Made by a program: the position numbers and the translations under genes
Notes under the pieces: model-generated
What the model was told of the DNA's origin: nothing
Seen by the model: the letters and a program-made list of their open reading frames with translations, nothing else
Database searches by the model: none
In this document: positions 1 through 30,286 of the stretch, piece by piece
How positions within the stretch are numbered: position 1 is the stretch's first letter
How the letters are laid out: each line of letters starts with the position of its first letter
Origin: a virus
Taxonomy: Duplodnaviria; Heunggongvirae; Uroviricota; Caudoviricetes
Length of the DNA stretch: 30,286 bases
Virus record (IMG/VR): IMGVR_UViG_2778261087_000001
Coordinates: 1-30,286 of that record
Direction: 5' to 3' (one strand)

Positions 1-455
1 TGGCTACACAATAACAAGGGAAGACTCACTCGTGGCTGCAACCCTGCTTACTCAAAATCTATTCACACATGGTTACGCTTTGGGGAAATTATGAGGGGAT
101 CTCTCAGTGCTCAGCAGAATCCCCCACATCCTGAAGGAGGTGTATTCAGACAGGCATCCCACCTGACTTCGAATGATGATTATTCATCACTATAGAGAGC
201 ATTGATTCTAAGTGTCATATGAAAGTTCCAATTGATATATATCAAACAAAATAACCCTGATTAATGAATTATTACGTTTATCATGTTAATTCATCATTAT
301 TACATCATCATTGTAAATAATTAAATTAACTTCCATAACATTAAAATATGTATCCACTGACGCTTTTTTACATAACGAAGAATTGACCATTTTGTCCTGT
401 TGTGCCTTAATGTAAGTACCGTCCACAGCGTGGGACATACTTCAAGGAACCTTTT

Positions 456-647
456 GTGAGTCAGGCAACCAGTATGCGAAAACGACACCGATTTAACAGT
501 CGCATGACCCGTATCGTACTGCTCATCAGCTTTATCTTCTTCTTTGGCCGTTTTATCTACTCGTCCGTCGGTGCCTGGCAGCACCATCAGAGCAAAAAAG
601 AAGCTCAGCAATCCACACTCTCCGTCGAATCACCGGTACAACGTTAG
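456..647 (+). CDS. yfgG: small membrane protein, 63 aa (host)
   Basis: ORF with GTG start preceded by AAGGAA 6 nt upstream; one hydrophobic segment; length and position upstream of yfgH-yfgI match the E. coli yfgG locus as recalled from memory. Confidence 0.5.
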   Translation: MSQATSMRKRHRFNSRMTRIVLLISFIFFFGRFIYSSVGAWQHHQSKKEAQQSTLSVESPVQR

Positions 648-960
648 CGGTTACCTTCTCCACTTTCACAGAACCTAACGGCACTTCGCTGTCGGATGCT
701 TTTGCTCTTTGGAATTATCAAAGCGGCAGATATTCTTTCATCTTAAATTTTACGTCTTTGTCCTGACTGATGTTTATCCTGTTTGGCTGCGAAATAAATA
801 TAAAATTAATATATATGTTGTAATGATATATTTTTATAAATTATTCCCTGCGTGAATTTTAATAAATTTAATCTATCCCTTTATACGCAATACATTTACT
901 TTCCTCTTTTGATGATCTTAAATGTCTTATTTTTCGTAATGTGTATAACAAGGAATAGTG

Positions 961-1476
961 ATGAAATTTAAAAAATGTCTTCTGCCTGTGGCAATGTTAG
1001 CGTCATTCACTCTGGCAGGATGCCAGTCAAATGCTGACGATCATGCCGCCGATGTTTATCAAACCGATCAACTGAATACCAAACAAGAAACTAAAACCGT
1101 TAATATTATTTCCATTCTTCCCGCAAAAGTTGCCGTAGACAACTCCCAAAATAAACGGAACGCACAAGCCTTCGGCGCGCTTATTGGCGCAGTCGCTGGC
1201 GGTGTTATCGGCCACAACGTCGGTTCTGGCAGCAATTCCGGAACGACGGCAGGGGCAGTTGGCGGCGGAGCTGTAGGCGCGGCAGTGGGTTCTATGGTGA
1301 ATGATAAAACCTTAGTGGAAGGTGTTTCTTTAACATATAAGGAAGGCACCAAAGTGTATACCTCTACCCAGGTGGGTAAAGAGTGCCAGTTTACGACAGG
1401 TTTAGCCGTTGTTATTACCACAACGTATAACGAAACGCGTATTCAGCCAAATACTAAATGTCCTGAAAAGAGCTAA
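961..1476 (+). CDS. yfgH: outer-membrane lipoprotein with glycine-zipper region (host)
   Basis: Track ORF 958-1476 starts at GTG; the ATG at 961 has AAGGA 6 nt upstream. Signal peptide ending in lipobox LAGC, Gly/Ala-rich zipper segment; size (172 aa) and position match yfgH. Confidence 0.7.
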   Translation: MKFKKCLLPVAMLASFTLAGCQSNADDHAADVYQTDQLNTKQETKTVNIISILPAKVAVDNSQNKRNAQAFGALIGAVAGGVIGHNVGSGSNSGTTAGAVGGGAVGAAVGSMVNDKTLVEGVSLTYKEGTKVYTSTQVGKECQFTTGLAVVITTTYNETRIQPNTKCPEKS

Positions 1477-1491
1477 TAATCAGGAGGAGTC

Positions 1492-2031
1492 ATGAAGAAA
1501 GTTTTTCTTTGCGCCATCTTGGCCTCCTTAAGCTATCCGGCTATCGCCTCATCATTGCAGGATCAACTCTCTGCTGTAGCAGAAGCTGAACAGCAAGGTA
1601 AAAATGAAGAGCAAAGGCAGCATGACGAATGGGTCGCGGAGCGCAACAGGGAAATCCAGCAAGAGAAGCAACGTCGCGCAAATGCCCAGGCCGCCGCTAA
1701 CAAAAGAGCGGCAACGGCAGCGGCAAATAAGAAAGCTCGTCAGGATAAACTGGACGCCGAAGCCTCTGCGGACAAAAAACGCGATCAAAGTTATGAAGAT
1801 GAGCTACGCAGCTTAGAGATTCAGAAACAAAAACTGGCGCTGGCAAAAGAAGAAGCCCGCGTTAAGCGAGAAAACGAATTTATCGATCAGGAACTGAAGC
1901 ACAAAGCTGCGCAAACCGATGTGGTGCAATCTGAAGCTGACGCCAACAGAAATATGACTGAAGGCGGTCGCGATCTGATGAAAAGCGTGGGCAAAGCAGA
2001 AGAGAACAAATCGGACAGCTGGTTTAATTAA
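1492..2031 (+). CDS. yfgI: secreted coiled-coil protein (host)
   Basis: Strong RBS AGGAGG before ATG 1492; N-terminal signal peptide, charged Ala/Gln/Lys-rich helical body; 179 aa as expected for yfgI downstream of yfgH. Confidence 0.7.
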   Translation: MKKVFLCAILASLSYPAIASSLQDQLSAVAEAEQQGKNEEQRQHDEWVAERNREIQQEKQRRANAQAAANKRAATAAANKKARQDKLDAEASADKKRDQSYEDELRSLEIQKQKLALAKEEARVKRENEFIDQELKHKAAQTDVVQSEADANRNMTEGGRDLMKSVGKAEENKSDSWFN

Positions 2032-2070
2032 TCGATGTTAGTAACTTCAAGCCTATGATTCTTGAAGATA

Positions 2071-2102
2071 AAAAACCCTCTGTAGTAACAGAGGGTTTTG
2101 TT
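2071..2102. terminator. bidirectional rho-independent terminator
   Basis: A-run, stem CCCTCTG (2076-2082) / CAGAGGG (2089-2095), loop TAGTAA, then TTTTGTT; sits between convergent yfgI and the guaA remnant. Confidence 0.6.
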
Positions 2103-2125
2103 CATTCATAGTGCAGGGATTAAAA

Positions 2126-2146
2126 TCATTCCCACTCAATTATTTA
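2126..2146 (-). other. guaA 3'-end remnant / candidate att core at prophage boundary
   Basis: Minus strand reads ATT GAG TGG GAA TGA (IEWE-stop), the conserved GMP synthase C-terminus, preceded by an in-frame TAA two codons upstream, so only the last few codons are present. Confidence 0.4.
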
Positions 2147-2227
2147 CGACACGCATAACCAATTGACTGATAACAACTTTCTGCAACATGATTTTCACCG
2201 TACCGTTTTATATACCGTCACCGAAAA

Positions 2228-2725
2228 TCAGTACCACGATTTTTGCTTCTTCAGTGAATCGTATTGCTGTTCGCAGGATTCTCCTGCAATCCGATACTTT
2301 TCAGCCTCAGCTGCTGTTGCGTTGTAAACTCGATTGCTTTCTTCAAGCATGTCGGCGAGCACACCGATGACCTTGCTGGCTGGCGTGCCAGTGGGGAAAG
2401 ATCCGGTATAGTGTTCGGCGAGTCGCTTGGTTTTGTCAAGCTCGGCGCGCAGGCTGTCAGCAGCGGCATTAGCATGCTCAGCATCAACACGCGCCACATC
2501 GATACGGGATTGTGCTTCACGTTCAATTTGTGTTTTCTCCTGATCACGTTGTGACCTAGCCTTATCATTAGCCTGTTTCTGATCTTCCTGTGCCTGCGCA
2601 TACCCGGCGTCGTACTGACGACTGCCGTGTGCATTCCAGGCTACAACTCCTGATATGACCAGAACAGCAAGCATCGCCATGATAACCAACTGTTTCCAGT
2701 ATGCTTTTACGAATGCCCAGATCAT
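2228..2725 (-). CDS. i-spanin (Rz-like lysis protein)
   Basis: N-terminal transmembrane helix then charged coiled-coil region; ATGA overlap with endolysin stop; last gene of the lysis cassette. Confidence 0.6.
2251..2499 (-). CDS. o-spanin (Rz1-like lipoprotein) embedded in Rz in another frame
   Basis: Alternative frame inside Rz encodes [17 protein letters not shown] (lipobox LTAC) followed by a Pro/Ser-rich mature region; start codon ambiguous (ATG at 2499, 2484 or 2475), no clear RBS. Confidence 0.5.
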   Translation of the reverse strand: MWRVLMLSMLMPLLTACAPSLTKPSDSPNTIPDLSPLARQPARSSVCSPTCLKKAIEFTTQQQLRLKSIGLQENPANSNTIH

Positions 2726-3351
2726 ACCGCCAGCGCCTTACTGGCAGTGATGTACCGAGCGCGCCGGTCGTCGATGCCGTTCCTGCCACCATTGATAATC
2801 AGAGTTACACGTGCAATATCGCCGGTATACTTCATGCAACCTTTGCTGGAGAAGAACCACGCCGCGCTACGAGCCGCGTATTCGTCCTGCGCCAACAGTT
2901 CAGGATTCTCCAGCAGGTCCACTTTCAGGCCGTTTCCGCAATCACGATAGTTATTCAAACCGGTAATCTGGATAAGTCCGCGGCCACGGTAATTCCAGCC
3001 ATCACCAGAGGCATTGTTCCCCATGCGTTTGCTGTACACCAGATTGGCGATCGCTCTCTGGCGCTCGAGTGGCAATGGTGGTTCACCAGCACGGCGACCA
3101 AGTGCATTAGCCTGTCCCTGAGTGAGACGCCCAGCCCGAACGAAGTTAGCCAGTCCGGTGACGCTGTAGTTGAAATTTTCCTGCAACCGGGTGAATCCAC
3201 CAGACTCATGCCCGACCTGAGCAATAAACATTGCCTGATCTTCAGCTTTGCTGATACCAAACTCTTTCATCGCAGAAGTTATATGCGAGAACCAGCGTGC
3301 GGCCAGCGCCTCGCTAATACCAGCAGCTCGCTGGAATTGTTTAATCTCCAT
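2722..3351 (-). CDS. endolysin, glycoside hydrolase family 19 (chitinase-like) type
   Basis: 209 aa with [12 protein letters not shown]...GRGLIQITG motifs typical of GH19 phage endolysins; sits between holin-like genes and Rz. Confidence 0.8.
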
Positions 3352-3649
3352 GTTTAGACCTCGTTATTTTAAAAATCTGCACGACGTTACCGCGCGTTTT
3401 AATAACCGCAGCTAGCATGACAGCGTTGATAATGACCTCAGATAAATCCACAGCCATTGGCGTACGTAACCAGATTGCATAGGCGACACGAACAGGAATA
3501 CTGGCCGCAGCAACAATCAGGAAATAAGCAAGCCATCCTCCCCACCTTCGGTGTTGAGAGCCGTTACGCCGGAATGTGACAACGCGAATTGCTATGCCAG
3601 TGCAAATAACTGCATTGGTGATAAGCAAAAAAAACTCATGCGTTACCAT
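3341..3649 (-). CDS. holin-like / lysis-associated membrane protein
   Basis: 102 aa, about three predicted transmembrane segments, overlaps the endolysin start by 11 nt; GGAG 8 nt upstream of ATG. Confidence 0.5.
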
Positions 3650-4040
3650 CGTCTTTTCTCCCCGGAATTAACTCGCGTGGATTATCGGAACGGTGATAAA
3701 GCCATATACCAATTCGCACAGCGACAATTGACGACACAAATGCGCCAGCAGAGAAGACGATCCCTTTCTCGAAAGAGTCCTGCGTGATGGTAGGGATCAG
3801 GCTGGCTACACCGATAAGGATGGATGCTGTAGGTTTGTAAAAGAGAAGGCCGCAGAGGAAGCTGAGCATAGACAGGAGAACCCGGCGATGAATGGGATAC
3901 TCGATGGCTGAGGTAACAAAAATTACCGCCCCAGCCAAAGCTCCCAAAGCCACCTCTGGAGGAACCCCTGCTATCACCGCAGCAAGAGAACTCGCACTAA
4001 GCCACTGATTTAAAGACTCACTGGTTAGCTGAACTGACAT
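3636..4040 (-). CDS. holin-like membrane protein
   Basis: Multi-pass hydrophobic protein with charged C-terminus; track ORF begins at GTG 4049, but ATG at 4040 has GGTG 6 nt upstream and is preferred. Confidence 0.5.
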   Translation of the reverse strand: MSVQLTSESLNQWLSASSLAAVIAGVPPEVALGALAGAVIFVTSAIEYPIHRRVLLSMLSFLCGLLFYKPTASILIGVASLIPTITQDSFEKGIVFSAGAFVSSIVAVRIGIWLYHRSDNPRELIPGRKDDGNA

Positions 4041-4104
4041 AAAAAACACCGTTTAATGTGCATAAAGAATCCCCTTAGTTGGTTAGTTCATCATACACAA
4101 TAAA

Positions 4105-4160
4105 CCATATGTGGATTAAACTTGATCTGATAATTCTTAACGAAATTACCTTAAAGGTGA
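4105..4160 (+). promoter_or_regulatory. bipartite intergenic motif, copy A (CCATATGTGGAT ... ATTACCTTAAAGGTGA)
   Basis: CCATATGTGG at 4105-4114 and ATTACCTTAAAGGTGA at 4145-4160; same two elements recur at 6084-6150 and 24999-25077. Confidence 0.45.
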
Positions 4161-4261
4161 TATCATAAATATCCTTGTGTCATTTAAAATTAGAGTTAGG
4201 GCATGATAGCCAACATACAATATTTGCGTTTTCTCGCTGCATTCCTTGGTGATGACTTATC

Positions 4262-6031
4262 TTAAACAACAATTTTAAGGAAGTTTGAAGCATCCTTATA
4301 AATGGTGCCCGCGGGGGCGCCGTTTATCTCCTCAAGCGTTTTTACGTTCTTCAAAACCACCTTGCCATCTTCCAGAAATTCAATGCATGGTGCGTCGTTG
4401 TTCATTTTTATTTTCAACGAACCAACAGCACTATCTCCGTTTCCGCTTATCCATTCAAGTGACGCAATAGGAAGTGCATTGCCGTTGTGATCTGTCCCTT
4501 GTAGCAAGATCCTTCCAGTTCCTACCCCTGGTATTCTGATAGCTGCGCGACCCCCATCCTCTAAAACTACTTCCAAAATTTCTTTAGGATATTTTGTGTG
4601 CAGCCCTACACGCGACGTGCTCGACAGCCCACCACCACCAGGGACGACGGCAATACCTGGAATAAGCGATTCTGCAAAAAGCATCACTGAGTCTTTATGT
4701 GGATTGACTGCTGGGTTACCGTCATTAATGCCGCCCCCGATCGCAATCGAACCACCATAAGCCTGAATATTCTTACCTACAGCAAAAGAGCCATCTCCTG
4801 CCGCGCGAGTTTGATATCCAATGGCCGCCGCACCAATGCCATCACTTGCAACCCCGCCGGGGTCTGTAGTGTATCCCGGTCTGGCTTGCGTAAAATAACC
4901 TGTTGTAAAAGCCGCCCTTGAAAGCGCTTCCGTTTCTTCACAGAATGCGGCAGATTTTGCGCCAAGAGCAATGACATTTTTCCCAAATGCAAAAGAGCAG
5001 TACCCCTCAGCATTTGGTGAGGTAATATGATCTGGGTCCCCAGTGGCAGAACCAGCACCACCGGCAATAGATGCCACGCCGTACGTAACGCAGTCATGCC
5101 CGAAAGTTGTGGTGTATACCGCGAATGACGCACCGTTTCTGTTAAAAGATGCTGAGTAATCACCGATAAGAGCCGGGTTACACCATGAATTTCTCGGTGT
5201 AGGCAAGCCTCTCCAGAAGTTCTTTTCATCGTCAAGTGGTAGGAGATCGGCACCACCAATTCTCAGCCAACCTTTATCCTTATCAAAAGAAAAAGTGACG
5301 CCATCGGTTAAAGTAGATCCAACCGGTATACCGTAATTAACTTTTGTGCCAATCCTCTTAAGCCCGTCAGGTTGCGCCAGCAATAACAGAACATCTGCTG
5401 CACTACCGCTCTCAGGCAAGACCATAATGGACTCACCTGCATAATCATATGCATGGATCATATTTGCACGTTCTGCAGCAGGAGGGAGTTGCCGCGTAAA
5501 TGACTCTGGAACCCTTAACGTGTGCAGATAGTTGTTGTTACTAATCGTGTCTACATAATTTTTAGTGGCAGCATCCTGCGGGTCTCGTGGGTCGCGCAGG
5601 TTGCGAATGTAATTCCCCAGCGCGTCGTACCAGTTAGCGATGGTTGATGGCTTGCGCAGCGCCAAGGCAAACCAACTGCGAACCTGCTGGATCAGCATCG
5701 TCAGTTTATCGAATGCGTCTTCATGCACCTCAGCGAAGAACTTACCCTGGTTGCGCAGATCGGTATCCTGCGTAACCGGTAGCTCTCTTGATATAGAAAT
5801 CTGATAACCGTTAGCCAACGCCTTCGACAGAATTACATTGCCGCCGTTATACCCTCCCGCACCAGTGACTATGTAATCAGTATCAAGAATCAGCTCTGTG
5901 ATGTTCTCGTTCAGGTCAACAACCTGCACTACTAAATCAGATTTCTGGAAAATCCTGAAGGTATAAGGGAATGCCGTTGTAACACCGTTACCTGTGTATT
6001 CGTTGTGGTCAACTTCGGTTGAGACCGTCAT
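4262..6031 (-). CDS. tail fiber / tailspike protein with T7 gp17-like N-terminal adaptor domain
   Basis: 589 aa; N-terminus (YTGNGVTTAFPYTF...DLVVQVVDL...ITELILDTDY) resembles the conserved podovirus tail-fiber N-terminal domain; Gly/Ala-rich C-terminal part with lower GC at the 3' end; GGAG RBS. Confidence 0.7.
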   Translation of the reverse strand: MTVSTEVDHNEYTGNGVTTAFPYTFRIFQKSDLVVQVVDLNENITELILDTDYIVTGAGGYNGGNVILSKALANGYQISISRELPVTQDTDLRNQGKFFAEVHEDAFDKLTMLIQQVRSWFALALRKPSTIANWYDALGNYIRNLRDPRDPQDAATKNYVDTISNNNYLHTLRVPESFTRQLPPAAERANMIHAYDYAGESIMVLPESGSAADVLLLLAQPDGLKRIGTKVNYGIPVGSTLTDGVTFSFDKDKGWLRIGGADLLPLDDEKNFWRGLPTPRNSWCNPALIGDYSASFNRNGASFAVYTTTFGHDCVTYGVASIAGGAGSATGDPDHITSPNAEGYCSFAFGKNVIALGAKSAAFCEETEALSRAAFTTGYFTQARPGYTTDPGGVASDGIGAAAIGYQTRAAGDGSFAVGKNIQAYGGSIAIGGGINDGNPAVNPHKDSVMLFAESLIPGIAVVPGGGGLSSTSRVGLHTKYPKEILEVVLEDGGRAAIRIPGVGTGRILLQGTDHNGNALPIASLEWISGNGDSAVGSLKIKMNNDAPCIEFLEDGKVVLKNVKTLEEINGAPAGTIYKDASNFLKIVV

Positions 6032-6083
6032 GTTAAATCTCCAGATAGTCGCAGCACCCGTTGCGCCGCATATCCGGTTATTC

Positions 6084-6150
6084 TATTACCTTAAAAACCA
6101 CATATGGATAGATAACCCATAAATACGAACAGATATTACCTTTCAGGTGA
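6084..6150 (+). promoter_or_regulatory. bipartite intergenic motif, copy B (TATTACC-N7-CCACATATGGAT ... TATTACCTTTCAGGTGA)
   Basis: TATTACC at 6084-6090, CCACATATGG at 6098-6107, TATTACCTTTCAGGTGA at 6134-6150; about 75 bp upstream of the plus-strand ORF at 6227. Confidence 0.5.
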
Positions 6151-6226
6151 TTCGCAAAACGTGCTGGATAGCAAACAAATTATTTGATACTGTATATTTA
6201 TACAGTTATTGCATGGAGAAGATAAG

Positions 6227-6484
6227 ATGCAGCAGTATCACTATCCACTGGAAGACGGATTTACCGAAAGGATTCACACGCCGGGAGGCGTCAGGTCACT
6301 GGTGGAGGGATCGCACTTGATGAAATTACTACGGGATCTCGATAAGGATGGATTTAATGTCGATGGCCCACTTGCCGAACTGACTGCACTGATTAACTAC
6401 GTCACCAGCTCACAGATGTCTATGCAGGATCTGCAAACACATCTCGACTATTGTGCCGAACAATTACGAAAACAAACCAGATAA
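6227..6484 (+). CDS. hypothetical small protein, paralog of the Bro-N protein C-terminal domain
   Basis: Track ORF starts at TTG 6209; ATG 6227 has GGAG 8 nt upstream. Shares the pattern H-x-P-G-GV...L-E-S-LM-LL...DG-V-G-AELT...QTH with residues about 160-228 of the downstream Bro-N protein. Confidence 0.5.
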   Translation: MQQYHYPLEDGFTERIHTPGGVRSLVEGSHLMKLLRDLDKDGFNVDGPLAELTALINYVTSSQMSMQDLQTHLDYCAEQLRKQTR

Positions 6485-6796
6485 GGTTTGCAATTACCAA
6501 CTGGAGTGCTTATATTTACCTTTGCGGTAAATTTACATCGCACTCCTCTTGTGCCATAGTAATCGGGCACTGGCAAAATCCAGTGCCGGGATTGGCGTCC
6601 CGGGTTACTACAGAGGCACATATGCCGCATAAGCGGTTTTTTTATGTGTAAAGCGCACCTATTCTATGGTGGGCTGTGTGGGGGCACCGAAAGGTGCGCC
6701 GGGTCCTTTGTAGCCGGTTACGCCAACCCTGTACAGTTCACCACCAACCGATTGGCGTCGGTAGTGGTGATTAACCTAACTACAAAGGTGATCACT

Positions 6797-7483
6797 ATGA
6801 CTGCTAACGTAACCCCATCTGTTTTTCATTTTGAATCAGAAGCAACCATTCGAGCCATTGTTATTGATGGAAATCCTTGGTTTGTTGCCAAAGACGTTAT
6901 TAAAGCTCTTCAACTGACAAACCCCACTATGTCAATAAAATCTCTTGATGATGATGAAAGGGCTAAATTTAACTTAGGCCGTCAAGGCGAAACCAATATT
7001 ATCAACGAGTCAGGCCTCTACACACTGATCCTCCGCTGCCGCGACGCAGTGACACCAGGCACTATCCCCTACCGCTTTCGTAAATGGGTTACAGGTGAGG
7101 TTCTTCCTCAGATCCGCCGCACCGGAAGTTACATTAAAAACTCGCTCCCGCAGGAAGAACGCATAAAGATGGTTGCCGACCAGGTAGCCAGCGCCACAGC
7201 ATCAGCAGTGATGCAGGCAATGAAGGTAGAGAACAAAACCTACAGCGCCCCACTGAAGCCCGGCTACCGCAGCCTGATTCATTCGCCGTCTGGTGTTCTT
7301 GGACTGACGGAGAACTCACTGCTGATGAATCTGCTGAACCAGTTACAGGACGACGGGCATGACGTATCGGGCGCGGCGGCGGAGCTGACCACCATGTTCT
7401 GCTACATCGTCGGTGTGAGCAAATGCCTGCGTGATATCCAGACGCACGCGGAGTACATCAGCGACAAAGCAGGATTCTTCTGA
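6797..7483 (+). CDS. Bro-N domain protein (antirepressor-like)
   Basis: From ATG 6797 (AAGGTG 6 nt upstream): VFHFE...IRAIVIDGNPWFVAKDVIKAL...SLDDDERAKF is a typical Bro-N signature; the track extension upstream to 6644 has no RBS and is rejected. Confidence 0.7.
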   Translation: MTANVTPSVFHFESEATIRAIVIDGNPWFVAKDVIKALQLTNPTMSIKSLDDDERAKFNLGRQGETNIINESGLYTLILRCRDAVTPGTIPYRFRKWVTGEVLPQIRRTGSYIKNSLPQEERIKMVADQVASATASAVMQAMKVENKTYSAPLKPGYRSLIHSPSGVLGLTENSLLMNLLNQLQDDGHDVSGAAAELTTMFCYIVGVSKCLRDIQTHAEYISDKAGFF

Positions 7484-7491
7484 CGGGCGGC

Positions 7492-7510
7492 GGCACAGGG
7501 ATGTGCCTTT
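7492..7510 (+). terminator. terminator-like hairpin after the Bro-N gene
   Basis: GGCACA-GGGA-TGTGCC followed by TTTAAAA; short T tract, so weak. Confidence 0.35.
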
Positions 7511-7547
7511 AAAATAATCATTGGCGATGTGATGTAGATTCGCGTAA

Positions 7548-7564
7548 TATTACCTTAAAGGTAA
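7548..7564 (+). promoter_or_regulatory. TATTACCTTAAAGGTAA motif, copy D, abutting the RBS
   Basis: Near-perfect palindrome TTACCTTAAAGGTAA immediately 5' of AAGGAGG (7564-7570) and ATG 7577. Confidence 0.45.
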
Positions 7565-7576
7565 AGGAGGCGCGAT

Positions 7577-7744
7577 ATGACAGCGTTGAAAAATCGTACT
7601 CAGCACAATGAACAAGCCAAGCAATGCTGGGATGTCATTGGAAAAGTTATGCTTGGTCGCGCAAGCAAAGAGCGCGACAAGGATATGGTTTACCAGACAG
7701 GAACATCTTTTAGCGACTTCAAGGCGGCATTTCGCTCCAAATAG
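7577..7744 (+). CDS. hypothetical small basic protein (55 aa)
   Basis: Below the 60-aa track cutoff; ATG with consensus RBS AAGGAGG 6 nt upstream; stop 20 nt before the next gene start, suggesting a two-gene operon. Confidence 0.5.
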   Translation: MTALKNRTQHNEQAKQCWDVIGKVMLGRASKERDKDMVYQTGTSFSDFKAAFRSK

Positions 7745-7764
7745 AAGCACATCAGGAGTTTTCC

Positions 7765-8208
7765 TTGAAGTTTAACATTAGAATATCTAATAGTTTTCTA
7801 CATGGGGAAAGCAACACCCCTTTCGCTGTAGACGGACCTTTCCTTACTGATGATGAAATAAAAATCATACAAAGGTTTTTAGAGGATGTTGCCAATGGAA
7901 GGGCGCTTGTTGGAAAAAACAAGCCCTCGTGGGTTGATGATAACCATGATAAAATTCCCGGCTCAGACAATTATGAGCAAGAGAATTATTGGCATTATCA
8001 TTGTGGGCCAACATGGTATCCAAACACATTTAAGAATTATACCATTAACTTAAATTTCAACCCTGGCGGAATGCATTCTAATGAATGCATTCATTATGCA
8101 AAAAATGATAATGAAATTGTCATTGTTGGATTTTCAAGAGAACACATACCTTTCCTTTCATCAGATGGAAACAACAATCCGCTTTTTAATGATGAAGAAG
8201 AAGAATAA
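7765..8208 (+). CDS. hypothetical protein, AT-rich moron (147 aa, acidic C-terminus)
   Basis: TTG start with AGGAG 6 nt upstream; markedly AT-rich codon usage with rare AGA/AGG/ATA codons, unlike flanking GC-rich phage genes; followed by a strong terminator. Confidence 0.5.
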   Translation: MKFNIRISNSFLHGESNTPFAVDGPFLTDDEIKIIQRFLEDVANGRALVGKNKPSWVDDNHDKIPGSDNYEQENYWHYHCGPTWYPNTFKNYTINLNFNPGGMHSNECIHYAKNDNEIVIVGFSREHIPFLSSDGNNNPLFNDEEEE

Positions 8209-8229
8209 GCCCGCGCTGCGGGCTTTTTT
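8209..8229 (+). terminator. rho-independent terminator
   Basis: GCCCGC-GCT-GCGGGC hairpin followed by TTTTTT directly after the 147-aa ORF stop. Confidence 0.65.
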
Positions 8230-8301
8230 GTGGACGAAACAAAAGTCAGTGCTACACTCATTGACGCCACATTGAGGTGGCTTATAGATGGAAATTTCAC
8301 A

Positions 8302-8463
8302 ATGAAAAAAGCATTTGCTGCACTGTTCGTTTTGTTGTCTCTGGTAGCTTCAACTCAGGCCTTTGCCGGCCGTTGTCAGCACGACAGCGATACTGCCGCT
8401 GACGGCTCCCGCTGCGGTGGGCGTTCTGCGGATTCCCGTCCGGGCGGCGGTGGCATTCGTTAA
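8302..8463 (+). CDS. small secreted Cys/Gly-rich peptide (53-aa precursor)
   Basis: From ATG 8302: MKKAFAALFVLLSLVASTQAFA is a classic signal peptide (AFA-G cleavage), then a 31-aa Gly/Arg-rich region with two Cys; weak RBS. Confidence 0.4.
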   Translation: MKKAFAALFVLLSLVASTQAFAGRCQHDSDTAADGSRCGGRSADSRPGGGGIR

Positions 8464-8485
8464 AAACAAGGCCGCGAAAGCGGCC
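8461..8485 (-). terminator. rho-independent terminator (minus strand)
   Basis: GGCCGC-GAAA-GCGGCC hairpin (8470-8485); minus strand then reads TTGTTTTTA; lies just downstream of the 8495-8791 gene. Confidence 0.5.
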
Positions 8486-8486
8486 T

Positions 8487-8498
8487 GTGACATGTCAC
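8487..8498. repeat. 12-bp perfect palindrome GTGACATGTCAC (copy 1 of 3)
   Basis: Exact palindrome, also at 26060-26071 and 28511-28522, each at a gene or module junction. Confidence 0.6.
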
Positions 8499-8791
8499 GC
8501 TCTTTTTCTGAATGATAGCCATTCGAAAAATGATGACATTCCACCGCAGACAATAGCAAATATGATCCCACCAAAGAAGAGAAGGCCAGCCTGCCACCAC
8601 TCCCACCGCCATACATCCACAGCGCCAACCATACCAACAATCGCTCCAACAAATGGAATATAGCTCACGATGAAAGCAATGGGGGCTGCAATTATCCAGT
8701 GCAATCCCCACCATGATTCAAGCCCAGCCATAATTGCTGCCAACTGAAAAAGACCAACGACGATATAAACAATGAATCCTATAGCTTGCAT
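8495..8791 (-). CDS. hypothetical integral membrane protein
   Basis: 98 aa, very hydrophobic with Trp-rich loops, about three transmembrane helices; AGGTGA RBS. Confidence 0.55.
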   Translation of the reverse strand: MQAIGFIVYIVVGLFQLAAIMAGLESWWGLHWIIAAPIAFIVSYIPFVGAIVGMVGAVDVWRWEWWQAGLLFFGGIIFAIVCGGMSSFFEWLSFRKRA

Positions 8792-8803
8792 GTAGTCACC
8801 TAT

Positions 8804-8977
8804 TTACCCAGTAAAAATCAGAGGCCTCCCCTCAATAAGGCTTGCAACAAGAACTATTCCCTGCACAACAAAGATGAACCAGCAAATAGCTTGAGTCTGA
8901 GGGTTAAGAAAATATTTGTAGCGGTCAATAAATAACAACCCACCAGAAATTATCACACTCAAAATAATTAAAAACAC
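8804..8977 (-). CDS. hypothetical small membrane protein (57 aa)
   Basis: Below track cutoff; GTG start 4 nt after GGAAG, immediately downstream of the 824-aa gene stop; two hydrophobic helices; start uncertain. Confidence 0.3.
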   Translation of the reverse strand: MFLIILSVIISGGLLFIDRYKYFLNPQTQAICWFIFVVQGIVLVASLIEGRPLIFTG

Positions 8978-8986
8978 AACACTTCC

Positions 8987-11461
8987 TTATTGCGGAGTGA
9001 CATCCTGAGGTCGCCACCAGTATGTCTGGTTAAACTCTTTCTTCGAACGTTGCTCCATTTTACGCAAATAGCCTGGTGAAAAATACTCCTGCATCTGGTT
9101 AAAGATCATATGATCGAGAGCCGCCTTTAAGTACCAGAGATTCGCACCTGGCATCAAACCTTTCCCCAGCTTCACCAGATCACCACCAGTCTGCTCACTC
9201 TTCCCTTCCACAGCATTTAACGGTATGCCCTGAGCAATCTTCACTACGTCATCAACCAGACCAGCTACCGGGCCAAGCATCGACGCCAGCGCGCCGCTTC
9301 CGTACCTAGTGTGATCTGACAATAAAAAGTCACCGTAAAGGCCAAGACCACCACCTTTCAGTAGAGCACCAAGCCAGAATTTTGCGGCATCTTCTCCTGT
9401 CATATCTCGAGGATTACGACCAGACGCAAGGTCGTTAAGTTGCTGCGACAAAGCGCCAAGAATGGTCGTACTGGCAATAAACGTCGCAATATATGCCGCA
9501 CGCCCACCAGCAGACGGCATCCCCATAGCGCGTGACCAGTGACGCATAACCACCGAGATAGGGAACGATTTAAACAGGAAAACACTTCTCGTTAATTCAC
9601 CTTTCCATGTTCCACGCTGAATACCAGAACCGGTTATCAGTTGCTCACGTGCTCCCGGTGTAATAACAGCCATATCAACTTCTTCAGTTACAGCACCGAG
9701 CAGTTTACGCATTGCCTCAAATTTCACGCGTTCAGGCTCACCAATATGTTTAACTGCTGAATCAGGGATACGCATAATGCTTTCCGGTGTCAGCATCGTA
9801 TTATTACCGTTCCCCCAGTCCTCCTGTTGCGCCAGCTTCCATACGCTCCAGTCTGTGTCAGTAATCCCTTTGCTTTTCAGGATACGAAAATCAGAGTCAT
9901 CGAGGCTACGAAGGTCTGGTGTCCGTGACACTACTTCTCCCAGGCTTCCCATCATAGTTACGCCATAGGCGCGCTTGTGCGCATCTGACCATGCTGTAAG
10001 CCCACTGGCACGCATTACCGCAGTTGCCGCCCAACGAGACACAGACGGCCCCATATTATCCATCGCCCAGCGGTTAACGCTGCCAAGTAGAGATTCCATC
10101 GCCAGACCAGCTCGGCGCGCCCGCGCAAGCTCAGTACGGTTCGTTGGGTCCATAGCTTCAAGCTGGTTGCGGAATAACTGGTTCATTGGAAGGTTGGTAA
10201 CCTTCGCAGACAGATACATGGTTCCAAGATCAGAGAACGATGACAGCAACGCGGATCCGAGTCTGCTGGCAACCAGCCAGTTGCGGATATTGTCAGACCA
10301 TCGCGCGATGTGCGGATTCGCTACAGGCTGTGTCTTTCCGGAAATAAAGTTGTACAGATTCTCTGTGTTGTTCGCCAGCCGCTCGACTTTACCGGTTTTA
10401 CTCGGGTTAGCTGTTGCCGTTTCTGCCTTCACCTGATCAAGAAGAGAGCGGAAAACATGATCGGGGTTTGGGCCATATGTTTCCACCAATGCAATATCTT
10501 TACTGATACCTTCAAGGTGACCGACCATGATTTCCCATAGAGAGCGATCGCCATAAAGTTGCTGATATTGCAGATAGGAATCTGCATCTTTGAAATGTAT
10601 CTGTCGTGATGCATTACCACGGTTAGCACGTGCGCCGGAAATTCGCATTCCGGTATCAGTAAGCTTATTCAGCCCACCAGTAGCGATCGTGTTATAAGCC
10701 TCTCCAAGAAATGCAGACAACTCGGCATCGTTCATCAGTTGTCCATCGGCTCGGGTATAATATTTGCGATCCAGCTTACCTATAACATCGCTAACCCATT
10801 TATCTTTTGATACCGCCCCAACCTTTTCCATAGAATGATGTTGAGGGATCCCCCAGTTTTCGAGATAGCCAATGTCCCCACCAGCATCATTAAACCGGCG
10901 GCGCAGCAGCTCTGTAACTTCTCTCCACGCCTTAGCACCTTTTCTTGCTTTAGCATTGCCAGTATTTTGCCCCCGCATTTCATATATCAGGTCACGTACG
11001 CCCGCTTCATCTTCAAACAGACCAAAAAAGCGAGGATCAACTGCTTCGAATGCCTCCTGCAATTGACTCAATGCATAATCACGGGTGGCTTTTGTTCTGG
11101 ATTCAACAGAGAGGAAATTCGATTTACCGTCTGCATTAAAAGCAATAGTACGGTTAAGAGCGCCAAGTTTCCCATCAGCCCCTTGATAGCTATTGATAAA
11201 TTTATCCAATCTCTGACGTGCGGCTATAGTGAGGGCCACACGACGTTTCTTTAATGCCGCTTCTCGCTGTAATTCTTCAGATGCCAATTGTGCTGCACGA
11301 TACAACCGTTCTGATTCGGAAAGTTGTCGCCACGACATCGGGTCATCACGAGCAATGGAGCGCATATTTCGATAAATGCGGTCTTCAATGTTCTGTATTT
11401 CTCGCGCCGTTAACGTGCGCTGCGCCGCCTGCTGGACCGCTTGTATACATTCCTGTCTCAT
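8987..11461 (-). CDS. internal virion / ejection protein (large, 824 aa)
   Basis: Third of three consecutive very large proteins between the tail tube genes and the tail fiber, the position of T7 gp15/gp16-like core proteins; hydrophobic Gly-rich C-terminal segment. Confidence 0.6.
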   Translation of the reverse strand: MRQECIQAVQQAAQRTLTAREIQNIEDRIYRNMRSIARDDPMSWRQLSESERLYRAAQLASEELQREAALKKRRVALTIAARQRLDKFINSYQGADGKLGALNRTIAFNADGKSNFLSVESRTKATRDYALSQLQEAFEAVDPRFFGLFEDEAGVRDLIYEMRGQNTGNAKARKGAKAWREVTELLRRRFNDAGGDIGYLENWGIPQHHSMEKVGAVSKDKWVSDVIGKLDRKYYTRADGQLMNDAELSAFLGEAYNTIATGGLNKLTDTGMRISGARANRGNASRQIHFKDADSYLQYQQLYGDRSLWEIMVGHLEGISKDIALVETYGPNPDHVFRSLLDQVKAETATANPSKTGKVERLANNTENLYNFISGKTQPVANPHIARWSDNIRNWLVASRLGSALLSSFSDLGTMYLSAKVTNLPMNQLFRNQLEAMDPTNRTELARARRAGLAMESLLGSVNRWAMDNMGPSVSRWAATAVMRASGLTAWSDAHKRAYGVTMMGSLGEVVSRTPDLRSLDDSDFRILKSKGITDTDWSVWKLAQQEDWGNGNNTMLTPESIMRIPDSAVKHIGEPERVKFEAMRKLLGAVTEEVDMAVITPGAREQLITGSGIQRGTWKGELTRSVFLFKSFPISVVMRHWSRAMGMPSAGGRAAYIATFIASTTILGALSQQLNDLASGRNPRDMTGEDAAKFWLGALLKGGGLGLYGDFLLSDHTRYGSGALASMLGPVAGLVDDVVKIAQGIPLNAVEGKSEQTGGDLVKLGKGLMPGANLWYLKAALDHMIFNQMQEYFSPGYLRKMEQRSKKEFNQTYWWRPQDVTPQ

Positions 11462-11466
11462 TTAAT

Positions 11467-13269
11467 TTAACCTCTCAAGAAACACGCCACAGCAACATCA
11501 AACAGGCTGGAATCCTGTATTGCCTGCTCACTTTCCCTGTTCGCTTCATCCAGTACTTCACGCGCACTGCGCGATTGTGGATTACCATCATCATCCAGCA
11601 CGGTGATTATCATGTCAGGTGATTCAAGCAGCGAGTCTTCAGCTATGCGCAGATCAATATCTCCTGCCTGATCTGACATCATTTTTTGTTCTGCCTGTTG
11701 CAATATTTTATCAGGCTCAAAAGGAGCTACTTCGTCTGGCGTCCTGACCTCTGCTGTTTTATAGAATGAAACAGCCTGAGCATTAAGTTCACTTTCTGCC
11801 TGCTGTCTCCGAGCCAGTTCTGCTCGAGCTTCAAAAAACTGACCGCCAGGCTCGTGCGGTGCCAACGCGTTACGGGAAAATTCCAGGCGTTCTTGTGCCT
11901 GCCGGATTCGTTGATCAATATCGCGAAGTCTGGCCTGTTTATCTGATCGAGCACGAGACAAAGCTTTACCGCTACCGGTTGGCTCTTCTGCAAGAATTTG
12001 TGCACGCTGTTCAGTGAGATTTTCAATAATTCGTTGGCTATTAGCGATTTCAGACTGGTAAACCTGTCTATCTCCACGCGGCAAAAGATGCGCGGCCTGT
12101 TCTTCAAGCAACCGATTTTCTATAGCGCGCGCCGTTACTCCATCATCTACAGATGACAGAGCCTCATTAACTGCCTGAGACAGCAGACTCTTGCGCCCAG
12201 GAATTTCACTGAAAGATGCAGACTCAACAATGCTGGCAACGTCTACAGGTCTCCCCTGGCTAACATCAGACATAGCTTTTCGCAGAGCCTGAATGTGAGA
12301 ATTGCGCGAAAGCACGTTGATCGGCACGCCGGGCGCAATATCAATTTCAGCATGATGAGCGGCATTCGCCGCCAGTGCAGCATCGATATCAACTGGTGAA
12401 AAATTTGGTGCGTTTGTAGACTCGCCGCGAGAGTTAATAAATCTGCCGACACCACCAAACGCCACCCCAAGAACAGCATCAATAGCAATTGCCTGTCGAT
12501 CCAACACATCATACTGGTTAGCCATTTCGCTATAGCCACCATCACGAAGTGTTTTTGCAGTAAGCCCACGCTGTGCCATACCGAACGCAATATTTGTACC
12601 TGCGGCATAGGCAATATCTGGCGTTGCACGTACTGCTGTTGCTGCGGCGCGTCGCACTGAACTCTCACCCGTCCGCGCAAGCTGAGCCGCCACACCTTCC
12701 GCCAGCGCACCACCAGCACGTAACCCGAGGCTCATAGGGATCAGCGTTCCGGCACCAGCAGTAATGCCCTGCACTAATCCCGCTTCCTGCGCCGTCCTGA
12801 AATCAACACCCTGTGCTGTCAGCCGTTCAAACTCAGAAAAACCCTGTAGCGAAGTTACCGCCGCTGCACCTCCGACAGGACCACCGAGCGTTGTACCGAC
12901 AACAGCCTGCCCGCCCATATCGAACAACCCATAAAGAACCTGCCCAGCGGTTCCGGTTGTCGCGGCATCAGGCGTCAGCCGCTTAACCTGCTGCTCTGCT
13001 AGTTTTCTCTGCTCGGCAATGTATGAAACTGAAGTATCATTGAGCGAGGTGTTTTCGTTAACAAACTGAGCAATCGGGGATACGATTTTATCCATCCCTG
13101 CCCATAGCAACTGATCTGGCTTTGCCACCAGCCCGGAGTACAAACCAGACAATGCCGCTCCTACAGCATTGTCGAAAAAACCAACATCGCTGTTAAAGCC
13201 AGCTGGATTTGATGCTGCTTCGTCAAGCTGCTGATTCTGGTTTACTGGATTAAGGCCAAAGTAACTCAT
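11467..13269 (-). CDS. internal virion / ejection protein (600 aa)
   Basis: Gly/Ala-rich N-terminal half and charged coiled-coil C-terminal half; translationally coupled to flanking core genes. Confidence 0.55.
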   Translation of the reverse strand: MSYFGLNPVNQNQQLDEAASNPAGFNSDVGFFDNAVGAALSGLYSGLVAKPDQLLWAGMDKIVSPIAQFVNENTSLNDTSVSYIAEQRKLAEQQVKRLTPDAATTGTAGQVLYGLFDMGGQAVVGTTLGGPVGGAAAVTSLQGFSEFERLTAQGVDFRTAQEAGLVQGITAGAGTLIPMSLGLRAGGALAEGVAAQLARTGESSVRRAAATAVRATPDIAYAAGTNIAFGMAQRGLTAKTLRDGGYSEMANQYDVLDRQAIAIDAVLGVAFGGVGRFINSRGESTNAPNFSPVDIDAALAANAAHHAEIDIAPGVPINVLSRNSHIQALRKAMSDVSQGRPVDVASIVESASFSEIPGRKSLLSQAVNEALSSVDDGVTARAIENRLLEEQAAHLLPRGDRQVYQSEIANSQRIIENLTEQRAQILAEEPTGSGKALSRARSDKQARLRDIDQRIRQAQERLEFSRNALAPHEPGGQFFEARAELARRQQAESELNAQAVSFYKTAEVRTPDEVAPFEPDKILQQAEQKMMSDQAGDIDLRIAEDSLLESPDMIITVLDDDGNPQSRSAREVLDEANRESEQAIQDSSLFDVAVACFLRG

Positions 13270-15779
13270 TGCGGAATATCTCCGGAGAATCTCTGACGCT
13301 TCTGTGTCAGATTAAGAACAACGGGAGAACCATCATCTTTCAGCAGATAACCAGTACCAAGTTTCACCAGGTACTGACTATCGCCGTAACTTTGCAAACC
13401 ATACTGACCAGGCGGTGTTTTTATCCCAGAGCCGACAACTTGTTCATTCCAAGCCTGATTAACCTGCTTATCGAATTGCTCTGCAGACATTCCCCACGGC
13501 AAAAGGACATTCCCCATTCCGTTATAGTCATGCACGCCACCTGTAGCTACGTTAACAGCCTGTTTCCAGACATCATTGTCAATTTCGCCTGATACCACGC
13601 CTTTTTTCGCCATCACACCAGCGTAATAATCCTTTGCGATCTCGTATGCCATTGATGCCCCCTGAGCGTCACCAGCAAATGCATCCTTCACCATGTCAGA
13701 AAACTCAAGGCGAAGATCAGCATCTTTAGGCATCGGAATACCTTTCGCATCATCAGTACCTTTACGAGCCGCCGCGCCAGCAAGAATTGTCTGCGCAGCG
13801 GTTTCAGGAGACACGGAAACATCCGGATTAAACCAGTTTTTTTCTGCCAAAATACCACCAGGCTTATCCATCAGTATCCCGGCAACGGCAGCAGATGGAG
13901 CGTTGGCACTGATCTGCTGTAGTGCTGACATATACACCTGCCCACCACCAGTGCTCTGCCTGATGGTATCGAGATATGCTGCCTGTTGGGAAACGGGCGC
14001 ATCACGAAAGAAAACACCGATCTGATTGGCCTCGTCTTTGGAAAAGAACGTCAGTGGAGTGCCATATGACTTAGCAAGGTCACTGACCTGAGCGGCACGC
14101 AAGGCAACGCTCTGTCCAAAGTTATCCTTATTGCTCATGTCGATAGGCTTTGCCTGTCCGGAGGCAAGAGAGAACTGCACAGGATCCGACTGCCGCTGCT
14201 TTATCACCTGATTTGCAGCCGAAACAACGTTGTCATAAAGAGCTGCACGAGACGCATAACCCTCCCCTGTCTCACCAGTATCCGGACGTAATTGCTCAAC
14301 ATATGCGGTAATGCTGCTTGTCGGCATGTTGCGGAAAGAGCCTATATACTGTCCGGCGATCTGCGTATTTCTGAACTCGGTATATCGCAGGTTTCCTTCT
14401 CTGACGCCATAAGCTGCAATAAAATCAGCCTCACCAGGTGGATTAGGAAATTCAACGCCACGCATATACGCAGCCGTCGCATCGCGAACCTGGCTGTCAA
14501 TCATCGTTTTATATTCAGCCTGCTGCTGCCGACGCAGTTGATCCGCCTGTCGCATAAAACTTGCCTGCGCCTCAGGAGATGCCGCATCGAATGCTGCATT
14601 ACCGGTATAGCGTTTGGTGTTGGTTGGAATTGTTGATAAACCAAGTGCTGCACTGACACCAGCAGTTAACTGCTGATCACTGTATGGCTGGCTACCGTTC
14701 TCATGATGGATAATGGCTGCACAAAGCGCCTTCAGGGTATCAGGATTAGATGCATCGAGAGGATCATCAGCAGAAACGCCAAGTTGTTCGCACACTGCTT
14801 TGATATACGACATAGTATCATTTTTATCAGTAGGCGGTGCCCAGCGATTAATTATCTCGCTGACGGTATCAATACCCTGCCGCTGATACGACATCAGGTT
14901 TCGCCCTAATGCACGAATCCCGTGTTCAGGTGTTTCGAATTTAGCAAATCGACCATCATCACCGGTCTGGCCTACCCACGGATTAGTTTTGCTGTATTCG
15001 AGATTTCCTGGGTTATTGTTGCGTATGCCACGGGCACGCTCGGAAGAGTCACTATCTGCTACAGCACGGCGAGCTCCAGCAGCAGTATCACTTAACTCGC
15101 CATTACTTTGGATGAATGCGGTCGCATTGTTTGCCGACCACTGGGACAATGCGGCATCAGCAACCTTCTCTTTAAACTCGATTTTCTTGGCCTGGATTTG
15201 CTCGTCGCTCCAGCCATGCGCAATGCCGTAATCCTCAATTTGCTGGAAAGTTTGCTTATTAGCCAATACGTATGCGGCGTTGTCGCCATACAATGCTGCG
15301 GCATTTTTACCATTGTTCAGCAGCGTCGCCTGAAACTGGCCTTCTTCGTAGGCATTTATTTGCCCTATCTCGTGCCGCCCGGCCTGCGTAGTGAACTGAA
15401 TGCGCTGCTGCTGCGCCTGCTGCATGAAAGCATTACGAGCCTGTTCATCCGGCAGCGACATAGCCAGTTGCTCGACCTGGGCATCAAACTGCTGCGTATA
15501 CTCCTGACCTTTTCCAATAGCATTTTTCCCTTTCAGGTTAAGCAAACCTGTTTCAGGGTTATTCAGCAGATCGCTGCTTATCTGGCTTAAGCTAAGAGAA
15601 GCATCCTGAGCCATAGCAACATTCGCACGCTGTTTTGCCTGCGCAATAATACCTGCATATTGCTCTGCAACATCGCCAAGTACATCACCGACATTTGGTG
15701 TCTGAAACGATGAGAATCCCTGCGTCGAAATCCCTCTGCTCTGAACCTGACGGCCCGATGTTGTTGGTACAACTGGCAT
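13266..15779 (-). CDS. internal virion / ejection protein (837 aa)
   Basis: Large Gln/Ala-rich protein in the core-protein block; 4-nt overlap with the next gene. Confidence 0.55.
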   Translation of the reverse strand: MPVVPTTSGRQVQSRGISTQGFSSFQTPNVGDVLGDVAEQYAGIIAQAKQRANVAMAQDASLSLSQISSDLLNNPETGLLNLKGKNAIGKGQEYTQQFDAQVEQLAMSLPDEQARNAFMQQAQQQRIQFTTQAGRHEIGQINAYEEGQFQATLLNNGKNAAALYGDNAAYVLANKQTFQQIEDYGIAHGWSDEQIQAKKIEFKEKVADAALSQWSANNATAFIQSNGELSDTAAGARRAVADSDSSERARGIRNNNPGNLEYSKTNPWVGQTGDDGRFAKFETPEHGIRALGRNLMSYQRQGIDTVSEIINRWAPPTDKNDTMSYIKAVCEQLGVSADDPLDASNPDTLKALCAAIIHHENGSQPYSDQQLTAGVSAALGLSTIPTNTKRYTGNAAFDAASPEAQASFMRQADQLRRQQQAEYKTMIDSQVRDATAAYMRGVEFPNPPGEADFIAAYGVREGNLRYTEFRNTQIAGQYIGSFRNMPTSSITAYVEQLRPDTGETGEGYASRAALYDNVVSAANQVIKQRQSDPVQFSLASGQAKPIDMSNKDNFGQSVALRAAQVSDLAKSYGTPLTFFSKDEANQIGVFFRDAPVSQQAAYLDTIRQSTGGGQVYMSALQQISANAPSAAVAGILMDKPGGILAEKNWFNPDVSVSPETAAQTILAGAAARKGTDDAKGIPMPKDADLRLEFSDMVKDAFAGDAQGASMAYEIAKDYYAGVMAKKGVVSGEIDNDVWKQAVNVATGGVHDYNGMGNVLLPWGMSAEQFDKQVNQAWNEQVVGSGIKTPPGQYGLQSYGDSQYLVKLGTGYLLKDDGSPVVLNLTQKRQRFSGDIPQ

Positions 15780-15791
15780 CTTATTATCCCC

Positions 15792-16331
15792 TTATCGACC
15801 GGTTGGAGTGCCAACAGCAGCAGAAATCGGCGCAGCCTTCTGAGAGAATGGGCTCCACGTTCCTCCGCCCATCTGGTATGCACCGTATGCTTTTAGTGGT
15901 GCCGTTAACAAAGTGCTGGTCATCGATGATTTAGCAGCCGACTGAGCAGCATCCCCCTGTGCCTGAGCATTCATTCCCTGAACCTGATACCCATATGCCT
16001 CACGCTGAGCATTATTCACTGTCGTTAACGCATCAAGAGTGCCGAACTGAGCATTATCCGCAAAAACGTCAAGAGCTGTTCCGCTACTTAATTCCGCACC
16101 GGTAGCCCCCATAGTGGCCGCCGCAGTACCTGAGCGTTGACGCATTTCACGACGACGCTGATCCGCTTCAATATTCCCACGATTGATTGAATCCTGTGCC
16201 TGAGCTTCAGCAATTTCAGCATTCCGATCAGCTATGGCTGACTGGTATTTTGCCTGCTTGCTCTGGCTGTACATTGACGCGGCTGTGGATGCCACTGTGA
16301 CGGCAACCAAAGCGATGGCTGGGTTACACAT
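15792..16331 (-). CDS. internal virion protein with N-terminal membrane anchor (T7 gp14-like position)
   Basis: 179 aa; N-terminal hydrophobic helix, Ala/Gln-rich body; sits between the gp13-position and large core genes. Confidence 0.5.
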   Translation of the reverse strand: MCNPAIALVAVTVASTAASMYSQSKQAKYQSAIADRNAEIAEAQAQDSINRGNIEADQRRREMRQRSGTAAATMGATGAELSSGTALDVFADNAQFGTLDALTTVNNAQREAYGYQVQGMNAQAQGDAAQSAAKSSMTSTLLTAPLKAYGAYQMGGGTWSPFSQKAAPISAAVGTPTGR

Positions 16332-16795
16332 TATTTTCTCTCCATGTGAAATCTGTGGAAATTAAGACCAAGAGCACCATAAGGCGCGGCTTCTTCAAGC
16401 CTGAATCCAAGCCAGTGCAGCCATGCTTTGGCAACATGGTTTCGCTCGTCGACGTAGTTTTCCAGGCGCGGATAAACTGCCAGCATCTGCTGCAATACAG
16501 GGCGGCAGTGGCGCAGAAATGTCTTCTGATATTTTTCAATACGGCTGGTTCCGACCAGCCAGGGCGTACCATTGCCACCGATCATTGACGCCGGAGATAC
16601 GCCAAACATGGTTACCAGTTCTCCGTTCGCAAATCCTGACCAGGCCATAGTCGCAGTACGCAGACCAACGCGCAGCGCATCTTCGGTAGTCATCAGCGAT
16701 ACCGCATACAGTTCGTCAATATCAGCCTGACGAACATCCGGCAAAATCATCTGAAGATGCTCTTCGGTAGCGGGAACAATTTGAACATCGATCAT
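16331..16795 (-). CDS. virion assembly / internal protein (T7 gp13-like position)
   Basis: 154 aa; ATGA overlap with the upstream tail tubular B-like gene; assignment is by position. Confidence 0.45.
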   Translation of the reverse strand: MIDVQIVPATEEHLQMILPDVRQADIDELYAVSLMTTEDALRVGLRTATMAWSGFANGELVTMFGVSPASMIGGNGTPWLVGTSRIEKYQKTFLRHCRPVLQQMLAVYPRLENYVDERNHVAKAWLHWLGFRLEEAAPYGALGLNFHRFHMERK

Positions 16796-19266
16796 CAGAA
16801 TCCCCCAACAGTAAGGCGAGGAATAACGGCAAGAACAGACAGCGGCAACGGGTCAAGCTGACGGATTTTTACACGCCCGTTTTTGCCCCAGTTACTGTCC
16901 AGTTTCACTTCTACTTTTCCGGTAGCATCATCAACAGGATCATCGTAGAACTCGAATTCACGCTGTGGATATTCGTACCATTTACCGCCGGGCGTAGTCG
17001 CCCAGATGCCGCGACTGGCATTCACAACCAGAGTAACGGACGGGATCACCTGTTTTTTGTCCAGCAGCGTTTCCTGTCCGTTAATGTTGATATCCAGTGT
17101 TTCGAATTCAGCAGTTATTGGCAGGCCGATGTGCACAACAGCCCCCGGTGATTCCAGCGTGACGGCACCTCCGGAAACCACTTTTTGTGGTTCCACGTTC
17201 GCATCAGAGAGGATGTTTACGGTCTGGCCTTCAAGATGAGACAAGCCGCCAAATGTCCGGCGCGCCATCTGCCAGTTCGTGGTGGCCACATTCCTGAGGG
17301 ATGGCGGGACGTTCCTGTTAGCACGAACCACTACTGCGGTATTGCTGGTTACAGAAATAATGTCGCAACGTAATTCTTTTGACACTTCATAGCCAGTATC
17401 AGGAACAGCTCCGGTATAAGGGAACTGTAGTTGCGCACCAACATCACTACTGGTGAAGTACGCACCACCAGAAACACTGATTGTATATTCCGCGCGGTAA
17501 TCCCATTCGCCAGAACCACCAGTGATGGTCATCGTTCTGTCAGACGTGTTTCTTCCATCATAGCTAAGGCCAGAATCAACAAAGAAAGCATCTTCATCGC
17601 TGGTAAATAAACGGCTGGACAGTCGCTCGATGTATCTCACTGTTTGCCCGTTAACGGTTCGGTTAACGACGAAATACACCGCATCTTCATTTCCTTCGCT
17701 GATACTGCATGTGCTTTCATATTTTCCGGTACTGGATTGTGGTGCCCATGCAAAAACCTGCTGATCACGCAAATAGGTCATCACCAGTAATTTACCGTCA
17801 TCACGAATGCAGAAGGCGCTGGAGTAAGGGACAATAGAGAAGCACCAGTCAACAATGCTGTGCTTCTGAAAAAGATGATTGGCAAGGATGGTCAGGTCGT
17901 TCCCCTGATAGCCGTCAACATCGAATGAGTAGGCCAGATCACGGACAACGCTGCCTTTCTCCTGGACGAACAGAGCAATATTCGCCACAGCAATTGGTGG
18001 GACGTTGCTTGAGCCATTTGATCCCTGAGAGCTGAATGCAAATGATGATGGGGTTAACACTTTGTTCTGGTCGCCGGTGATGACGTACTCACCTCCGGAA
18101 GTCAGCGCCACCAGAGAACCAACATCAATCAGGTGACGGATCTCATTAACCTGACGCCCGGCATAGGTGTAGATAATTCTGTCGTCATCCTGCGTAGGAT
18201 TGCTTTTGCCAAAATCCTTATAATCCCCGGTACGGCTGGCCCAGATAGTCTGAGGGAACGCAGTCGATGCGGCGAAGTAAAGACGTTGTTGATAATAAAC
18301 AACAGTGCCAGGATAACCATTAACACTGTTCCAGGCATATTTAGCCCATTTATAGCTGGCATTATCCTCGCCAACGACCTGCGAAGGGATATAGGAAATC
18401 ACCTCGGCAGTTGCAGTAGTTCCATTTGCAGCAGTGATACGGGCAATGCCAAAACCACTGTGCAGATATTCCCACTCAATGCCAGTATCATCATCACCGG
18501 ATCCGCCCCAGCCATCCCATGATGTGCCTTCTGTATGCGAAGGGCGCAAAGTGCCTGTTTTGCCTGCTGTAACGGCGCGATAGTAGTTACTGTCTGCACG
18601 GCGAATATCGCCAATCGACGTACTCTTACTGGTTTCCCATACCGGCACAGAATCCACTGCAGGCTGTTCCAGATAGAACAATTTGCCTACCTGCTCCGCG
18701 CCAAAAATAGAGGCGCTTGCCGTTAACGTAATTGTCCCGGTGCTGGCGCTGGCATAAACCGTCACTGACTCATCAATATTGATATCTTCAAATGGCCCGT
18801 TCTTCGTTACCACATCAACCAGTTGCCAGTTGTCATGCGCATAGCGGCGCAGCTCTTTCGGCGGGTATGCCGGGTGAACCAGCGTAAGCACGTCGGCGCT
18901 TTGCGTGAATTTAATTCGGAACAGATCGGCTTCAGTATATGGCGTGGCAATTTCATAAATAACATTGCTGCTGTTCAGCACCAACGCACCATCTTTGATA
19001 ACGCGCATGTACTGGTGTCCGAACTCCAGAGCATAAGTCTGAGCCGTCGAGAACTGGAACGGGATCAGGCGGCATTTCCGATTTGGGTATTTGGCGACAC
19101 CGACAAAACGCGTACCAGGTCGATTCTCAACGCCGCCATACTGCCGCACGATAAAGTTATCGCACTTGCGCAATGCTACCTGGTACTTCGCCATGTCAAT
19201 ACGCCCGTACAACGACGGTCCAATCTCACCACCGGCAAAGCTGGGCTGGATCCAACTGATAGCCAT
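16795..19266 (-). CDS. tail tubular protein B-like (tail hub/nozzle)
   Basis: 823 aa, comparable in size and position to T7 gp12, directly after the gp11-like gene. Confidence 0.6.
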   Translation of the reverse strand: MAISWIQPSFAGGEIGPSLYGRIDMAKYQVALRKCDNFIVRQYGGVENRPGTRFVGVAKYPNRKCRLIPFQFSTAQTYALEFGHQYMRVIKDGALVLNSSNVIYEIATPYTEADLFRIKFTQSADVLTLVHPAYPPKELRRYAHDNWQLVDVVTKNGPFEDINIDESVTVYASASTGTITLTASASIFGAEQVGKLFYLEQPAVDSVPVWETSKSTSIGDIRRADSNYYRAVTAGKTGTLRPSHTEGTSWDGWGGSGDDDTGIEWEYLHSGFGIARITAANGTTATAEVISYIPSQVVGEDNASYKWAKYAWNSVNGYPGTVVYYQQRLYFAASTAFPQTIWASRTGDYKDFGKSNPTQDDDRIIYTYAGRQVNEIRHLIDVGSLVALTSGGEYVITGDQNKVLTPSSFAFSSQGSNGSSNVPPIAVANIALFVQEKGSVVRDLAYSFDVDGYQGNDLTILANHLFQKHSIVDWCFSIVPYSSAFCIRDDGKLLVMTYLRDQQVFAWAPQSSTGKYESTCSISEGNEDAVYFVVNRTVNGQTVRYIERLSSRLFTSDEDAFFVDSGLSYDGRNTSDRTMTITGGSGEWDYRAEYTISVSGGAYFTSSDVGAQLQFPYTGAVPDTGYEVSKELRCDIISVTSNTAVVVRANRNVPPSLRNVATTNWQMARRTFGGLSHLEGQTVNILSDANVEPQKVVSGGAVTLESPGAVVHIGLPITAEFETLDININGQETLLDKKQVIPSVTLVVNASRGIWATTPGGKWYEYPQREFEFYDDPVDDATGKVEVKLDSNWGKNGRVKIRQLDPLPLSVLAVIPRLTVGGF

Positions 19267-19874
19267 CAGGACAACCTCGCAATGGTAAACTCATCAACCG
19301 GTGGCTGTGGTTCCTGTGATTCATTCTGGCTATGCGAGCCAGCACTAAGAATCACGCGATTGTACATATTGAGGGCAAACGTACCGAGGTCTGCATTCCC
19401 AGTCAGCGCCATGTTAATGGCTGCCGCAAGACGCCAGGCCAGCGCCTCCATAAAAATGGCATCAAACATGTTTACATCTGAAACGCGAGAGACATACTTG
19501 AGCCATGCCTGCGGCTGGCCTGTGTAGATCAACTTTCCTGTTCCATTGGTGTCTGCACCCACTTCGTACTGGACGCGCATTGCTGCTGTTGGATTGCGTA
19601 CACCAGGAAGCATAATTTCAGTAATGCGCAGACAATCGGACGGGTACTGGTACGCATATTCCCAGTCAGGCGGTGGATTGTTCGTATCTGCAAGCGCCAC
19701 GCGTTTGGTAGCAAAGTTCCAGTCAAAATCAGAAAGCACAGCATCACGGCAGGCCTCAAAGTGCAGCGAACATTCCCCTGCTTCCTTGCTGGCTTCCGTC
19801 AGTCTGTTAATGCTGCGGCTGTTGCCAATATTGGACAGCGCACGATTACAGATCTCTACTACAGAGGCCATCAC
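19266..19874 (-). CDS. tail tubular protein A-like (gatekeeper/adaptor)
   Basis: 202 aa; N-terminal ICNRALSNIGNSRSINRL resembles the T7 gp11 N-terminus; position between head genes and the gp12-like gene. Confidence 0.55.
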   Translation of the reverse strand: MMASVVEICNRALSNIGNSRSINRLTEASKEAGECSLHFEACRDAVLSDFDWNFATKRVALADTNNPPPDWEYAYQYPSDCLRITEIMLPGVRNPTAAMRVQYEVGADTNGTGKLIYTGQPQAWLKYVSRVSDVNMFDAIFMEALAWRLAAAINMALTGNADLGTFALNMYNRVILSAGSHSQNESQEPQPPVDEFTIARLS

Positions 19875-20200
19875 TCACCCCCGTTACCGTAGAGGGTTTC
19901 AGCCGCTGATTTTTCTACATCACCGGAAACAGGAGCGATTGCCATATCAGTGATCTGCAGATCGGCGCTGCGATTAACACCATCGTCAGTTTCTCTGGCA
20001 GACAGGCCTCGAATAACAGCCTTTGCAGTTATCATCACTTCTGTTCCGACGCCCTGAGGTTGCGCCTTCAGCTTATTCAATGTGTCGTTATTCAGCGTGA
20101 TGCACAGCCCCCACGGGTATTCATCGCGAGTTCTGGTTTCTCCGCTCTCATCCTGGTAGCTGTCAGTGCCGGTTTTGAGGTTTACGAGTTCCATATACAC
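19871..20200 (-). CDS. hypothetical head/neck structural protein
   Basis: 109 aa ORF in the structural operon; stem-loop and GCAGGAG RBS upstream. Confidence 0.45.
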   Translation of the reverse strand: MYMELVNLKTGTDSYQDESGETRTRDEYPWGLCITLNNDTLNKLKAQPQGVGTEVMITAKAVIRGLSARETDDGVNRSADLQITDMAIAPVSGDVEKSAAETLYGNGGE

Positions 20201-20244
20201 TCCTGCAATAAAGGGGCCGAAGCCCCTTGTCTGATTCGCGAGGC

Positions 20245-20580
20245 TTACACGCCCAGTTCTTTACGCTTATCTGCGATCTTCTCGCGGAGCGTTTCGGCTT
20301 TGGCGTTATGGTGTGGCTTCTCGTTAAAGAGCAATTCGTACTCTTCACGGAGCTTATCCAGTTCACCATCATCTGACACATCGTTGATGATTTTGGTGCT
20401 GGTTGCTGCCATAGTCACCTTTCCTGCTACCTTTGCTTTTGCCTGTCTGGCTGCATCGTTAACAGGTTCCAGTGCGCTACCAGGCTCACCTTCGTATTCG
20501 ATTTCTGCCCCCTCCGGCCACAGTGTGTTATGGATATGAGAGAGGCGCAGAACGCGGTATCTTGGTTTCTCACCTGACAT
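20245..20580 (-). CDS. hypothetical structural protein (possible capsid decoration)
   Basis: Track ORF starts at GTG 20589; ATG 20580 with AAGGTGA 5 nt upstream preferred; charged, Lys/Glu-rich. Confidence 0.45.
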   Translation of the reverse strand: MSGEKPRYRVLRLSHIHNTLWPEGAEIEYEGEPGSALEPVNDAARQAKAKVAGKVTMAATSTKIINDVSDDGELDKLREEYELLFNEKPHHNAKAETLREKIADKRKELGV

Positions 20581-20590
20581 CGAAATCACC

Positions 20591-21028
20591 TTAACCAGTT
20601 AATTTTGAGCGGATCGGGTACGGTGTATTGGCATCAACATCCAGACTAATACCCGCAGTGAATTTGCCGGCCGTTAGTGGGCCAGTTGCGACGGAGTAGT
20701 TAACACGCAGATATCGCTGAACACCGGCAGGCACCTTTGCAGAAACAACTCGTTTACCTGCTGTCAGGGTAGCCTTTGCCAGTGCGCCACTATCATAAAT
20801 AGTGGACCATGAGCTGTTATTCTCACTCGTCTGCAACTGGATGTTTACAGTTGCCTCACCACTTGCCGTGGCGGCTTCGTTAACCAGCGCCCAAAACTCA
20901 AGCGGGTAACCCACGCCGATATCGCGACGATTTCCATCAATTGGACCTAGATCGATTACGTCAGTAGAAGCCGCGGTATCAGTTACCGCCTGTGCTTCGG
21001 AGAACATCAACAGTTTGTCGGTGATCAT
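20591..21028 (-). CDS. hypothetical structural protein (145 aa, likely beta-rich)
   Basis: GGAG RBS; Thr/Ala/Val-rich; immediately downstream of the major capsid gene. Confidence 0.45.
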   Translation of the reverse strand: MITDKLLMFSEAQAVTDTAASTDVIDLGPIDGNRRDIGVGYPLEFWALVNEAATASGEATVNIQLQTSENNSSWSTIYDSGALAKATLTAGKRVVSAKVPAGVQRYLRVNYSVATGPLTAGKFTAGISLDVDANTPYPIRSKLTG

Positions 21029-21042
21029 CTTCTTTCTCCATT

Positions 21043-21064
21043 AGTGGGTCTGTTACGACCCACT
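21043..21064 (-). other. stable stem-loop downstream of the major capsid gene
   Basis: AGTGGGTC-TGTTAC-GACCCACT perfect 8-bp stem, no T tract; possible attenuator or RNA-stability element. Confidence 0.35.
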
Positions 21065-21079
21065 GGTTAATAACAGGCG

Positions 21080-22072
21080 TTACACCACACGGGCTTCTGT
21101 TTCCAGAAGCGCATCAGTTTCACGGATTGGTACACCACGGAATGAAGTCCACCACTCGCCTTCTGTCTCTTTTACGCTGATCGCCAGAGATGTTTTCTCC
21201 AGAGATTGCAGATCAAGAGCCTGGCCTACAGTGCGGTTCATGTAGAACACCGGGCGACCCATTCCACGGTTTGGAATGCGATGCAGTGCTTTAACCATCA
21301 ACTTCGCAATATTTGCGGCAGAGGAAGGTTCTGAAAGATTGCTGACATCGATGTTTGCAATGCGAACAACATAACGCCAGTCACGCAGAGCAAGTCCGTT
21401 GTCCCATTTGTAATGGGTGCGATAGCCTTCGTACTTGCCGCCATTAGCATCTTCCAGTGTCACCTGGCCTTTATCTTCCATCTGGATGCCAGCCTTCTGC
21501 CCTTTCGGGAAGATGCCATGCACGGTGTTTTCGCCCCACACCACTAACCAGATTGAGGTGTTATCTGTACCCGTGCCACCAGCATCAATGATGTTCTGAG
21601 CATTACCCGCAGACAGGCTGGAATAGCGGGAGGACAGTCCCATAAACTGCTGAGGGTTAACGCTGGAATCACCATAAAACAGCGTCTGCGCCATCTGCTG
21701 ATTCATCGCTTCAATAAATGCGCGGTCTTCAGACAGGCGGAATTCAGCGGAATTGCCGTTCAGATCAGCCAGTGATTTATCGACTTCAGCATAGGTTTCC
21801 AGCATGCCAACGGAATCGGTTACCTGCACTGTGGTTGATTTGCTTGGCTGTACGCCATAGTTCAGCAAACGCCAGGTAGCTGAAGGTAAACCAGAACGAA
21901 TGGTGGTTCGGTGTCCGGTAGGAAGGTTCCCTTCGACAAAAGGCATATCCTGAAGGATCGGGTTAGTTTGACCGAGAAGCTCGATAATCTTATCGACTTT
22001 CCCGTTTGGATCGACGCGCTTACCCCAGTCAGCCAGCGTTAGCGCAGTTAAGCCTTTAACAGCCATTGTCAT
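21080..22072 (-). CDS. major capsid protein
   Basis: 330 aa, strong RBS (AGAGG), follows the acidic scaffold-like gene and portal; size and position typical of podovirus major capsid proteins. Confidence 0.75.
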   Translation of the reverse strand: MTMAVKGLTALTLADWGKRVDPNGKVDKIIELLGQTNPILQDMPFVEGNLPTGHRTTIRSGLPSATWRLLNYGVQPSKSTTVQVTDSVGMLETYAEVDKSLADLNGNSAEFRLSEDRAFIEAMNQQMAQTLFYGDSSVNPQQFMGLSSRYSSLSAGNAQNIIDAGGTGTDNTSIWLVVWGENTVHGIFPKGQKAGIQMEDKGQVTLEDANGGKYEGYRTHYKWDNGLALRDWRYVVRIANIDVSNLSEPSSAANIAKLMVKALHRIPNRGMGRPVFYMNRTVGQALDLQSLEKTSLAISVKETEGEWWTSFRGVPIRETDALLETEARVV

Positions 22073-22080
22073 TTCCTCTC

Positions 22081-22782
22081 TTATTTGCCATAGAGCACTT
22101 CGGCCGCACTACGCTGGCCTTCATTACCACCGGTGACCATGCCATCTTCAGACATCGCCTTTCCGATTTTCACGAACGTTTTGACCAGATCAGGGTGATT
22201 ACCCAGCCCGGTGGTGTTCAGATATTCTTTGAGTTCAGGTGTCCCGAACTGGTCAAGCGCACGCTGTGCGGCGCTAAGGTTAGAAATCAACTTGTCGCCA
22301 CCGATTTCTTTGTCAGCTTTTACATCCGCAGCCCACTGCTCGGTTGTTTTCTGCCAGGCTTCTGCCTGGCGCTGCTGAACACCTGCCAGAATCTTCGGAT
22401 AAGCATCAACCAGCTTTTGCGCTTGCTCGTTGGTCAGGTTAAGTTCTCGCGCCACCGGCTCGAATTCCTTCAACGCTTCTGTATCCAGCTCTACGCCTTC
22501 GGCTGCCTGAAACTCGTACTTCTCAGGCGCACCCTCTGGTTTATCGCCGTCCTTTTTTTCATCCTGCTTATCGTTTTCAGGCTTTTTGTCATCAGCAGGT
22601 TTATCGCCATCAGCAACAGGTTGTGGCTTATCACCTTCCTGTTGTGATGGATCACCAACTGGAGCAGGGTTATCACCTGCAGGCGCTGACGGTTCTGACG
22701 CAGCCGGAGCTGCTCCACCATCGACTGGTTGCTCATTGCAAAGACGGCGATACAGCAAACGCTCAAATAAATTCATGATCAC
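22081..22782 (-). CDS. scaffolding protein (putative)
   Basis: 233 aa, highly acidic Pro/Asp/Lys/Glu-rich N-terminal half and helical C-terminal half; between portal and capsid genes. Confidence 0.5.
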   Translation of the reverse strand: MIMNLFERLLYRRLCNEQPVDGGAAPAASEPSAPAGDNPAPVGDPSQQEGDKPQPVADGDKPADDKKPENDKQDEKKDGDKPEGAPEKYEFQAAEGVELDTEALKEFEPVARELNLTNEQAQKLVDAYPKILAGVQQRQAEAWQKTTEQWAADVKADKEIGGDKLISNLSAAQRALDQFGTPELKEYLNTTGLGNHPDLVKTFVKIGKAMSEDGMVTGGNEGQRSAAEVLYGK

Positions 22783-23075
22783 TCCTGTTCACTGGCCTCT
22801 TTGGCCATCTTCAAATACTGTTCAGGGCAATGCGCCATAACGCGCTGAAACAGTTCCAGCGCCAGATTGCGTTGCCCCTCATTAAATGCCATTGCCATAG
22901 CGTCCATCGGTGAGATAGCGGAAAACACACGGCCTTTCTCCAGCACCGACCAGACAACGCGACGCCCCTGTTCACTGCTCATGACAAAGCGAATGTCATC
23001 AATTTCACGCTGCGCCATGTCACGTTGCTTACGGGCGTTTTCTTCTTTCAGTTGATCGTCTTCGTAATCTGTCAT
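22779..23075 (-). CDS. hypothetical protein (98 aa)
   Basis: Charged helical ORF, ATGA-type overlaps with the portal and scaffold genes. Confidence 0.45.
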   Translation of the reverse strand: MTDYEDDQLKEENARKQRDMAQREIDDIRFVMSSEQGRRVVWSVLEKGRVFSAISPMDAMAMAFNEGQRNLALELFQRVMAHCPEQYLKMAKEASEQE

Positions 23076-24751
23076 TGTGATTGCCCACCCTGACCACTAA
23101 CTGCATTCGCCATAGCTGACAACACACTCGGATCCGAAGTTTTAGCTTCGCTTAGCGTCTTGGCCCCCTGTGCCGCCGCCATCCCCATCGCCATCATTTG
23201 TTGCTGCTGTTGTTGCTGTGCCCGTTGCTGGCGAGCCTGCTCAACCTGTTCCTGCGGAACAATGACGGTTGGAGACACTCCGGACATATCAGCGAATGCA
23301 TCGATCGCCTGATCAACGTTGAGTTTGTCGAGAGCTTCTGGTTTCGCTTGCGCAAGTTGACCAATGAAGTTGACCGTAGACGCCAGACTGGACAGGCCGA
23401 TAGACTTCTGCGCCTGAGCCATGACGGAAATGTATTCGACCTTCAGGGGCATACCTTCCATCGCGTCAGGCGGTGGCGGCAGCATGTTTTTACGCACCAT
23501 CATCGAGAAAGCGCGGTCAATGAGAGGATTAAGACATTCGTCGTTCAGACGCTCCAGAACCGGCCCCAACATCAGAAGTTTTTCTTCTTTCATTTCGATC
23601 ACTGCTTCAACAGGCATCGAGCGGGTATTGATGTTCTGCAACATCATGAACAGATCGACAAAGTAGGCGCTGTTAATGATTTGACGAGTGTCCTGAATGT
23701 CTGCTACCAGATCTGCTGTACTGGGGTTAACCAGATAAGCAGGCCTGAAGCCATCCTGACCAGTAATCTGATCGATATACGTGATGTCGCCAGGAAGAAG
23801 GGAGGCGCGCTGATTCTTGAGGGAAGTCGGAGCAACCATCGGCGGATTGGTGGCTTTATCAATCAACTGCGACTTGCGCTTCTGGAGAAGTTGCAATGCC
23901 TTAACAGGTCCAAGCGCCAGCATACCCGGGCATGATGATCCATAAACATCTTCGCCATTAACTTCCCAGCGCGGAGCCATAATTGGAAACTCATCAAATC
24001 CGGACTCACGCAACAACTTGTCGTTATCGCCACCAACCTCGTAATAAACCGATTTGAATGGCTTGTTCTTGCTATCCAGCTTCGATGTATCGCGGTCAAT
24101 GTTCGGGTAAACCGAATGCATCACTTCAATCCACTTCTCGTAGGTGCCGCTTTCCCACATGCTTTTTACGGATTCGCTGACGTTATTTAGTCCGAACTCC
24201 TGAACAAGCTGACGAACAGTCATAGAGAACTTGCGAAAACAGGTGTCCACACTGCCACGAGGTGAGTTAGCCAGGTAGTAACTGCCTATCGGGAATGGCA
24301 TTGTGCGAATGATGTCCTCATCATCCTCCAGCACTGCCATTGCACCAGTGCTGTATGTGCCTAGGCTTCCGTATAACTGCGGCAGTGACTGATAGAGATT
24401 CGACTTATTGAACATATCGTTCATGCGGTTCTGCACCGCCTCAAGCCACAACTTAACAGGGCCATAATCCATCATTTCAGGATCTGGCGTAGCCAGGCGA
24501 AACCACGGACGCGCGGGGCTTGTGATGCCTGACATCATGCCGCTGGCGAGAGTGCGCGCCGCTATAGTCCCGGTAGAATCAATAATGCGTGTATTGCGTC
24601 GATCGTTACGGTTGACCTCAGAAGTCAGAAAGCGGGAACCACGCGGGTTGATGTAATCACTCAACTCGCGCCAGTGCGGCTCGAACGACTGACGCTCGCT
24701 TTCAAGTTGTGCGAACTGTTTGTTCAATCGCTCTTTAGTTGTTTCCGCCAT
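23072..24751 (-). CDS. portal (head-to-tail connector) protein
   Basis: 559 aa, Gln-rich flexible C-terminus, first long gene of the head module after terminase. Confidence 0.7.
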   Translation of the reverse strand: MAETTKERLNKQFAQLESERQSFEPHWRELSDYINPRGSRFLTSEVNRNDRRNTRIIDSTGTIAARTLASGMMSGITSPARPWFRLATPDPEMMDYGPVKLWLEAVQNRMNDMFNKSNLYQSLPQLYGSLGTYSTGAMAVLEDDEDIIRTMPFPIGSYYLANSPRGSVDTCFRKFSMTVRQLVQEFGLNNVSESVKSMWESGTYEKWIEVMHSVYPNIDRDTSKLDSKNKPFKSVYYEVGGDNDKLLRESGFDEFPIMAPRWEVNGEDVYGSSCPGMLALGPVKALQLLQKRKSQLIDKATNPPMVAPTSLKNQRASLLPGDITYIDQITGQDGFRPAYLVNPSTADLVADIQDTRQIINSAYFVDLFMMLQNINTRSMPVEAVIEMKEEKLLMLGPVLERLNDECLNPLIDRAFSMMVRKNMLPPPPDAMEGMPLKVEYISVMAQAQKSIGLSSLASTVNFIGQLAQAKPEALDKLNVDQAIDAFADMSGVSPTVIVPQEQVEQARQQRAQQQQQQQMMAMGMAAAQGAKTLSEAKTSDPSVLSAMANAVSGQGGQSQ

Positions 24752-24765
24752 TTCAATGACTCCGG

Positions 24766-24972
24766 TTACTGACCAAGCAGCGTTTTACCGCTGGTATTAG
24801 CGGTTGATGTGTCGCCCTGAGAACCGGTAAGCAGCGTAGAACTACGACCAGCAGCAGCGCGACGGCGACGTGTTTCTTCGTCGCGGGCATCAACAACGGC
24901 GGCATCCTGCTCCTGTGGTGCTGCCTGAACTTCTGGTGTTGCAGGCACTGATGGTGAGCTACCCATGCACAT
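24766..24972 (-). CDS. hypothetical small protein (68 aa)
   Basis: ATG with GGAG 10 nt upstream; Ala/Thr/Arg-rich, low complexity; could be non-coding. Confidence 0.3.
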   Translation of the reverse strand: MCMGSSPSVPATPEVQAAPQEQDAAVVDARDEETRRRRAAAGRSSTLLTGSQGDTSTANTSGKTLLGQ

Positions 24973-24998
24973 ATCAATGACTCCGTACGCAATTAAAT

Positions 24999-25077
24999 TA
25001 TTACCAATTTAACCATATATGATTTATTTATCGTAGATAGTTGACATTTAACGCACGAATTATTACCTTTCAGGTAG
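24999..25077 (+). promoter_or_regulatory. bipartite intergenic motif, copy C, with TTGACA; candidate promoter of the tRNA unit
   Basis: TATTACC (24999-25005), CCATATATGA (25013-25022), TTGACA (25041-25046), TATTACCTTTCAGGTAG (25061-25077). Confidence 0.45.
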
Positions 25078-25399
25078 GTAAAGGGTTCATTACGGTTACT
25101 AACCTGACTGGCTTGTCGTTAAATTGAACAGGTGGAGTGAGCTTTTATTTTGAGCAGTACGGCGTATGGCACATGCGCCGATAGCGGTCTGGATACGTTT
25201 AAGGGGCACCCTCCCTTGCTCGGGCAAACGAACCAGGTAGCCGGAATGTGCAAGTCGAGCGGTTTTATTCCGCGCACGGGGATTCACCATCCCGGCGATT
25301 CGGTGTGACTCCTCGGAAGATACGAGGGTACAACGATGAGAGCATTTATGGAGCCGCGACAAAGTGTGGCGCCTTAACAGGCTAAGTGCTCTCAGCGTT

Positions 25400-25476
25400 G
25401 TGGCATTAGCTCAGTCGGACAGAGCAACCGCCTTCTAAGCGGTTGGTCGCAGGTTCGAATCCTGCATGCCACGCCA
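25400..25476 (+). tRNA. tRNA-Arg (anticodon TCT)
   Basis: 77 nt; 7-bp acceptor stem GTGGCAT/ATGCCAC, D arm GCTC...GAGC, anticodon stem ACCGC/GCGGT with loop CTTCTAA, T arm GCAGG-TTCGAAT-CCTGC, discriminator G, CCA end; acceptor stem differs from host argU as recalled. Confidence 0.85.
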
Positions 25477-25519
25477 GAATCACGCCTAAGGACCGTGATG
25501 CCAGAAGTTCCAGGTGCTT

Positions 25520-25561
25520 GGCGGTGATGGTTTCCCTTGAAGGACTATCACCGCCCTTTTT
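25520..25561 (+). terminator. terminator-like hairpin downstream of the tRNA
   Basis: 9-bp stem GGCGGTGAT (25520-25528) / ATCACCGCC (25547-25555), 18-nt loop, then CTTTTT. Confidence 0.45.
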
Positions 25562-25639
25562 ACAGCAGGACGCCATTGCGATGACTTCATGCTGTAAACC
25601 AGTACAGCCACGGAAGGCATAACTCATTGCTTCCAGTTC

Positions 25640-25663
25640 GCCCGGCGAACCGGGCATTTTTTT
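25640..25663 (+). terminator. rho-independent terminator just upstream of the gp49-like gene
   Basis: GCCCGG-CGAA-CCGGGC hairpin followed by ATTTTTTT, ending at the RBS of the next gene. Confidence 0.5.
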
Positions 25664-25674
25664 AAGGTGAGATT

Positions 25675-26055
25675 ATGAACGACCAGCAAATCGAAAAAGA
25701 AATCGTTGAGAAAGGCAAAACGGCACCGCGAATCACCCCGCAGCACATCGAAGATGTGATTAAAAGCGAGCATTACTTTACTGCTTATGATGGACGAAAT
25801 GGTGCCATTTCCAGCAACGAATATTGTGGCAGAGAAAAACCAGAAGAAGGCGATCGTGATTTATCACCATTGAAGTTGCTCACTTTCTGCGTACTGGTGC
25901 TGAAGAATGGCTTCACCGTCACCGGAGAGAGTGCCTGTGCAAGCCCGGAAAATTTTGATGCAGAAATTGGTCGGAAGATTGCCCGGCAGAATGCTGTAAA
26001 CAAAATCTGGATGCTCGAAGGTTACTTGCTGAAGCAGAAGTTAAGCGAGCAATAA
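25675..26055 (+). CDS. phage Gp49-like protein (function unknown)
   Basis: 126 aa, AAGGTGA RBS; segment LTFCVLVLKNGFTVTGESACASPENFD...IWMLEGYLLK matches the Gp49-like family as recalled. Confidence 0.55.
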   Translation: MNDQQIEKEIVEKGKTAPRITPQHIEDVIKSEHYFTAYDGRNGAISSNEYCGREKPEEGDRDLSPLKLLTFCVLVLKNGFTVTGESACASPENFDAEIGRKIARQNAVNKIWMLEGYLLKQKLSEQ

Positions 26056-26059
26056 CACC

Positions 26060-26071
26060 GTGACATGTCAC
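26060..26071. repeat. 12-bp perfect palindrome GTGACATGTCAC (copy 2 of 3)
   Basis: Exact palindrome 5 nt after the gp49-like stop codon and just before its terminator. Confidence 0.6.
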
Positions 26072-26075
26072 AAAC

Positions 26076-26102
26076 AGCCAGCCGATGAGCTGGCTTTGTT
26101 TT
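26076..26102 (+). terminator. rho-independent terminator
   Basis: AGCCAGC-CGATGA-GCTGGCT hairpin followed by TTGTTTT. Confidence 0.65.
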
Positions 26103-26145
26103 ATCCTCACCAGAGGATATCAGCAGTATTATCCCCACCAGCGGA

Positions 26146-27621
26146 TTAAGCATAAGGGTCATAATCCGTTATGGCCCTTCCCTGCTGGCTTTGCTGTCCT
26201 GGTATATTTATGCGTTTCGAGACCGGGAAAGCAAACGTCAGCAATAGCGCATCGCCTTTCCCCGGCGAACGCCCAAGTCGCTCCTTGATATCTTCCTTCG
26301 GTTCGATAACGATTTTACCGTCCACGCGAACTTTGTACTCTGCCGTCGACAGGTCGTCCGCTGTTTCTTGGTCATCCAGCATGCCGCCGAGCCTCAGCCA
26401 TGTCTTGCATGAGTTGAACATCTCCCCACGCTTGTTGAGCATCTGCGGGTCAGTAGACGCGCCACCGAACGGAACAAGTTGCCATGTACGACCCCAGCCG
26501 TCACCGATTGACTTCAAACCGGTTCCGTAACCGAAGTCGATGAACACCGCGTCAGCCTGATACTGGTCTTCAAAGTCAGCGATACGCTTCGCCATAATCA
26601 GATCGTCGGTAGTCTTGTTGCCAGTCCACAGCACCTTACTGTGTAGCCCCTGCCGCAGGTATATCACAGCGTCATCAACACCGGAGTATGCCGGGTCAAC
26701 GCCGATTATCACCGGAGCATGTGCAACCTGCGCAGCGGTTACCACCCGTTTCATTGCCTCGTCAGTAAGACCGGTAGGGATAAACTGCAATTCAGATGCA
26801 TCAGGGAATATGCCACGCACACGGATTTTAACGAAGTCGCTGTCTTCCCCGTAGTCATCAACCCATTTCTGCAACTGCTGTTTGTTGGTACCTTCCACCG
26901 TCCGACTGTCAATCTGCGCAGTTTTCCAGCGGTGTTTATACTTGCGGAAACATTCACGGAAACGTCCGGTATTACGAGTCGGGTTTCCGAACGCCACCCA
27001 GATGATTTCGGTGTCTTCGTCCGTCAGCGCACCCTCTGCTACCTCCCACACCAGATCGGCAATGTTCGACGCTTCATCGAATACCACGATGATGCGTTTG
27101 CGCTCGTTGTGTAGTCCGGCGAATGCCTCAGTGTTGTGCTCAGACCATGGGATTGCGTCAGCTCGCCACCGCTTGTCGTGCCCAGGGTCATTGCTGTACA
27201 TCGCGGTAGCGGTACAGGTAAACCAGTCTTTCGTGATAGCAAGGTTTGACCACTTGATAATTTCCGGCCAGGTCTTCGTTCGTAGCTGGTTGTCGGTGTT
27301 GGCGGTCACCACGACCTTACAATCCTCGCAAGTGGACATGCCCCAGTTGATCAGCATTGAGATGAATGCGGATTTACCAATACCGTGACCAGAAGCGCGT
27401 GCCAGCATAAGCGGCTGATAGCGCGTCTCTGGATTCTGCAGGTGATCACGTATCTCTCGGAACGCATCGGCCTGCCACTGACGTGGACCGGTGGCATGTG
27501 CCAGTTCAGTACCCTCTTCCCCCCACGGGAACGCATAGAGGGCATAGCCAAGCGGATCGTGAGTGAACCCTGCAATATCCTCGATTAACTGCTCTTCAGG
27601 AGATAACGCTGTATCTGTCAC
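26146..27621 (-). CDS. terminase large subunit
   Basis: 491 aa; Walker A-like GHGIGKS in the N-terminal ATPase region, acidic nuclease-like C-terminal half; 4-nt overlap with the upstream small-terminase ORF. Confidence 0.85.
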   Translation of the reverse strand: MTDTALSPEEQLIEDIAGFTHDPLGYALYAFPWGEEGTELAHATGPRQWQADAFREIRDHLQNPETRYQPLMLARASGHGIGKSAFISMLINWGMSTCEDCKVVVTANTDNQLRTKTWPEIIKWSNLAITKDWFTCTATAMYSNDPGHDKRWRADAIPWSEHNTEAFAGLHNERKRIIVVFDEASNIADLVWEVAEGALTDEDTEIIWVAFGNPTRNTGRFRECFRKYKHRWKTAQIDSRTVEGTNKQQLQKWVDDYGEDSDFVKIRVRGIFPDASELQFIPTGLTDEAMKRVVTAAQVAHAPVIIGVDPAYSGVDDAVIYLRQGLHSKVLWTGNKTTDDLIMAKRIADFEDQYQADAVFIDFGYGTGLKSIGDGWGRTWQLVPFGGASTDPQMLNKRGEMFNSCKTWLRLGGMLDDQETADDLSTAEYKVRVDGKIVIEPKEDIKERLGRSPGKGDALLLTFAFPVSKRINIPGQQSQQGRAITDYDPYA

Positions 27622-28214
27622 TGATTGCCATCCTGACGTTCTTTCAGTCTCTTCCTGGCTGCCGCTATGCGATCAGCAATTGTCACATTCACATTAACAT
27701 CCAGGCGTTCTTTGAATGCGTTGACGTCGACGTGCTTACCAATCAGTTCGAGGTTCTTCACCTTGTCAGGCCATTTAATTTTTTTGAGGATTGTCTCTAT
27801 CGAATCCTCGTTCATGTTCATGATGGTCGATGACAGATCAAAGCCACTAAGCGTAGTGCGCCAGATTTTCGGCCACTCGCGGATTGGCTTAAGGCTCCCA
27901 TCGTCGTTGAGGATGTCGATCACGTCCATCTGGTCGATCTCCACCAGACGCATGAGAACGTAATCAGCACTGACGCGCATTCGTTTGTTGCGCTCCTCCA
28001 TCAGCTCGGCAATCCGTTTTTGAATGCGTTCATCGCGCATCATGACACTGGCTTTAACTGCCGCTGTATTTGGGGAGAATCCTGCGTTAATCGCTGCCTG
28101 AGTCTGGTTTTCAGGCGTTTTGATGTATGACTGGCAATAAGCCTCCTGCATTGCTGTTAGTGGCTTAAATTGCGTTGATTTGCGTTTATAGGTTTTAGGT
28201 TCAGCAGGCATCAT
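27618..28214 (-). CDS. terminase small subunit
   Basis: Basic helical protein immediately upstream of the large terminase; track ORF extends to TTG 28292, but ATG 28214 lies after an upstream terminator and direct repeats and is preferred. Confidence 0.6.
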   Translation of the reverse strand: MMPAEPKTYKRKSTQFKPLTAMQEAYCQSYIKTPENQTQAAINAGFSPNTAAVKASVMMRDERIQKRIAELMEERNKRMRVSADYVLMRLVEIDQMDVIDILNDDGSLKPIREWPKIWRTTLSGFDLSSTIMNMNEDSIETILKKIKWPDKVKNLELIGKHVDVNAFKERLDVNVNVTIADRIAAARKRLKERQDGNQ

Positions 28215-28221
28215 AACCACC

Positions 28222-28250
28222 GTGGTAATAGTTACCGTTGTGGTAATAGT
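28222..28250 (-). repeat. two 11-bp direct repeats (ACTATTACCAC on the minus strand) upstream of terS
   Basis: GTGGTAATAGT on the plus strand at 28222-28232 and 28240-28250; contain the same TATTACC core as the plus-strand motifs. Confidence 0.5.
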
Positions 28251-28251
28251 A

Positions 28252-28283
28252 CCATGCAAAATAAAGCCGCCATAGTTGGCGGC
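28252..28283 (-). terminator. rho-independent terminator between the early-type genes and the packaging operon
   Basis: Minus strand GCCGCC-AACTAT-GGCGGC followed by TTTATTTTG. Confidence 0.5.
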
Positions 28284-28288
28284 AGTAT

Positions 28289-28522
28289 TCAAAGTCCATC
28301 AAATTCATCGTAAAAACTCTCGTCAAGATACCCTTCCCATTTACCGCGAATGAAAATTACATCCTCGCCGCAAGGGTGCTGACTGTCGATAACTATATCC
28401 CTCCTGGCGCAACCATACTTATGCATGAGAAATTTAACCTCTTTCGGAAAATTTGCTGAGTTATCTCTCATATCTTCAAGGTCGTAGCGTATTTTTGGCA
28501 TAACACCTTCGTGACATGTCAC
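28289..28522 (-). CDS. hypothetical protein
   Basis: Track ORF with GTG start inside the palindrome; alternative ATG at 28501 (MPKIRYD...) has AAGGTG only about 2 nt upstream; start uncertain. Confidence 0.45.
   Translation of the reverse strand: MTCHEGVMPKIRYDLEDMRDNSANFPKEVKFLMHKYGCARRDIVIDSQHPCGEDVIFIRGKWEGYLDESFYDEFDGL
28511..28522. repeat. 12-bp perfect palindrome GTGACATGTCAC (copy 3 of 3)
   Basis: Exact palindrome overlapping the stop codon of the 113-aa gene and the 5' end of the next gene. Confidence 0.6.
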
Positions 28523-28860
28523 ACTATTAATTTCGTTTCATGCCAGCCTTTAGTCACCCAGCATTGCGAGTCACCATTACACGGGCATGAATTCACAGGA
28601 ACTCTCTCGCCGCACTTACCGCAACGTTTTCTGCTGATCGATTTCATACGCCCGCGCACGCGTGCATCATCCTGGCGGATCAGTAACGCTATATACTCAC
28701 CAAATTCGTAAGGCGCACGCCCGGGGCGACGCGTGGCACAGTTACGCTCCAGCATTTCAATTTCCTGAGCATCAAGCACAATCTCCAGCTTACGTACACC
28801 GGATTCAGCTTGTCTGGCTCTCTGAGCGGCTTTGCGCTCTGCTGCTGATTTAGCCATCAA
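28519..28860 (-). CDS. hypothetical protein with C-terminal zinc-ribbon-like Cys cluster
   Basis: 113 aa; charged helical N-terminal part and CGKCG...CPCNGDSQC cluster. Confidence 0.45.
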   Translation of the reverse strand: MMAKSAAERKAAQRARQAESGVRKLEIVLDAQEIEMLERNCATRRPGRAPYEFGEYIALLIRQDDARVRGRMKSISRKRCGKCGERVPVNSCPCNGDSQCWVTKGWHETKLIV

Positions 28861-29131
28861 TATTCACCTTTATCGCGTAAACCTTTACCGGTTTATCGCC
28901 GAAGTGCGGATGTGTGATTGTCTTGATTTCATATCCGTCATACGGGACGTCAATTCTGCGGCTGGAATCGTCGCGCTTCGGATATCCCTTTGTGATAATC
29001 AGGCGGTCATACTCCAGGAACATAATTCGCTTATTCCAGTAGTCATTACACAGGCGATACTCTTCCGTTTTCTCTCCGCGAATCATGGCATCGAAGTATT
29101 CACCTTTGACGGCAAGTTGCAGGTTAGCCAT
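28850..29131 (-). CDS. ASCH/DUF3850-like domain protein
   Basis: From ATG 29131 (GGAGGAG RBS): LQLAVKGEYFDAMIRGEKTEEYRLND pattern resembles ASCH-fold phage proteins; track start 29152 rejected. Confidence 0.45.
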   Translation of the reverse strand: MANLQLAVKGEYFDAMIRGEKTEEYRLCNDYWNKRIMFLEYDRLIITKGYPKRDDSSRRIDVPYDGYEIKTITHPHFGDKPVKVYAIKVNIDG

Positions 29132-29388
29132 TACCGCTCCTCCAGTCTCCATACTGCCTGACCAATCCGGCTGGCGTGGGTATCTTTGGATACTGTTCCT
29201 TCATTAGCCATCTCCATAAGAATTTTGCGCAAATCTGCCGAACGCCATTCTTCATCAGGAAATTCCTTCTCCATTGCCAACCGCAGACTCCAGGTTGCCA
29301 TCCTGAATGGATATTCCCCGCCGAGAACTTTCTCTTGCAGGGCTGCACGGGAACGCATCACCTGCAAAACCTTCTCTTGAACATCCAT
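29131..29388 (-). CDS. hypothetical protein (85 aa)
   Basis: Track ORF, 1-nt stop/start overlaps with both neighbours. Confidence 0.45.
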   Translation of the reverse strand: MDVQEKVLQVMRSRAALQEKVLGGEYPFRMATWSLRLAMEKEFPDEEWRSADLRKILMEMANEGTVSKDTHASRIGQAVWRLEER

Positions 29389-30008
29389 TACGTCGCCTCC
29401 TGCGGCGGTTCCGGTAGCGGTATCCAGTGGGTTACATTGCGGCTCTGCGTTTCGAAGAACTCCTCACCATTGCGGACAACATCAAAAAACTCACCGTCTC
29501 GATATTGCGCATAAAGAACGAATGCGCCATCACATAAAATAATTACGTGCTGACCGTCCTCTGGCATTCGCTCACTACAGCTTATCCAACCATCCGGAAT
29601 TACCGGAGAGTTGCCATTTACATCGAAGTTTGGTTCTGCGTCCTGAACTAGGAGGATGTAACCATTCTTGGCTGTATCAAGTTCTAACGCCTCGGTTACG
29701 GTACCGAAATAGCGATTACCTAAATCCGCATCACAAGTGCTTACATCAATGGAAACCTCCATGCCTTCGATTAATTCTGGCAAGTTGTAAGTTTGGCTTA
29801 CAGGCTCTGCTTCCAGTGATGCCAGTGCAATTCGTGCCAGCTCACGCACAACTTCAGGGGGCGCGTAACGGTCATTCAGGTCATCCCACAGGCGTAGCAT
29901 GTTATCGCTACCAGGGTGAACATCATCGTTAGTTCCGGCAAGCGCACTAATAACCTCATCGGCTGCTTCAATAATTTTCTGTGCCTGTTCTCTGGTAATA
30001 GTGGTCAT
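29388..30008 (-). CDS. DUF551-like domain protein
   Basis: 206 aa; acidic N-terminal half; C-terminus ...VTHWIPLPEPP is the characteristic DUF551 ending as recalled. Confidence 0.55.
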   Translation of the reverse strand: MTTITREQAQKIIEAADEVISALAGTNDDVHPGSDNMLRLWDDLNDRYAPPEVVRELARIALASLEAEPVSQTYNLPELIEGMEVSIDVSTCDADLGNRYFGTVTEALELDTAKNGYILLVQDAEPNFDVNGNSPVIPDGWISCSERMPEDGQHVIILCDGAFVLYAQYRDGEFFDVVRNGEEFFETQSRNVTHWIPLPEPPQEAT

Positions 30009-30214
30009 TTGTTAATCCTTAAAACTTTATGCCCTGGCGCAAAAGCACGTGTTTTGTCTTTGCTTATTCGCCAGCCATCCTTACGTGCCTCTTTTGCACA
30101 GCCAGCCCATGACGTACCGATATATTCACCGAAGTCTGGTACTGGATATACACCTTCCGTACACTGGCGGCAGTCACAATAGAGATGCATGGTGTAACTT
30201 GCAGCGATAGCCAT
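30005..30214 (-). CDS. hypothetical small Cys-containing protein
   Basis: 69 aa ORF, ATGA overlap with the downstream gene. Confidence 0.4.
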   Translation of the reverse strand: MAIAASYTMHLYCDCRQCTEGVYPVPDFGEYIGTSWAGCAKEARKDGWRISKDKTRAFAPGHKVLRINK

Positions 30215-30286
30215 ATCACTCTCCTTTGATGCGAATGCCAGTGGTACTCATTCTCCTGATTTCCCAGAGCACACGAGGAACACCAC

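Follow-up and report, generated by a model that had tools for sequence, protein, structure and literature searches.

Integration of the lambda (Campbell) type into the 3' end of a gene, with phage DNA restoring the gene, is known from P4, P22 and Sf6, which use tRNA genes. The attP of the Salmonella phage epsilon15 was reportedly the subject of work by Kropinski and co-workers in 2007. In the case of phage vB_EcoP_ZX5, attP and attB have the core attgagtgggaatgatt, which lies 190 bp away from the int 5' end and occurs at the guaA 3' end; its attB, attL and attR were amplified by PCR and the products verified by Sanger sequencing (PMC9782041). The same core is stated there to be the proved attP of phiV10 and epsilon15, and a second work describes an 'epsilon15 cluster' of integrases that targets the guaA 3' flank (PMC8138268). 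A phiV10-related prophage inserted in guaA has been found in an O103:H25 outbreak strain (PMC3293862). What we say about the epsilon15 att site is based on its GenBank annotation (AY150271.2) and on two citing papers (PMC9782041, PMC8138268).

We have analyzed a stretch of 30,286 nucleotides, hereafter the window, in which positions 2124-2140 are almost certainly the hybrid att core produced by the integration of a phiV10/epsilon15-like phage at the guaA 3' end (Table 1). The segment comprises the final four codons of guaA (IEWE), its TGA stop and 2 further bases. Its reverse complement is identical to the published core (PMC9782041); the window thus adds a further example of a feature already on record. 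A sequence-only reading of the window had suggested that epsilon15-like phages use guaA, and this agrees with the literature, where one paper gives the same 17-bp core (PMC9782041) and another the epsilon15 integrase cluster (PMC8138268).

Table 1. Coordinates of the features at and around the junction (window positions)
Feature	Position	Strand	Description and basis
yfgI	1492-2031	+	DUF5384, 179 aa; last host gene before the junction; ORF list and RefSeq annotation of matching loci
Host intrinsic terminator	2072-2099		CCCTCTGT-loop-ACAGAGGG, A/T runs on both sides; terminator scan
Host spacer (guaA 3' UTR in the unoccupied site)	2100-2123		Identical to B4103-1
17-bp att core	2124-2140	-	AATCATTCCCACTCAAT; in guaA sense ATTGAGTGGGAATGATT
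Codons of the guaA remnant	2126-2146	-	TGA 2126-2128, GAA 2129-2131, TGG 2132-2134, GAG 2135-2137, ATT 2138-2140, ATA 2141-2143, TAA 2144-2146
Proposed 7-bp overlap CCCACTC	2131-2137		Proposed from sequence only
Predicted IHF-site positions	~2130-2172		Match predicted sites in the epsilon15 record
Integrase-distal attP arm, phage DNA	2141-2227		Directly adjoins the integrase-side flank in genomes of free phages
TAA-ATA closing the remnant frame	2141-2146	-	Within the phage arm
Putative arm-type site ATACCGTCAC	2212-2221		TACCGT half-copy at 2201-2206
Uetakevirus (phiV10/epsilon15-like) prophage body	2141-30286	-	Runs off the right end of the window
Rz-like spanin, first prophage gene	2228-2725	-	DUF2514, 165 aa; Pfam PF10721, E = 3e-23; annotation of NZ_CM163381.1, epsilon15 and phiV10
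Remainder of the lysis cassette	2722-4049	-	Annotation of NZ_CM163381.1 and phage records
GH19 endolysin	2722-3351	-	Pfam PF00182
Holin	3341-3649	-	Annotation
Putative holin or membrane protein	3636-4049	-	Annotation
Tailspike candidate	4262-6031	-	589 aa
tRNA-Arg (anticodon TCT)	25400-25476	Opposite to structural genes	Inside the prophage

The likeness to phiV10 and vB_EcoP_ZX5 is close. The 17-bp core attgagtgggaatgatt is identical and stands at the same point of guaA. Also shared are the integrase-distal arm (TATTTACG..., with ATACCGTCAC) and the gene order Rz-attP-int, and the prophage bodies are 96-97% identical. Unlike these phages, the element in the window is a different mosaic variant, in which the 589-aa tailspike and some moron and early-region segments are unshared, and it is known here from the prophage junction alone and not as a characterized phage. 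With epsilon15 (AY150271.2) it has in common the core, ATACCGTCAC at the same offset from it, an integrase that is 87% identical, and a terminator and an inverted core copy between core and int. The two differ in that the arms are ~84% identical, the stem of the terminator contains one mismatch in epsilon15 (CCCCCTGT), and epsilon15 has Salmonella as host. As in P4, P22 and Sf6, the integrase is a tyrosine integrase with an arm-binding domain, and the gene is left intact, with a short remnant at the other junction, because the attP carries the 3' end of the target gene; in contrast to these three, the target is the protein-coding guaA and no tRNA is involved.

The host side of the junction could be delimited by a megablast search with window 900-3400 as query against 5,426 complete E. 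coli genomes, of which 5,422 matched. Most of these cover positions 1-1241 of the query alone, i.e., up to window 2140, a stretch annotated with yfgH, yfgI and guaA. More than 5,000 E. coli chromosomes that have yfgH, yfgI and guaA in this order are homologous to the window without a break up to 2140, where the homology ends. That yfgI is followed by a convergent guaA, as the sequence-only reading had stated, holds by annotation and sequence for K-12 and for the O27:H7 strain B4103-1. The latter is 100% identical to window 900-2140, including the spacer allele GGGATTAA left of the core, while the K-12 allele has a 2-bp indel relative to the window just left of the core that is unrelated to integration. 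When the guaA side was used as query (positions 5500-7400 of locus L001 of the lysogen NZ_CM163381.1), unoccupied genomes matched just to L001 5933, which is the opposite edge of the core. The two breaks, at 2140 on the yfgI side and at L001 5933 on the guaA side, therefore bracket the 17-bp core to the base.

The comparison of the four att sites gives the same limits. In the attB of B4103-1 the core stands between ...gcagggattaa on the left and ggtagctggcgg... of guaA on the right. The window junction has the B4103-1 host flank on the left and tatttacgacacgc..., of the phage, on the right; the far junction, as found in NZ_CM163381.1, has ...gagttagctgtt on the left (phage, int side) and ggtagctggcgg... 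of guaA on the right; and the attP of epsilon15 has ...gagttagatgta on the left and tatttacaatac... on the right. The core is present as well in the attB of K-12 and in the attP of phiV10. Within L001, AATCATTCCCACTCAAT is found exactly twice, as a direct repeat at 46712-46728 (corresponding to window 2124-2140) and 5917-5933, with the copies 40.8 kb apart. The alignment of 2100-2150 with the guaA end and with the far prophage end (in NZ_CM163381.1), which the sequence-only reading had proposed as a way to define the repeat, thus places the core at 2124-2140. Its start at 2103 was loose: 2100-2123 is host spacer, which differs from attP and from the far junction and so lies outside the repeat, and 2141-2146 is already phage; the presence of a repeated core within the interval stands.

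From window 2141 onward the sequence aligns with the attP regions of phiV10 and epsilon15. We reconstructed an attP of 817 bp by joining the integrase flank, the core and the window from 2141 onward, and 40 phage records, phiV10, epsilon15, SPN1S, PAT1 and Tyrion among them, contain this sequence uninterrupted, the match being full-length in 7 records and extending across the core in ~30 more. A 24-nt string spanning the junction and attP (AATCATTCCCACTCAATTATTTAC) had 0 matches in the species-representative genomes, which says merely that no representative genome has the exact junction.

The other end of the prophage is known from relatives. The closest complete lysogen among the 5,426 complete E. 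coli genomes is NZ_CM163381.1 (L001), 98.2-98.9% identical over most of the window, with a 40.8-kb prophage between yfgI and guaA. The genome from which the window comes is absent from this set, the best match in it having 98.6% identity (NZ_CM163381.1). Its far-end guaA is intact (525 aa, 524/525 identical to K-12, ending in ...PPATIEWE), and next to this gene and the core lies a tyrosine integrase of 416 aa, 87% identical to the Int of epsilon15, in which Pfam recognizes the domains Arm-DNA-bind_3 (PF13356), Phage_int_M (PF22022) and Phage_integrase (PF00589). These domains were tested on the protein of the relative, the int gene being located outside the window. In the prophage of the window the int-guaA end is expected ~12.6 kb beyond the window. 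Part of this distance is covered by a draft contig, ABFPAB010000003.1, found by exact-protein look-up with a 206-aa DUF551 protein, that over 10.9 kb differs from the window by 1 mismatch (99.99% identical). We read it to the equivalent of window position 40008, 9.7 kb past the window, in an MT-A70 methylase gene and ~3 kb before the expected int-guaA end. The early region has the same gene order as in NZ_CM163381.1 (replication genes, repressor region, RecT, PerC, MT-A70), and the contig has 19 kb of further DNA beyond the stretch read. The sequence-only reading had presumed an intact guaA at the far end, and had named its absence there, or that of a matching core repeat, as what would speak against integration; both are present in NZ_CM163381.1, and for the prophage of the window itself, with its far end outside the window, an intact guaA and a second core are to be expected from these relatives.

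The far end of this particular genome does lie beyond the sequence examined, and one could think that the window shows a guaA stump, produced by a deletion or by a non-specific insertion of foreign DNA, with no intact guaA at the other end. We consider this very improbable and have rejected it. The breakpoints equal the published 17-bp core to the base, an integrase adjoins an intact guaA in the closest complete relative and in 568 genomes in all, and the near-identical contig keeps the early gene order of the relative, with its 19 kb more DNA.

Site-specific integration being the preferred reading, the nature of the element is indicated by the DNA to the right of the core. Phage DNA of the phiV10 type starts directly after the guaA-derived bases, as expected from the prophage boundary suggested earlier for this position. 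Besides the lysis genes, the prophage body contains tailspike, virion proteins, portal, terminase, a tRNA-Arg and part of the early region. Window 2141-27000 is 96-97% identical, with 83-86% coverage, to HEMP4, phiv142-3, phiV10 and the O157 typing phages 9 and 10, and 81% identical to Enterobacter phage Tyrion. The taxonomy lines of the phiV10 and epsilon15 records give the genus Uetakevirus. The tRNA-Arg(TCT) is annotated too in NZ_CM163381.1 and in the O157 typing phages 9 and 10. No Pfam match was obtained for the 589-aa tailspike candidate, and segments 6775-7005, 15643-16326, 25684-26145, 28310-28508 and 29131-29988 were unaligned with the closest complete lysogen. The tailspike and the unaligned segments are the typical mosaic variation (receptor-binding, moron or early genes) within this phage group.

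A genuine junction could also belong to a decayed, immobile remnant or to a non-phage guaA island, for example CMGI-3-like, rather than to a functional Uetakevirus. Of the 120 representatives listed, 10 do have a related integrase (52-54% identical) just past guaA, and there are a few pseudogenes in the early region of NZ_CM163381.1. Against this, the large ORFs of the window for virion proteins, portal, terminase and lysis are all open and follow phiV10 collinearly, with 96-97% identity, and the phage arm of the junction matches the attP of free phages, so we give this alternative very little credit.

The guaA remnant at the boundary of this Uetakevirus prophage is small. On the minus strand, window 2126-2140 reads ATT GAG TGG GAA TGA and the translation of 2100-2200 ends in ...S*IIEWE*, which is the IEWE-stop that had been noticed; the GuaA C-terminus is ...GKPPATIEWE both in K-12 and in the lysogen NZ_CM163381.1. 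An in-frame stop had been described two codons upstream, and there is indeed a TAA (2144-2146) followed by ATA (2141-2143) before the I of IEWE. The position directly past the yfgI terminator is likewise correct, the remnant being located 27 bases beyond the stem-loop 2072-2099 found by the terminator scan. The 15-mer ATTGAGTGGGAATGA is a single copy in the window even with one mismatch allowed. The idea of a chance match in intergenic DNA, unrelated to guaA, is natural for just 15 bases, short peptide matches being easily over-read, and it was discarded, as 100 dinucleotide-preserving shuffles yielded 0 matches to the 15-mer, even at one mismatch, and the stretch belongs to a segment with unbroken homology in more than 5,000 E. 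coli chromosomes, where it corresponds to the yfgI-guaA interval. The IEWE-stop stretch is genuine guaA sequence. The remnant, with 5 codons, no start codon and a phage TAA closing the frame, is a non-functional scar and no gene.

With the sequences of all four att sites established to the exact breakpoint, together with the identity of the phage, the family of its integrase, the arm repeats and the published core, we propose that a temperate podophage of the genus Uetakevirus integrated site-specifically, in the Campbell manner, using the 3' end of E. coli guaA as attB. Its attP matches attB exactly over 17 bp, which comprise the final four codons of guaA, its stop and two more bases, and the arm-binding tyrosine integrase would recombine attP and attB within these 17 bp of identity, duplicating the core. 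The product in the window is the integrase-distal junction, made of host arm, core and phage arm, where the host stop codon and 3' UTR are left beside yfgI and joined to phage DNA whose TAA closes the frame. At the integrase-proximal end guaA would stay complete because the phage DNA replaces its last bases with identical ones. Integration need not, then, disrupt guaA. At that end the phage would also contribute a hairpin, together with an intrinsic terminator that is a near-copy of the host one.

Inverted heptamers around a 7-bp centre are the usual layout of the core sites of tyrosine integrases. In the window, CCCACTC is flanked by the imperfect inverted heptamers AATCATT (2124-2130) and AATTATT (2138-2144); the core region reads AATCATT-CCCACTC-AATTATT in attP and AATCATT-CCCACTC-AATGGTA in attB. 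The strand exchange probably takes place in the central CCCACTC (2131-2137), between the inverted heptamers. If this is right, the stop and the last codon of the 'intact' guaA of the lysogen would be phage-derived, and the copy in the window would keep the host stop and 3' UTR, with phage-derived bases from ~2138. Outside the core, the epsilon15 record AY150271.2 annotates ATACCGTCAC four times as integrase binding site, a prediction of the depositor. The copy in the window is offset about +88 to +90 from the core, matching epsilon15, and in the reconstructed attP these putative arm-type repeats occur at positions -367, -132 and +90, counted from the core, and in inverted orientation at -162. 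Their role as arm sites, and that of the IHF sites, is what we infer from predicted binding sites.

A retroregulation of int similar to lambda sib was considered and dropped, because int lies downstream of attP and its transcription leads away from the site; unlike in lambda, the sib-type arrangement is inapplicable.

The terminators at both junctions deserve some attention. The host terminator (2072-2099) forms a 12-bp stem in the RNA folds of both strands and is identical in the unoccupied B4103-1. In the unoccupied site it is common to yfgI and guaA, while here it lies downstream of the prophage lysis genes. Between core and int there is a phage terminator, CCCTCTGTTTTTACAGAGGG followed by a T-run, that is annotated in the epsilon15 and phiV10 records and is located at L001 ~5975-6010 in NZ_CM163381.1. 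Its 8-bp stems are those of the host yfgI/guaA terminator (CCCTCTGTTACTACAGAGGG), with 25/27 bases identical when the A/T runs are included; the two terminators being near-identical, integration thus swaps two near-copies. The guaA terminators of Raoultella, Tatumella, Enterobacter and Citrobacter representatives differ from that of E. coli, which, together with the shared 8-bp stems, suggests that the guaA terminator of E. coli was captured, or is mimicked, by the phage. Citrobacter sp. NCU1 has a related junction that carries the phage terminator. In the lysogen, guaA read-out would be stopped before int by the phage terminator, and the prophage lysis operon would now face the host one.

A second structure involves the stop codon. 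In RNA of guaA sense the core, stop included, pairs with an inverted phage copy ~22 nt downstream to form a 15-16-bp stem (L001 5917-5966; fold -38.1 kcal/mol, z = -6.05), the 5' arm of which corresponds to window 2124-2140. Both mismatches between the arms are G-U compatible in the guaA/late-transcript sense only. The hairpin is annotated as an RNase III site in the GenBank record of epsilon15 (AY150271.2), and its partner arm is absent at the window junction. Lysogen guaA mRNA would then end in the phage hairpin, followed by a terminator with 8-bp stems identical to those of E. coli, and the lysis operon of an unexcised prophage would lose the hairpin and read into the host terminator instead. 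It could be imagined that integration swaps the whole guaA 3' UTR in a way that alters mRNA stability or translation termination, and that the phage lineage once captured an E. coli terminator; judged from sequence comparison and folding, we regard this as an unlikely, speculative extension. If true, it would amount to a quiet lysogenic conversion of purine metabolism via the guaA mRNA. Both the copied terminator and the hairpin at the stop codon offer minor clues to how phages keep their target genes in order.

Prophages of this kind are frequent at guaA. The lysis-side junction was detected (at least 80% of the query) in 512 of the 5,426 complete E. coli genomes and the integrase-side junction in 568, i.e., ~10% of the genomes have such a prophage at this gene. 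The target itself is extremely conserved. A scan with GCNACNATTGAGTGGGAATGA showed that at least 120 species representatives share the same final 15 nt of guaA after GCNACN; they span Pseudomonadota, Bacillota, Bacteroidota, Actinomycetota, Planctomycetota and others. The IEWE-stop string alone therefore identifies no host; it is the flanking yfgI homology that does. Among the matches listed, an integrase 52-54% identical to that of the prophage was located just downstream of guaA in 10 of 120, with two further loci shorter or partial, and the taxa concerned included Pseudomonas, Halopseudomonas, Citrobacter, Candidimonas and others. Several types of element therefore use the site, which fits its known use. 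Being a well-documented integration hot spot, the guaA 3' end opens no new question here. The result is a practical one: the boundary is placed to the base (core 2124-2140, phage from 2141) and the element is identified as a phiV10/epsilon15-type temperate podophage.

Some minor observations can be added. Also among the matches listed, motifs such as TTYCGCGTCTGG, TTCCACGTCTGG and TTGGACGTCCGG recur directly after the guaA stop in unrelated genera, and in several guaA loci the integrase related to the prophage Int (52-54% identity) is only a few hundred bases away. No integrase was found in the stretch examined of the Tatumella guaA loci, which may be scars of guaA-targeting islands. At the other extreme of the window, positions 1-107 are the outside end of an insertion sequence of the IS10/ISVsa5 type (IS4 family), 99% identical to Tn10-bearing plasmids such as R100, and E. 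coli chromosomal homology begins at window 108 throughout. Window 108-116 (TGCTCAGCA) fits NGCTNAGCN, which we take to be the consensus of the IS10 target hot spot. This insertion was absent from the complete E. coli genomes among the matches listed. By the coordinates of NZ_CM163381.1 the insertion point is located 3 bp upstream of the pdeF start codon, and the expression of pdeF may therefore be affected.

Follow-up and report, generated by a model that had tools for sequence, protein, structure and literature searches.

The bipartite motif found on either side of the tail-fibre gene of this prophage is very probably, in each of its copies, a transcription-control module of an epsilon15/phiV10-like temperate phage, built from an operator for the phage repressor Rep, a spacer, a palindromic box, a -10-like hexamer and a block of late genes. 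The modules are a matter of ordinary gene regulation and not a device for swapping tail fibres. One stands ahead of the tailspike gene, one ahead of the lysis cassette and one ahead of the portal block of the window, by which we mean the whole stretch of 30,286 nucleotides that was analysed. Read on the minus strand, the order is operator, spacer of fixed length (25, 28 or 37 nt) and free sequence, box, -10-like hexamer and gene. What the window and its relatives show directly is the set of elements, with its geometry, enrichment and conservation.

Judged by its sequence, the window is an epsilon15/phiV10-like (Uetakevirus) prophage of Escherichia coli. The family is matched in about 550 of 5426 complete E. 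coli genomes (554 matching records), and prophage A357 (L008) is about 98–99% identical to the window over most of the aligned length. The immunity region lies outside the window, and the Rep gene is not encoded within it; A357 encodes a Rep of 194 aa that matches the Rep of phage SPC32H (5D50_A, E=3.5e-42). The genes and sites concerned are the following.

4262–6031, minus strand: tail-fibre or tailspike gene, 589 aa, matching PHROG tail families.
3636–4040, minus strand: holin-like gene that opens the lysis cassette, matching Pfam Phage_holin_8 and a PHROG holin, homologue of epsilon15 gp23.
6227–6484: Ant homologue (matches SPC32H Ant, 5D50_E, E=4e-47), adjoining the tailspike gene.
6190–6205: LexA box, a perfect match, ahead of the gene of the Ant homologue.
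6135–6151: operator B, ATTACCTTTCAGGTGAT, upstream of the tailspike gene, with 0 mismatches to ATTACC-N5-GGTRAT.
6096–6109, minus strand: box B, ATCCATATGTGGTT, which contains CCACATATGGAT of the motif as first reported.
6080–6090, minus strand: block GGTAATAGAAT, with the -10-like TAGAAT (6085–6080) after the operator half-site GGTAAT.
4145–4161: operator A, ATTACCTTAAAGGTGAT, upstream of the lysis cassette, with 0 mismatches to ATTACC-N5-GGTRAT.
4103–4116, minus strand: box A, ATCCACATATGGTT, which contains CCATATGTGGAT of the motif as first reported.
4090–4095, minus strand: -10-like hexamer TATGAT of the predicted lysis-operon promoter, 7 nt downstream of box A.
25062–25078: operator C, ahead of the gp3/portal block, reading CCTACCTGAAAGGTAAT on the minus strand.
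25011–25024, minus strand: box C, AATCATATATGGTT, followed by GGTAATAAT and the -10-like AATAAT at 25002–24997.
28213–28229 and 28231–28247: two adjacent operators, abutting the start of the terminase small-subunit gene (terS).

The first-pass annotation had described direct copies of the motif bracketing the tail-fibre gene, and direct reading finds both in place. Copy A consists of CCATATGTGGAT (4105–4116) and ATTACCTTAAAGGTGAT (4145–4161) with a gap of 28 nt, and copy B of CCACATATGGAT (6098–6109) and ATTACCTTTCAGGTGAT (6135–6151) with a gap of 25 nt. The TATTACC ascribed to copy B is present at 6084–6090 and belongs to the GGTAATAGAAT block, read on the other strand. The tail-fibre gene does lie between the copies on the minus strand, and the two halves follow each other in the same order in both. 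The word 'direct' holds for that order only, since both halves are near-palindromes, and either CCAyATrTGG core is the exact reverse complement of the other. The motif also occurs away from the tail-fibre gene, with a third copy (25011–25024 and 25062–25078) upstream of the gp3/portal block. Nor is it special to a receptor-binding gene: complete relatives carry three to six modules each, with further ones ahead of the gp40 and ruvC/DUF1064 units. The tail fibre thus looks 'flanked' for no other reason than that its gene has one control module and the operon after it has another.

The second half of the motif, ATTACC-N5-GGTGAT, is a 17-bp palindromic operator of a kind annotated as a repressor site in the GenBank record of epsilon15, and the earlier suggestion of a functional regulatory element is borne out to the extent that the motif looks like one and half of it already carries a repressor-binding annotation in that phage. 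Operator B is homologous to the epsilon15 feature 'protein_bind repressor/lysogeny' at 19895–19911, and operator C is equivalent to the repressor site annotated at 2931–2947; for the terS pair, epsilon15 has a repressor site annotated at 12–27. In all, repressor-binding sites are annotated at eight places in epsilon15, including those upstream of the tailspike, gp3 and terS genes. An equivalent of operator A is present in epsilon15 (24703–24719), SPC32H, phiV10 and Tyrion and absent from TL-2011b; in the lysis unit of TL-2011b and of some IMG/VR relatives the box is kept and the operator is missing. With up to two mismatches allowed, the operator pattern has 19 matches in the window against 3.6 expected, and 40 in epsilon15 against 4.0. 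Motif searches find strong intergenic enrichment in the window and in all related genomes examined. The intergenic operators of the window begin at 4145, 6135, 6515, 7549, 25062, 28213 and 28231, epsilon15 has the same intergenic concentration, and the terS pair shows operators of this family to be spread through the late region. The half-sites ATTACC/GGTAAT are used in all of the roughly 80 distinct sequences per locus recovered by three IMG/VR scans. These operators are predicted Rep sites, on the strength of the AY150271.2 annotation, of their identity of form and, indirectly, of qPCR data from phage ZX5.

The first half of the motif is a 14-bp palindrome with the minus-strand consensus AWCCRYAWAYGGTT, adjoining a -10-like hexamer. 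Across the window, phiV10, epsilon15, SPC32H and Tyrion the core of box B does not vary, in contrast to the diverging sequence of the 25 nt that separate it from the operator; the GGTAATAGAAT block is likewise invariant in five of five aligned genomes, and conservation ends right after it. At the lysis unit, all relatives have GGTTTATTGTGTATGAT with little or no change, and the box consensus is kept across 78 distinct variants of the lysis promoter (the anchor of this comparison excluded positions -10 to -1). Symmetric covariation, the mark of an RNA or DNA hairpin, was not seen in the box among these 78 variants, and a palindromic consensus of this kind fits a protein site and not an RNA hairpin. 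An Rfam scan of the whole window at the gathering threshold returned isrK (6567–6643), C4 (6662–6748) and one tRNA, and gave no covariance-model match over the motif. In this prophage, the C4-antisense-RNA-like and isrK-like RNAs precede a Bro-N antirepressor, an arrangement that resembles immI of phage P1.

The spacing of the two halves is conserved as well. Spacers of 25, 28 and 37 nt are invariant in length in the five to six genomes measured per unit, their sequences diverging. With the 3' end of the -10-like hexamer as reference point, the operator centre stands 63 nt upstream at the tailspike gene (operator B) and 63 nt away at the lysis cassette (operator A); the portal block has 73 nt (63 plus 10) from operator centre to -10. 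At both units, tailspike and lysis, the 63 nt recur in each of the genomes examined, and the operator stands at the same distance in 82 of 82 distinct tailspike-upstream sequences from IMG/VR. The distances between operator and box centres (19.5, 40.5, 42.5, 43.5 and 52.5 bp) all fall within 1.5 bp of whole helical turns. The epsilon15 record annotates a site for IHF in the operator–box spacer region; a search of the spacers for the IHF consensus WATCAANNNNTTR with at most one mismatch found none between operator and box. Could the likeness of the intergenic regions be mere chance in AT-rich DNA? Taken alone and searched loosely (up to two mismatches), the first half is indeed no commoner than in shuffled sequence, with 8 matches against 8.1 expected; what makes it significant is that it is linked to the operator and conserved in relatives. 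Linked operator-then-box modules, however, number three in the window against a mean of 0.005 in 200 Markov shuffles, and both halves, with their spacing, recur in six relatives of known genome sequence and, at each locus, in roughly 80 distinct sequences from IMG/VR. Chance, whose probability we put close to nil, is already refuted by this conservation.

As putative promoters, the modules have good and conserved minus-strand -10-like hexamers (TAGAAT, TATGAT) and weak -35 equivalents, with 3–4 of 6 positions matching. Scans for the sigma-70 consensus over 3900–6400 and 24700–25500 found no minus-strand promoter at the three modules, and no terminator was found between the tailspike and lysis genes in the scan of 3900–6400. 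A constant register between box and -10 was considered and rejected (GGTT-7-TATGAT, GGTT-11-TAGAAT, GGTT-8-AATAAT). So was the assignment of the box to the E. coli factors DnaA, CRP, RutR or sigma-54, as none of their sites fits across the relatives. Full-text literature searches found no description of the box or of late promoters in the Uetakevirus family.

From these elements, a mechanism may be proposed. On the minus, late-gene strand, the 17-bp operator for Rep would stand first, the 14-bp palindromic box would overlap the -35/spacer region of the promoter, and the -10-like hexamer and gene block would come last; such modules would serve the tailspike gene, the lysis cassette just downstream of it and the gp3/portal block. 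In a lysogen, we infer, Rep on its dispersed operators helps to keep the late units silent, and it would be inactivated by the LexA-controlled antirepressor Ant, encoded next door. The box, in turn, may be a protein-binding site that acts together with the operator, either as a second, promoter-overlapping site for tetrameric Rep or as the site of another phage regulator.

The lysis unit offers an experimental parallel. Its first gene is in synteny with epsilon15 and phiV10 and is served by copy A. In phage ZX5, whose repressor is identical to that of phiV10, over-expression of the repressor cut holin transcription by 99.97% (PMC9782041). This result is consistent with direct control of the lysis unit by the repressor but does not prove such control.

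A block exerted by Rep alone is harder to accept, given that the operator is centred near -70 or -80, too far upstream to stop RNA polymerase by itself; repression from the operator would therefore need a second contact, which is hypothetical. One possibility, which we hold only tentatively, is that the box is a distinct, undescribed regulatory site of Uetakevirus type working with the Rep operator, be it a second Rep site or the target of a phage regulator, so that one repressor would directly gate every late unit by way of a composite element of fixed geometry. As a second site of tetrameric Rep anchored at -70/-80, the box would give rise to short, in-phase repression loops. Other candidates for binding it would be the protein in the Cro position and the 112-aa Cys-rich 'transcriptional regulator' encoded directly ahead of the terminase genes, for which no sequence match was found in Pfam, NCBIfam or PDB. 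Relatives with a different operator type, which might part a Rep site from a site for another factor, were sought; all used the same half-sites, and contigs without a nearby operator had operators elsewhere.

A tetrameric Rep also suggests a longer loop, in which one tetramer bridges the two operators flanking the tailspike gene and closes roughly 2 kb of DNA. According to an account of the SPC32H work, the Rep of that phage is tetrameric when it binds DNA, and each of its DNA-binding pairs is put together from different dimers (PMC9638917); with one operator at 4145 and one at 6135, either site would have a pair to spare. The distance between the operators is nevertheless far from constant: it is 1990 bp in the window, but epsilon15 and SPC32H have about 4.8 kb and phiV10 has about 3.8 kb. 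Moreover, some relatives have no lysis operator at all; a loop of this kind is highly improbable.

The copies had also been thought to drive transcription on the plus strand, antisense to the tail-fibre gene. This part of the early description stands in so far as a promoter-like site on that strand does overlap operator A.

4137–4166, plus strand: site resembling an extended -10 promoter, TTAACG-18-(TG)a-TATCAT, which overlaps operator A and points into the 3' end of the tailspike gene.

It is the only sigma-70-like site that the scan found near either copy. The same TGn+TAnnnT arrangement occupies the same operator half in epsilon15, SPC32H, phiV10 and Tyrion. At the gp3 region, a perfect plus-strand TTGACA (25041–25046) is kept in all 79 distinct relatives and lies 17 nt from a TAnnnT inside operator C. 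The -10 elements thus overlap the operator in two of three regions, and the main target of the operator could be a divergent plus-strand promoter. That the modules as such are plus-strand promoters, with an antisense transcript from copy A regulating the tail-fibre gene, is nonetheless unlikely. The plus-strand promoters of relatives face O-antigen conversion genes, or tRNA-Arg and small ORFs, and not the tailspike; no promoter-like site on the plus strand covers the operator of copy B; and the box half plays no part in the plus-strand promoters. The conversion genes are absent at the copy A region of the window, and any plus-strand transcript would therefore run antisense into the 3' end of the tailspike gene. 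Between the plus-strand site and the convergent tailspike stop lies just one ORF of 20 codons (4203–4265), which suggests a relic of a replaced segment of conversion and tailspike genes; motif resemblance is what hints at an acyltransferase relic in this ORF. The site at operator A is probably a relic of the promoter that faces the conversion genes in relatives. As for the origin of 4162–4262, distant blastn searches of phage and E. coli collections matched only 11 genomes with the same arrangement. Because the geometry from operator to -10 is fixed relative to the minus-strand genes, copy A is read chiefly as the control region of the lysis operon and not as an antisense device.

There remains the proposal that the repeats are recombination substrates, or 'boundary sequences', for the exchange of tail-fibre cassettes between phages. 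What varies in these genomes is the stretch from the tailspike N-terminal domain to the lysis control region; the protein itself keeps its N-terminal ~230 aa and is variable in its C-terminal part. The phages, moreover, encode recombinases of the RecT and exonuclease VIII types. Such recombinases are able to use short homologies. Some left-hand ends of homology also fall close to copy A: 7 of 57 sampled ends lie just past operator A (4162–4167) and 19 at or just past box A (4107–4131), while TL-2011b has a junction between box and operator. The right-hand side tells against it. Among 25 E. coli genomes sampled evenly from the 554 matching records, all 22 that break do so inside the N-terminal coding region of the tailspike gene (5539–5941), 150–560 nt from copy B, which always lies within conserved DNA. 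The left-hand ends are spread over about 200 nt (3965 to 4167), and 28 of the 57 are downstream of the whole module. Breakpoints thus do not coincide with both repeats, never falling at copy B and being scattered across the copy A region, and the pair does not bracket an exchangeable cassette as had been proposed. Modules also occur at units that undergo no exchange, and recombination between the two copies in one genome would delete the tailspike gene. Cassette exchange through the repeats is very unlikely. Two more specialised arrangements were considered and rejected: an invertible segment of the Gin/Cin type, the motif order being direct and no recombinase being found among the neighbours (holin-like, tailspike, ant and Bro-N genes), and a diversity-generating retroelement, the longest repeat in 3600–6700 being 26 nt at 73% identity, where a pair of template and variable repeats would span about 100 nt or more. 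No reverse transcriptase gene was found in the ORFs examined or in the annotation of A357.

Reading the modules as late-gene control regions removes a tempting but unsupported story of repeats that drive tail-fibre swapping or antisense control, and offers instead a concrete map of the regulation in a group of prophages that is very common in E. coli and Salmonella. If the mechanism holds, the repressor, unlike that of lambda, would sit directly at each late unit (tailspike, lysis, portal and terminase), much as C1 does in P1, with a bearing on how firmly a lysogen shuts off its lysis and virion genes and on how a LexA–Ant–Rep switch might free all units at once. The combination of fixed-length, free-sequence spacers with near-integral helical spacing predicts that insertions of 5 bp and 10 bp would behave differently.

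Among known systems, Gin of Mu and Cin of P1, and the retroelement of BPP-1, likewise have repeats associated with a receptor-binding gene, and BPP-1 shares some structural genes with the epsilon15-like family. In contrast to the former, the window has no inverted crossover sites and no adjacent invertase; in contrast to the latter, it has no pair of template and variable repeats, no reverse transcriptase and no repeat longer than 26 nt in 3600–6700. Closer at hand is epsilon15, in whose feature table (AY150271.2) the predicted operators have the same 17-bp palindrome, ATTACC-N5-GGTAAT. Those upstream of the tailspike, gp3/portal and terS are positional homologues of operators B and C and of the terS pair, the E. 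coli-type sites differing in being asymmetric (ATCACC...GGTAAT). The lysis-unit operator (4145–4161 in the window, 24703–24719 in epsilon15) is absent from that annotation, which includes neither the box nor any promoter. The predicted epsilon15 operators are reportedly associated with a publication by Kropinski and colleagues in 2007. The lytic switch of SPC32H (Rep, Ant and LexA; PDB 5D50) has its likeness in the window, where an Ant homologue also stands behind a LexA box, and SPC32H likewise has an operator beside ant and the tailspike gene. The study of SPC32H by Kim and Ryu in 2013 is said to deal with the Rep–Ant interaction and the ant promoter, and not with dispersed late-unit operators or the box.

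Cooperative repression provides a further model. Hochschild and Ptashne reportedly found in 1986 that lambda CI binds cooperatively to operators separated by whole helical turns. As with CI, and with looping from the auxiliary operators of lac and gal, the window pairs a strong site with a second one near whole helical turns (19.5, 40.5–43.5 and 52.5 bp) and the repressor is oligomeric; the window differs in that the box core is CC-N6-GG and that of the operator CC-N5-GG, and the binding of Rep to the box is hypothetical. In P1, Lpa-dependent late promoters have a -10 without a -35 and, immediately ahead of that -10, a short palindrome. The window departs from P1 in its unrelated proteins and sequences, in an operator fixed at -70/-80 beside the palindrome and in that no Lpa homologue was identified, and the P1 operators are asymmetric. 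Yet the C1 repressor of P1 acts through 22 dispersed 17-bp operators, late functions included (PMC8546580), and the model put forward for the window has the same plan of one repressor and many scattered operators.

The bipartite motif flanking the tail fibre (tailspike) gene is a real regulatory element, and direct reading of the window confirmed the sequences and positions that the first-pass annotation had given for both halves. Copy A, in the control region of the lysis cassette, comprises CCATATGTGGAT (4105-4116) and, after a 28-nt gap, ATTACCTTAAAGGTGAT (4145-4161); copy B, upstream of the tailspike gene, comprises CCACATATGGAT (6098-6109) and, after a 25-nt gap, ATTACCTTTCAGGTGAT (6135-6151). 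These had been called direct copies, which holds only for the order of the halves, since each half is near-palindromic and the 10-mer cores of the two copies are exact reverse complements. The motif does lie on both flanks but is not unique to them, as a third copy (25011-25024 and 25062-25078) is found upstream of the gp3/portal block. Modules in which a 17-bp operator (the second half) is followed, on the minus strand, by a 14-bp box (the first half) occur three times in the window, compared with an average of 0.005 over 200 shuffles; the operator pattern alone matches 19 times for 3.6 expected, and in epsilon15 40 times for 4 expected.

The region around the motif pair matches temperate podophages of the epsilon15/phiV10 type (genus Uetakevirus). 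A prophage of E. coli A357, integrated beside guaA, is colinear with the window, with 92-99% identity over the aligned blocks and 98.9% over the motif-pair region. Host DNA makes up the left end of the window, a call based on size, synteny and the 98.9% match to E. coli A357; the prophage ends somewhere within 2031-2228, and the opposite end of the same prophage type abuts guaA. The main features are:
within 1-2230, host chromosome (leftmost ~2.1 kb; yfgG/H/I)
958-1476, yfgH
1492-2031, yfgI
starting at 4040, minus strand, lysis cassette
4262-6031, minus strand, tailspike gene
6190-6205, plus strand, perfect LexA box CTGTATATTTATACAG, upstream of the ant homologue
6227-6484, plus strand, ant (antirepressor) homologue, 85 aa, adjoining copy B (SPC32H Ant, PDB 5D50 chain E, E=4e-47)
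6227 to ~8200, plus-strand island, breaking up the minus-strand late genes
minus strand, late genes in the order terminase, portal, capsid, internal proteins, tailspike, lysis cassette

The repeats had been proposed to mediate exchange of a tail fibre cassette, a role as paired boundaries that the positions of the homology breaks contradict. Among 25 E. coli genomes, evenly sampled from 554 matching records, 22 showed a right-hand similarity break, in every case within the N-terminal coding region of the tailspike (window 5539-5941); copy B lay inside conserved DNA in all sampled genomes, and phage records agree. The 57 left-hand homology ends sampled were scattered:
4162-4167, just past operator A, 7 of 57
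4107-4131, on box A or immediately beyond it, 19 of 57
4041-4075, in the 5' UTR or start codon, 28 of 57
3965-3968, within the gene, 3 of 57
The variable segment therefore spans from the tailspike interior to some point in the lysis control region, with operator A and box A frequently marking where the conserved part of the lysis module ends. The defining features of an invertible tail fibre segment, of a diversity-generating retroelement and, over the motif, of a known RNA family (Rfam) were looked for and not found.

By its sequence, the second half of the motif is identifiable as a known repressor operator, already annotated in a relative. The GenBank record of epsilon15 labels the homologous site upstream of the tailspike as 'protein_bind, repressor, lysogeny' on ATTACCTTACAGGTAAT. 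Eight such sites are annotated there: they precede terS, gp3/portal, the tailspike and (one) ruvC, and three separate the repressor gene from the leftward early genes. The repressor Rep of SPC32H has a homologue in the A357 prophage (5D50 chain A, E=3.5e-42), and all relatives found use the same operator type. The LexA box overlaps the likely -10 of the ant-homologue promoter, and a conserved block, CTATCCAGCA (minus strand, 6163-6172), invariant in five phages, lies between this box and operator B. LexA-controlled Ant reportedly inactivates Rep, which the SOS response does not cleave, according to work by Kim and Ryu in 2013.

Operators also occur elsewhere. One, ATTACCTTAAAGGTAAA (7549-7565, plus strand), overlaps the ribosome-binding region of a 55-aa ORF (7577-7744, plus strand, phrog_8607) in a moron-like island; this ORF, not one of the late genes, would be a further unit under Rep control. 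The start codon of the terminase small subunit is abutted by two full operators (within 28213-28290, minus strand) spaced 18 bp apart. Ahead of them, at ~28283-28258, stands a GC-rich hairpin with a T-run, the counterpart of a terminator marked where the epsilon15 record closes. The start of late transcription would thus lie between this terminator and terS, unless transcription reads through the terminator.

Regions upstream of the tailspike, lysis and gp3 genes were aligned for the window, epsilon15, SPC32H, phiV10, TL-2011b and Tyrion. They share, along the late strand, an operator, a freely diverging spacer, ATCCAyATrTGGTT and a conserved -10-like block (GGTAATAGAAT for tailspike, TTGTGTATGAT for lysis and GGTAATAAT for gp3); the TATTACC noted at 6084 in the first-pass annotation is part of the tailspike block. 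Three scans of IMG/VR found the operator at equal distance in 82 of 82 distinct tailspike-upstream sequences, and both operator and box kept in 79 distinct gp3-upstream sequences. Similarly, 78 distinct lysis promoters, anchored solely on GGTTTRTTGTGTATRAT, gave a palindromic consensus, AWCCRYAWAY(GGTT), at the ten positions before the anchor. Because no symmetric covariation was seen in the box across these 78 promoters, a hairpin at the box appears unlikely. The box core is CC-N6-GG, compared with CC-N5-GG in the operator, and the box, which has a separate consensus, is retained in TL-2011b and in some IMG/VR contigs that have lost the operator.

Spacers measure 25, 28 and 37 nt, with lengths invariant in the five or six genomes measured per unit. 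The operator centre stands 63 nt (tailspike, lysis) or 73 nt (gp3) from the 3' end of the -10-like hexamer, which would put the box centre at about -27 to -30 and the operator at about -70 or -80. In complete relatives, additional modules precede gp40 and ruvC/DUF1064, and Tyrion has an extra one in the region of its leftward early promoter; the gaps are 7 or 30 nt. The operator-to-box centre distances (19.5, 40.5, 42.5, 43.5 and 52.5 bp) each lie within 1.5 bp of whole helical turns, a near-integral spacing noticed post hoc and offered as a lead only. Constant geometry, fixed-length but sequence-free spacers and the conservation of both elements argue that the modules serve the minus-strand genes; the tail fibre gene is flanked because the tailspike and the downstream lysis operon each own a family-wide module. 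In the literature searched, the box and the fixed geometry seem undescribed, though both are ordinary in kind.

A 12-codon upstream ORF (ATGCACATTAAACGGTG..., 4025-4063, minus strand), headed by a strong Shine-Dalgarno motif (AAGGGG), runs 16 nt into the first gene of the lysis cassette, across its start codon. Every relative keeps this ORF, as do most of the 78 lysis promoters from IMG/VR, and it may serve translational coupling or control. The tailspike 5' UTR contains a GC-rich hairpin (6041-6062, minus strand) downstream of the -10-like block and ahead of the Shine-Dalgarno sequence, kept with differing sequences (E. coli-type GCGGCGC-AACGG-GTGCTGC; Salmonella/Enterobacter-type GCGC-GCCGG/GATGG-GCGC) and with a possible role in mRNA stability or processing.

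The other role proposed for the motif is antisense transcription. The sole consensus promoter-like match near either copy lies on the plus strand over operator A (TTAACG-18-TATCAT with an upstream TG, 4137-4166). Epsilon15, SPC32H, phiV10 and Tyrion have TGn+TAnnnT on the same half of this operator, directed towards O-antigen conversion genes. The window has no such genes, and before the convergent tailspike stop there is only a 20-codon ORF (4203-4265, plus strand; MIANIQYLRFLAAFLGDDLS) with a Shine-Dalgarno sequence. Outside 11 E. coli genomes that share this arrangement, the ~100-nt segment holding it had no relatives. The ORF contains a motif, LRFLAAFL, similar to the N-terminus of acyltransferase-3 (O-antigen acetylase) proteins, and may be what is left of a conversion gene cut short by replacement of the tailspike segment. 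The site could yield an antisense transcript, but we read it as a relic promoter and not as the purpose of the motif. At the third copy, a perfect TTGACA (25041-25046, plus strand), conserved in 79 of 79 distinct relatives, stands exactly 17 nt from TACCTT within operator C; 25041-25069 (plus strand) is likely a Rep-repressed divergent promoter directed towards tRNA-Arg(TCT) (25400-25476, plus strand) and small ORFs.

In the lysogen, Rep on its dispersed operators would help to silence each late unit, and upon LexA cleavage Ant would strip Rep from all operators simultaneously. In phage ZX5, whose repressor is identical to that of phiV10, repressor over-expression lowered holin mRNA by 99.97% (PMC9782041), which fits direct control of the lysis unit but does not prove it. 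Since an operator at -70 alone cannot occlude RNA polymerase, the box is probably its promoter-proximal partner. A second, weaker Rep site at the box is plausible, given that terS and the rep-cro intergenic control region each have two full operators 17-18 bp apart, and that the DNA-bound form of SPC32H Rep is a tetramer that has two DNA-binding pairs (PMC9638917). Equally possible is the site of a separate regulator, in view of the CC-N6-GG core, the box's own consensus and its persistence without the operator. The second-to-last early-right gene before terS encodes a 112-aa protein (28519-28857, minus strand; phrog_536, 'transcriptional regulator') whose N-terminal half is basic and whose C-terminal part bears a Cys cluster (CGKCG...CPCNGDSQC); the protein had no Pfam, NCBIfam or PDB sequence match and is a candidate late regulator or box-binding protein.

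Within the plus-strand island, Rfam detected an isrK-like Hfq-binding sRNA (6567-6643, plus strand, 74.7 bits) and a C4 antisense RNA (6662-6748, plus strand, 78.5 bits), directly upstream of a Bro-N antirepressor-like gene (plus strand, ending at 7483); over ~80 aa at the C-terminus, its product matches the small Ant family (phrog_450). An operator-like sequence, TTTACCTTTGCGGTAAA (6515-6531), lies just upstream of both RNAs. This set resembles P1 immI (c4-icd-ant) and Gifsy-1 isrK and adjoins the small ant under LexA control, so that the phage appears to have two antirepressor modules. The operator-box modules themselves belong to the system of the operators annotated in epsilon15 and the Rep/Ant/LexA switch of SPC32H. 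Late promoters of phage P1 have a palindrome just upstream of the -10. The closest analogue in logic is the P1 C1 repressor system, in which C1 acts at 22 dispersed 17-bp operators and late promoters need the activator Lpa (PMC8546580).

Follow-up and report, generated by a model that had tools for sequence, protein, structure and literature searches.

Positions 6227-7483 of a 30,286-nt stretch of DNA (hereafter, the window) hold a small open reading frame (ORF) and, further on, the gene of a Bro-N protein, and the question raised by this locus is why a phage would carry the same protein domain in two genes, as a free-standing protein and as part of a Bro-N fusion. The original prediction proposed that the stand-alone copy could serve the Bro-N protein as a partner or counteract it as a decoy or inhibitor. 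The window comes from a temperate E. coli phage of the epsilon15/phiV10 type (Uetakevirus), and the previously given coordinates of the two genes are correct (Table 1). The reading developed here is that the region probably contains a pair of antirepressor modules that share one fold and together form a variant of phage switches already known. The whole proposal, in which a LexA-controlled ant is joined by a C4-RNA-gated Bro-N::Ant-domain protein serving as second antirepressor, is held with good though not full confidence.

Table 1. Features of the ant/Bro-N region, in window coordinates
Feature	Position	Strand	Basis or remark
Rep-operator-like palindrome TTACCTTTCAGGTGA	6136..6150	.	TTACC-N5-GGTAA, 1 mismatch; upstream of ant; putative
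LexA (SOS) box CTGTATATTTATACAG	6190..6205	.	21 nt upstream of ant ATG; exact CTGT-N8-ACAG; predicted
ant, 85-aa stand-alone antirepressor	6227..6484	+	SPC32H Ant ortholog; epsilon15 gp19 / phiV10p24 homolog
Perfect palindrome TTACCTTTGCGGTAA	6516..6530	.	adjoins -35 of isrK promoter
Promoter-like site TTTACA-17-CATAGT with TG	6532..6560	+	consensus scan; predicted start at isrK +1 (Rfam isrK start)
isrK-type sRNA with intrinsic terminator (stem 6624-6637 + T run)	6567..6643	+	Rfam RF01394; terminator scan
C4 antisense RNA, loop CCUUUGUAG at 6705-6713	6662..6748	+	Rfam RF01695
C4 loop target CUACAAAGG, overlaps Bro-N gene Shine-Dalgarno	6780..6788	+	perfect 9-nt complement of 6705-6713
Bro-N::Ant-domain antirepressor, 228 aa	6797..7483	+	Pfam Bro-N; phrog_130 'anti-repressor Ant' 2.6e-55
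Bro-N domain, residues 18-104	6848..7108	+	Pfam PF02498
Ant-like C-terminal domain, residues 147-223	7235..7465	+	paralog of stand-alone ant
Perfect palindrome TTACCTTAAAGGTAA	7550..7564	.	downstream of cassette, upstream of ORF 7577

One domain encoded twice

The homology of the two copies is established directly. Residues 2-79 of the 85-aa ORF align by BLASTP, ungapped, with residues 147-224 of the 228-aa Bro-N protein (31/78 identities, 40%; 58% positives; E=6e-16), and the Smith-Waterman score of the pair is 162, against 26.6 +/- 4.4 (maximum 62) in 2000 shuffles (z=31); because of these values, the similarity can be attributed neither to chance nor to low complexity. Both proteins also match the phrog_450 profile (9e-48 for the ORF and 1e-35 for the Bro-N protein) and the PDB chain 5D50_E, 'Anti-repressor protein' (phmmer E=4.1e-47 for the ORF, residues 2-84 against 3-85; 9.9e-14 for the Bro-N protein), and the Ant homology spans the whole C-terminal domain of the latter (residues ~147-224). 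The motif by which the relationship had been recognized (H-x-P-x-GV, L-x-E-x-S-x-LM, DG-x-V, AE, QTH) coincides with the positions that do not vary in an alignment of 19 sequences, namely Y4, P19, G21, L25, S29, D41, G42, V45, E51, Y58, T71 and H72. The pairwise and profile alignments, which had been suggested as a check, have therefore borne out the claim that one domain is encoded both alone and in fusion with Bro-N. At the nucleotide level, the two copies are 48% identical in register, with a longest identical run of 7 nt; judged from their sequences, they are old paralogs, and a recent tandem duplication is ruled out by the 48% identity.

Because an exhaustive profile search returned just 66 clusters at E<=1e-3, the domain family is judged small and enterobacterial, and word-based homolog searches found close relatives only. 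Neither Pfam nor NCBIfam has a model for the Ant domain, and the small ORF yielded only spurious sub-threshold matches in these collections (DUF724, UpsF), while phrog_450 itself is labelled 'unknown function'. P0133, a stand-alone 95-aa B-type protein of Klebsiella, is encoded beside AlpA and HicAB genes in a very small prophage remnant, and not in a Uetakevirus. P0139 is a natural chimera, A-type in its N-half and B-type in its C-half, that stands in for both genes in 4 contigs.

The stand-alone gene is an ortholog of SPC32H ant

By homology, the 85-aa ORF is the ortholog of the Ant protein from Salmonella phage SPC32H; this small antirepressor is under LexA control, and a crystal structure of its complex with the repressor Rep is available (PDB 5D50). 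Identity to the SPC32H gene annotated 'ant: anti-repressor protein' is 88% (tblastn), the annotated equivalents in phiV10 and epsilon15 are phiV10p24 and gp19, and a comparison of the ORF map with the annotation shows the gene flanked by the tailspike gene and the injection-protein module, as in SPC32H. The LexA box is directly observed; SPC32H, phiV10, Tyrion and E. coli 98E11 all have its half-sites unchanged, and a box lies upstream of ant in 83 of the 84 related, ant-carrying loci that made up the survey set. SPC32H ant is reportedly under LexA control (Kim & Ryu 2013), and the predicted box indicates that the window ant, too, has its own LexA-controlled promoter region.

Palindromes of the form TTACC-N5-GGTAA are a second recurrent element, with 7 sites in the window as compared with 0.44 expected. 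They cluster around the rep gene in SPC32H and ZX5, one is located upstream of SPC32H ant, and 83 of 84 ant copies have such an operator-like site upstream. In related loci, all 86 isrK copies (86/86) are preceded by the palindrome exactly 51 nt upstream of +1, with constant half-sites and a variable 5-nt spacer, and the same arrangement is seen in phiV10 and Tyrion. The palindromes at 6516 and 7550 form an inverted-repeat pair (I1). The palindrome is presumably the Rep operator, and Rep would in that case control the isrK promoter.

A rep gene was looked for throughout the window and is absent from it; ZX5, whose ant is identical, encodes a Rep of the 5D50_A family. The E. coli-lineage Rep is 42-43% identical to that of SPC32H, and 40% identical in the Ant-binding C-terminal domain, though Ant is 88% identical, so that the matching of Ant to Rep in the E. 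coli lineage is itself assumed. These differing figures leave a rather low chance that the fused paralog, and not the small Ant, is the one matched to Rep in this lineage.

The Bro-N gene lies behind two RNA genes

The description of the spacer between the two genes as highly structured has proved apt, as it holds two Rfam RNA genes above the gathering threshold, an isrK-type sRNA (RF01394; 74.7 bits, gathering 50; E=1.9e-14) and a C4 RNA (RF01695; 78.5 bits, gathering 45; E=5.2e-14). Both families are matched at full length, and the C4 gene is on the same strand as the Bro-N gene and upstream of it. These RNAs had been missed in the original prediction. In ZX5 and phiV10, compensating 1-nt deletions are present in both the C4 loop and its target, and the 33 distinct cassettes sort into four classes in which loop and target covary, their positions being constant throughout. 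The covariation is observed directly, and the compensatory indels together with the four classes support a pairing of the C4 loop with the Bro-N Shine-Dalgarno. Given isrK and C4 in the spacer, the complementarity of C4 loop and Shine-Dalgarno and the covariation of the classes, the Bro-N gene is read as a second, RNA-gated antirepressor gene, probably of the P1 immI or Gifsy-1 isrK-anrP kind.

As to a small coupled ORF like icd or orf45, no reading frame is conserved through 6644-6796, where one-base indels between window/Tyrion and ZX5/phiV10 shift every frame. Because no such ORF is conserved before the Bro-N gene, the activation mechanism of Gifsy-1 may not apply as described. Two annotations of this interval were rejected. 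A start at ATG 6644, giving a mechanical ORF of 279 aa, is excluded by one-base indels between relatives that break the extended frame; its 51-aa extension has no Pfam match, and the true start of the Bro-N gene is ATG 6797. An 'ash family' or 'Icd-like' CDS over 6662-6796 was likewise discarded, as a C4 RNA occupies this interval, which tolerates frame-shifting indels; the 'ash family protein' CDS of ZX5 overlies the C4 RNA.

The N-terminal part of the protein is a clear Bro-N domain (E=5.8e-20; 72.1 bits against a Pfam cutoff of 25.6), and full-length Bro-N::Ant homologs of at least 67% identity are found across Enterobacteriaceae. An AF2 model of the full protein has a mean pLDDT of 71.6, with 80-90 in the Bro-N part and <50 in the linker and the start of the C-domain, and a Foldseek comparison of this model with the PDB gave no significant match. 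The function is illuminated by phage ZX5, in which overexpression of the homolog ORF4 reduced lysogens from 10^9 to 10^6, a 1000-fold lower lysogeny, and lowered rep transcription by 75% (PMC9782041). The C-domain of ZX5 ORF4 is 96.5% identical to that of the window protein. By analogy with this overexpressed homolog (PMC9782041), the Bro-N protein most likely has antirepressor activity, and its Ant-like domain, although only 40% identical to Ant, most likely acts on the same Rep.

Distribution and modularity

The modular distribution of the two genes is directly observed. In the 84 related loci, 0, 1, 2 and 3 cassettes are found beside ant in 8, 59, 16 and 1 loci, respectively, and 84 of the 94 fused copies have a C4 of their own. 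The ant gene occurs alone in 12/12 Salmonella records and in 4 further phage records; SPC32H, epsilon15 and SPN1S carry it without the isrK/C4/Bro-N cassette, and in phiV10 the Bro-N gene is frameshifted. An identical C-domain of ~78 aa is attached to Bro-N, AntA, ORF6N and P22_AR_N heads, a pRha head on the C-domain occurs elsewhere, and several different heads may be found together in one prophage. It follows from this distribution that ant is a conserved core gene of the phage genus, and the Bro-N gene is an accessory, shuffled element. As to co-occurrence of the two genes in related prophages, about 90% of E. coli-lineage loci have them next to each other, but ant stands alone in 8 of the 84 loci. 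The locus is present in 563 of 5426 complete E. coli genomes, about a tenth; a scan of genome contigs gave only 5 loci.

Proposed mechanism and alternatives

In SPC32H, Ant is made upon cleavage of LexA, and the Ant tetramer binds the C-terminal domains of Rep and converts the DNA-binding Rep tetramer into dimers, by which the prophage is induced (this mechanism is summarised in PMC9638917 and PMC9986798). In the window phage, an immI-like accessory cassette follows directly after ant, consisting of a promoter with a Rep-operator-like site, isrK with its terminator, C4 and the Bro-N protein gene. Most transcripts would end at the isrK terminator, and in read-through RNA the C4 loop would pair with the Bro-N Shine-Dalgarno and so, like c4 with ant in P1/P7, prevent translation of the gene. 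The fused protein would serve as a second antirepressor under an SOS-independent RNA lock, with its Ant-like domain most likely directed at the same Rep. The cassette may fire on infection or superinfection, or once Rep has been removed, when the RNA lock would open.

One alternative, an unlikely one, is that the fused Ant-like domain is a mere oligomerisation module and that the head recognises the target, perhaps DNA or the repressors of co-resident prophages. The heads are Pfam hallmark modules of classical antirepressors, several heads per prophage would fit several targets, and Ant is a tetramer (PMC9638917), all of which would suit this view. However, the C-domain is identical across unrelated heads within one lineage that has one shared Rep, and its divergence tracks that of the Rep C-terminal domain (79% identity for Tyrion and 55% for Klebsiella, against 73% and 44% in Rep), as far as two comparisons only can tell. 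Moreover, ZX5 ORF4 acts on the lysogeny of ZX5 itself (PMC9782041).

An interplay of the two proteins, as envisaged in the original prediction, is quite improbable. The stand-alone copy would then work through the Bro-N protein in mixed oligomers, as partner, decoy or dominant-negative regulator, or the reverse. In its favour, SPC32H Ant is reported to be tetrameric (PMC9638917); conserved core positions are common to both paralogs, their genes are mostly adjacent, and the P0139 chimera suggests compatible halves. As the main reading, it is nevertheless unsupported. The small protein is an ortholog of an autonomous antirepressor, ant acting without a fused copy in SPC32H, epsilon15 and SPN1S; it is encoded by a core gene that also occurs alone and has its own promoter region, and control of the two genes is separate, by LexA in one case and by C4 RNA in the other. 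The fused copy, by contrast, is dispensed with, multiplied, given interchangeable heads or frameshifted in one relative or another, and the paralogs share only 40% identity. We infer that they do not co-assemble. That the similarity is a chance or compositional effect and the small ORF no gene is practically inconceivable given the scores above, the solved structure of an ortholog and 136 close homologs of the ORF, and nothing was found in its favour.

Relation to known systems

Four known systems come closest to the locus. The first is the Ant/Rep antirepression of SPC32H (PDB 5D50 and 5D4Z), reportedly described by Kim & Ryu (2013, J Virol 87:11775) and Kim et al. (2016, PNAS 113:E2480). The window ant resembles it in sequence, length, genomic slot and LexA box, and in relatives with identical ant Rep belongs to the same family and the operator-like palindrome recurs, but SPC32H does not have the cassette and its Rep is diverged from that of the E. 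coli lineage. The second is the P1/P7 immI operon, reported to comprise c4 antisense RNA, icd and ant (Citron & Schuster 1990; Heinrich, Velleman & Schuster 1995). Common to both are a C4-family RNA upstream of an antirepressor gene with a loop complementary to the ribosome-binding region, and several loop/target classes beside one shared repressor, comparable to P1 versus P7 heteroimmunity. The palindrome at the isrK promoter, if it serves the primary repressor as operator, would be the analogue of Op51. Unlike P1/P7, the window phage is a podovirus, has no conserved icd-like ORF and carries isrK before C4; its antirepressor ends in a domain of the SPC32H Ant type, and a LexA-controlled second copy adjoins.

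The modular Bro-N/KilA-N/AntA/ORF6N/Rha antirepressors, among them P22 Ant, are said to have been delineated by Iyer, Koonin & Aravind (2002). Like these proteins and ZX5 ORF4, the window protein combines an N-terminal Bro-N head with a variable C-terminal module, but here the module turns out to be paralogous to a repressor-binding protein whose structure has been solved. The authors of the ZX5 study noted the Bro-N domain only and left the small ant as 'hypothetical' (PMC9782041). In the isrK-orf45-anrP locus of Gifsy-1 (Hershko-Shalev et al. 2016, PMC4825925), the order is the same: after an isrK sRNA, whose terminator is leaky, come a C4-like RNA produced by processing (STnc1160) and then the antirepressor gene. 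An equivalent of orf45 is not conserved in the window locus. Gifsy-1 was not among the tblastn matches to the Ant-like domain in the phage collection.

Implications

Three annotations are open to correction, namely the 'unknown function' of phrog_450, the 'hypothetical protein' label of ant, and the 'ash family' or 'Icd-like' CDS placed over C4 RNA. A broader and more tentative idea, for which the chances are rather low, is a multi-input array in which one Rep-targeting Ant fold is placed under a LexA switch and 0-3 C4-RNA locks of at least 4 specificities, with interchangeable sensor or DNA-binding heads, amounting to a P1/P7-style immI heteroimmunity code in podoviruses. If so, superinfection by a relative whose lock is non-cognate could bring about induction of the resident prophage, and SOS and RNA signals might be integrated in mixed tetramers of the small Ant and the fused proteins.

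In most of the 563 E. coli genomes with the locus, a single repressor probably receives both SOS and antisense-RNA inputs, and the covarying C4 loop/Shine-Dalgarno classes represent a natural experiment on RNA-based heteroimmunity outside P1/P7. The solved, repressor-disassembling Ant of SPC32H is linked here to the unannotated C-domain of Bro-N, AntA, ORF6N and P22_AR_N "antirepressors", a link that gives this widespread class of antirepressors a concrete and testable effector module.

Two paralogous Ant-fold genes, probable antirepressors

Two paralogous genes in the window, which is Uetakevirus (epsilon15/phiV10-like) DNA from an E. coli prophage or phage, encode the Ant fold: one (ant, stand-alone or A-type) carries a LexA box, and the other (B-type, fused to a Bro-N head) lies behind isrK and C4 RNAs. 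The domain proposed to be encoded twice is indeed common to both products: residues 2-79 of the small protein align without gaps to residues 147-224 of the Bro-N protein (BLASTP, 40% identity, 58% positives, E=6e-16), both match the phrog_450 profile (9e-48 and 1e-35, respectively), and the motif pattern of the original prediction reappears in a 19-member alignment, whose fully conserved positions are Y, P, G, L, S, DG, V, E, Y, and TH. Chance similarity is refuted by this E value and by a Smith-Waterman score of 162 for the pair versus 26.6 +/- 4.4 in 2000 shuffles (z=31). As the two copies are 48% identical at the DNA level, they are old paralogs, not a recent duplication.

The small ORF, whose counterparts are phiV10p24 and epsilon15 gp19, gives a full-length hit to chain E of PDB 5D50 ('Anti-repressor protein'; E=4.1e-47) and is 88% identical to the homolog annotated 'ant: anti-repressor protein' in Salmonella phages SPC32H and SPC32N. 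Its genomic setting agrees with identification as an SPC32H-type ant, since this ORF and SPC32H ant are both flanked by a divergent tailspike gene on one side and convergent membrane-protein and injection-protein genes on the other, and the LexA-type box aligns with that of SPC32H. phiV10, Tyrion, and one E. coli prophage carry the half-sites unchanged, and such a box was found in 83 of 84 related loci. LexA reportedly represses SPC32H ant, as Kim and Ryu are said to have found in 2013. SPC32H Ant, described as a tetramer (PMC9638917), takes tetramers of the repressor Rep apart through the C-terminal tetramerisation domain of Rep (PMC9986798).

By sequence, the C-terminal part of the Bro-N protein (C-domain) is homologous to Ant, and its structure in isolation is confidently predicted to be helical (AF2, pLDDT 82.7). 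ZX5 ORF4 is a close homolog, with a C-domain 96.5% identical to that of the window; its overexpression took lysogens from 10^9 to 10^6 PFU/mL equivalents and lowered rep transcription by 75%, and the authors remarked only the Bro-N domain in it (PMC9782041). In existing annotation, the small ant of ZX5 is 'hypothetical', and phrog_450 is labelled 'unknown function' though the crystallised SPC32H Ant belongs to it.

Features of the antirepressor region and other sites in the window
Feature	Position	Strand	Detail
Palindrome	4146-4160
Palindrome	6136-6150		upstream of ant
LexA-type box	6190-6205		perfect CTGT-N8-ACAG, 21 nt before ant ATG
Small ORF (ant)	6227-6484	+	ATG to TAA, 85 aa
Palindrome	6516-6530		abuts -35 of putative isrK promoter
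isrK	6567-6643	+	Rfam, 74.7 bits, above gathering threshold
C4 antisense RNA	6662-6748	+	Rfam, 78.5 bits, above gathering threshold
C4 loop, CCUUUGUAG	6705-6713	+	within 12-nt loop of second C4 hairpin
C4 loop target, CUACAAAGG	6780-6788	+	exact complement of 6705-6713; overlaps Shine-Dalgarno 8 nt before ATG 6797
Bro-N ORF	6797-7483	+	true start ATG 6797
Bro-N domain	residues 18-104	+	Pfam, 5.8e-20
Ant-like domain	residues 147-223	+	match to 5D50_E, E=9.9e-14
Palindrome	7550-7564		downstream of cassette
Cargo ORF	7577-7744	+	3' of cassette
Cargo ORF	7765-8208	+	3' of cassette
Cargo ORF	8230-8463	+	3' of cassette
Palindrome	25063-25077
tRNA-Arg(UCU)	25400-25476		between portal and terminase genes
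Second CTGT-N8-ACAG box, CTGTAAACCAGTACAG	25592-25607		just upstream of ORF 25675-26055
Palindrome	28214-28228
Palindrome	28232-28246

Spacer RNAs and C4 pairing

The highly structured spacer described between the copies is real and holds two Rfam RNAs, isrK and C4, the 3' end of isrK being the sole plus-strand intrinsic terminator of the region. The P1/P7 immI operon, ordered c4-icd-ant, shares with the window its layout of C4 and antirepressor gene. The layout of the spacer RNAs and antirepressor is likewise shared with the Gifsy-1 isrK-orf45-anrP locus (PMC4825925).

The C4 loop is complementary to the Shine-Dalgarno sequence of the B-type gene, and in ZX5 and phiV10 one base is missing from both loop and target (CCUUUUAG / CUAAAAGG), with pairing kept. 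Among 33 distinct cassette sequences of related loci, four loop/target classes were found (CCUUUGUAG / CUACAAAGG, CCUUUUAG / CUAAAAGG, CCACUUAG / CUAAGUGG, and CUACUAG / CUAGUAG), all with the loop at an identical position and the target 8-12 nt upstream of the start codon. Such covarying pairs favour a mechanism in which the antisense RNA masks the ribosome-binding site.

No conserved icd or orf45 equivalent was found before the Bro-N gene in the relatives compared. The ZX5 and phiV10 indels rule out as conserved reading frames both a 279-aa extended ORF (ATG 6644) and the 'ash family protein' and 'host cell division inhibitor Icd-like protein' CDSs that overlie the C4 RNA in relatives; annotation gaps involve ZX5 CDSs QZE12053.1 and QZE12052.1 and RefSeq 'Icd-like' CDSs H93 and H94. 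The gap from the ant stop to isrK, 82 nt in the window versus ~920-1160 nt in many relatives (L019, L020, L028, L041), points to an extra insertion in the latter, probably the toxin-antitoxin genes seen in E. coli relatives.

Occurrence and domain fusions

Only 66 clusters of the domain family emerged when 1.84 billion representatives were searched exhaustively with a profile; most are stand-alone proteins of 80-95 aa, and in some the domain forms the C-terminal end of an AntA, Bro-N, pRha, or ORF6N protein. The original prediction raised the question of whether both genes always co-occur, and they do not. Among 84 evaluable loci, drawn from 80 IMG/VR loci (ant at least 99% identical) and five species representatives, 76 have B-type copies (59 one, 16 two, 1 three) and eight have ant only. 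An evenly spaced sample of 37 ant loci from complete E. coli genomes (563 of 5426 match) includes 33 with at least one B-type copy and four without, and the 35 phage-collection records with ant divide into 19 and 16, the latter being all 12 Salmonella records plus PAS61, YDC107_2, BUCT554, and BUCT711. Their own isrK and C4 lie upstream of 84 of the 94 B-type copies in the 84 loci.

In these loci, B-type proteins with Bro-N, AntA, ORF6N, and P22_AR_N heads end in the same ~78 residues (Y-x-x-PLKPGYRSLIHSP...KAGFF); the Bro-N heads among them form four classes (59-99% identical), and the block that all these fusions share corresponds to small Ant from end to end. A frameshift splits the domain in phiV10 (194 aa + 29 aa), so the cassette is dispensable.

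In a divergent relative without isrK, C4, or Bro-N, the place of ant is taken by an 84-aa natural chimera (P0139, L009 4001-4255), A-type in its N-half and B-type in its C-half, which replaces both genes and the RNAs and could have arisen by recombination between the A-type and B-type copies; downstream lie a 48-aa ORF and then a YafO toxin gene. Many E. coli relatives carry two, once three, fused cassettes (L006, NZ_CP131685.1; L007, NZ_CP049839.1; IMG/VR L024, L029, L053, L056, L059, L072, L096), often convergent, with identical C-domain coding ends face to face. Two small genes between convergent cassettes have opposite orientations in L006 and L007, suggesting that recombination between the inverted C-domain repeats has flipped this segment. 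In Klebsiella, a 95-aa stand-alone B-type protein (P0133, L098-L100 4001-4288) is encoded outside any Uetakevirus prophage, on a small island of the chromosome that also has AlpA-like and HicA/HicB-like genes.

The three cargo ORFs after the cassette have lower GC (44%) and match phrog_8607, phrog_5954, and phrog_3117, the phrog_3117 ORF also matching a 'membrane associated protein' moron family; Pfam gave no match for the three. In relatives, this hot spot holds YafO or TacA toxin-antitoxin genes. ORF 25675-26055 matches phrog_322, labelled unknown function.

Rep and its probable operators

A rep gene was looked for in the window and not found. Where ant is identical, as in ZX5, phiV10, and other phages, the genome has a 5D50_A-family Rep that is 42-43% identical to SPC32H Rep. 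The palindrome TTACC-N5-GGTAA is probably an operator of Rep (or Cro), because in SPC32H and ZX5 its copies are concentrated near rep; the window has 7 versus 0.44 expected. It also occurs in late-region intergenic spaces, and upstream of the tRNA gene a TTGACA hexamer abuts a Rep-like palindrome (region 25042-25476). In 86 of 86 isrK copies a palindrome lies exactly 51 nt upstream of +1, half-sites constant and spacer variable, and by analogy with Op51 of P1 immI the cassette promoter may be under Rep control.

Between the Salmonella (SPC32H; L004, L005) and E. coli (ZX5; L002, L010) lineages Ant is 88% identical, whereas identity between the Reps is 43% overall and 40% for the C-terminal domain that Ant binds, which is puzzling if the two proteins evolve as closely matched partners.

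A proposed model for the two Ant-fold proteins

DNA damage would lead through LexA cleavage to Ant synthesis and disassembly of the Rep tetramer, and the fused protein would serve as another antirepressor, its Ant-like domain directed at the same Rep. A common target is supported by a C-domain that is constant inside a lineage with one common Rep and whose divergence across lineages broadly parallels that of the Rep C-terminal domain (79% and 55% versus 73% and 44% identity, two comparisons only). The most serious rival, that the C-domain is only a tetramerisation module for head-specific functions, we regard as unlikely. Less probable still are mixed oligomers of the two paralogs, the partner or decoy role first suggested for the small protein, which are not needed, as ant is autonomous where it stands alone. 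C4 would keep the fused protein untranslated, and release would come where C4 is absent or non-cognate, on infection or when a relative with a C4 of another class superinfects; release could also follow if loss of Rep frees the promoter, which would amplify induction.

Each component is of a known kind, namely SPC32H Ant, immI-type control by C4/isrK, and modular Bro-N antirepressors. What appears to be unrecorded in the accessible literature is that the C-terminal module of widespread 'antirepressors' is an Ant paralog, that this module adjoins its LexA-controlled original, and that it recurs in a reshuffled set of cassettes whose C4 locks differ in specificity.

Follow-up and report, generated by a model that had tools for sequence, protein, structure and literature searches.

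An IsrK- and C4-family RNA cassette as the probable regulatory leader of a Bro-N antirepressor gene in an epsilon15/phiV10-like phage

The spacer in front of the Bro-N gene and its phage

Upstream of the gene for a Bro-N protein, the 30,286-nt stretch of viral DNA analysed here (IMG/VR record IMGVR_UViG_2778261087_000001; referred to below as the window) carries a spacer of about 310 bp that is rich in inverted repeats, and the question raised by this locus is what such a spacer does in front of such a gene. An initial annotation, made from the sequence alone, had proposed a small RNA or a regulated leader of the Bro-N gene. Both proposals proved apt. The segment 6567-6643 is an IsrK-family RNA with a predicted promoter of its own and a terminator, and the read-through leader that follows holds a C4-family RNA, one loop of which is complementary to the Shine-Dalgarno region of the Bro-N gene (Table 1). 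We consider it very probable that the spacer serves as regulatory leader to an anti-immunity operon of the immI type, a kind represented by P1 c4 and Gifsy-1 IsrK. A switch of this sort is well supported here and is of an ordinary type among temperate phages. Its elements follow each other in the order operator, promoter, a1, b1, terminator, C4 with b' and a', a2, b2 and the ATG of the Bro-N gene.

The window derives from an epsilon15/phiV10-like temperate podophage of the genus Uetakevirus; several Escherichia coli Uetakeviruses and prophage fragments match it at 93-96% identity over the stretch 6100-7600. In phiV10, the equivalent module has the tail-fibre gene on one side and the virion structural genes on the other. 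As in immI-type operons, the regulated product is an antirepressor: the protein encoded downstream of the spacer matches Pfam Bro-N (E = 5.8e-20) and the anti-repressor Ant family of PHROG (phrog_130; E = 2.6e-55). Functional support comes by analogy from phage vB_EcoP_ZX5, whose DNA is ~95% identical to the window across the module; overexpression of its Bro-N anti-repressor (ORF4, at the same locus) lowered lysogen counts from 10^9 to 10^6, an approximately 1000-fold drop (PMC9782041). A tRNA or tmRNA in the spacer was rejected, as ARAGORN detects only a tRNA-Arg (25400-25476) in the window.

Table 1. Features of the Bro-N leader region, numbered from the first nucleotide of the window.
Feature	Position	Strand	Description
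Small upstream gene	6227-6484		85 aa; flanks the spacer on its 5' side
Spacer	6485-6796		Between the small gene and the Bro-N gene
Outer inverted repeat GGAGTGC...GCACTCC	6503-6547	.	Encloses the operator and the -35 element
Operator-type palindrome TTACC-N5-GGTAA	6516-6530	.	Centre ~44 nt upstream of the predicted transcription start; abuts the -35 hexamer
Sigma-70 promoter (predicted) TTTACA-17-(TG)C-CATAGT	6532-6560	+	For the IsrK/C4/Bro-N transcript; predicted start ~6567
IsrK-family small RNA	6567-6643	+	Rfam RF01394, full length (model positions 1-77)
a1, GATTGGCGTC	6590-6599	+	Loop of IsrK hairpin 2
b1, CTACAGAGG	6608-6616	+	Complementary to the C4 b' loop, with one G.U pair
Helix GCACAU/AUGUGU around the terminator	6616-6649	+	GCGCAU/AUGCGU in relatives
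Weak intrinsic terminator	6624-6643	+	5-bp stem, 4-nt loop, U run; 3' end of IsrK
C4-family antisense RNA	6662-6748	+	Rfam RF01695, full length (model positions 1-87)
b', CCUUUGUAG	6705-6713	+	Loop of C4 hairpin 2
a', ACGCCAA	6720-6726	+	Single-stranded stretch 3' of C4 hairpin 2
a2, second copy of GATTGGCGTC	6750-6759	+	2 nt past the C4 model end
Local hairpin GGUGAU.../...AUCAC	6766-6796	+	5' part of b2 in the loop; Shine-Dalgarno region partly sequestered
b2, CTACAAAGG	6780-6788	+	Perfect 9-nt complement of b' (6705-6713)
Bro-N/Ant-type antirepressor gene (regulated gene)	6797-7483	+	228 aa; ATG at 6797

Operator, promoter and RNAs of the leader

The inverted repeats recorded in the initial annotation are all present: GGAGTGC (6503-6509) and GCACTCC (6541-6547) around TTTACC (6515-6520) and GGTAAA (6526-6531), GGCACTGG (6566-6573) with CCAGTGCC (6580-6587), and CCGGGA (6586-6591) with TCCCGG (6598-6603). 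The initial annotation took them together as one RNA structure; the palindrome 6515-6531 is better explained as a site in the DNA. Judged from its distribution, the innermost palindrome TTACC-N5-GGTAA is most likely the operator of the phage repressor. With up to one mismatch, it occurs at 7 sites in the window (0.44 expected) and at 14 sites in phiV10 (0.63 expected), most of the latter being intergenic. The HTH repressor gene PhiV10p40 is flanked by two phiV10 copies on either side, and further copies are positioned upstream of the integrase gene, of the small gene and of the isrK promoter. In relatives, the half-sites of the palindrome are conserved while its spacer varies. The P1 operator Oc4 at the promoter P2c4 has the same geometry as the putative operator in the window, with its centre near -44 and abutting the -35 element. 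Two copies in the window, at 28214 and 28232, had been considered as its immunity region; this was rejected, since the region corresponds to the start of the phiV10 small-terminase gene (sites 87 and 105).

Alternatively, the larger palindrome 6503-6547 could act in RNA, as a hairpin at which the mRNA of the small upstream gene ends or by which it is stabilised, and not as an operator bound by a protein. It starts 19 nt past the stop codon of that gene, and its fold (6496-6553; -19.4 kcal/mol) is far better than that of dinucleotide-shuffled sequences (z = -5.55; 0 of 200 shuffles as good), the comparison used for all fold energies given here. Moreover, only the copy at the isrK promoter has the outer arms GGAGTGC/GCACTCC, which are absent from the other operator copies. 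The phiV10 counterpart of the outer repeat is a perfect 18-bp/18-bp palindrome, and the Klebsiella phage L008 keeps, by eye, a different complementary pair (ATGGGTT/AACCCAT) at this place. Against an exclusive role in the mRNA stand the 14 mostly intergenic copies of the core in phiV10, which include both sides of the repressor gene, the lack of a U tract after the hairpin, and three loci (L003, L004 and L007) in which no complementary pair of outer arms is seen by eye at this position. We therefore regard a hairpin in place of an operator as unlikely, albeit not markedly so. The two roles are not mutually exclusive, and the mRNA of the small gene may in addition carry the outer repeat as its 3' hairpin.

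The predicted promoter next to the operator keeps its place across the loci compared below: the distance from the end of its -10 hexamer to the start of the isrK model is 6 nt in 15 of the 16 and 8 nt in the remaining one. The P1 promoter at this conserved position coincides with the annotated promoter P1c4/P51b.

A scan of the whole window with Rfam assigns 74.7 bits to the isrK match (gathering score 50). The RNA has the two 5' hairpins and the intrinsic terminator of its family, its hairpins covary (helices 1-3), and its fold (6567-6643) reaches -27.5 kcal/mol (z = -2.45). The core TTGGCGT (6592-6598) of the a1 element is complementary to the a' element of C4. The initial annotation had correctly noted the 5-bp GC stem (6624-6637) and the T run reaching to 6643, and had misplaced them at the end of the spacer; they lie in its middle. 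The terminator hairpin is conserved in all 16 loci. The helix enclosing it retains five to six of its six pairs in 11 of the 16 aligned loci, the others being complementary by eye and misaligned, and a compensatory change from G-C to A-U has taken place in the window. The read-through RNA may use this helix for processing or refolding.

In a permissive scan, the family c4-a1b1 (RF03163; "a1, b1 targets of C4 antisense RNA") matches the segment 6554-6606 with 44.1 bits (E = 1.9e-9), slightly short of the gathering score (46.7) that its counterparts in P1 and Gifsy-1 exceed with 51.0 and 48.1 bits. The P1 a1/b1 leader also matches isrK (35 bits; E = 8.5e-6), down to a terminator-like hairpin with a U run. 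Because the P1 leader matches both models and Gifsy-1 has isrK followed by C4, we take IsrK, c4-a1b1 and the P1 a1/b1 leader, as far as sequence can tell, to be one and the same element.

The largest structure of the spacer, the 87-nt C4 fold (6662-6748) with its 17-bp outer stem, is the key regulator and had been overlooked initially, as had the 10-nt direct repeat GATTGGCGTC at 6590 and 6750 and the 9-nt complement between CCTTTGTAG (6705) and CTACAAAGG (6780). The C4 match scores 78.5 bits in the scan of the whole window (gathering score 45), and the fold amounts to -40.3 kcal/mol (z = -3.30). It consists of a long outer stem and two enclosed hairpins, as is typical of the family. The corresponding helices 4-6 are 99.3%, 91.9% and 88.8% paired in the alignment, and 16 of their 27 pairs have changed on both sides. 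The acceptor-like stem is followed by CCA at 6744-6746, and a mature C4 at about 6668-6745 is predicted by analogy with the annotated 77-nt C4 of P1. A promoter scan found no separate C4 promoter between 6620 and 6662.

The a' and b' elements are exposed in the C4 fold and have complementary partners downstream: a' (6720-6726) pairs with a2 (6752-6758) over 7 bp, and the b' loop with b2. The latter, whose end is 9 nt before the Bro-N ATG, overlaps the Shine-Dalgarno sequence (AAGG) of that gene. The upstream target copies a1 and b1 on the same transcript are also present, as in immI-type operons. In support of the local hairpin at 6766-6796, the sequence GGTGGTGAT is nearly invariant in the alignment. 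When the window was scanned for duplex energy with a' plus b', the a1/b1 region of isrK was the best site besides the complementary strand of C4 itself (-25.8 kcal/mol), and the a2/b2 site did not figure in the list of the eight best sites, in which unrelated segments reach -22.6 to -24.3 kcal/mol. Such a scan of a single genome is not discriminating, and the case therefore rests on the exact repeats, their positions and their covariation.

Covariation and rival readings of the spacer

The isrK-C4 stretch was found by blastn in 249 phage records, and a search of 5,426 complete E. coli genomes at megablast sensitivity detected the element in 488 of them. For comparison, we assembled 13 diverse phage loci by blastn similarity (from Uetakeviruses, Klebsiella, Hafnia, Yersinia and Moraxella phages, an Stx phage and APSE-7) and added P1 and Gifsy-1, which resulted in an alignment of 16 sequences. 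In all 13 of these other phage loci isrK is followed by C4, and in every locus the downstream start codon is found 45-54 nt past the end of C4, whichever gene it opens (Bro-N, Ant, Rha, Ash or icd).

Structure prediction and covariation in homologs had been named in the initial annotation as the check on its proposal, and by both measures the spacer behaves as a structured RNA: the folds beat their shuffles, and the helices covary over the 16 loci. The combined structure (isrK hairpins, terminator, the three C4 helices and the a':a2 helix) is 95.3% paired over all cells of the alignment, with double changes in 31 of 51 pairs; none of 500 shuffles was as good, and controls in which the structure was slid along the alignment were 36-43% paired. 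The a':a2 helix (helix 7) is paired in 95.5% of cells and shows two-sided changes in 5 of its 7 pairs, and the a1:a' helix reaches the same 95.5%, again with 5 of 7 pairs compensatory.

Indels have put the b columns of the MAFFT alignment out of register, and the b sites were therefore tested free of register through duplex energies and permutations. In 15 of the 16 loci, the cognate b2 offers a stretch of 7-12 nt that is perfectly complementary to the b' loop; measured from the ATG, b2 has its 3' end at -7 to -14 in 14 of the 16. Mean duplex energies are -12.0 kcal/mol for cognate versus -6.8 kcal/mol for permuted combinations at b2, and -11.6 versus -5.2 kcal/mol at b1; the cognate b' pairing was equalled by none of 20,000 permutations. 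In phiV10, a one-base deletion is common to b', b1 and b2 (CCTTTTAG / CTAAAAGG / CTAAAAGG; the window has CCTTTGTAG / CTACAGAGG / CTACAAAGG). Among close Uetakeviruses, two a-types (ACGCCAA and AGACCAA) and two b-types (CCTTTGTAG and CCACTTAG) occur in all four combinations, as seen in the window, Tyrion, HEMP4 and phiv142-3, a pattern that suggests a modular exchange of specificity.

These data also bear on the possibility that the spacer encodes a peptide, either as a leader ORF of the orf45 type coupled to Bro-N or as an N-terminal extension of Bro-N from the ATG at 6644. An ORF from 6644 to 7483 is indeed in frame with Bro-N, an "Ash family protein" is annotated over the region in some records, and in Gifsy-1 orf45 is translated and is required for full activation of anrP (PMC4825925). 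However, the indels in the alignment are not multiples of three and, together with the compensatory pair changes, fit selection on RNA, not on protein. The ORF opened by the AUG at the 5' end of C4 has 15 codons in the window and 3 to 37 codons, or a chance fusion, in other loci; the ORF after the T run varies from 2 to 45 codons in relatives. In addition, 6644 is not preceded by a Shine-Dalgarno sequence, and a Pfam search with the ORF fragments of the spacer finds nothing. The initial view that the spacer holds no credible ORF is thus borne out, with the frames from the in-frame ATG 6644 and from AUG 6666 not being conserved in relatives, and we consider a coding function extremely improbable.

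A second alternative would retain the RNA structures and dispense with trans-acting RNAs: the read-through RNA would be a purely cis-acting leader that switches between two folds, hiding or exposing the ribosome-binding site of the Bro-N gene without any trans-acting C4 or IsrK. The predicted fold of lowest energy of the read-through RNA (6567-6815; z = -4.87) does pair a1/b1 with a'/b' intramolecularly, and the local hairpin already sequesters part of the Shine-Dalgarno region (6749-6815; z = -3.6). The same cis fold is known from Gifsy-1 as the experimentally supported "structure A", and the IsrK read-through RNA in this form is translationally silent (PMC4825925). In the window, however, the cis fold leaves a2/b2 and the Shine-Dalgarno sequence uncovered by C4, and hence would be the active form. 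Furthermore, the pairings a'-a2 and b'-b2 covary as strongly as a1-a' and b1-b'. The C4 of P1 is annotated as a separate 77-nt RNA and is described as trans-acting (PMC8546580), and in Gifsy-1 the processed RNA STnc1160 has been detected and IsrK provided in trans raises anrP translation 139-fold (PMC4825925). A leader that works in cis only is for these reasons very unlikely, and the immI-type leader with a C4 antisense RNA remains by far the better account of the locus.

Known immunity systems and a proposed mechanism

The system itself has already been described, namely as P1 c4, as Gifsy-1 IsrK and in the Rfam families RF01695, RF01394 and RF03163. P1 c4 is said to date from 1990 and IsrK from 2008/2016, and the P1/P7 immI operon with its c4 antisense RNA, icd and ant1/ant2 was reportedly worked out by Citron and Schuster in 1990 and 1992. 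In P1, C4 is processed by RNase P. According to its GenBank annotation (NC_005856), P1 immI has the order Oc4 (a C1 operator), P2c4 and P1c4, a1, b1, c4 (77 nt), a2, b2, icd and ant1/ant2. The locus in the window resembles it in this order of elements, in a -10 element 6 nt before the a1/b1 leader, in the location of a1 in a hairpin loop, and in a C4 of the same Rfam family. The start codon follows C4 after 47 nt in P1 and 48 nt in the window, and b2 lies over the ribosome-binding site in both. In P1, that site belongs to icd, which encodes a 73-aa cell-division inhibitor and to which ant is translationally coupled, whereas the window has no icd-like leader gene: the 228-aa Bro-N protein itself starts after b2, with no intervening ORF. 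The a and b sequences of P1 (CUGUCAA and CACUAAC) also differ from those of the window, the operator sequence and the repressor are unrelated, and the phage is an integrating podovirus while P1 is a plasmid prophage.

With the Salmonella prophage Gifsy-1 (Hershko-Shalev et al., 2016), the window has in common IsrK, the promoter position, the terminator, a C4-family RNA, the a1:a' pairing and a downstream antirepressor gene. In Gifsy-1, we find a C4-family RNA 25 nt after isrK, followed by GATTGGCGTC and then by ATCACCG directly before the GGAGG of anrP; this RNA is the element named orf45/STnc1160 in the original work (PMC4825925). The pairs of IsrK G28 and G31 with C162 and C159 have been experimentally validated (PMC4825925). 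They fall inside the a1:a' helix, where their equivalents in the window, in the numbering of the sequence, are G6594:C6724 and G6597:C6721. The two loci differ in the reading frame that overlaps C4. In Gifsy-1, orf45 extends over 45 codons from the conserved AUG at the 5' end of C4 (the reported start at nt 107 was reproduced), and its stop overlaps the ATG of anrP. In the window, the same AUG (6666) opens only 15 codons (6666-6710) and ends with a TAG (6711-6713) in the b' loop, 86 nt before the ATG. With an ORF this short, the coupling of orf45 to the antirepressor cannot apply here. Gifsy-1 further differs by the antQ gene and the isrJ RNA, neither of which is present nearby in the window; no isrJ-like RNA was found downstream of Bro-N at E <= 1.

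APSE phages of Hamiltonella (LR794146 and others) have isrK, C4, putative a'/b' and a downstream Bro-N gene annotated in the same order as in the window; they differ in their a and b types (AUGCGAA and CCUGUUUAG), in the phage backbone and in the upstream genes. The CI RNA of satellite phage P4, with seqA/seqC, obeys the same logic, in that a processed leader RNA pairs up- and downstream of itself. P4 CI acts mainly via premature transcription termination of the replication genes. It does not cover the ribosome-binding site of an antirepressor gene, and the best Rfam matches of the RNAs in the window are C4 and isrK. A parallel between their locus and P4 CI was drawn by the authors of the Gifsy-1 study (PMC4825925). 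In immI of P22 (sar, Arc/Mnt and ant), as proposed for the window, a small RNA blocks translation of an antirepressor, and the operon lies among late genes in both; sar, however, is a cis-antisense RNA from the opposite strand, while the regulator in the window is in tandem, on the same strand, and uses two short, split complementarities.

By homology with these systems, the following course of events can be proposed. Transcription would start near 6567 from the promoter 6532-6560, which the phage repressor probably controls, and read-through of the weak terminator would yield the C4 and Bro-N transcript. From this RNA, C4 would be cut as a stable RNA of ~78 nt, with its tRNA-like outer stem followed by CCA. 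C4 would then bind a2/b2 and block ribosome binding, so that the antirepressor stays silent in the lysogen; occlusion of the Shine-Dalgarno sequence would be helped by the local hairpin, whose loop holds the 5' part of b2. Direct occlusion of this sequence by b' is probably the sole conserved route of translational control. The IsrK RNA, together with a1/b1 in cis, would compete for a'/b' and thus act as a decoy. An excess of IsrK, brought about by a burst of promoter activity or by loss of the repressor, would release Bro-N translation, and the antirepressor might then inactivate the prophage repressor. Differing a and b types would make this control specific for the individual phage, as in the heteroimmunity of P1 and P7.

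More tentatively, we suggest that serving as a C4 decoy might be the general role of the element known as IsrK, c4-a1b1 or the P1 a1/b1 leader, and that the cassette might sense the rate of transcription without a leader peptide. Each transcription start would provide one decoy, while C4 would arise from read-through only; at low promoter activity a stable C4 pool would silence the antirepressor, and a burst of transcription would outrun this pool. Should this reading be true, the orf45 requirement of Gifsy-1 would be a lineage-specific addition. In any event, the dependence on orf45 that is part of the published Gifsy-1 mechanism is not conserved.

The literatures on IsrK and on C4 would thus describe the same cassette, and a 2025 review gives the two RNAs as unrelated entries. 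The phiV10 record has only "a terminator" and a similarity note over the region, and the eight E. coli genome records listed carry, under the match, an annotation for the BRO-N protein alone and none for the RNA genes. The cassette would explain how the Bro-N antirepressor is silenced in epsilon15/phiV10-like prophages, and the locus predicts prophage heteroimmunity at the level of RNA. If the a and b specificities reassort independently, many RNA-defined immunity types could exist. As a compact pair of antisense RNA and decoy, the module is potentially reprogrammable. Changing b2 from CTACAAAGG to CTAGAAAGG would spare the Shine-Dalgarno sequence.

The isrK-C4 cassette and its regulated genes

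In all 16 loci the regulated gene has its start codon 45-54 nt downstream of the 3' end of C4, and the genes found in this position (Bro-N, Ant, Rha, Ash and icd) are unrelated to one another. The isrK-C4 RNA module acts as a portable cassette, joined to one effector gene or another. Since a2 and b2 directly precede the Shine-Dalgarno sequence of anrP in Gifsy-1 (see the table), direct C4-type occlusion of this gene also looks possible, a mode of control that the consulted text of the published Gifsy-1 model (isrK-orf45-anrP; PMC4825925) does not mention.

The IsrK terminator lies between the two strands of a conserved helix, whose formation requires read-through RNA. The helix reads GCACAU/AUGUGU in the window and GCGCAU/AUGCGU in most relatives, while GACAA/TTGTC takes this place in Stx P27 and Gifsy-1.

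Residues 68-161 of an annotated 227-aa ORF of Hafnia phage yong2 (L010, 988-1668) match Pfam Phage_ASH (PF10554), and these residues are translated isrK, C4 and a2/b2 (DNA 1189-1471). In vB_EcoP_ZX5 (L017, 1097-1210) the label "ash family protein" is attached to a 37-aa ORF over C4. The conserved isrK/C4 RNA locus, in translation, may account for at least part of the Ash protein family.

The small gene and the dispersed palindrome

The CTGT-N8-ACAG core of the LexA box is kept at the same place in phiV10, Tyrion, HEMP4 and phiv142-3, and, with one mismatch, in a Klebsiella phage. Over its C-terminal ~80 residues, the Bro-N antirepressor shares 40% identity (E = 6e-16) with the 85-aa product of the small gene. 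Taken together, the LexA box and this likeness suggest that the small gene encodes an SOS-inducible mini-antirepressor adjoining the RNA-controlled Bro-N antirepressor, with parallels in Tum of phage 186 and GfoA of Gifsy.

TTACC-N5-GGTAA is present upstream of the LexA-boxed gene as well. Copies of this palindrome, 14 in phiV10, are spread over the genome and are for the most part intergenic; one directly covers the ribosome-binding site of a 55-aa gene (7577-7744). Jointly, these sites have the look of a dispersed repressor regulon and recall the many C1 operators of P1.

Positions of the mapped features
Feature	Position	Strand	Remarks
LexA (SOS) box	window 6188-6207		TACTGTATATTTATACAGTT; near-consensus; 20 nt upstream of small gene 6227-6484
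Terminator-bracketing helix	window 6616-6621 with 6644-6649		
TTACC-N5-GGTAA	window 4146, 6136, 6516, 7550, 25063, 28214, 28232		
Gifsy-1 a2 and b2	L016 (Gifsy-1) 34076-34130	-	a2, GATTGGCGTC; b2, ATCACCG
tRNA-Arg	window 25400-25476	+	anticodon TCT; ARAGORN and Rfam both

Follow-up and report, generated by a model that had tools for sequence, protein, structure and literature searches.

The described systems closest to the gene pair discussed here are the toxin-antitoxin modules DinJ-YafQ, YafN-YafO, and PaaA2-ParE2. In DinJ-YafQ, the antitoxin gene precedes the toxin gene. The antitoxin, DinJ, has a ribbon-helix-helix DNA-binding domain, and the toxin, YafQ, has basic patches that bind the ribosome. 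DinJ-YafQ is a type II module of Escherichia coli, and YafQ is an mRNA endonuclease that depends on the ribosome. It cuts mRNA through H50, H63, and H87, aided by D67 and F91 (PMC4652777). YafN-YafO, with the toxin family PF13957, has the same gene order as DinJ-YafQ. PaaA2-ParE2 is a prophage-borne module of Escherichia coli O157. Its antitoxin, PaaA2, is a helical protein of ~60 aa that has no DNA-binding domain; its toxin, ParE2, is not a histidine-based RNase; and a third gene, paaR2, encodes a regulator. With respect to genomic setting, the closest described counterpart is the immI/sieA-type accessory region next to the tailspike gene of phage P22. P22-like phages keep immunity and exclusion genes at this position.

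Here, we describe orfA-orfB, an AT-rich pair of genes in a stretch of viral DNA of 30,286 nt (IMG/VR record IMGVR_UViG_2778261087_000001, positions 1–30,286; hereafter, “the window”). The original prediction, made from the DNA letters and their open reading frames, was that the pair is an uncharacterized accessory module of the toxin-antitoxin, abortive-infection, or superinfection-exclusion type. The fold modeled for orfB, a co-conserved partner, and a variable genomic slot mostly favor the toxin-antitoxin option. We consider it probable, though well short of certain, that orfA-orfB is a type II-style toxin-antitoxin module belonging to a family without a name, with the antitoxin gene first and the toxin gene second. 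If so, its gene order would be that of DinJ-YafQ and YafN-YafO.

The host prophage and its accessory island

The window is an E. coli prophage of the genus Uetakevirus (epsilon15/phiV10-like). Over positions 7400–8400, phage HEMP4 is 98.3% identical to the window, and phiv142-3 is 96.7% identical. PHROG matches identify genes for virion proteins on the minus strand: terminase (26146–27621), portal/adaptor (23072–24751), major head protein (21080–22072), tail and virion proteins (8987–19266), and tailspike (4262–6031). Between the tailspike gene and the remaining minus-strand virion genes is an accessory island on the plus strand (6209–8463). An Rfam scan detected a C4 antisense RNA region (6554–6748) at the start of this island, with matches to c4-a1b1, isrK, and C4 antisense RNA, as in P1-type immunity. 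The C4 RNA is followed, in order, by a Bro-N antirepressor gene, orfA-orfB, and a gene for a 52-aa membrane-anchored protein. Based on the content and position of the island, we place orfA-orfB in an immI-like accessory region and not in the morphogenesis operon proper. The island is similar to the P22 region in that an antirepressor gene lies between virion genes and the tailspike gene; it differs in that the control element is a P1-type C4 antisense RNA, and neither cassette protein is related to SieA of P22.

The pair had been described as foreign to a GC-rich, minus-strand phage operon. This description is correct with respect to the cassette itself, which is AT-rich and on the plus strand, but not with respect to its surroundings, which have a GC content of ~49% (49.1% for the window as a whole); moreover, the pair lies within a plus-strand island.

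Layout of the cassette

All features described in this section are on the plus strand. A hairpin (GGCACA-ggga-TGTGCC, 7492–7507) followed by TTT (to 7510) is positioned directly after the antirepressor gene, at the left edge of the cassette, and is part of the conserved flank. It is retained, with compensatory changes (GGCGCA...TGCGCC), in L052, a cassette with 75% identity. Further downstream, we read from the sequence a candidate weak sigma-70 promoter (TTGGCG-18 nt-TAATAT, 7521–7550) that has 8 of 12 matches and does not reach the cut-off used in the promoter scan. Alternatively, the pair may be transcribed by read-through from the upstream antirepressor unit. Between the candidate −10 element and the ribosome-binding site (RBS) of orfA is an inverted repeat, TTACCTT-a-AAGGTAA (7550–7564). 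Divergent cassettes have inverted repeats of other sequences at this position: TTACCTCAAAGGTAA in L052, ATCACCAATGGTGAT in L056, and ATCACCAGTGGTGAT in L060. The repeat may be an operator or an RNA stem close to the RBS; the predicted RNA fold around the orfA RBS and the inverted repeat is not significant (z = −1.59). The Rfam scan detected no RNA family within the cassette, with matches to the Trp and Phe leaders at the terminator being sub-threshold.

The two genes are as the original prediction described them. orfA (7577–7744) has an ATG start codon, positioned 6 nt downstream of a consensus RBS (AAGGAGG, 7564–7570), and encodes a basic protein of 55 aa (pI 9.80, with 11 K+R vs 6 D+E). orfB (7765–8208) has a TTG start codon, separated by 20 nt from the orfA stop codon and positioned 6 nt downstream of its own RBS (AGGAG, 7754–7758), and encodes a protein of 147 aa that ends in NDEEEE. 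The AT-rich composition and rare-codon usage noted for orfB were also borne out: its GC content is 0.354, compared to 0.491 for the window, its GC3 is 0.30, and AGA, AGG, and ATA account for 8 of its 148 codons, compared to 16 of 825 in a neighboring gene for an 824-aa protein. When compared to cassettes of 75–85% identity, dN/dS is 0.13–0.16 for orfA and 0.04 for orfB. Judging from this purifying selection and from homologues in many taxa, orfA and orfB are genuine genes.

An exchangeable slot

In alignments of the window with TL-2011b and EC.W1-9, similarity ends at 7508–7518 and returns at ~8197–8200. The swap boundaries are therefore just after the left hairpin and just before a terminator hairpin at the right edge of the slot (AAGCCCGCGCTGCGGGCTT, 8207–8225, plus strand), which a terminator scan identified together with a T run extending to 8231. 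The cassette had been thought to carry its own terminator. The hairpin and T run are indeed present, immediately following the orfB stop codon, but they lie in a flank common to all variants of the slot, and the terminator is therefore part of the scaffold and not of the cassette.

Occupancy of the slot varies across related prophages, as a presence/absence comparison suggested by the original prediction reveals: in a set of 5426 complete E. coli genomes, the flanks are present in 536 and the cassette in just 76. In TL-2011b, the slot contains a gene for a 59-aa protein and a gene whose product scores above the Pfam YafO_toxin threshold (26.3 bits, with a cut-off of 25). In EC.W1-9, it contains a gene for a 108-aa protein and a gene for a DUF2335 membrane protein. 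Among a spread sample of flank-positive E. coli genomes that lack the cassette, other occupants include YafO-family, DUF4760, and DUF2335 proteins. As judged by alignment and gene content, this is a swappable accessory slot, bounded by two conserved hairpins and positioned downstream of the antirepressor gene.

The orfB family

Profile and structure searches with both proteins assigned neither to a named family and pointed to a RelE/ParE fold for orfB. In Pfam, there was no match for orfB (E up to 1) or for 95 members of its family (E up to 0.1). No match for orfB was found in NCBIfam, among the PADLOC-DB 2.0 defense models at E up to 10, or among viral structures searched with Foldseek (BFVD), and profile searches of PDB sequences with three alignments (A1, A2, and A4) returned nothing relevant. 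orfB belongs to PHROG 5954, of unknown function, and all public copies are labeled “hypothetical protein.” A 2025 survey lists 13 monodomain Pfam families of BECR toxins, namely RelE, YoeB, HigB, HigB-like, MqsR, YafQ, YafO, YhaV, BrnT, gp49, DUF4258, ParE-like, and ParE (PMC11980606); by sequence, orfB is a member of none of them. The family is not large, with 36 clusters when sequences are grouped at 90% identity and 119 representatives when they are grouped at 50% (E up to 1e-3). The median pI of family members is 6.8, with a range of 4.8–10.7; orfB itself is at the acidic end, with a pI of 4.84 (5.36 when the acidic tail is excluded).

A YafO-family pair with the same gene order as orfA-orfB is found in exactly this slot in many E. 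coli genomes and in sister prophages such as TL-2011b. YafO and orfB also have their motifs in a similar order: G-x-x-K/D, aromatic-H-x-H, I/V-x-Y, and a hydrophobic strand plus H. However, comparison of two orfB-family alignments, A1 and the broad A2, with a YafO alignment (A3) using hhalign gave probabilities of only 0.4% and 0.9%, and BLASTP of orfB against the YafO protein of TL-2011b gave an E-value of 1.3. Because profile-profile probability is below 1% and neither orfB nor its 95 relatives match Pfam, we reject membership of orfB in the YafO family.

Predicted fold and candidate active site of orfB

An AlphaFold2 model of orfB, built from 31 sequences, has a mean pLDDT of 90.3. The modeled protein is compact and alpha/beta, with an N-terminal strand, two helices, and an antiparallel sheet, as expected for the RelE/ParE superfamily. 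In Foldseek searches, the top ranks were taken by YafQ, RelE, and YoeB, with TM-scores of 0.5–0.65 (normalized to target length) and no significant E-value. On the strength of the model, orfB has a RelE/ParE (BECR) toxin fold.

Three histidines, H77, H79, and H127, are invariant in an alignment of 95 diverse orfB relatives, and G50, N52, K53, S55, Y78, Y111, and F130 are nearly so. The conserved motifs are GKNKPSW, WHYHCG, IHY, and IVGxSxxHxPF. In the model, H77 and H79 are on one central strand, with H127 and F130 just past the last strand. This arrangement is reminiscent of that of YafQ, in which H50, H63, H87, and F91 form a histidine-rich site: the spacing of last strand and His-x-x-Phe is alike in the two proteins, the spacing of H127 and F130 from a conserved Tyr is almost as in YafQ, and secondary-structure positions agree. 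The model thus points to a putative histidine-based RNase site in orfB, which most likely cuts RNA.

There are also clear differences between orfB and YafQ. No sequence similarity between them is detectable, orfB has no PF15738 match, and a profile comparison was not significant. orfB exceeds YafQ in length by 55 residues and has two insertions (residues ~57–74 and ~81–104). It is also acidic and, judging from its pI, does not have the basic surface expected for ribosome or RNA binding. Since the basic, helical, ribosome-binding patches of YafQ are not evident in orfB, dependence on the ribosome is doubtful; we regard ribosome-dependent action as possible but less likely than not. With an acidic orfB and a basic orfA, the charges are opposite to those usual in RelE-type pairs.

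orfA and other partners of orfB homologues

orfA matches phrog_8607, of unknown function, and has no match in Pfam, NCBIfam, or PADLOC (PADLOC-DB 2.0 at E up to 10). An AlphaFold model of moderate confidence (pLDDT 72) predicts two helices, spanning residues 2–36 and 45–53, joined by a loop. At 106 loci encoding orfB homologues, a same-strand ORF terminates within a few bases of the start of the orfB homologue. At 102 of these loci, this small, abutting or overlapping ORF belongs to one of three related groups. The first group consists of orfA-like proteins of 55–65 aa, together with Klebsiella proteins of 99–121 aa that have an orfA-like C-terminus. The second consists of plasmid proteins of 62 aa, together with Pasteurellaceae proteins of 160–211 aa that have the same module at their C-terminus. 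The third consists of proteins of 69–71 aa from Aeromonas and relatives. A motif is common to the groups: hLLGR/SR, followed after ~10 residues by a C-terminal G/S-x-S-F-x-D-F-x-x-A. Pairwise comparison of the first and second groups using hhalign gave an E-value of 0.0057.

Scans of 10 partner proteins against Pfam, NCBIfam, and PADLOC gave no meaningful match. From these profile comparisons, the partner of orfB falls in no known antitoxin family. Neither the profile searches nor the orfA model revealed a DNA-binding domain in orfA, and the searches revealed none in the longer partners. Classical autoregulation is thus unsupported. In this respect, orfA differs from DinJ, with its ribbon-helix-helix domain, and resembles PaaA2, another helical protein of similar size. 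However, orfA-orfB has no conserved third gene equivalent to paaR2, and the RNase activity proposed for orfB is not shared with ParE2. The two proteins of the pair also differ in their rates of change: orfA has diverged faster at the protein level (pN of 0.34–0.43) than orfB (0.26–0.29). Antitoxins usually diverge faster than toxins, and the contrast between orfA and orfB agrees with this.

Pairing and relative expression

orfA and orfB are small, adjacent, and co-oriented, and they are inherited together in unrelated contexts (the 102 of 106 loci described above), i.e., they have the layout of a type II module. In nine enterobacterial cassettes with 57–99% identity, orfB begins with TTG (eight cassettes) or GTG (the ninth), whereas orfA always begins with ATG; the consensus RBS of orfA was read in the window copy only. 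The orfA stop codon abuts the TTG of orfB in several cassettes. That the genes of the pair abut or overlap in relatives suggests translational coupling. The consensus RBS and ATG of orfA, together with the conserved TTG or GTG of orfB, imply that antitoxin should exceed toxin. The conservation of a weak start codon and the close pairing of the genes are consistent with a dangerous product that is kept under control.

Distribution and mobility

The exact 147-aa orfB protein (cluster representative P0001) is encoded on 947 contigs. Relatives are found in Klebsiella, Erwinia, Pectobacterium, Haemophilus, Aeromonas, and Neisseria; tiny plasmids carry them as well. The location of the pair differs from one taxon to another. 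It is in the nin region of lambdoid prophages in Klebsiella; in Erwinia, it stands alone between accA and mtnA as a two-gene islet; a Pectobacterium prophage has it in its equivalent Bro-N slot; it adjoins a gene for a polyvalent protein in a Pasteurellaceae element; and it is between tape-measure and baseplate genes in Haemophilus prophages. The pair is also carried by 37 plasmids, many of them only 2.7–4.6 kb in length. Of three plasmids that we examined (2.7–3.0 kb), two consist of a replication-initiator-like gene and the pair only; the third, pPB07309, carries the pair and two unnamed genes. Judged by these contexts, orfA-orfB, as cargo that travels alone on minimal replicons, behaves like an addiction or defense module and unlike a virion or lysis gene. 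We found nothing in the literature on the cassette accessions, the carrier plasmids, or the slot.

Two other functions that an accessory gene in this position might have can be set aside. A virion or lysis protein is ruled out by the absence of homology to such proteins and by the presence of the pair on 2.7-kb plasmids; nor is the cassette part of an invariant core, and in both respects the idea of an accessory module stands as first proposed. A superinfection-exclusion membrane protein is ruled out because there are no transmembrane segments in either protein of the pair.

A published deletion within orfB

In 2020, Li et al. studied a gene of phiv142-3, “orf10,” annotated as encoding a 52-aa protein, QGF19616.1 (PMC7724020). 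“orf10” is located inside orfB, in another reading frame. The 60-nt recombination arms used to delete it map to 7835–7894 and 8054–8113 of the window. The deletion therefore corresponds to 7895–8053 on the plus strand, i.e., residues 44–97 of orfB, which include the GKNKPSW and WHYHCG motifs; it removes two of the three invariant histidines and leaves orfA intact. Stop codons break the “orf10” frame in homologous cassettes, whereas the orfB frame remains open. These stop codons rule out “orf10” as a real gene.

The authors reported that the deletion mutant is viable and grows normally in LB (PMC7724020). In chicken serum, by contrast, it grew more poorly, and its survival in 50% serum was ~60% of that of the wild type. 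[quoted passage not shown] Expression of the region rose 2^4.12-fold in serum (PMC7724020). The fragment used for complementation was undefined in composition, with the wrong reading frame having been assumed. Reduced serum resistance is the only published phenotype, and it is not a toxin-antitoxin phenotype. Viability of a mutant that retains orfA argues against orfB being an antidote and is expected if orfB is the toxin. The serum phenotype is compatible with an orfB RNase having a regulatory role.

Proposed mechanism

In the mechanism that we propose, orfB would be made in low amounts and would act as a RelE-fold endoribonuclease toxin with a histidine-based site. orfA would be an abundant, helical inhibitor whose conserved C-terminal “SF-DF” helix binds orfB and masks the active site. 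Toxin would be set free if the element were lost or if host expression were shut off during infection. The pair would probably stabilize its carrier, whether a prophage or a small plasmid, and it may abort infection by other phages. We infer the RNase activity and toxicity of orfB, its neutralization by orfA, and the biological role of the pair. We would class the pair as a new family within a known kind of module, unsurprising in principle.

Alternative explanations

In a first alternative, orfB does not arrest growth. It would instead be an RNase of the RelE fold, or a regulator that binds RNA, and would serve as a lysogenic-conversion factor that alters host transcripts, such as those for the capsule, and thereby aids survival in serum, with orfA as an inhibitor, chaperone, or co-factor. 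This would account for the effects of the deletion of the orfB core on serum growth and survival, on kps transcripts, and on bacterial load, as well as for the induction of the region in serum (PMC7724020); the acidic surface of orfB, unlike that of ribosome-binding toxins, also fits. However, a role in capsule expression or serum survival makes no sense for plasmids of 2.7–3 kb, Haemophilus prophages, or the Erwinia islet, all of which carry the pair. Moreover, the conserved weak start codon and tight pairing are better suited to restraint of a dangerous product, and the published complementation relied on an undefined fragment in which the wrong frame was assumed. On this evidence, we consider a purely regulatory orfB unlikely. 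A broader claim joins two elements: first, that a serum-induced prophage RNase reprograms host transcripts, such as those of capsule genes, and promotes bloodstream survival of pathogenic E. coli, while being held in check by a new helical inhibitor that has no DNA-binding domain; second, that the slot is a dedicated exchange site at which Uetakevirus prophages swap toxin-antitoxin and defense modules. Taken jointly, the two are a speculative combination with a low, though far from negligible, chance of being correct.

Alternatively, orfA may be an antitoxin to an orfB that shares the fold but is not a nuclease, such as a ParE-like gyrase poison. The best structural matches are to the RNases RelE, YafQ, YoeB, and HigB, and the three invariant histidines and C-terminal His-x-x-Phe of orfB resemble the catalytic set of YafQ. 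We know of no ParE proteins with residues of this kind, and we regard a non-nuclease orfB as improbable.

The roles of the two proteins could also be reversed, with orfA as the toxin and orfB as the antitoxin, in a toxin-first order like that of HigBA. A small, basic protein encoded upstream of a larger, acidic one is what such a module would look like. Against this, it is orfB that has the enzyme-like fold, the invariant histidines, and the conserved weak start codon, and loss of the orfB core with orfA retained gave a healthy strain, which is unexpected if an antidote has been lost; reversed roles are thus highly improbable. Least credible of all is that orfA and orfB are uncoupled, neighboring morons or non-functional remnants: neither protein has an annotated function, but the genes co-occur at 102 of 106 loci in unrelated contexts, they abut or overlap in a manner that suggests translational coupling, and both are under purifying selection.

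Implications

A toxin-antitoxin module, with orfB as a RelE-fold toxin, thus remains the reading that we favor. If it is correct, the pair adds a family that profile-based surveys of toxin-antitoxin and defense systems have missed, and it provides an example of a RelE-fold toxin that is acidic and may not depend on the ribosome. The orfB family is useful because it has a wide distribution but no annotation, because a published virulence phenotype, attributed to the wrong frame, is linked to it, and because its slot has well-defined boundaries. If orfB is a RelE-fold toxin, the virulence phenotype published for “orf10” moves to the correct gene and reading frame, and the hairpin-bounded slot of epsilon15-like prophages could be mined for further modules.

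An immI-like control unit upstream of the antirepressor gene

Three Rfam RNA families match the plus strand between positions 6554 and 6748 of the window, all upstream of the Bro-N antirepressor gene: c4-a1b1 (6554–6606; 44.1 bits, slightly below the gathering score), isrK (6567–6643; 74.7 bits), and the C4 antisense RNA (6662–6748; 78.5 bits). This segment is a P1-type immI control unit. Called mechanically, the antirepressor ORF encodes 279 aa (6644–7483, plus strand) and overlaps the C4 RNA, meaning that its real start is probably further downstream than 6644; in the related phage phiv142-3, the antirepressor is annotated as 218 aa. In TL-2011b, another relative, the antirepressor gene's 3′ end occurs a second time, in inverted orientation (L002 5237–5439, equivalent to window 7304–7506), belonging to a second ant gene that adjoins an Arc-like repressor. 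The immI region of TL-2011b is therefore duplicated or rearranged.

The exchangeable slot and its neighbors

Comparison with TL-2011b and a further related locus (L003) shows that the exchangeable segment, which holds orfA and orfB in the window, is flanked by two conserved hairpins (7492–7507 and 8207–8225). TL-2011b has the middle of the right-hand hairpin in inverted orientation (GCCCGCAGCGCGGGC versus GCCCGCGCTGCGGGC). Across E. coli genomes, this slot is also occupied by YafO-family pairs, DUF4760 proteins, and DUF2335 proteins, among others. Every slot variant retains beside it a 52-aa protein (8305–8463, plus strand) whose N-terminus resembles a signal anchor and whose tail is rich in Gly, Arg, and Cys; it matches phrog_14503 (moron category, “membrane associated protein”). 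A 98-aa membrane protein (8495–8791, minus strand; phrog_3075) has a weak holin-like Pfam match (E 0.027).

The orfB family and its partners

In Pasteurellaceae (L014–L026, L077, L083, and L088) and Kingella/Neisseria (L028 and L029), the partner, i.e., the small ORF directly upstream of the orfB homologue, is 160–211 aa long. These long partners have a hydrophobic N-terminal segment resembling a membrane anchor or signal peptide, and their similarity to the short partners is confined to the last ~50 residues. In Haemophilus, tape-measure and baseplate genes flank the pair and share its strand. Distant relatives of orfB found in AT-rich organisms carry additional fused domains, either an N-terminal, zinc-ribbon-like CxxC...CxC extension (P0101 and P0122) or a helical C-terminal extension of ~100 aa (P0132, P0138, P0141, and P0155), which suggests that the family includes multidomain versions.

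The prophage itself encodes a tRNA-Arg with anticodon TCT (25400–25476, plus strand), located between the portal and terminase genes. This tRNA reads AGA, which is among the rare codons that orfB uses at elevated frequency.

A serum-resistance phenotype has been assigned to phiv142-3 “orf10” (PMC7724020). The published “orf10” (QGF19616.1; L001 4502–4660, equivalent to window 7895–8053) is an out-of-frame ORF within orfB, and the phiv142-3 record lacks an annotation for the real 146-aa gene, the orfB counterpart. Because “orf10” lies out of frame inside orfB, its serum-resistance phenotype is attributable to orfB or the orfB region.

Follow-up and report, generated by a model that had tools for sequence, protein, structure and literature searches.

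The locus considered here raises the question of whether three small genes that meet in an E. coli prophage, one encoding a putative exported peptide and two encoding hydrophobic proteins, make up a single exclusion, immunity or envelope-modifying module, as a preliminary description of this DNA had suggested. The window (the whole stretch of DNA analysed, 30,286 nucleotides) is a Uetakevirus (epsilon15/phiV10-like) prophage of E. coli, and all three open reading frames were confirmed at the positions in Table 1 and evolve as proteins. They lie where an accessory slot had been proposed, in a mosaic segment that has the last internal-virion-protein gene on one side and the tailspike gene on the other. 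We consider it quite probable that the anatomy set out below, taken jointly with its reading as two separate units converging on a single terminator, is correct. Any specific function for either unit is at best a tentative proposition, with the balance against it; searches of Pfam, NCBIfam, PADLOC, the PDB and folds returned no defined target for either. The locus is a fairly ordinary one that is already catalogued, and not a new three-gene system.

Organization of the locus

The peptide gene runs toward the two membrane-protein genes. The convergence of a peptide gene with hydrophobic minus-strand ORFs of 98 and 57 aa, recognized in the preliminary description, is real: 31 nt separate the peptide stop (8463) from that of the 98-aa gene (8495–8497), and these hold a hairpin and a palindrome. 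The hairpin at 8469..8486 has a 7-bp stem with six G-C pairs, is kept in phiV10, TL-2011b and E. coli prophages and, judged by its folds, doubles as the 3' hairpin of the peptide mRNA. It had been taken for a bidirectional terminator, which holds for the minus strand, with its TGTTTTT run, but not for the plus strand: the terminator scan called the site on the minus strand only, and the plus-strand T-run, CTCTTTTTCT, comes only past the weak palindrome hairpin and is not conserved in other contexts.

The palindrome copy said to lie at the point of convergence is indeed there. The sequence GTGACATGTCAC has three exact copies in the window (8487, 26060 and 28511) versus none in 100 shuffles, the three positions are common to epsilon15, and in 10 related loci, epsilon15 included, the palindrome lies where the late operon ends. 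Homology to contexts that hold only the peptide gene stops at window positions 8488–8502, and phiV10 has a remnant of the 3' end of the peptide ORF only (its last 25 nt or so).

On its other side the peptide cassette is bounded by the hairpin at 8207..8225, a conserved 5' boundary that also lies ahead of the peptide gene in TL-2011b, E. coli MS8324 and Klebsiella, where the upstream genes differ. The promoter listed in Table 1, with 8 of 12 matches, scores below the scan threshold and is for this reason given as a candidate only; its Klebsiella counterpart, in register, reads TGGATG, 17 nt, TAAACT. In Cronobacter the region upstream of the peptide gene differs and carries an operator-like palindrome, so regulation of the peptide may differ between phages. 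The fold containing the small inverted repeat at 8265..8281 was not significant (z = −1.6), and the Shine-Dalgarno sequence of the peptide gene is weak (GGA). Inverted repeats of other sequence are seen at the place equivalent to 8265..8281 in Klebsiella, Cronobacter and Pectobacterium. The peptide gene is probably its own transcription unit.

Table 1. Features of the interval and its borders, in window coordinates.
Feature	Position	Strand	Sequence detail or basis
Rho-independent terminator closing the upstream 147-aa gene	8207..8225	+	AAGCCCGCGCTGCGGGCTT then TTTTTT
Candidate sigma-70 promoter of the peptide gene	8231..8258	+	TGGACG, 16 nt, TGcTACACT (extended -10)
Small inverted repeat GCCAC-ATTGAG-GTGGC, presumed 5' leader of the peptide mRNA	8265..8281	+	RNA fold
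53-aa peptide precursor	8302..8463	+	ATG 8302, TAA 8461-8463; PHROG 14503 match, selection
Predicted signal peptide, 22 aa	8302-8367	+	sequence rules
Predicted mature two-cysteine peptide, 31 aa	8368-8460	+	sequence rules
Terminator hairpin of the late structural operon	8469..8486	-	AGGCCGC-GAAA-GCGGCCT; TGTTTTT on the - strand
12-bp perfect palindrome	8487..8498	.	overlaps the 98-aa stop codon, marks a mosaic breakpoint
98-aa predicted inner-membrane protein, last cistron of the late operon	8495..8791	-	PHROG 3075, E = 2.2e-54
57-aa two-helix membrane protein, GTG start	8804..8977	-	13 homologues, selection
gp17 homologue, 824-aa virion protein (T7 IVP-D type)	8987..11461	-	PHROG 684, 1286 bits

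The peptide and its relatives

The precursor reads MKKAFAALFVLLSLVASTQAFA up to the predicted cleavage point and GRCQHDSDTAADGSRCGGRSADSRPGGGGIR beyond it. The signal peptide ascribed to this 53-aa precursor is borne out by a KK n-region, a hydrophobic stretch inside residues 1–23 and A-F-A at −3/−1 followed by G; the call is based on sequence rules together with the small residues kept at −3/−1 across 26 homologues, and a rule check (n-region, h-region of 10–15 residues, small residues at −3/−1) found the Sec/signal peptidase I pattern in every part. The mature region had been described as Gly/Arg-rich with two cysteines, in agreement with its composition (8 Gly, 5 Arg, 4 Asp and 2 Cys, the cysteines spaced C-x12-C), but the further label "Cys-rich" was an overstatement. 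Because the AlphaFold2 model of the mature peptide is of low confidence (pLDDT about 50–60), a disulfide loop is proposed from the invariant cysteines only.

PHROG 14503 matches the peptide over its full length (E = 2.3e-40, residues 1–53 of 53) and is labelled "membrane associated protein" in the moron category. We collected 57 homologues, and two proteins, F365_gp43 of TL-2011b (WP_000708858.1) and that of phiv142-3, are 100% identical to the window peptide. Many homologues bear the NCBI family name "transmembrane anchored protein"; this is annotation only, and the AxA site of the window peptide suggests cleavage rather than a permanent anchor. Comparison of the peptide with Pfam and NCBIfam gave nothing significant, the matches to MarB and HxsA3 being signal-peptide noise, and the family profile found nothing among PDB sequences at E <= 10. 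A literature search found no papers on the family name, WP_000708858, the motif DGSRCG or the palindrome.

Three known kinds of small product were considered and rejected. A lipoprotein of the Cor, Llp or Bor type would carry a lipobox, L-[AS]-[GA]-C, where the peptide reads A-F-A-G-R-C; most homologues read F-A-G-N-C, with an extra residue ahead of the Cys. The peptide is not a class II microcin or bacteriocin, its leader being of the Sec type with no double-glycine and its neighbours being phage genes with no transporter. Arbitrium-like signals differ from phage to phage; the mature part of this peptide is invariant across genera, and there is no receptor-like gene among its neighbours.

The core of the peptide belongs to a much larger family. 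The motif C-x12-C-G-x-R-S/A-A-x-x-R-P-G-G was found in 463 protein clusters (E <= 0.001) and is matched by no Pfam or NCBIfam model; in the clusters it either directly follows a signal peptide or lies C-terminally, and NucA/NucB and bacterial SH3 domains occur together with it. The peptide core is a free-standing instance of this widespread extracytoplasmic motif, which is also borne by secreted nucleases and SH3 proteins; this favors a role in binding or anchoring rather than in catalysis. In two longer family members, P0136 and P0143, the motif comes after a second hydrophobic helix that follows a cleavable signal peptide; because this topology, read literally, would place it in the cytoplasm, the compartment of the motif is uncertain across the superfamily.

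There is a partial likeness to Excalibur (PF05901), a calcium-binding domain with the motif DxDxDGxxCE and a cysteine spacing of about 30. The peptide fits four of the six motif positions in register (D30-x-A-x-D34-G35-x-x-C38-G), is likewise predicted to be extracytoplasmic and cysteine-bounded, and in one relative is attached to a secreted nuclease. It differs in being without the third Asp and the Glu and in its 12-residue cysteine spacing, and the Excalibur Pfam profile gave no match to the peptide at E <= 1 and none in 20 relatives at the limits used.

One could envision the peptide as the minimal, free-standing form of an undescribed extracytoplasmic mini-domain that binds a conserved envelope ligand (for instance a metal ion, an anionic polymer or a domain of a periplasmic protein) and that temperate Enterobacterales phages have captured as a periplasmic decoy or inhibitor. 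Such a decoy would change how susceptible the lysogen is to other phages, or how its envelope signals. We regard this as improbable, if still worth stating. The consensus of the mini-domain is [AS]-G-N-C-x5-[DN]-x-A-x-[DN]-G-S-R-C-G-x-R-[SA]-A-x-x-R-P-G-G.

The membrane genes at the end of the late operon

The two membrane genes lie behind the gp17 homologue, whose position equals that of phiV10p20; epsilon15 gp17 is a member of the T7 IVP-D family (PMC4819975). The gp17 stop and the 57-aa start are 9 nt apart, the 57-aa and 98-aa genes 12 nt apart, and no promoter-like site was found 5' of either gene at the scan threshold. The pair are the closing cistrons of the late virion operon.

The larger protein is covered by PHROG 3075 over residues 1–97 of its 98, contains three hydrophobic stretches, ends in a basic tail, and yields an AlphaFold2 model of four helices with a pLDDT of 90.6. 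Its 52 homologues range down to 44% identity, its gene always lies directly 3' of a gp17-like gene (in Cronobacter, Yersinia and Salmonella prophages), and its pN/pS is 0.06–0.33. For the 57-aa ORF, which has 13 homologues at 74–98% identity in E. coli, Citrobacter, Klebsiella, Salmonella and Enterobacter, pN/pS is 0.23–0.38 in frame versus 0.9–3 out of frame.

Such a position might suggest that the 98-aa protein, alone or together with the 57-aa protein, acts as a holin- or antiholin-like factor of lysis timing or as an essential accessory of the virion or of ejection, and not as cargo. Its gene is co-transcribed with those of internal virion proteins, its place behind the IVP-D homologue is conserved across genera, and its three hydrophobic stretches and basic tail recall class I holins, with a weak match to Phage_holin_5_2 (E = 0.027). 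However, this match is below the Pfam cut-off (15.2 vs 29.2 bits), no more than 2 of 28 members give it, and the window already has a complete lysis cassette at 2228–4049 (Phage_holin_8, Phage_holin_3_7, an endolysin and an Rz-like gene). With a score below the cut-off and a gene outside that cassette, the holin assignment was dropped. Nor does every relative have the 57-aa and 98-aa proteins, as would be expected of virion components: both are absent from phiV10 and epsilon15, and in Citrobacter and Klebsiella relatives the slot is filled by other, non-homologous envelope proteins (a lipoprotein and Rap1a-like periplasmic proteins). We thus think a lysis or virion role unlikely and retain the reading of an accessory cargo slot at the end of the late operon.

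Distribution, linkage and selection

The peptide gene was found in 422 of 5426 complete E. coli genomes (about 8%) and the 98-aa gene in 216, the two adjoining in 150. About 272 of the 422 peptide carriers (about 64%) have no 98-aa gene beside the peptide, and conversely about 66 of the 216 genomes with the 98-aa gene (about 31%) have it without the peptide. The 57-aa segment had the 98-aa gene adjacent in 205 of 205 E. coli genomes. The distribution of the three genes, proposed earlier as a check, therefore reveals no joint module; only the 57-aa and 98-aa genes travel together. Elsewhere the neighbours of the peptide gene are Ant/Arc (TL-2011b), a lipoprotein (Citrobacter) or Rap1a-like genes (Klebsiella), and in Pectobacterium it sits inside an unrelated tailed prophage. 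Bracketed by terminators and variably present among collinear relatives, as morons are, the peptide gene moves independently of its neighbours.

These counts bear directly on the proposal that the peptide and both membrane proteins act as one exclusion, immunity or envelope module, for example as an effector with membrane partners or immunity proteins. The genes do adjoin and converge, all three products appear to be envelope-directed, the arrangement seen in those 150 E. coli genomes recurs in Cronobacter, and T4 pairs the membrane protein Imm with the periplasmic protein Sp for exclusion. Against this, the genes lie on opposite strands in different transcription units, each side is often found without the other in the proportions given above, the contexts of the peptide gene are varied, and distant 98-aa homologues have no peptide gene nearby. 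A single module is accordingly very doubtful, and what survives of the original proposal is its envelope-directed accessory character, borne by two units with separate strands and independent occurrence. PADLOC profiles gave no matches at E <= 1 to the three proteins or to the 147-aa neighbour.

Between E. coli and Pectobacterium the 25-residue core of the peptide has no amino-acid changes versus 13–14 synonymous differences (pS about 0.7). With pS at 0.63–0.72, synonymous sites in the core are near saturation, yet its residues are unchanged or nearly so between genera; in the alignment of homologues the mature core is invariant and the signal part varies yet stays hydrophobic. By these comparisons the peptide ORF evolves as a translated gene. 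That it is instead untranslated and conserved through DNA or RNA elements at the end of the late operon (terminator, palindrome or regulatory RNA) deserves next to no credence: the ORF is short, weakly provided with a Shine-Dalgarno sequence and abutted by a conserved terminator and palindrome, and phiV10 retains its last nucleotides without the ORF, but neither the core residues held against near-saturated synonymous sites, nor the hydrophobicity kept in a varying signal part, nor the core motif in hundreds of unrelated protein contexts fits such elements. The finding that had been named as fatal to the preliminary description, membrane proteins conserved as virion components in all relatives beside an untranslated peptide ORF, was thus not made.

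Discussion

All three products are, as read from their sequences, envelope-directed and under purifying selection, and a role in exclusion, immunity or the envelope may be envisaged for them. We propose that the first unit is a peptide moron composed of the upstream terminator, a weak candidate promoter, the 53-codon ORF and the hairpin. Its product would be exported by Sec, cut by signal peptidase I after AFA and released as a 31-residue periplasmic peptide, in which the two cysteines could close a 12-residue Asp-rich loop with an Arg/Gly-rich tail behind it. Made in the lysogen, the peptide may bind a conserved envelope component and so lead to conversion or exclusion, like other small phage and host peptides, periplasmic or anchored in the membrane, of which T4 Sp and MgrB are examples. 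The second unit is the tail of the late operon, where both the hairpin protein of 57 aa and the membrane protein of 98 aa, encoded behind gp17, are presumably made late and placed in the inner membrane. What follows the 57-aa gene is cargo space, and these products would act on the envelope of the infected cell in exclusion or protection rather than as parts of the virion.

Parallels exist for both the gene and its position. Morons in the sense of Juhala and Hendrix reportedly include lambda bor and lom, and the peptide gene is likewise small, terminator-bracketed, provided with a candidate promoter of its own, variably present and antisense to the late operon. Its map position is shared with sieA/immI of P22, where the order is gene 16, sieA, mnt, arc, ant, gene 9: in both phages the last ejection-protein gene and the tailspike gene flank an antirepressor region, and an envelope-protein gene converges on the ejection-protein gene. 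P22 SieA, however, is a 164-aa membrane protein, whereas the convergent gene of the window encodes a 53-aa predicted exported peptide, and the 98-aa family shows no similarity to SieA (hhalign probability 0.2%). T4 Sp (spackle) and Imm and E. coli MgrB are small proteins, Sec-targeted or anchored in the membrane, each of which exerts its effect in the periplasm through a single binding partner, and MgrB also depends on two periplasmic cysteines; their resemblance to the window peptide is functional only, and we claim no homology.

The chief consequence of these results is a correction of scope, in that the three genes should not be handled as one system. Few small accessory genes of epsilon15/phiV10-like prophages are as strongly conserved as the peptide gene and, because it belongs to a large motif family, one phenotype would annotate hundreds of clusters. 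Since the end of the late operon is a slot for envelope-protein cargo, it is a good place to seek exclusion or protection functions. The 57-aa gene is a small, concrete annotation gap: it evolves like a protein, and its match is unannotated in RefSeq among the rows listed for the 205 E. coli genomes. Neither the 57-aa nor the 98-aa protein shows detectable similarity in sequence to epsilon15 gp18 (64 aa) or phiV10 gp21 (46 aa), each of which is a two-helix membrane protein encoded directly after gp17 and before the palindrome and terminator.

Results

The 1.4 kb around the peptide and membrane-protein ORFs matches Escherichia phages phiv142-3 and HEMP4 over its full length at 98.5% identity, with piecewise matches to phiV10, TL-2011b and the epsilon15-like Salmonella phages, and the gene order of the window is that of the genus Uetakevirus. 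Epsilon15 gp17 has been placed in the T7 IVP-D family (PMC4819975), and the interval between its homologue and the tailspike gene holds plus-strand genes, Bro-N/Ant among them, and varies in content between phages. The 147-aa ORF directly 5' of the peptide cassette gives a match to PHROG 5954, a family of unknown function, and none in Pfam, NCBIfam or PADLOC; other prophages have at its position a 210-aa protein, a YafO-family toxin or a 125-aa protein.

Positions of features in the window
Feature	Position	Strand	Remark
Glycine-zipper/TraT-like protein gene	958-1476	+	past Rz-like gene
DUF5384 protein gene	1492-2031	+	past Rz-like gene
Lysis cassette	2228-4049	-	further along
TTACCTTAAAGGTAA-type palindromes	4146-4160, 6136-6150, 6516-6530, 7550-7564, 25063-25077
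Tailspike	4262-6031	-
LexA box TACTGTATATTTATACAGTT	6188-6207		near-consensus
Bro-N/Ant antirepressor	6644-7483	+
147-aa ORF	7765-8208
Upstream terminator	8207-8225
77-aa ORF	8230-8463		GTG start
Weak promoter candidate	8231-8258		TGGACG, 16 nt, TGcTACACT; 3' of upstream terminator
Short inverted repeat	8265-8281		leader of peptide gene
Peptide ORF	8302-8463	+
G+C-rich hairpin	8469-8486		terminator call, - strand only
Palindromes GTGACATGTCAC	8487-8498, 26060-26071, 28511-28522
98-aa ORF	8495-8791	-
57-aa ORF	8804-8977	-	GTG start
gp17 homologue	8987-11461	-	824 aa; among internal virion proteins
T7 gp14-family internal virion protein	15792-16331	-
Portal	23072-24751	-
tRNA-Arg	25400-25476	+	anticodon TCT
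N4 gp49/Sf6 gp66-family gene	25675-26055	+
Terminase	26146-28292	-

The three ORFs had been placed correctly in the preliminary description, and judged by sequence all three are genes. The peptide precursor, MKKAFAALFVLLSLVASTQAFA followed by GRCQHDSDTAADGSRCGGRSADSRPGGGGIR, combines a basic n-region with a hydrophobic core and has AFA at -3/-1, and its mature part of 31 residues contains 8 Gly, 5 Arg and two Cys spaced 12 residues. The longer 77-aa frame was rejected as the conserved one because, in Klebsiella, Cronobacter and Pectobacterium, the region 5' of the ATG is divergent and contains indels. Homologues (n = 57) come from E. coli, Shigella, Citrobacter, Klebsiella, Cronobacter, Franconibacter, Salmonella, Pectobacterium and Dickeya; in their alignment the signal peptide is variable yet hydrophobic, and 15 mature positions are invariant. 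Compared with a Pectobacterium prophage, the window has 14 synonymous differences (pS 0.72) and 0 amino-acid changes in the 25-codon core, the two "nonsynonymous" steps counted in this comparison being an AGC/TCT serine codon switch. These figures, together with the absence of the 57-aa and 98-aa genes from phiV10 and epsilon15, stand against the case of membrane proteins present in all relatives beside an untranslated peptide, which the preliminary description had held up against its own reading.

The 98-aa protein contains three hydrophobic stretches and its C-terminus is basic; the 57-aa protein has two flanking a DRYKY loop. For the former, pN/pS is 0.06-0.33; for the latter, it is 0.23-0.38 in the coding frame, compared with 0.9-3 when the other frames are read. 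PHROG 3075 is the family matched by the 98-aa protein, whose 52 homologues reach down to 44% identity; the 57-aa family is narrower (74-98% identity). Among the RefSeq rows listed for the 205 complete E. coli genomes with the 57-aa segment, no annotated feature lies beneath it, so this ORF is likely a systematic annotation gap. The structure model of the 98-aa protein is confident (pLDDT 90.6; helices 2-28, 32-42, 46-59 and 65-97) and gave no informative neighbor in fold searches.

A profile search against 1.84 billion representative proteins clustered at 50% identity returned 463 clusters at E <= 0.001, mostly metagenomic (related proteins P0123-P0268 among them). What they share is the mature core, [AS]-G-N-C-[DP]-[YC]-P-x-[DN]-x-A-x-[DN]-G-S-R-C-G-x-R-[SA]-A-x-x-R-P-G-G, or in short form C-x12-C-G-x-R-[SA]-A-x-x-R-P-G-G, with a subgroup reading CPCPYNxAxNGSRCGGRS. 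Of 130 matches that contain the motif, 62 have it directly behind an N-terminal hydrophobic segment (28 are the size of the peptide and 34 extend far beyond it on the C-terminal side), 48 have it at the very C-terminus and 20 in the interior. A NucA/NucB nuclease domain accompanies it in one relative and a bacterial SH3 domain in another; both contexts are extracytoplasmic. No Pfam or NCBIfam model matched the motif and no paper on it turned up in the literature searched; it resembles Excalibur DxDxDGxxCE at 4 of 6 positions but gives no match to the Excalibur profile.

Discussion

The preliminary description had treated the peptide and the two membrane proteins as possibly one exclusion, immunity or envelope module. 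Among 5426 complete E. coli genomes, however, the peptide cassette occurs in 422 and the 98-aa gene in 216, and the two stand side by side in only 150, whereas the 57-aa segment (205 genomes) has the 98-aa gene adjacent in 205 of 205. Where the peptide occurs alone, homology to the window ends at 8488-8502, i.e., at the palindrome, and what lies downstream varies: Ant/Arc in TL-2011b and MS8324, a phiV10-type 46-aa gene in strain 94_0962, a lipoprotein gene in Citrobacter, and genes for Rap1a-like and secreted proteins in Klebsiella. In Pectobacterium, the peptide gene lies antisense between two long minus-strand genes in a tailed prophage of another kind. PhiV10 (locus L002, 5995-6060) keeps only the last ~25 nt of the ORF (ggcattcgttaa) before the same terminator and palindrome, a deletion remnant also seen in some E. 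coli prophages (matches H53-H55). The membrane genes follow gp17 closely (9 nt to the 57-aa gene and 12 nt from there to the 98-aa gene), and our scan found no promoter-like site upstream of either. From these co-occurrence counts, varied contexts and tight gaps without a promoter, we conclude that the peptide gene is a separate, portable cassette and that the late operon ends with the membrane genes. The accessory and envelope-directed character proposed earlier stands, but the single module does not.

Distant homologues of the 98-aa protein, from Cronobacter, Yersinia and Salmonella, are in every case encoded immediately 3' of the gp17 homologue on the same strand (1 nt apart in Cronobacter), and no peptide gene is near them in these loci. 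In the same slot, a 126-aa lipoprotein replaces the 98-aa gene in Citrobacter (L019, 4279-4659), and a Rap1a-like protein (PF18602, a family of type VI immunity proteins) with a 134-aa secreted protein does so in Klebsiella (L016, 5238-6094). That unrelated envelope proteins fill the slot, and that phiV10 and epsilon15 do without both genes, point to cargo acting on the envelope of the infected cell rather than essential virion parts; the proteins would be made late and inserted in the inner membrane. Alternatively, they may have a role in lysis or ejection.

For the peptide, sequence rules and the invariant cysteines would predict that it is exported and cleaved and that a disulfide closes an Asp-rich loop, which an Arg/Gly tail follows; the structure model is unreliable past the signal helix. 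That the core stays identical between genera even as synonymous sites saturate speaks for a conserved binding partner rather than an arms-race target, and also against a diversifying arbitrium-type signal peptide. The reading we prefer, with low confidence, is a prophage-made periplasmic binding peptide that would alter an envelope function of the lysogen, such as entry of other phages or envelope signaling. The gene shares the map position of P22 sieA, convergent on the last ejection-protein gene and beside the antirepressor region, a parallel that is positional only.

The cassette has the classic moron layout, with a putative promoter. Its upstream terminator is conserved in E. coli and Klebsiella despite differing upstream genes, and Klebsiella has TGGATG, 17 nt, TAAACT in register with the promoter candidate. 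The 31 nt between the peptide and 98-aa stop codons contain the hairpin and GTGACATGTCAC, whose presence there had been noted correctly. The "bidirectional" terminator described with it was called on the minus strand only; on the plus strand, a U-run comes after the weak palindrome hairpin and lacks conservation in other contexts, so that the term is just half right. Upstream plus-strand genes are preceded by TTACCTTAAAGGTAA-type palindromes (9 matches at <=3 mismatches against 0.46 expected). Copies precede the Bro-N/Ant and 147-aa genes, the lysis cassette and the tailspike/gp19-like divergent region, and their sequence agrees with the annotated epsilon15 repressor operator (ATTACCTGTAAGGTAAT); Cronobacter has a copy directly 5' of the peptide gene. 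The LexA box upstream of the gp19-like ORF, the first plus-strand gene of the antirepressor region, has a similar counterpart at the corresponding place in epsilon15, which suggests that the region ending with the peptide gene may be under SOS control. The peptide gene of the window lacks both elements and is preceded by a strong terminator, in keeping with expression that does not depend on the antirepressor operon.

The window contains exactly three copies of GTGACATGTCAC, a perfect palindrome of 12 bp, against none in 100 shuffles. The copies are syntenic with those of epsilon15 (L021 2142, L014 7518, L022 11613): one follows the large terminase gene, one stands where the late structural operon ends (the gp18 stop codon in epsilon15), and the third is at the stop codon of the gp49-like regulator gene that precedes the small terminase gene. 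It marks the late-operon end in 10 of 14 loci compared, with a one-base variant, GTGATATGTCAC, at this place in Citrobacter. Often it shares bases with a TGA stop codon, lies next to terminators and falls at mosaic junctions. We found no mention of it in the literature searched; it may bind a protein, form part of a compound terminator or act as a recombination hotspot. Because the peptide is 100% identical to deposited proteins and its family is catalogued but unstudied, the finding is in itself a modest one; what merits follow-up is the untreated motif superfamily, this syntenic palindrome and the 57-aa gene, which appears to be unannotated.

Two further features were seen. The tRNA-Arg and N4 gp49/Sf6 gp66-family genes are inserted between the large terminase and portal genes, their end closed by palindrome and terminator. 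No integrase was found around the glycine-zipper/TraT-like and DUF5384 genes, which could be prophage-end cargo or host DNA.

Follow-up and report, generated by a model that had tools for sequence, protein, structure and literature searches.

The palindromic motif that recurs between the transcription units of this prophage is very probably the operator of its immunity repressor, Rep (epsilon15 gp38 / phiV10 p40 / SPC32H type). We infer that Rep, possibly together with a Cro-like protein, is the regulator that binds it, because homologous sites are annotated as repressor-binding and the same palindrome occurs at the early promoters beside rep. The effect at each operator would be repression.

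The DNA analysed here (the window, 30,286 nucleotides) comprises most of a phiV10/epsilon15-like podovirus prophage of E. coli (genus Uetakevirus) in the reverse orientation of the phiV10 record, and its nearest records are phage PH444, phiV10, TL-2011b and the O157 typing phages. The gene for the small terminase, terS (27618–28211), is on the minus strand, as are terL, the portal, head and tail genes, the tailspike gene (4262–6031, ATG at 6031) and the lysis cassette (2228–4040). This late strand is broken up by plus-strand insertions.

Form and distribution of the palindrome

Alignment of the sites gave a conserved unit consisting of a 15-bp inverted repeat, TTACC-N5-GGTAA, or 15–17 bp when written as (A)TTACC-N5-GGTAA(T). 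The first-pass annotation, every quoted sequence of which was present where it had been placed, had mis-parsed the unit as TATTACCTT-N3-AGGT and had described it as oriented with the downstream gene. As the site is a palindrome with symmetric position frequencies, flanks included, across 72 distinct sites, there is no basis for an orientation. Each of the five positions of the GGTAA half was 91–100% conserved, and the bases beside ACC and GGT (motif positions 6 and 10) were variable among the same 72 sites.

Seven distinct sites with no more than one mismatch were found in the window, beginning at 4146, 6136, 6516, 7550, 25063, 28214 and 28232, compared with an expectation of about 0.44. The site at 4146–4160, upstream of the lysis cassette, was absent from the earlier list. 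Exact matches to TTACC-N5-GGTA corresponded to four distinct sites (seven strand matches in the window, 0.11 expected), and TATTACC occurred 11 times against an expectation of 2.2. The repeated motif is real, with TATTACC at 24999 and 6084 representing no more than a half-site; both of these copies coincide with −10-like hexamers of a separate minus-strand element. Coding and non-coding DNA were separated using a gene map based on the phiV10 and TL-2011b annotation, which assigned 2,895 bases (9.6%) of the window to non-coding DNA and 27.4 kb to coding DNA. All seven operators are non-coding and none lies in the 27.4 kb of coding sequence (P ~7e-8 under random placement), and a control generated from the non-coding base composition predicted 0.10 sites. 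The motif therefore does not occur at a similar density inside genes, an outcome that had been named in advance as evidence against a regulatory element.

We also scanned the complete genomes of phiV10, TL-2011b, epsilon15, SPN1S and Tyrion. Each of these five relatives contained 14–18 copies with at most one mismatch (~1 expected), and map positions were common to all genomes scanned: a tandem pair just before terS, single sites between gp3 and the neighbouring opposite-strand insert, between the small gp19/ant gene and the tailspike gene, before the lysis cassette and before int, two or three sites below the repressor gene, three between the repressor and cro-like genes, and a pair before the DUF1064 or resolvase gene. 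Homologous operators in the different genomes retain the same half-sites and vary in the central 5 bp and the flanks. Such a pattern is the signature of a protein-binding site and not of ancestry alone.

The RefSeq record of epsilon15 (NC_004775.2) contains seven protein_bind features labelled ‘repressor / lysogeny’ with sequences of the form ATTACC-N5-GGTAAT, among them sites that precede terS and gp3 and one that separates gp19 from the tailspike gene. Its features at 12–27, 2931–47 and 19895–19911 are the homologues of window sites 28232–28246, 25063–77 and 6136–6150, respectively. These features may themselves be computational predictions. Literature text searches on the ATTACC/GGTAAT operator or on Uetakevirus promoters returned nothing relevant.

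The arrangement of the operators around the early promoters was examined in phiV10, in which the interval from rep to the cro-like gene contains three operators, one of which overlaps the predicted PR (TTGTTA-17-TATTAT). Two further operators, 62 bp apart, bracket the predicted PL (TTGACA-17-AATTAT), the −10 of which abuts the proximal operator. Pairs whose starts are 62 bp apart and which enclose a promoter recur in relatives (L004, 31953/32015 and 35070/35132; contig L051, 4433/4495 and 7539/7601). The half-site and operator at 25001/25063 of the window have this same spacing, which recurs at OL and before p45 in relatives. Tandem pairs 17–18 bp apart are found at OR in relatives and at terS. 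Both spacings are consistent with one Rep tetramer contacting two palindromes.

These comparisons bear on what the motif had been proposed to be, namely a promoter or operator recognised by one phage regulator that places the morons and the packaging operon under common control. The comparative evidence favours an operator, and the motif itself is no promoter. Control by a single phage regulator agrees with the presence of the same palindrome at the early promoters beside rep and with the epsilon15 ‘repressor’ annotation. The proposed regulon does include both the morons and the packaging operon but is not specific to them, as the lysis cassette also carries an operator; outside the window it appears to extend to PL, PR, int and replication-side promoters.

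Probable operators and the units that they adjoin

The operator TTACCTTTCAGGTAG (25063–25077, one mismatch) is positioned between gp3 on the minus strand and the tRNA-Arg/gp66-like unit on the plus strand, within the sequence TATTACCTTTCAGGTAG (25061–25077). It overlaps the −10/+1 region of a candidate promoter, TTGACA (25041–25046)-N17-TACCTT (25064–25069), and the perfect TTGACA and its spacing to the operator are kept in six of six genomes. The tRNA-Arg(UCU) gene (25400–25476, plus strand), identified by both ARAGORN and Rfam, is 3′ of this operator and of a leader of ~320 nt. On the other side is the TATTACC half-site (24999–25015), whose TTACC, at 25001, is separated from the operator at 25063 by exactly 62 bp. 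This half-site, possibly a degenerate partner operator, shares bases with a −10-like hexamer of the minus strand, TAATAA (25003–24998).

Two near-identical contigs, L051 and L054, were found by exact-protein look-up and have one mismatch to the window in the 10,899 bp from 19388 to 30286 (99.99% identical). This sole difference is at 25077, the last conserved base of the gp3/tRNA operator, where the window has G instead of A (GGTAA to GGTAG). A is present in 10 of 10 other genomes, consisting of five near-identical contigs and five reference phages. The G may weaken the operator (an operator-down mutation), or it may reflect a sequencing error or chance (~0.3% for a random SNP).

The leader between operator and tRNA-Arg (25078–25399, ~320 nt) is partly conserved in SPN1S, and in the equivalent part of the epsilon15 record an RNase III processing site is annotated. 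Folding of the 324-nt leader was marginally better than that of shuffled sequences (z = −2.0), and an Rfam search of 24950–25700 at a permissive threshold identified the tRNA only.

Two operators precede terS. As read on the minus strand, the distal operator, TTACCACAACGGTAA (28232–28246), is perfect and lies between a terminator and terS, and the proximal operator, TTACCACGGTGGTTA (28214–28228), has one mismatch. The pair is spaced 18 bp centre to centre, and the proximal operator ends 2 nt before the terS ATG (28211). What had been described as two direct repeats, the two ACTATTACCAC copies on the minus strand at 28222–28250 immediately before the terS ATG, thus resolves into two adjacent palindromic sites. 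Directly upstream of the pair is an intrinsic-terminator-like hairpin, GCCGCCAACTATGGCGGC followed by TTTATTTT (28266–28283, minus strand), which is conserved genus-wide. No sigma-70 promoter was predicted at terS. The gene for a 113-aa regulator (phrog_536, 28519–28860) is located directly upstream of the terS operators. A perfect palindrome of a different sequence, GTGACATGTCAC (28511–28522), overlaps the stop codon of this regulator gene and is followed by an extra 70-aa ORF (28289–28501; PF26882 Phage_T4_Y11B according to the contig annotation), which phiV10 lacks between its regulator gene and the terS terminator.

The perfect operator TTACCTTAAAGGTAA (7550–7564), part of TATTACCTTAAAGGTAA (7548–7564), abuts the AGGAGG ribosome-binding site of a 55-aa ORF (7577–7744). 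A candidate promoter, TTGGCG (7521–7526)-N18-TAATAT (7545–7550), ends on the first base of this operator. The possibility that the 55-aa ORF and a 147-aa ORF form a YafO toxin–antitoxin pair by analogy with TL-2011b was rejected; the downstream sequences are non-homologous, and PHROGs and Pfam assigned no function.

The perfect operator TTACCTTTGCGGTAA (6516–6530), within TTTACCTTTGCGGTAAA (6515–6531), is upstream of the isrK/C4 RNAs and the Bro-N gene. It lies between two predicted promoters, TTGCAA-17-TATATT (6488–6516) and TTTACA-17-CATAGT (6532–6560), and the start of the latter would be near the isrK 5′ end at 6567. Both isrK (6567–6643) and the C4 antisense RNA (6662–6748) are Rfam matches located upstream of, and overlapping, the start of the long Bro-N ORF (6644–7483). 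Together these elements form a P1 immI-like module in which a c4 RNA accompanies an antirepressor-type gene. Translation of Bro-N probably begins 3′ of the two RNAs, and the phiV10 and TL-2011b homologues are annotated as shorter.

Two further operators, each with one mismatch, are TTACCTTTCAGGTGA (6136–6150), in the divergent region between the tailspike gene (minus strand) and ant (plus strand), and TTACCTTAAAGGTGA (4146–4160), upstream of the minus-strand lysis cassette. The latter sits in the spacer of a plus-strand promoter-like sequence with an extended −10, TTAACG-18-TGaTATCAT (4137–4166). Transcription from this sequence would enter the tailspike gene at its 3′ end, and the homologous promoter in phiV10 and epsilon15 drives O-antigen conversion genes that are absent from the window. 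Because the genes driven by the homologous promoter are missing here, 4137–4166 may be an orphaned promoter. The gp3/tRNA, tailspike/ant and lysis operators lie in divergent regions and could act equally on the minus-strand late genes; three window operators are ~55–75 bp upstream of a putative late-strand start, which is not the classic occlusion position for that strand.

The Rep–Ant switch and competing explanations

No rep gene is present within the window. In contig L051, rep is found at 4568–5152, 4.6 kb past the window end, and its product differs by one residue from phiV10 Rep. The L051 operators are arranged around it as OL (4433 and 4495) and OR (5208 and 5256), with another pair before the DUF1064 gene (7539 and 7601). 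phiV10 p40 matched SPC32H Rep (5D50_A) with E = 4e-42, with conservation of the NLVNRW helix of the helix-turn-helix segment. The crystallised SPC32H protein is matched by SPN1S Rep at 100% identity and by phiV10-type Rep at only 42%. The Rep proteins of epsilon15 and phiV10 are also 42% identical and share the operator. We searched for covariation between Rep and its operator and found the same half-sites in all five genomes despite 42% Rep identity, so that covariation does not single out Rep over another conserved protein.

The second component of the switch lies in the window. The plus-strand ORF at 6227–6484 encodes an 85-aa antirepressor, Ant, with 88% identity to its SPC32H counterpart (PDB 5D50 chain E, E = 4e-47), a protein that was crystallised in complex with Rep (5D50). 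Upstream of ant is a canonical LexA (SOS) box, CTGTATATTTATACAG (6190–6205), for which the consensus is CTGT-N8-ACAG. Box and gene are conserved in six of six genomes compared, and by sequence they constitute the SOS-controlled induction switch of the prophage. The sites share with Uetakevirus Rep operators their sequence form, homologous positions, clustering beside rep (as seen in L051 and phiV10, outside the window itself) and the presence of a Rep–Ant switch.

Published work on the genus is informative with respect to mechanism. SPC32H Rep is reported to bind palindromic sites as a tetramer and to be released by tetrameric Ant (PMC9638917), and to carry a C-terminal tetramerisation domain of the looping type (PMC9986798). 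In the genus member vB_EcoP_ZX5, overexpression of the repressor cut holin and endolysin transcripts by >99.9% (PMC9782041).

We propose that Rep would read each half-site with one DNA-binding domain, an N-terminal XRE-type helix-turn-helix, at operators located at PL, PR and essentially every other transcription-unit boundary. In the lysogen, bound Rep would occlude the −10/+1 region or the spacer of local promoters; at 25063–25077 the −10 and start site of the rightward tRNA-Arg/gp66-like unit would lie under the bound protein. At terS, Rep would block entry into the packaging operon, either as a roadblock or by blocking an activator-dependent promoter. Upon DNA damage, LexA cleavage would derepress ant (6227–6484), and Ant would then strip Rep from the DNA such that all units are released together. 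At 6136–6150 and 4146–4160, which lie in divergent or formerly divergent regions, repression may not be the sole outcome. Some operators of the relatives are in promoter spacers of lysogenic-conversion genes (oac in phiV10, genes 21/22 in epsilon15), and the site corresponding to 4146 is one such spacer operator in both phages. As conversion genes with spacer operators are expressed in lysogens, simple repression cannot hold everywhere, and it is this position of the 4146-type site that raises the doubt at 4146.

The operators near conversion genes also argue against a binder that is a repressor only, and would suit a different phage regulator acting as a lytic-phase activator or repressor. 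Two candidates are the Cro-like 76-aa protein, which is encoded beside rep and matches a transcriptional-repressor PHROG, and the 113-aa phrog_536 ‘transcriptional regulator’, whose gene at 28519–28860 is directly upstream of the terS operators. Cro proteins usually use the same operators as CI, which counts in favour of the Cro-like protein but equally fits Rep as the main binder and is no alternative to it. However, the operators flank rep and overlap PL and PR, which is the classic immunity arrangement, a late activator is not expected at PL, PR or int, and the epsilon15 record labels the operators as repressor sites. We therefore consider it unlikely that either protein, and not Rep, is the principal binder.

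Tandem repeats beside or inside terS are typical of pac regions, and no promoter was predicted at the terS pair. This pair could be viewed as a recognition region for the small terminase that merely resembles the operator. That explanation is improbable, as the two sites fit the operator consensus exactly or with one mismatch, their half-sites are kept while the central bases change between genera, their spacing of 17–18 bp is that of the OR pair, and the distal site is an annotated repressor site in epsilon15.

Several operators abut or overlap predicted −10 hexamers, and the half-sites at 6084 and 24999 coincide with minus-strand −10-like hexamers, as would be the case if TATTAC and TACCTT were sigma-70 −10 elements resembling TATAAT in duplicated promoter cassettes with no dedicated binder. 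In a sigma-70 consensus scan, promoters abutted or overlapped only some sites (6516 and 4146) and none was found at 25063 or terS, and the motif does not supply −35 and −10 elements at a spacing of 16–18 bp. A promoter also gives no reason for a downstream GGTAA at a fixed distance of 5 bp, and some operators occupy a promoter spacer or the gap that separates a terminator from a start codon. Duplication is no explanation because the flanks of the operators are non-homologous. We regard this reading as very improbable.

Four of the seven window sites (4148, 6138, 7552 and 25065) contain ACCT-N3-AGGT, but binding by a host regulator of such palindromes, for example the MqsA antitoxin (site TAACCT-N3-AGGTTA), is scarcely credible, as the bases next to ACC and GGT, which complete the arms of an MqsA-type site, are not conserved among the 72 sites, the terS, OL and OR operators lack ACCT/AGGT, the operator flank is TTACC and that of MqsA is TAACC, and the motif follows the phage genus whether it is found in Salmonella, Enterobacter or E. 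coli. The −10 element, pac repeat and host MqsA-type readings were accordingly all rejected, and Rep is retained as the most probable binder.

A second palindromic box and the place of the probable Rep operators among known systems

A CCATATATGA box at 25013 had been listed with the motif. It is present at this position as one copy of a second palindrome, ACCAYATRTGGT. Searched as CAYATRTGGTT, the second palindrome has three copies in the window compared with 0.07 expected. All three are on the minus strand and 7 nt upstream of a −10-like hexamer: CATATATGGTT, part of ACCAYATRTGGT (25011–25021), upstream of TAATAA before gp3; CATATGTGGTT (6096–6106), upstream of TAATAG (6088–6083) before the tailspike gene; and CACATATGGTT (4103–4113), upstream of TATGAT (4095–4090) before the lysis cassette. 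The box was found in the same places in phiV10, TL-2011b, epsilon15, SPN1S and Tyrion, in which it also occurs within the spacers of several early promoters, and it carries no annotation in the epsilon15 record. By its position it looks like an activator-dependent late-promoter element.

A tentative extension, which we consider possible but doubtful, is that Uetakevirus uses a two-symbol code in which the genome-wide Rep operator is combined with the ACCAYATRTGGT box, the latter defining a new class of late promoter through a separate regulator. The box would then be placed 7–8 nt upstream of a −10-like hexamer at each late-strand restart, and the A-to-G change at 25077 would be a selected operator-down mutation. 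If this were true, a lysogen with the change at 25077 would show partial derepression of the head-gene promoter or of the tRNA-Arg/gp66 unit.

The closest known systems are the Rep operators of epsilon15, SPC32H and SPN1S (PDB 5D50, 5D4Z), which have in common with the window the palindrome itself, ATTACC-N5-GGTAAT, its relative positions (upstream of terS, gp3 and the lysis cassette, and in the ant–tailspike interval) and a LexA-controlled Ant. Unlike epsilon15, the prophage in the window has additional operator-bearing units (the isrK/C4/Bro-N module and the 55-aa gene), lacks conversion genes beside the lysis-cassette operator and has a private G at 25077.

The C1 repressor of P1 acts at more than 14 dispersed Op sites, including Op51, which controls the c4-icd-ant immI operon. 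As with C1, a single immunity repressor would here serve many scattered units, one of them with a C4-antisense-RNA/antirepressor module, and the position of the 6516 operator before isrK/C4 resembles C1 control of the P1 c4-ant operon. The P1 operators, in contrast, are asymmetric 17-bp sequences read by a monomer, whereas the window operators are symmetric; the proteins are unrelated, and induction of P1 does not proceed via a small LexA-controlled Ant. The stoperators of L5 are many copies of the gp71 repressor site in short intergenic spaces, some of them downstream of promoters as roadblocks, and the terS pair, with a terminator on one side and a start codon on the other, is comparable. 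Stoperators are asymmetric and strictly oriented with transcription, unlike the symmetric window sites, and the symmetry of the 72 sites separates them from oriented repressor sites of the L5 or P1 type. Tandem operators 17–18 bp apart (OR in relatives, terS here) and a multimeric repressor are features in common with lambda CI and its cooperative binding and looping. Lambda CI, in contrast, works at OL and OR only and loses its activity through RecA-stimulated cleavage, whereas the operators of this prophage are spread over the genome and its repressor is inactivated by an antirepressor.

The motif set is a rediscovery of the Rep operators annotated in the epsilon15 type species, and in this respect the advance is modest. 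For phiV10-type phages, which serve as reporter phages for E. coli O157, the operators are now precisely mapped. In addition, the moron-like units, i.e. tRNA-Arg with the gp66-like gene, isrK/C4/Bro-N and the 55-aa gene, probably belong to the Rep/Ant programme. Such units would be SOS-inducible and not constitutive lysogenic-conversion genes; the tRNA, for example, would serve as a translation aid in the lytic phase.

Follow-up and report, generated by a model that had tools for sequence, protein, structure and literature searches.

A complete tRNA-Arg (UCU) gene lies in a prophage of the phiV10/epsilon15 type, and its sequence suggests that it is probably functional: it would be co-transcribed from an operator-overlapped promoter, processed, charged and used to supplement the decoding of AGA and AGG codons during lytic growth. 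The window, which is the whole stretch of 30,286 nucleotides that was analysed, corresponds to this phiV10/epsilon15-like (Uetakevirus) prophage beside the host genes yfgH and yfgI. The tRNA appears to have no promoter of its own and to form the second element of a non-coding unit of ~500 nt that would be transcribed rightwards. The unit would start at a conserved promoter, TTGACA-N17-TACCTT, with a palindrome resembling a repressor operator lying across its −10 hexamer. From there the predicted transcript would pass through a pseudoknotted RNA, then a linker, the tRNA and finally a trailer hairpin before stopping at the terminator T1. Cleavage by RNase P at 25399/25400 and 3′ trimming would free the tRNA, which host ArgRS would charge and which would add to the scarce host pool of tRNA-Arg (UCU), reading AGA and, less well, AGG. 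Genes for rare-codon tRNA-Arg (UCU) in temperate enterobacterial phages are textbook knowledge, and the tRNA alone adds little; the surprise is its context, namely an exchangeable slot for a tRNA or a tRNA-like element together with a pseudoknotted RNA that is absent from Rfam 15.

The window shares 96–99% DNA identity with phiV10-like phages, and its assignment to the Uetakeviruses is borne out by the order of terminase, portal, capsid, tail and lysis genes and by integration adjoining guaA. The same prophage, with the same gene order, is annotated between yfgI and guaA in APEC O1. Gene calls by Pfam and tblastn confirmed that the tRNA is located between the terminase and portal genes, on the strand opposite to the structural genes; the large terminase ORF (26146-27621) gave zero Pfam matches at E ≤ 0.01. 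The plus strand between the gp3-like ORF and the gp49 gene holds a 427-nt stretch without a credible gene, the tRNA and two terminator-like hairpins. Among 77 close relatives, the gap between terminase and portal ranges from 1041 to 2203 nt, its variable part being the position of the cargo gene, and the distance from tRNA to portal is near constant at 649-650 nt (648 in one locus). The distant Pseudomonas relatives AF and Flu_PA14_3 have the terminase, a small ORF and the portal with no opposite-strand insert; the plus-strand block has therefore been inserted into the structural operon, as had been proposed in the preliminary description. The features of the region are as follows.

23072-24751, minus strand: portal (head-to-tail connector) gene (Pfam PF12236, E 1.4e-186)
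24766-24972, minus strand: 68-aa gp3-like ORF preceding the portal gene (phrog_831, E 2.4e-36; annotated in APEC O1, phiV10 and epsilon15)
25041-25069, plus strand: candidate sigma-70 promoter, with −35 TTGACA at 25041-25046, a 17-nt spacer and −10 TACCTT at 25064-25069
25062-25077, no strand assigned: operator-like palindrome ATTACCTTTCAGGTAG, which overlaps both the −10 hexamer and the predicted start of transcription
25078-25156, plus strand: variable 5′ leader, different in length and sequence among relatives and absent in the SPN9TCW/L099/L100/L108 types
25157-25335, plus strand: conserved pseudoknotted RNA of ~180 nt, proposed from covariation in 36 diverse sequences (alignment A3)
25336-25399, plus strand: linker ending in the conserved 5′ leader AAGTGCTCTCAGCGTT directly before the tRNA, near identical to the linker of mEp460
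25400-25476, plus strand: tRNA-Arg (UCU) gene with encoded CCA (ARAGORN and Rfam)
25479-25499, plus strand: trailer hairpin ATCACG-CCTAAGGAC-CGTGAT, starting 3 nt past CCA and conserved after tRNAs and tRNA-like elements
25520-25561, plus strand: terminator T1, a 14-bp stem (hairpin 25520-25555) followed by CTTTTT (terminator scan; conserved in relatives)
25640-25663, plus strand: terminator T2, GCCCGG-CGAA-CCGGGC (hairpin 25640-25655) followed by A and T7 (terminator scan; conserved in relatives)
25675-26055, plus strand: cargo gene of the Phage_gp49_66 family (N4 gp49 / Sf6 gene 66; Pfam PF13876, E 3.4e-35)
26146-27621, minus strand: large terminase gene, 98.8-99.8% identical to the large terminases of phiV10 and TL-2011b (tblastn)
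27618-28292, minus strand: small terminase gene (Pfam PF03592)

ARAGORN identified one tRNA in the whole window, a tRNA-Arg with the anticodon tct at 25400-25476 (+), and the Rfam tRNA model (RF00005) matched it with 73.3 bits against a gathering score of 29 (E 1.9e-14). The ARAGORN call agrees exactly with the complete tRNA with anticodon TCT that had been read from the letters alone, and prediction software both folds the gene and assigns it the isotype Arg. All four stems are canonical, with zero non-canonical pairs flagged in the Rfam alignment, and the cloverleaf comprises a 7-bp acceptor stem, the D, anticodon and T arms and a conserved T-loop, GGTTCGAATCC. CCA is encoded at 25474-25476 and the discriminator G at 25473; the D loop, AGUCGGACA, keeps G18, G19 and A20, and the anticodon loop, CUUCUAA, is the same as that of E. 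coli argU. The elements by which E. coli ArgRS recognises its tRNAs are A20, C35, U36 and G/A73. All of them are present here, because A20 stands in the D loop, the anticodon loop is identical to that of argU and position 73 is G; together with the anticodon UCU, A20, C35, U36 and G73 identify the UCU isoacceptor. Taken alone, the 77-nt tRNA folds below shuffled controls (z = −3.7) with a minimum-energy fold other than the cloverleaf, which is usual for tRNAs. A protein-coding reading of the same DNA was rejected: the antisense ORF at 25406-25657 (−) matches phrog_4647 and PhiV10p04, but it overlaps the tRNA and conserved RNA elements and was judged to be an annotation artefact. The original phiV10 record missed the tRNA and called PhiV10p04 instead.

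The preliminary description had given the tRNA a candidate promoter and terminator of its own, and only the second was recovered. A consensus scan of 24700-26200 returned no sigma-70-like site anywhere, so a promoter directly upstream of the tRNA was discarded; the sole conserved promoter-like element lies ~330 nt upstream, at 25041-25069. In an alignment of 13 relatives from different Enterobacterales genera (alignment A2), TTGAC and ATTACC.T are invariant and the sequence between and after them is variable. The candidate matches the consensus at 9 of 12 positions, with 3 of 6 in the −10 hexamer, which is under the per-hexamer threshold of the scan; this weak fit is a point against the model, and we infer a promoter here from conservation. 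The palindrome ATTACCTTTCAGGTAG fits ATTACC-N5-GGTAAT, the consensus of those sites that the epsilon15 record labels ‘repressor, lysogeny’. Three of these sites adjoin the epsilon15 repressor gene, and the counterpart of the palindrome in epsilon15 (2931-2947), between gp3 and the cassette, carries the same label. Similar palindromes occur in the window at 4146, 6136, 6516, 7550 and 28232, mostly ahead of transcription units. Repressor control through the palindrome at 25062-25077 is thus predicted, and, since it overlaps the −10 hexamer, the unit would be off in the lysogen and turned on upon induction or infection. Downstream of the tRNA, the terminator scan found a hairpin with a T run at 25520-25555, as expected from the earlier reading. 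The second terminator, T2, is strong and abuts the ribosome-binding site of the gp49-family gene (25675-26055); transcription into this gene therefore seems to call for controlled read-through, with the upstream RNA as a candidate antiterminator.

The RNA at 25157-25335 is strongly conserved, with identities of 70-80% and some blocks invariant. The structure proposed for it consists of five helices and two pseudoknots, all on the plus strand, and its elements are placed in the window as follows.

25160-64/25176-80, plus strand: helix P1
25169-74 with 25246-51, plus strand: pseudoknot PK1
25184-92 with 25233-41, plus strand: helix P2
25254-56/25294-96, plus strand: closing stem around a variable hairpin
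25279-82/25290-93, plus strand: helix P4
25285-88 with 25302-05, plus strand: pseudoknot PK2
25311-15/25323-27, plus strand: helix P5

Across the 36 sequences of alignment A3, 97.5% of the cells are paired and 13 of the 34 pairs show compensatory changes. None of 500 shuffles reached these values, and slid controls had 28-44% of cells paired. PK1 is invariant, so that covariation neither supports nor contradicts it, and in PK2 a single pair covaries, changing from C-G to A-U in four sequences. Searches of Rfam 15 with the copies of the window, mEp460 and L060 returned no match at E ≤ 10. The RNA is not described in the literature on the Pas, AgvB and AsxR prophage sRNAs or in a genome-language-model preprint on ncRNAs, and a preprint on the P1 transcriptome mentions trnI and ban but not this RNA. 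We found no description of the pseudoknotted RNA cassette in the searchable literature, and it is apparently uncurated. Beyond the window, this RNA is found in prophages of many genera that resemble Uetakeviruses, in P1/P7 (P1 71023-71190, within the C1-controlled ban operon, 15 nt past tRNA-Ile and ahead of ban), in the lambdoid phages mEp460, cdtI and 2H10 and in Stx2a and Stx2c phages, and in Klebsiella and Stenotrophomonas phages. The mEp460 copy lies just downstream of a cI-like gene. An invariant 19-mer of the RNA was found on at least 120 IMG/VR contigs.

Comparison of the window with relatives that lack the tRNA showed that similarity is lost near 25346 and picks up again at 25477/25478, a base or two past CCA. 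In these relatives the slot is occupied by an element whose two ends are conserved (GTGGTGAAT-GCGCAGGCTGATGCGC at the 5′ end, GCCGGAGATCAGCACCGGC-CACCAC-AA at the 3′ end) and whose middle, of 37-150 nt, is variable. The conserved parts reach 100% identity between genera with portal genes ~20% apart. These elements adopt a cloverleaf fold in which a stem closes the element, the 5′ side forms a hairpin, the central arm varies and the 3′ hairpin lies directly against the closing stem. They were considered as tRNAs or tmRNAs and rejected as such, being called by neither ARAGORN nor Rfam. A 15-nt leader, (A/C)AGTGCTCTNNNCGTT, precedes tRNAs and tRNA-like elements alike in relatives, and the trailer hairpin (G)AATCACG...CGTGAT likewise comes after both. 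The lambdoid phage mEp460 carries the full cassette, with the RNA, a linker like that of the window, a tRNA-like element and two terminator-like hairpins. The loci examined contain 189 distinct instances of the RNA, from a sampling enriched for Uetakeviruses, so that the counts are not natural frequencies. The RNA is followed by tRNA-Arg (tct) in 83 of the 189, by a complete tRNA-like element in 47 and by a partial one in 18; 34 have neither a tRNA nor a tRNA-like element, and in 7 the flank is too short to classify. A tRNA-Ile precedes the RNA in 14 of the 189 instances, 5 from the partial group and 9 from the group with neither.

These layouts raise the possibility, which we put forward tentatively, that Uetakeviruses, P1-like and lambdoid phages have in common a mobile non-coding cassette and that tRNA-Arg is one of its exchangeable inserts. 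Such a cassette would comprise a promoter under repressor control, the ~180-nt pseudoknotted RNA, the slot for a tRNA or tRNA-like element, the trailer hairpin and the terminators, and its RNA would act in cis or in trans in early lytic growth; a real tRNA would have replaced the tRNA-like element in the phiV10, SPN1S and BUCT711 lineages. The RNA might modify RNA polymerase to pass both terminators into the cargo gene, or RNase P, cutting at the tRNA or the tRNA-like element, might free it. The tRNA could also serve mainly as a structural or processing module of the cassette, in which defined RNase P and 3′ nuclease sites free the upstream RNA and the trailer RNA and decoding is secondary, a reading that is the chief rival of the decoding function and that we regard as rather unlikely. 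It draws on the one leader and trailer hairpin flanking both kinds of element, on the tally of 83 tRNAs, 47 complete and 18 partial tRNA-like elements after the 189 RNA instances, on the cloverleaf folds with a 3′ hairpin abutting the closing stem and on the P1 copy of the RNA lying 15 nt past tRNA-Ile; maturation by RNase P is also the route taken by the C4 RNA of P1/P7 and the CI RNA of P4. However, shape alone would not need an intact anticodon loop and intact Arg identity elements, and these are invariant in 116 of 117 copies of the tRNA, with the isoacceptor unchanged in phages of three host genera. For the decoding function proposed at the outset, the tRNA-like cloverleaf that fills the same slot in many relatives is one point against, as the slot may serve a non-decoding purpose.

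The sequence of the tRNA itself was compared with host argU. Over the full length the two are 82% identical and differ at 14 of 77 positions. Ten of the 14 differences are accounted for by five compensatory swaps of stem pairs, divided between the acceptor stem (three) and the anticodon stem (two), and the remaining 4 lie in the D and variable loops. Alignment therefore speaks against a host tRNA fragment or pseudogene, an outcome that the preliminary description had named as fatal to its proposal; with neither near-identity nor truncation, the gene does not qualify as a copy or fragment of argU. Among 117 copies of tRNA-Arg (tct) in the fetched loci, variation falls almost only in the D loop or consists of wobble or compensatory stem changes, and the anticodon loop is altered in a single copy (C32 to U). 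Copies within the phiV10 group differ only in the D loop, by U-G wobbles of the acceptor stem and by a single swap from C-G to U-A. The copy in Klebsiella phage BUCT711 is ~96% identical, and its upstream flanking linker is unrelated. The tRNA is kept in 76 of 77 close relatives in IMG/VR, and its conservation in phages of E. coli, Salmonella and Klebsiella greatly exceeds that of the surrounding DNA. This pattern indicates purifying selection on the gene.

The tRNA might instead replace host tRNA-Arg (UCU) that is cleaved or depleted by a host anticodon nuclease or during host shut-off, and phage tRNAs that resist host tRNA nucleases are known. The two pairs at which the anticodon stem differs from that of argU and the predicted early, lytic expression are in keeping with such a counter-defence. 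Nevertheless we consider it improbable, since the anticodon loop is that of argU and a nuclease reading the loop would cut both tRNAs; moreover, the analysis identified no defence specific to tRNA-Arg (UCU).

Codon usage was compared between the 34 ORFs of the window (8660 codons) and 34 ordinary K-12 genes (9558 codons). AGA occurs at 6.1 per 1000 codons in the phage and 2.6 in K-12, a 2.3-fold enrichment (Fisher p = 4e-4), and AGG at 3.8 and 0.84, a 4.5-fold enrichment (Fisher p = 2e-5); the tRNA thus reads codons that are rare in the host sample and enriched in the phage, as had been suggested. The tailspike gene has 12 AGA and AGG codons, followed by the genes for proteins of 600 aa (10), 824 aa (8), 823 aa (6) and 837 aa (5); the portal gene has 1, and the major capsid, 233-aa ORF, 98-aa ORF and capsid cement genes have 0. 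Three large late genes at 8987-15779 account for 23 of the 86 AGA/AGG codons, and several small ORFs toward the right-hand end of the window also contain them. The predicted decoding demand would hence come from the tailspike, the three large late genes and the small ORFs, not from the capsid or portal genes and not specially from the AT-rich moron at 7765-8208. The structural genes of five Uetakeviruses were also compared. AGA is used at 5.6 per 1000 codons in the window prophage, 3.6 in SPN1S and 3.0 in BUCT711, which have the tRNA, and at 2.1 in epsilon15 and 3.8 in Tyrion, which lack it. The window and epsilon15 taken as a pair (5.6 against 2.1, p 7e-4) would support codon co-adaptation, but the pattern is gone once Tyrion and BUCT711 are added, and AGA use has no consistent association with tRNA presence in the five. 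Confidence in a general codon-supplement function is moderate, because AGA use in these relatives does not track the tRNA. The ileZ-argN-argO genes upstream of stx in Stx phages and the tRNAs of the P1 ban operon are precedents that we count in favour of such a function.

The moron had been put forward as the cargo that the tRNA is carried to support. The observation behind this proposal was correct in that the moron (GC 35%) does contain these codons and all four of its Arg codons are AGA or AGG, but they make up just 4 of the 86 in the phage (5%), against 12 in the tailspike and 23 in the three large genes. An operator-like palindrome upstream of the moron at 7550-7564 would allow the moron and the tRNA to be co-regulated. 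Only two phage records, phiv142-3 and HEMP4, have the moron, whereas the tRNA occurs across phiV10-like, SPN1S-like and Klebsiella Uetakeviruses without it; the idea that the tRNA exists for the moron is therefore not supported. We regard carriage specifically for expression of the moron as very improbable and effectively excluded, the two distributions having largely refuted it. The tRNA does not appear to be an autonomous insert, and the link drawn between it and the moron was wrong. Finally, partial argU-like sequences do occur at attP in other phages, e.g. epsilon34, but a pseudogene, captured host fragment or attachment-site remnant is the least credible origin of all and is refuted by the sequence evidence, as the gene is full length, high-scoring, strongly conserved and altered by compensatory changes, and the attachment site of this phage group adjoins the integrase at the 3′ end of guaA, far from the tRNA.

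Presence of the tRNA is lineage-specific. It is carried by phiV10, TL-2011b, ZX5, the O157 typing phages 9 and 10, the SPN1S group and BUCT711, none of which has the moron. It is missing from Klebsiella phage ST11-OXA245phi3.2, from Enterobacter phage Tyrion and from phages of the epsilon15 type, and likewise from L060, a close E. coli relative, and from prophages of 13 further Enterobacterales species; its absence from epsilon15, L060 and these 13 species counts against the decoding function. Of 5426 complete genomes, 222 contain 80% or more of the 1.5-kb region. RefSeq annotates the tRNA-Arg in APEC O1 (APECO1_RS14090) and many other E. coli genomes, and it is annotated too in the O157 typing phages 9 (ECTP9_01596) and 10, phiv142-3, SPN9TCW and SPC32H/N; the paper on vB_EcoP_ZX5 reports ‘one tRNA’ (PMC9782041). 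Annotated in E. coli prophages and in phiV10- and SPN1S-like phages, the tRNA is hence known and, as a gene, ordinary. The annotated tRNA-Arg genes of phiV10- and SPN1S-like phages have the same position between terminase and portal, are 96-100% identical to that of the window and show no essential difference from it.

Among tRNAs outside this group, E. coli argU shares with the phage tRNA the anticodon loop, the D-arm pattern with A20, the T arm, G73, CCA and the codons read. The phage tRNA differs in being 82% identical, with swaps at five pairs of the acceptor and anticodon stems, in being phage-borne and in its predicted control by the phage repressor. Stx lambdoid phages of the 933W/Nil2 type are likewise temperate phages with a rare-codon tRNA-Arg (UCU) upstream of cargo, in ileZ-argN-argO. 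Those genes belong to a different tRNA lineage, 84-86% identical over 57 nt, and are located in the late operon past the tR′ terminator, on the same strand as their neighbours and without an upstream pseudoknotted RNA. The P1 ban operon consists of a C1-controlled promoter, a dicF-like region, tRNA-Asn, tRNA-Thr, tciABC, tRNA-Ile and ban. It resembles the unit described here in having tRNAs in a repressor-controlled early unit and in its RNA, which is 79% identical at P1 71023-71190; the difference is one of order, the P1 RNA coming after tRNA-Ile (CAU) and before a protein gene and the RNA of the window before tRNA-Arg. In the P1 and lambdoid layouts described, the cassette RNA always lies beside a tRNA or tRNA-like element.

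The cassette is thus common to three families of temperate enterobacterial phages, P1, lambdoid and epsilon15-like. If it is a regulatory or processing device, it would offer a testable reason for the occurrence of single tRNAs at odd positions in temperate phages, and it would represent a new class of phage RNA in the best-studied host. The likeness to HK022 put is one of position only: a structured RNA comes first from a repressor-controlled early promoter, with terminators downstream. HK022 put is a cis-acting antiterminator RNA of ~70 nt with two stem-loops (PMC9378689), and identification of the upstream RNA with it was rejected, as the latter has ~180 nt, five helices and two pseudoknots. 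In mEp460, the cassette sits at a putL/nutL-like position just after the cI-like gene.

A conserved RNA with pseudoknots, about 180 nt long, lies directly 5′ of the tRNA. Strong covariation was found in it: 13 compensatory pairs are present, and the observed values were reached by 0 of 500 shuffles. This RNA had no match in Rfam 15. Phages of Klebsiella and Stenotrophomonas carry it too, as do P1/P7, where it lies between tRNA-Ile (5′) and ban (3′), and lambdoid phages, where it follows the cI-like gene. In relatives lacking the tRNA, the slot is occupied by a cloverleaf tRNA-like element, GTGGTGAAT...variable...GCCGGAGATCAGCACCGGCCACCACAA, the ends of which show identities of up to 100% across genera. 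These RNA elements are located as follows.

Window 25157-25335, + strand: pseudoknotted RNA
L060 (close E. coli relative) 6101-6372, - strand: tRNA-like element in the slot
L234 (lambdoid phage mEp460) 2735-2870, + strand: tRNA-like element in the slot
L092 and L096-L108 (loci of relatives without the tRNA): tRNA-like element

Two or three tRNA-like elements are arranged in tandem in L097 and L107, and T-arm-like remnants are present in L096, L107 and SPN9TCW.

The window tRNA was matched by 227 Synechococcus phage records, and it is closer to the tRNA-Arg(UCU) of Synechococcus phage S-RIM2 (L005 296-370; 92% identity over 65 nt) than to host argU (82%). The match with S-RIM2 spans the anticodon arm, where the sequences of the anticodon stem and loop are the same. 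A second, distinct tRNA-Arg(tct) lineage with many compensatory differences was found in P1-like IMG/VR contigs (L205, L121, L126 and L168), and on the same contigs the pseudoknotted RNA adjoins tRNA-Ile(CAU).

A variable cargo slot separates the tRNA from the terminase gene (window 25675-26055; L011-L090). Among 77 close relatives the terminase-portal gap is as short as 1041 nt and as long as 2203 nt, while the tRNA-to-portal distance is nearly constant at 649-650 nt, with a single exception (one locus with 648). Two further features were identified in the terminase-portal gap.

Window 25640-25674, + strand: strong intrinsic terminator (25640-25663; hairpin GCCCGG-CGAA-CCGGGC, then A and T7) and the ribosome-binding site of the gp49-family gene
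Window 25406-25657, - strand: 83-aa ORF antisense to the tRNA, matching PhiV10p04 and phrog_4647 (E 1e-52)

About 11 nt separate the end of the terminator from the start codon of the gp49-family gene, whose ribosome-binding site comes directly after the T run. The PHROG family phrog_4647 probably originated in misannotation of the tRNA-bearing RNA locus.

Operator-like palindromes and Rfam matches above gathering score were detected at the following positions.

Window 4146-4160, 6136-6150, 6516-6530, 7550-7564, 25063-25077 and 28232-28246: TTACC-N5-GGTAA palindromes
Window 6567-6643, + strand: isrK (74.7 bits)
Window 6662-6748, + strand: C4 antisense RNA (78.5 bits)

The palindromes fit the consensus of repressor sites annotated in epsilon15 and are mostly located 5′ of transcription units, an arrangement that suggests many dispersed promoters under one repressor; this predicted organization resembles that of P1, in which many dispersed promoters are under a single repressor. 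The isrK and C4 matches lie just 5′ of, and overlap the start of, a BRO-N/antirepressor-like ORF (6644-7483). This is a P1 immI-type antisense control module.

A DicF match was not obtained for terminator T1 of the window (25520-25561); the T1 region of L060 (6020-6067, cassette strand) gave a sub-threshold one (25.7 bits, E 0.003). The tRNA trailer and T1 together have a shape like that of a small Hfq-type RNA.
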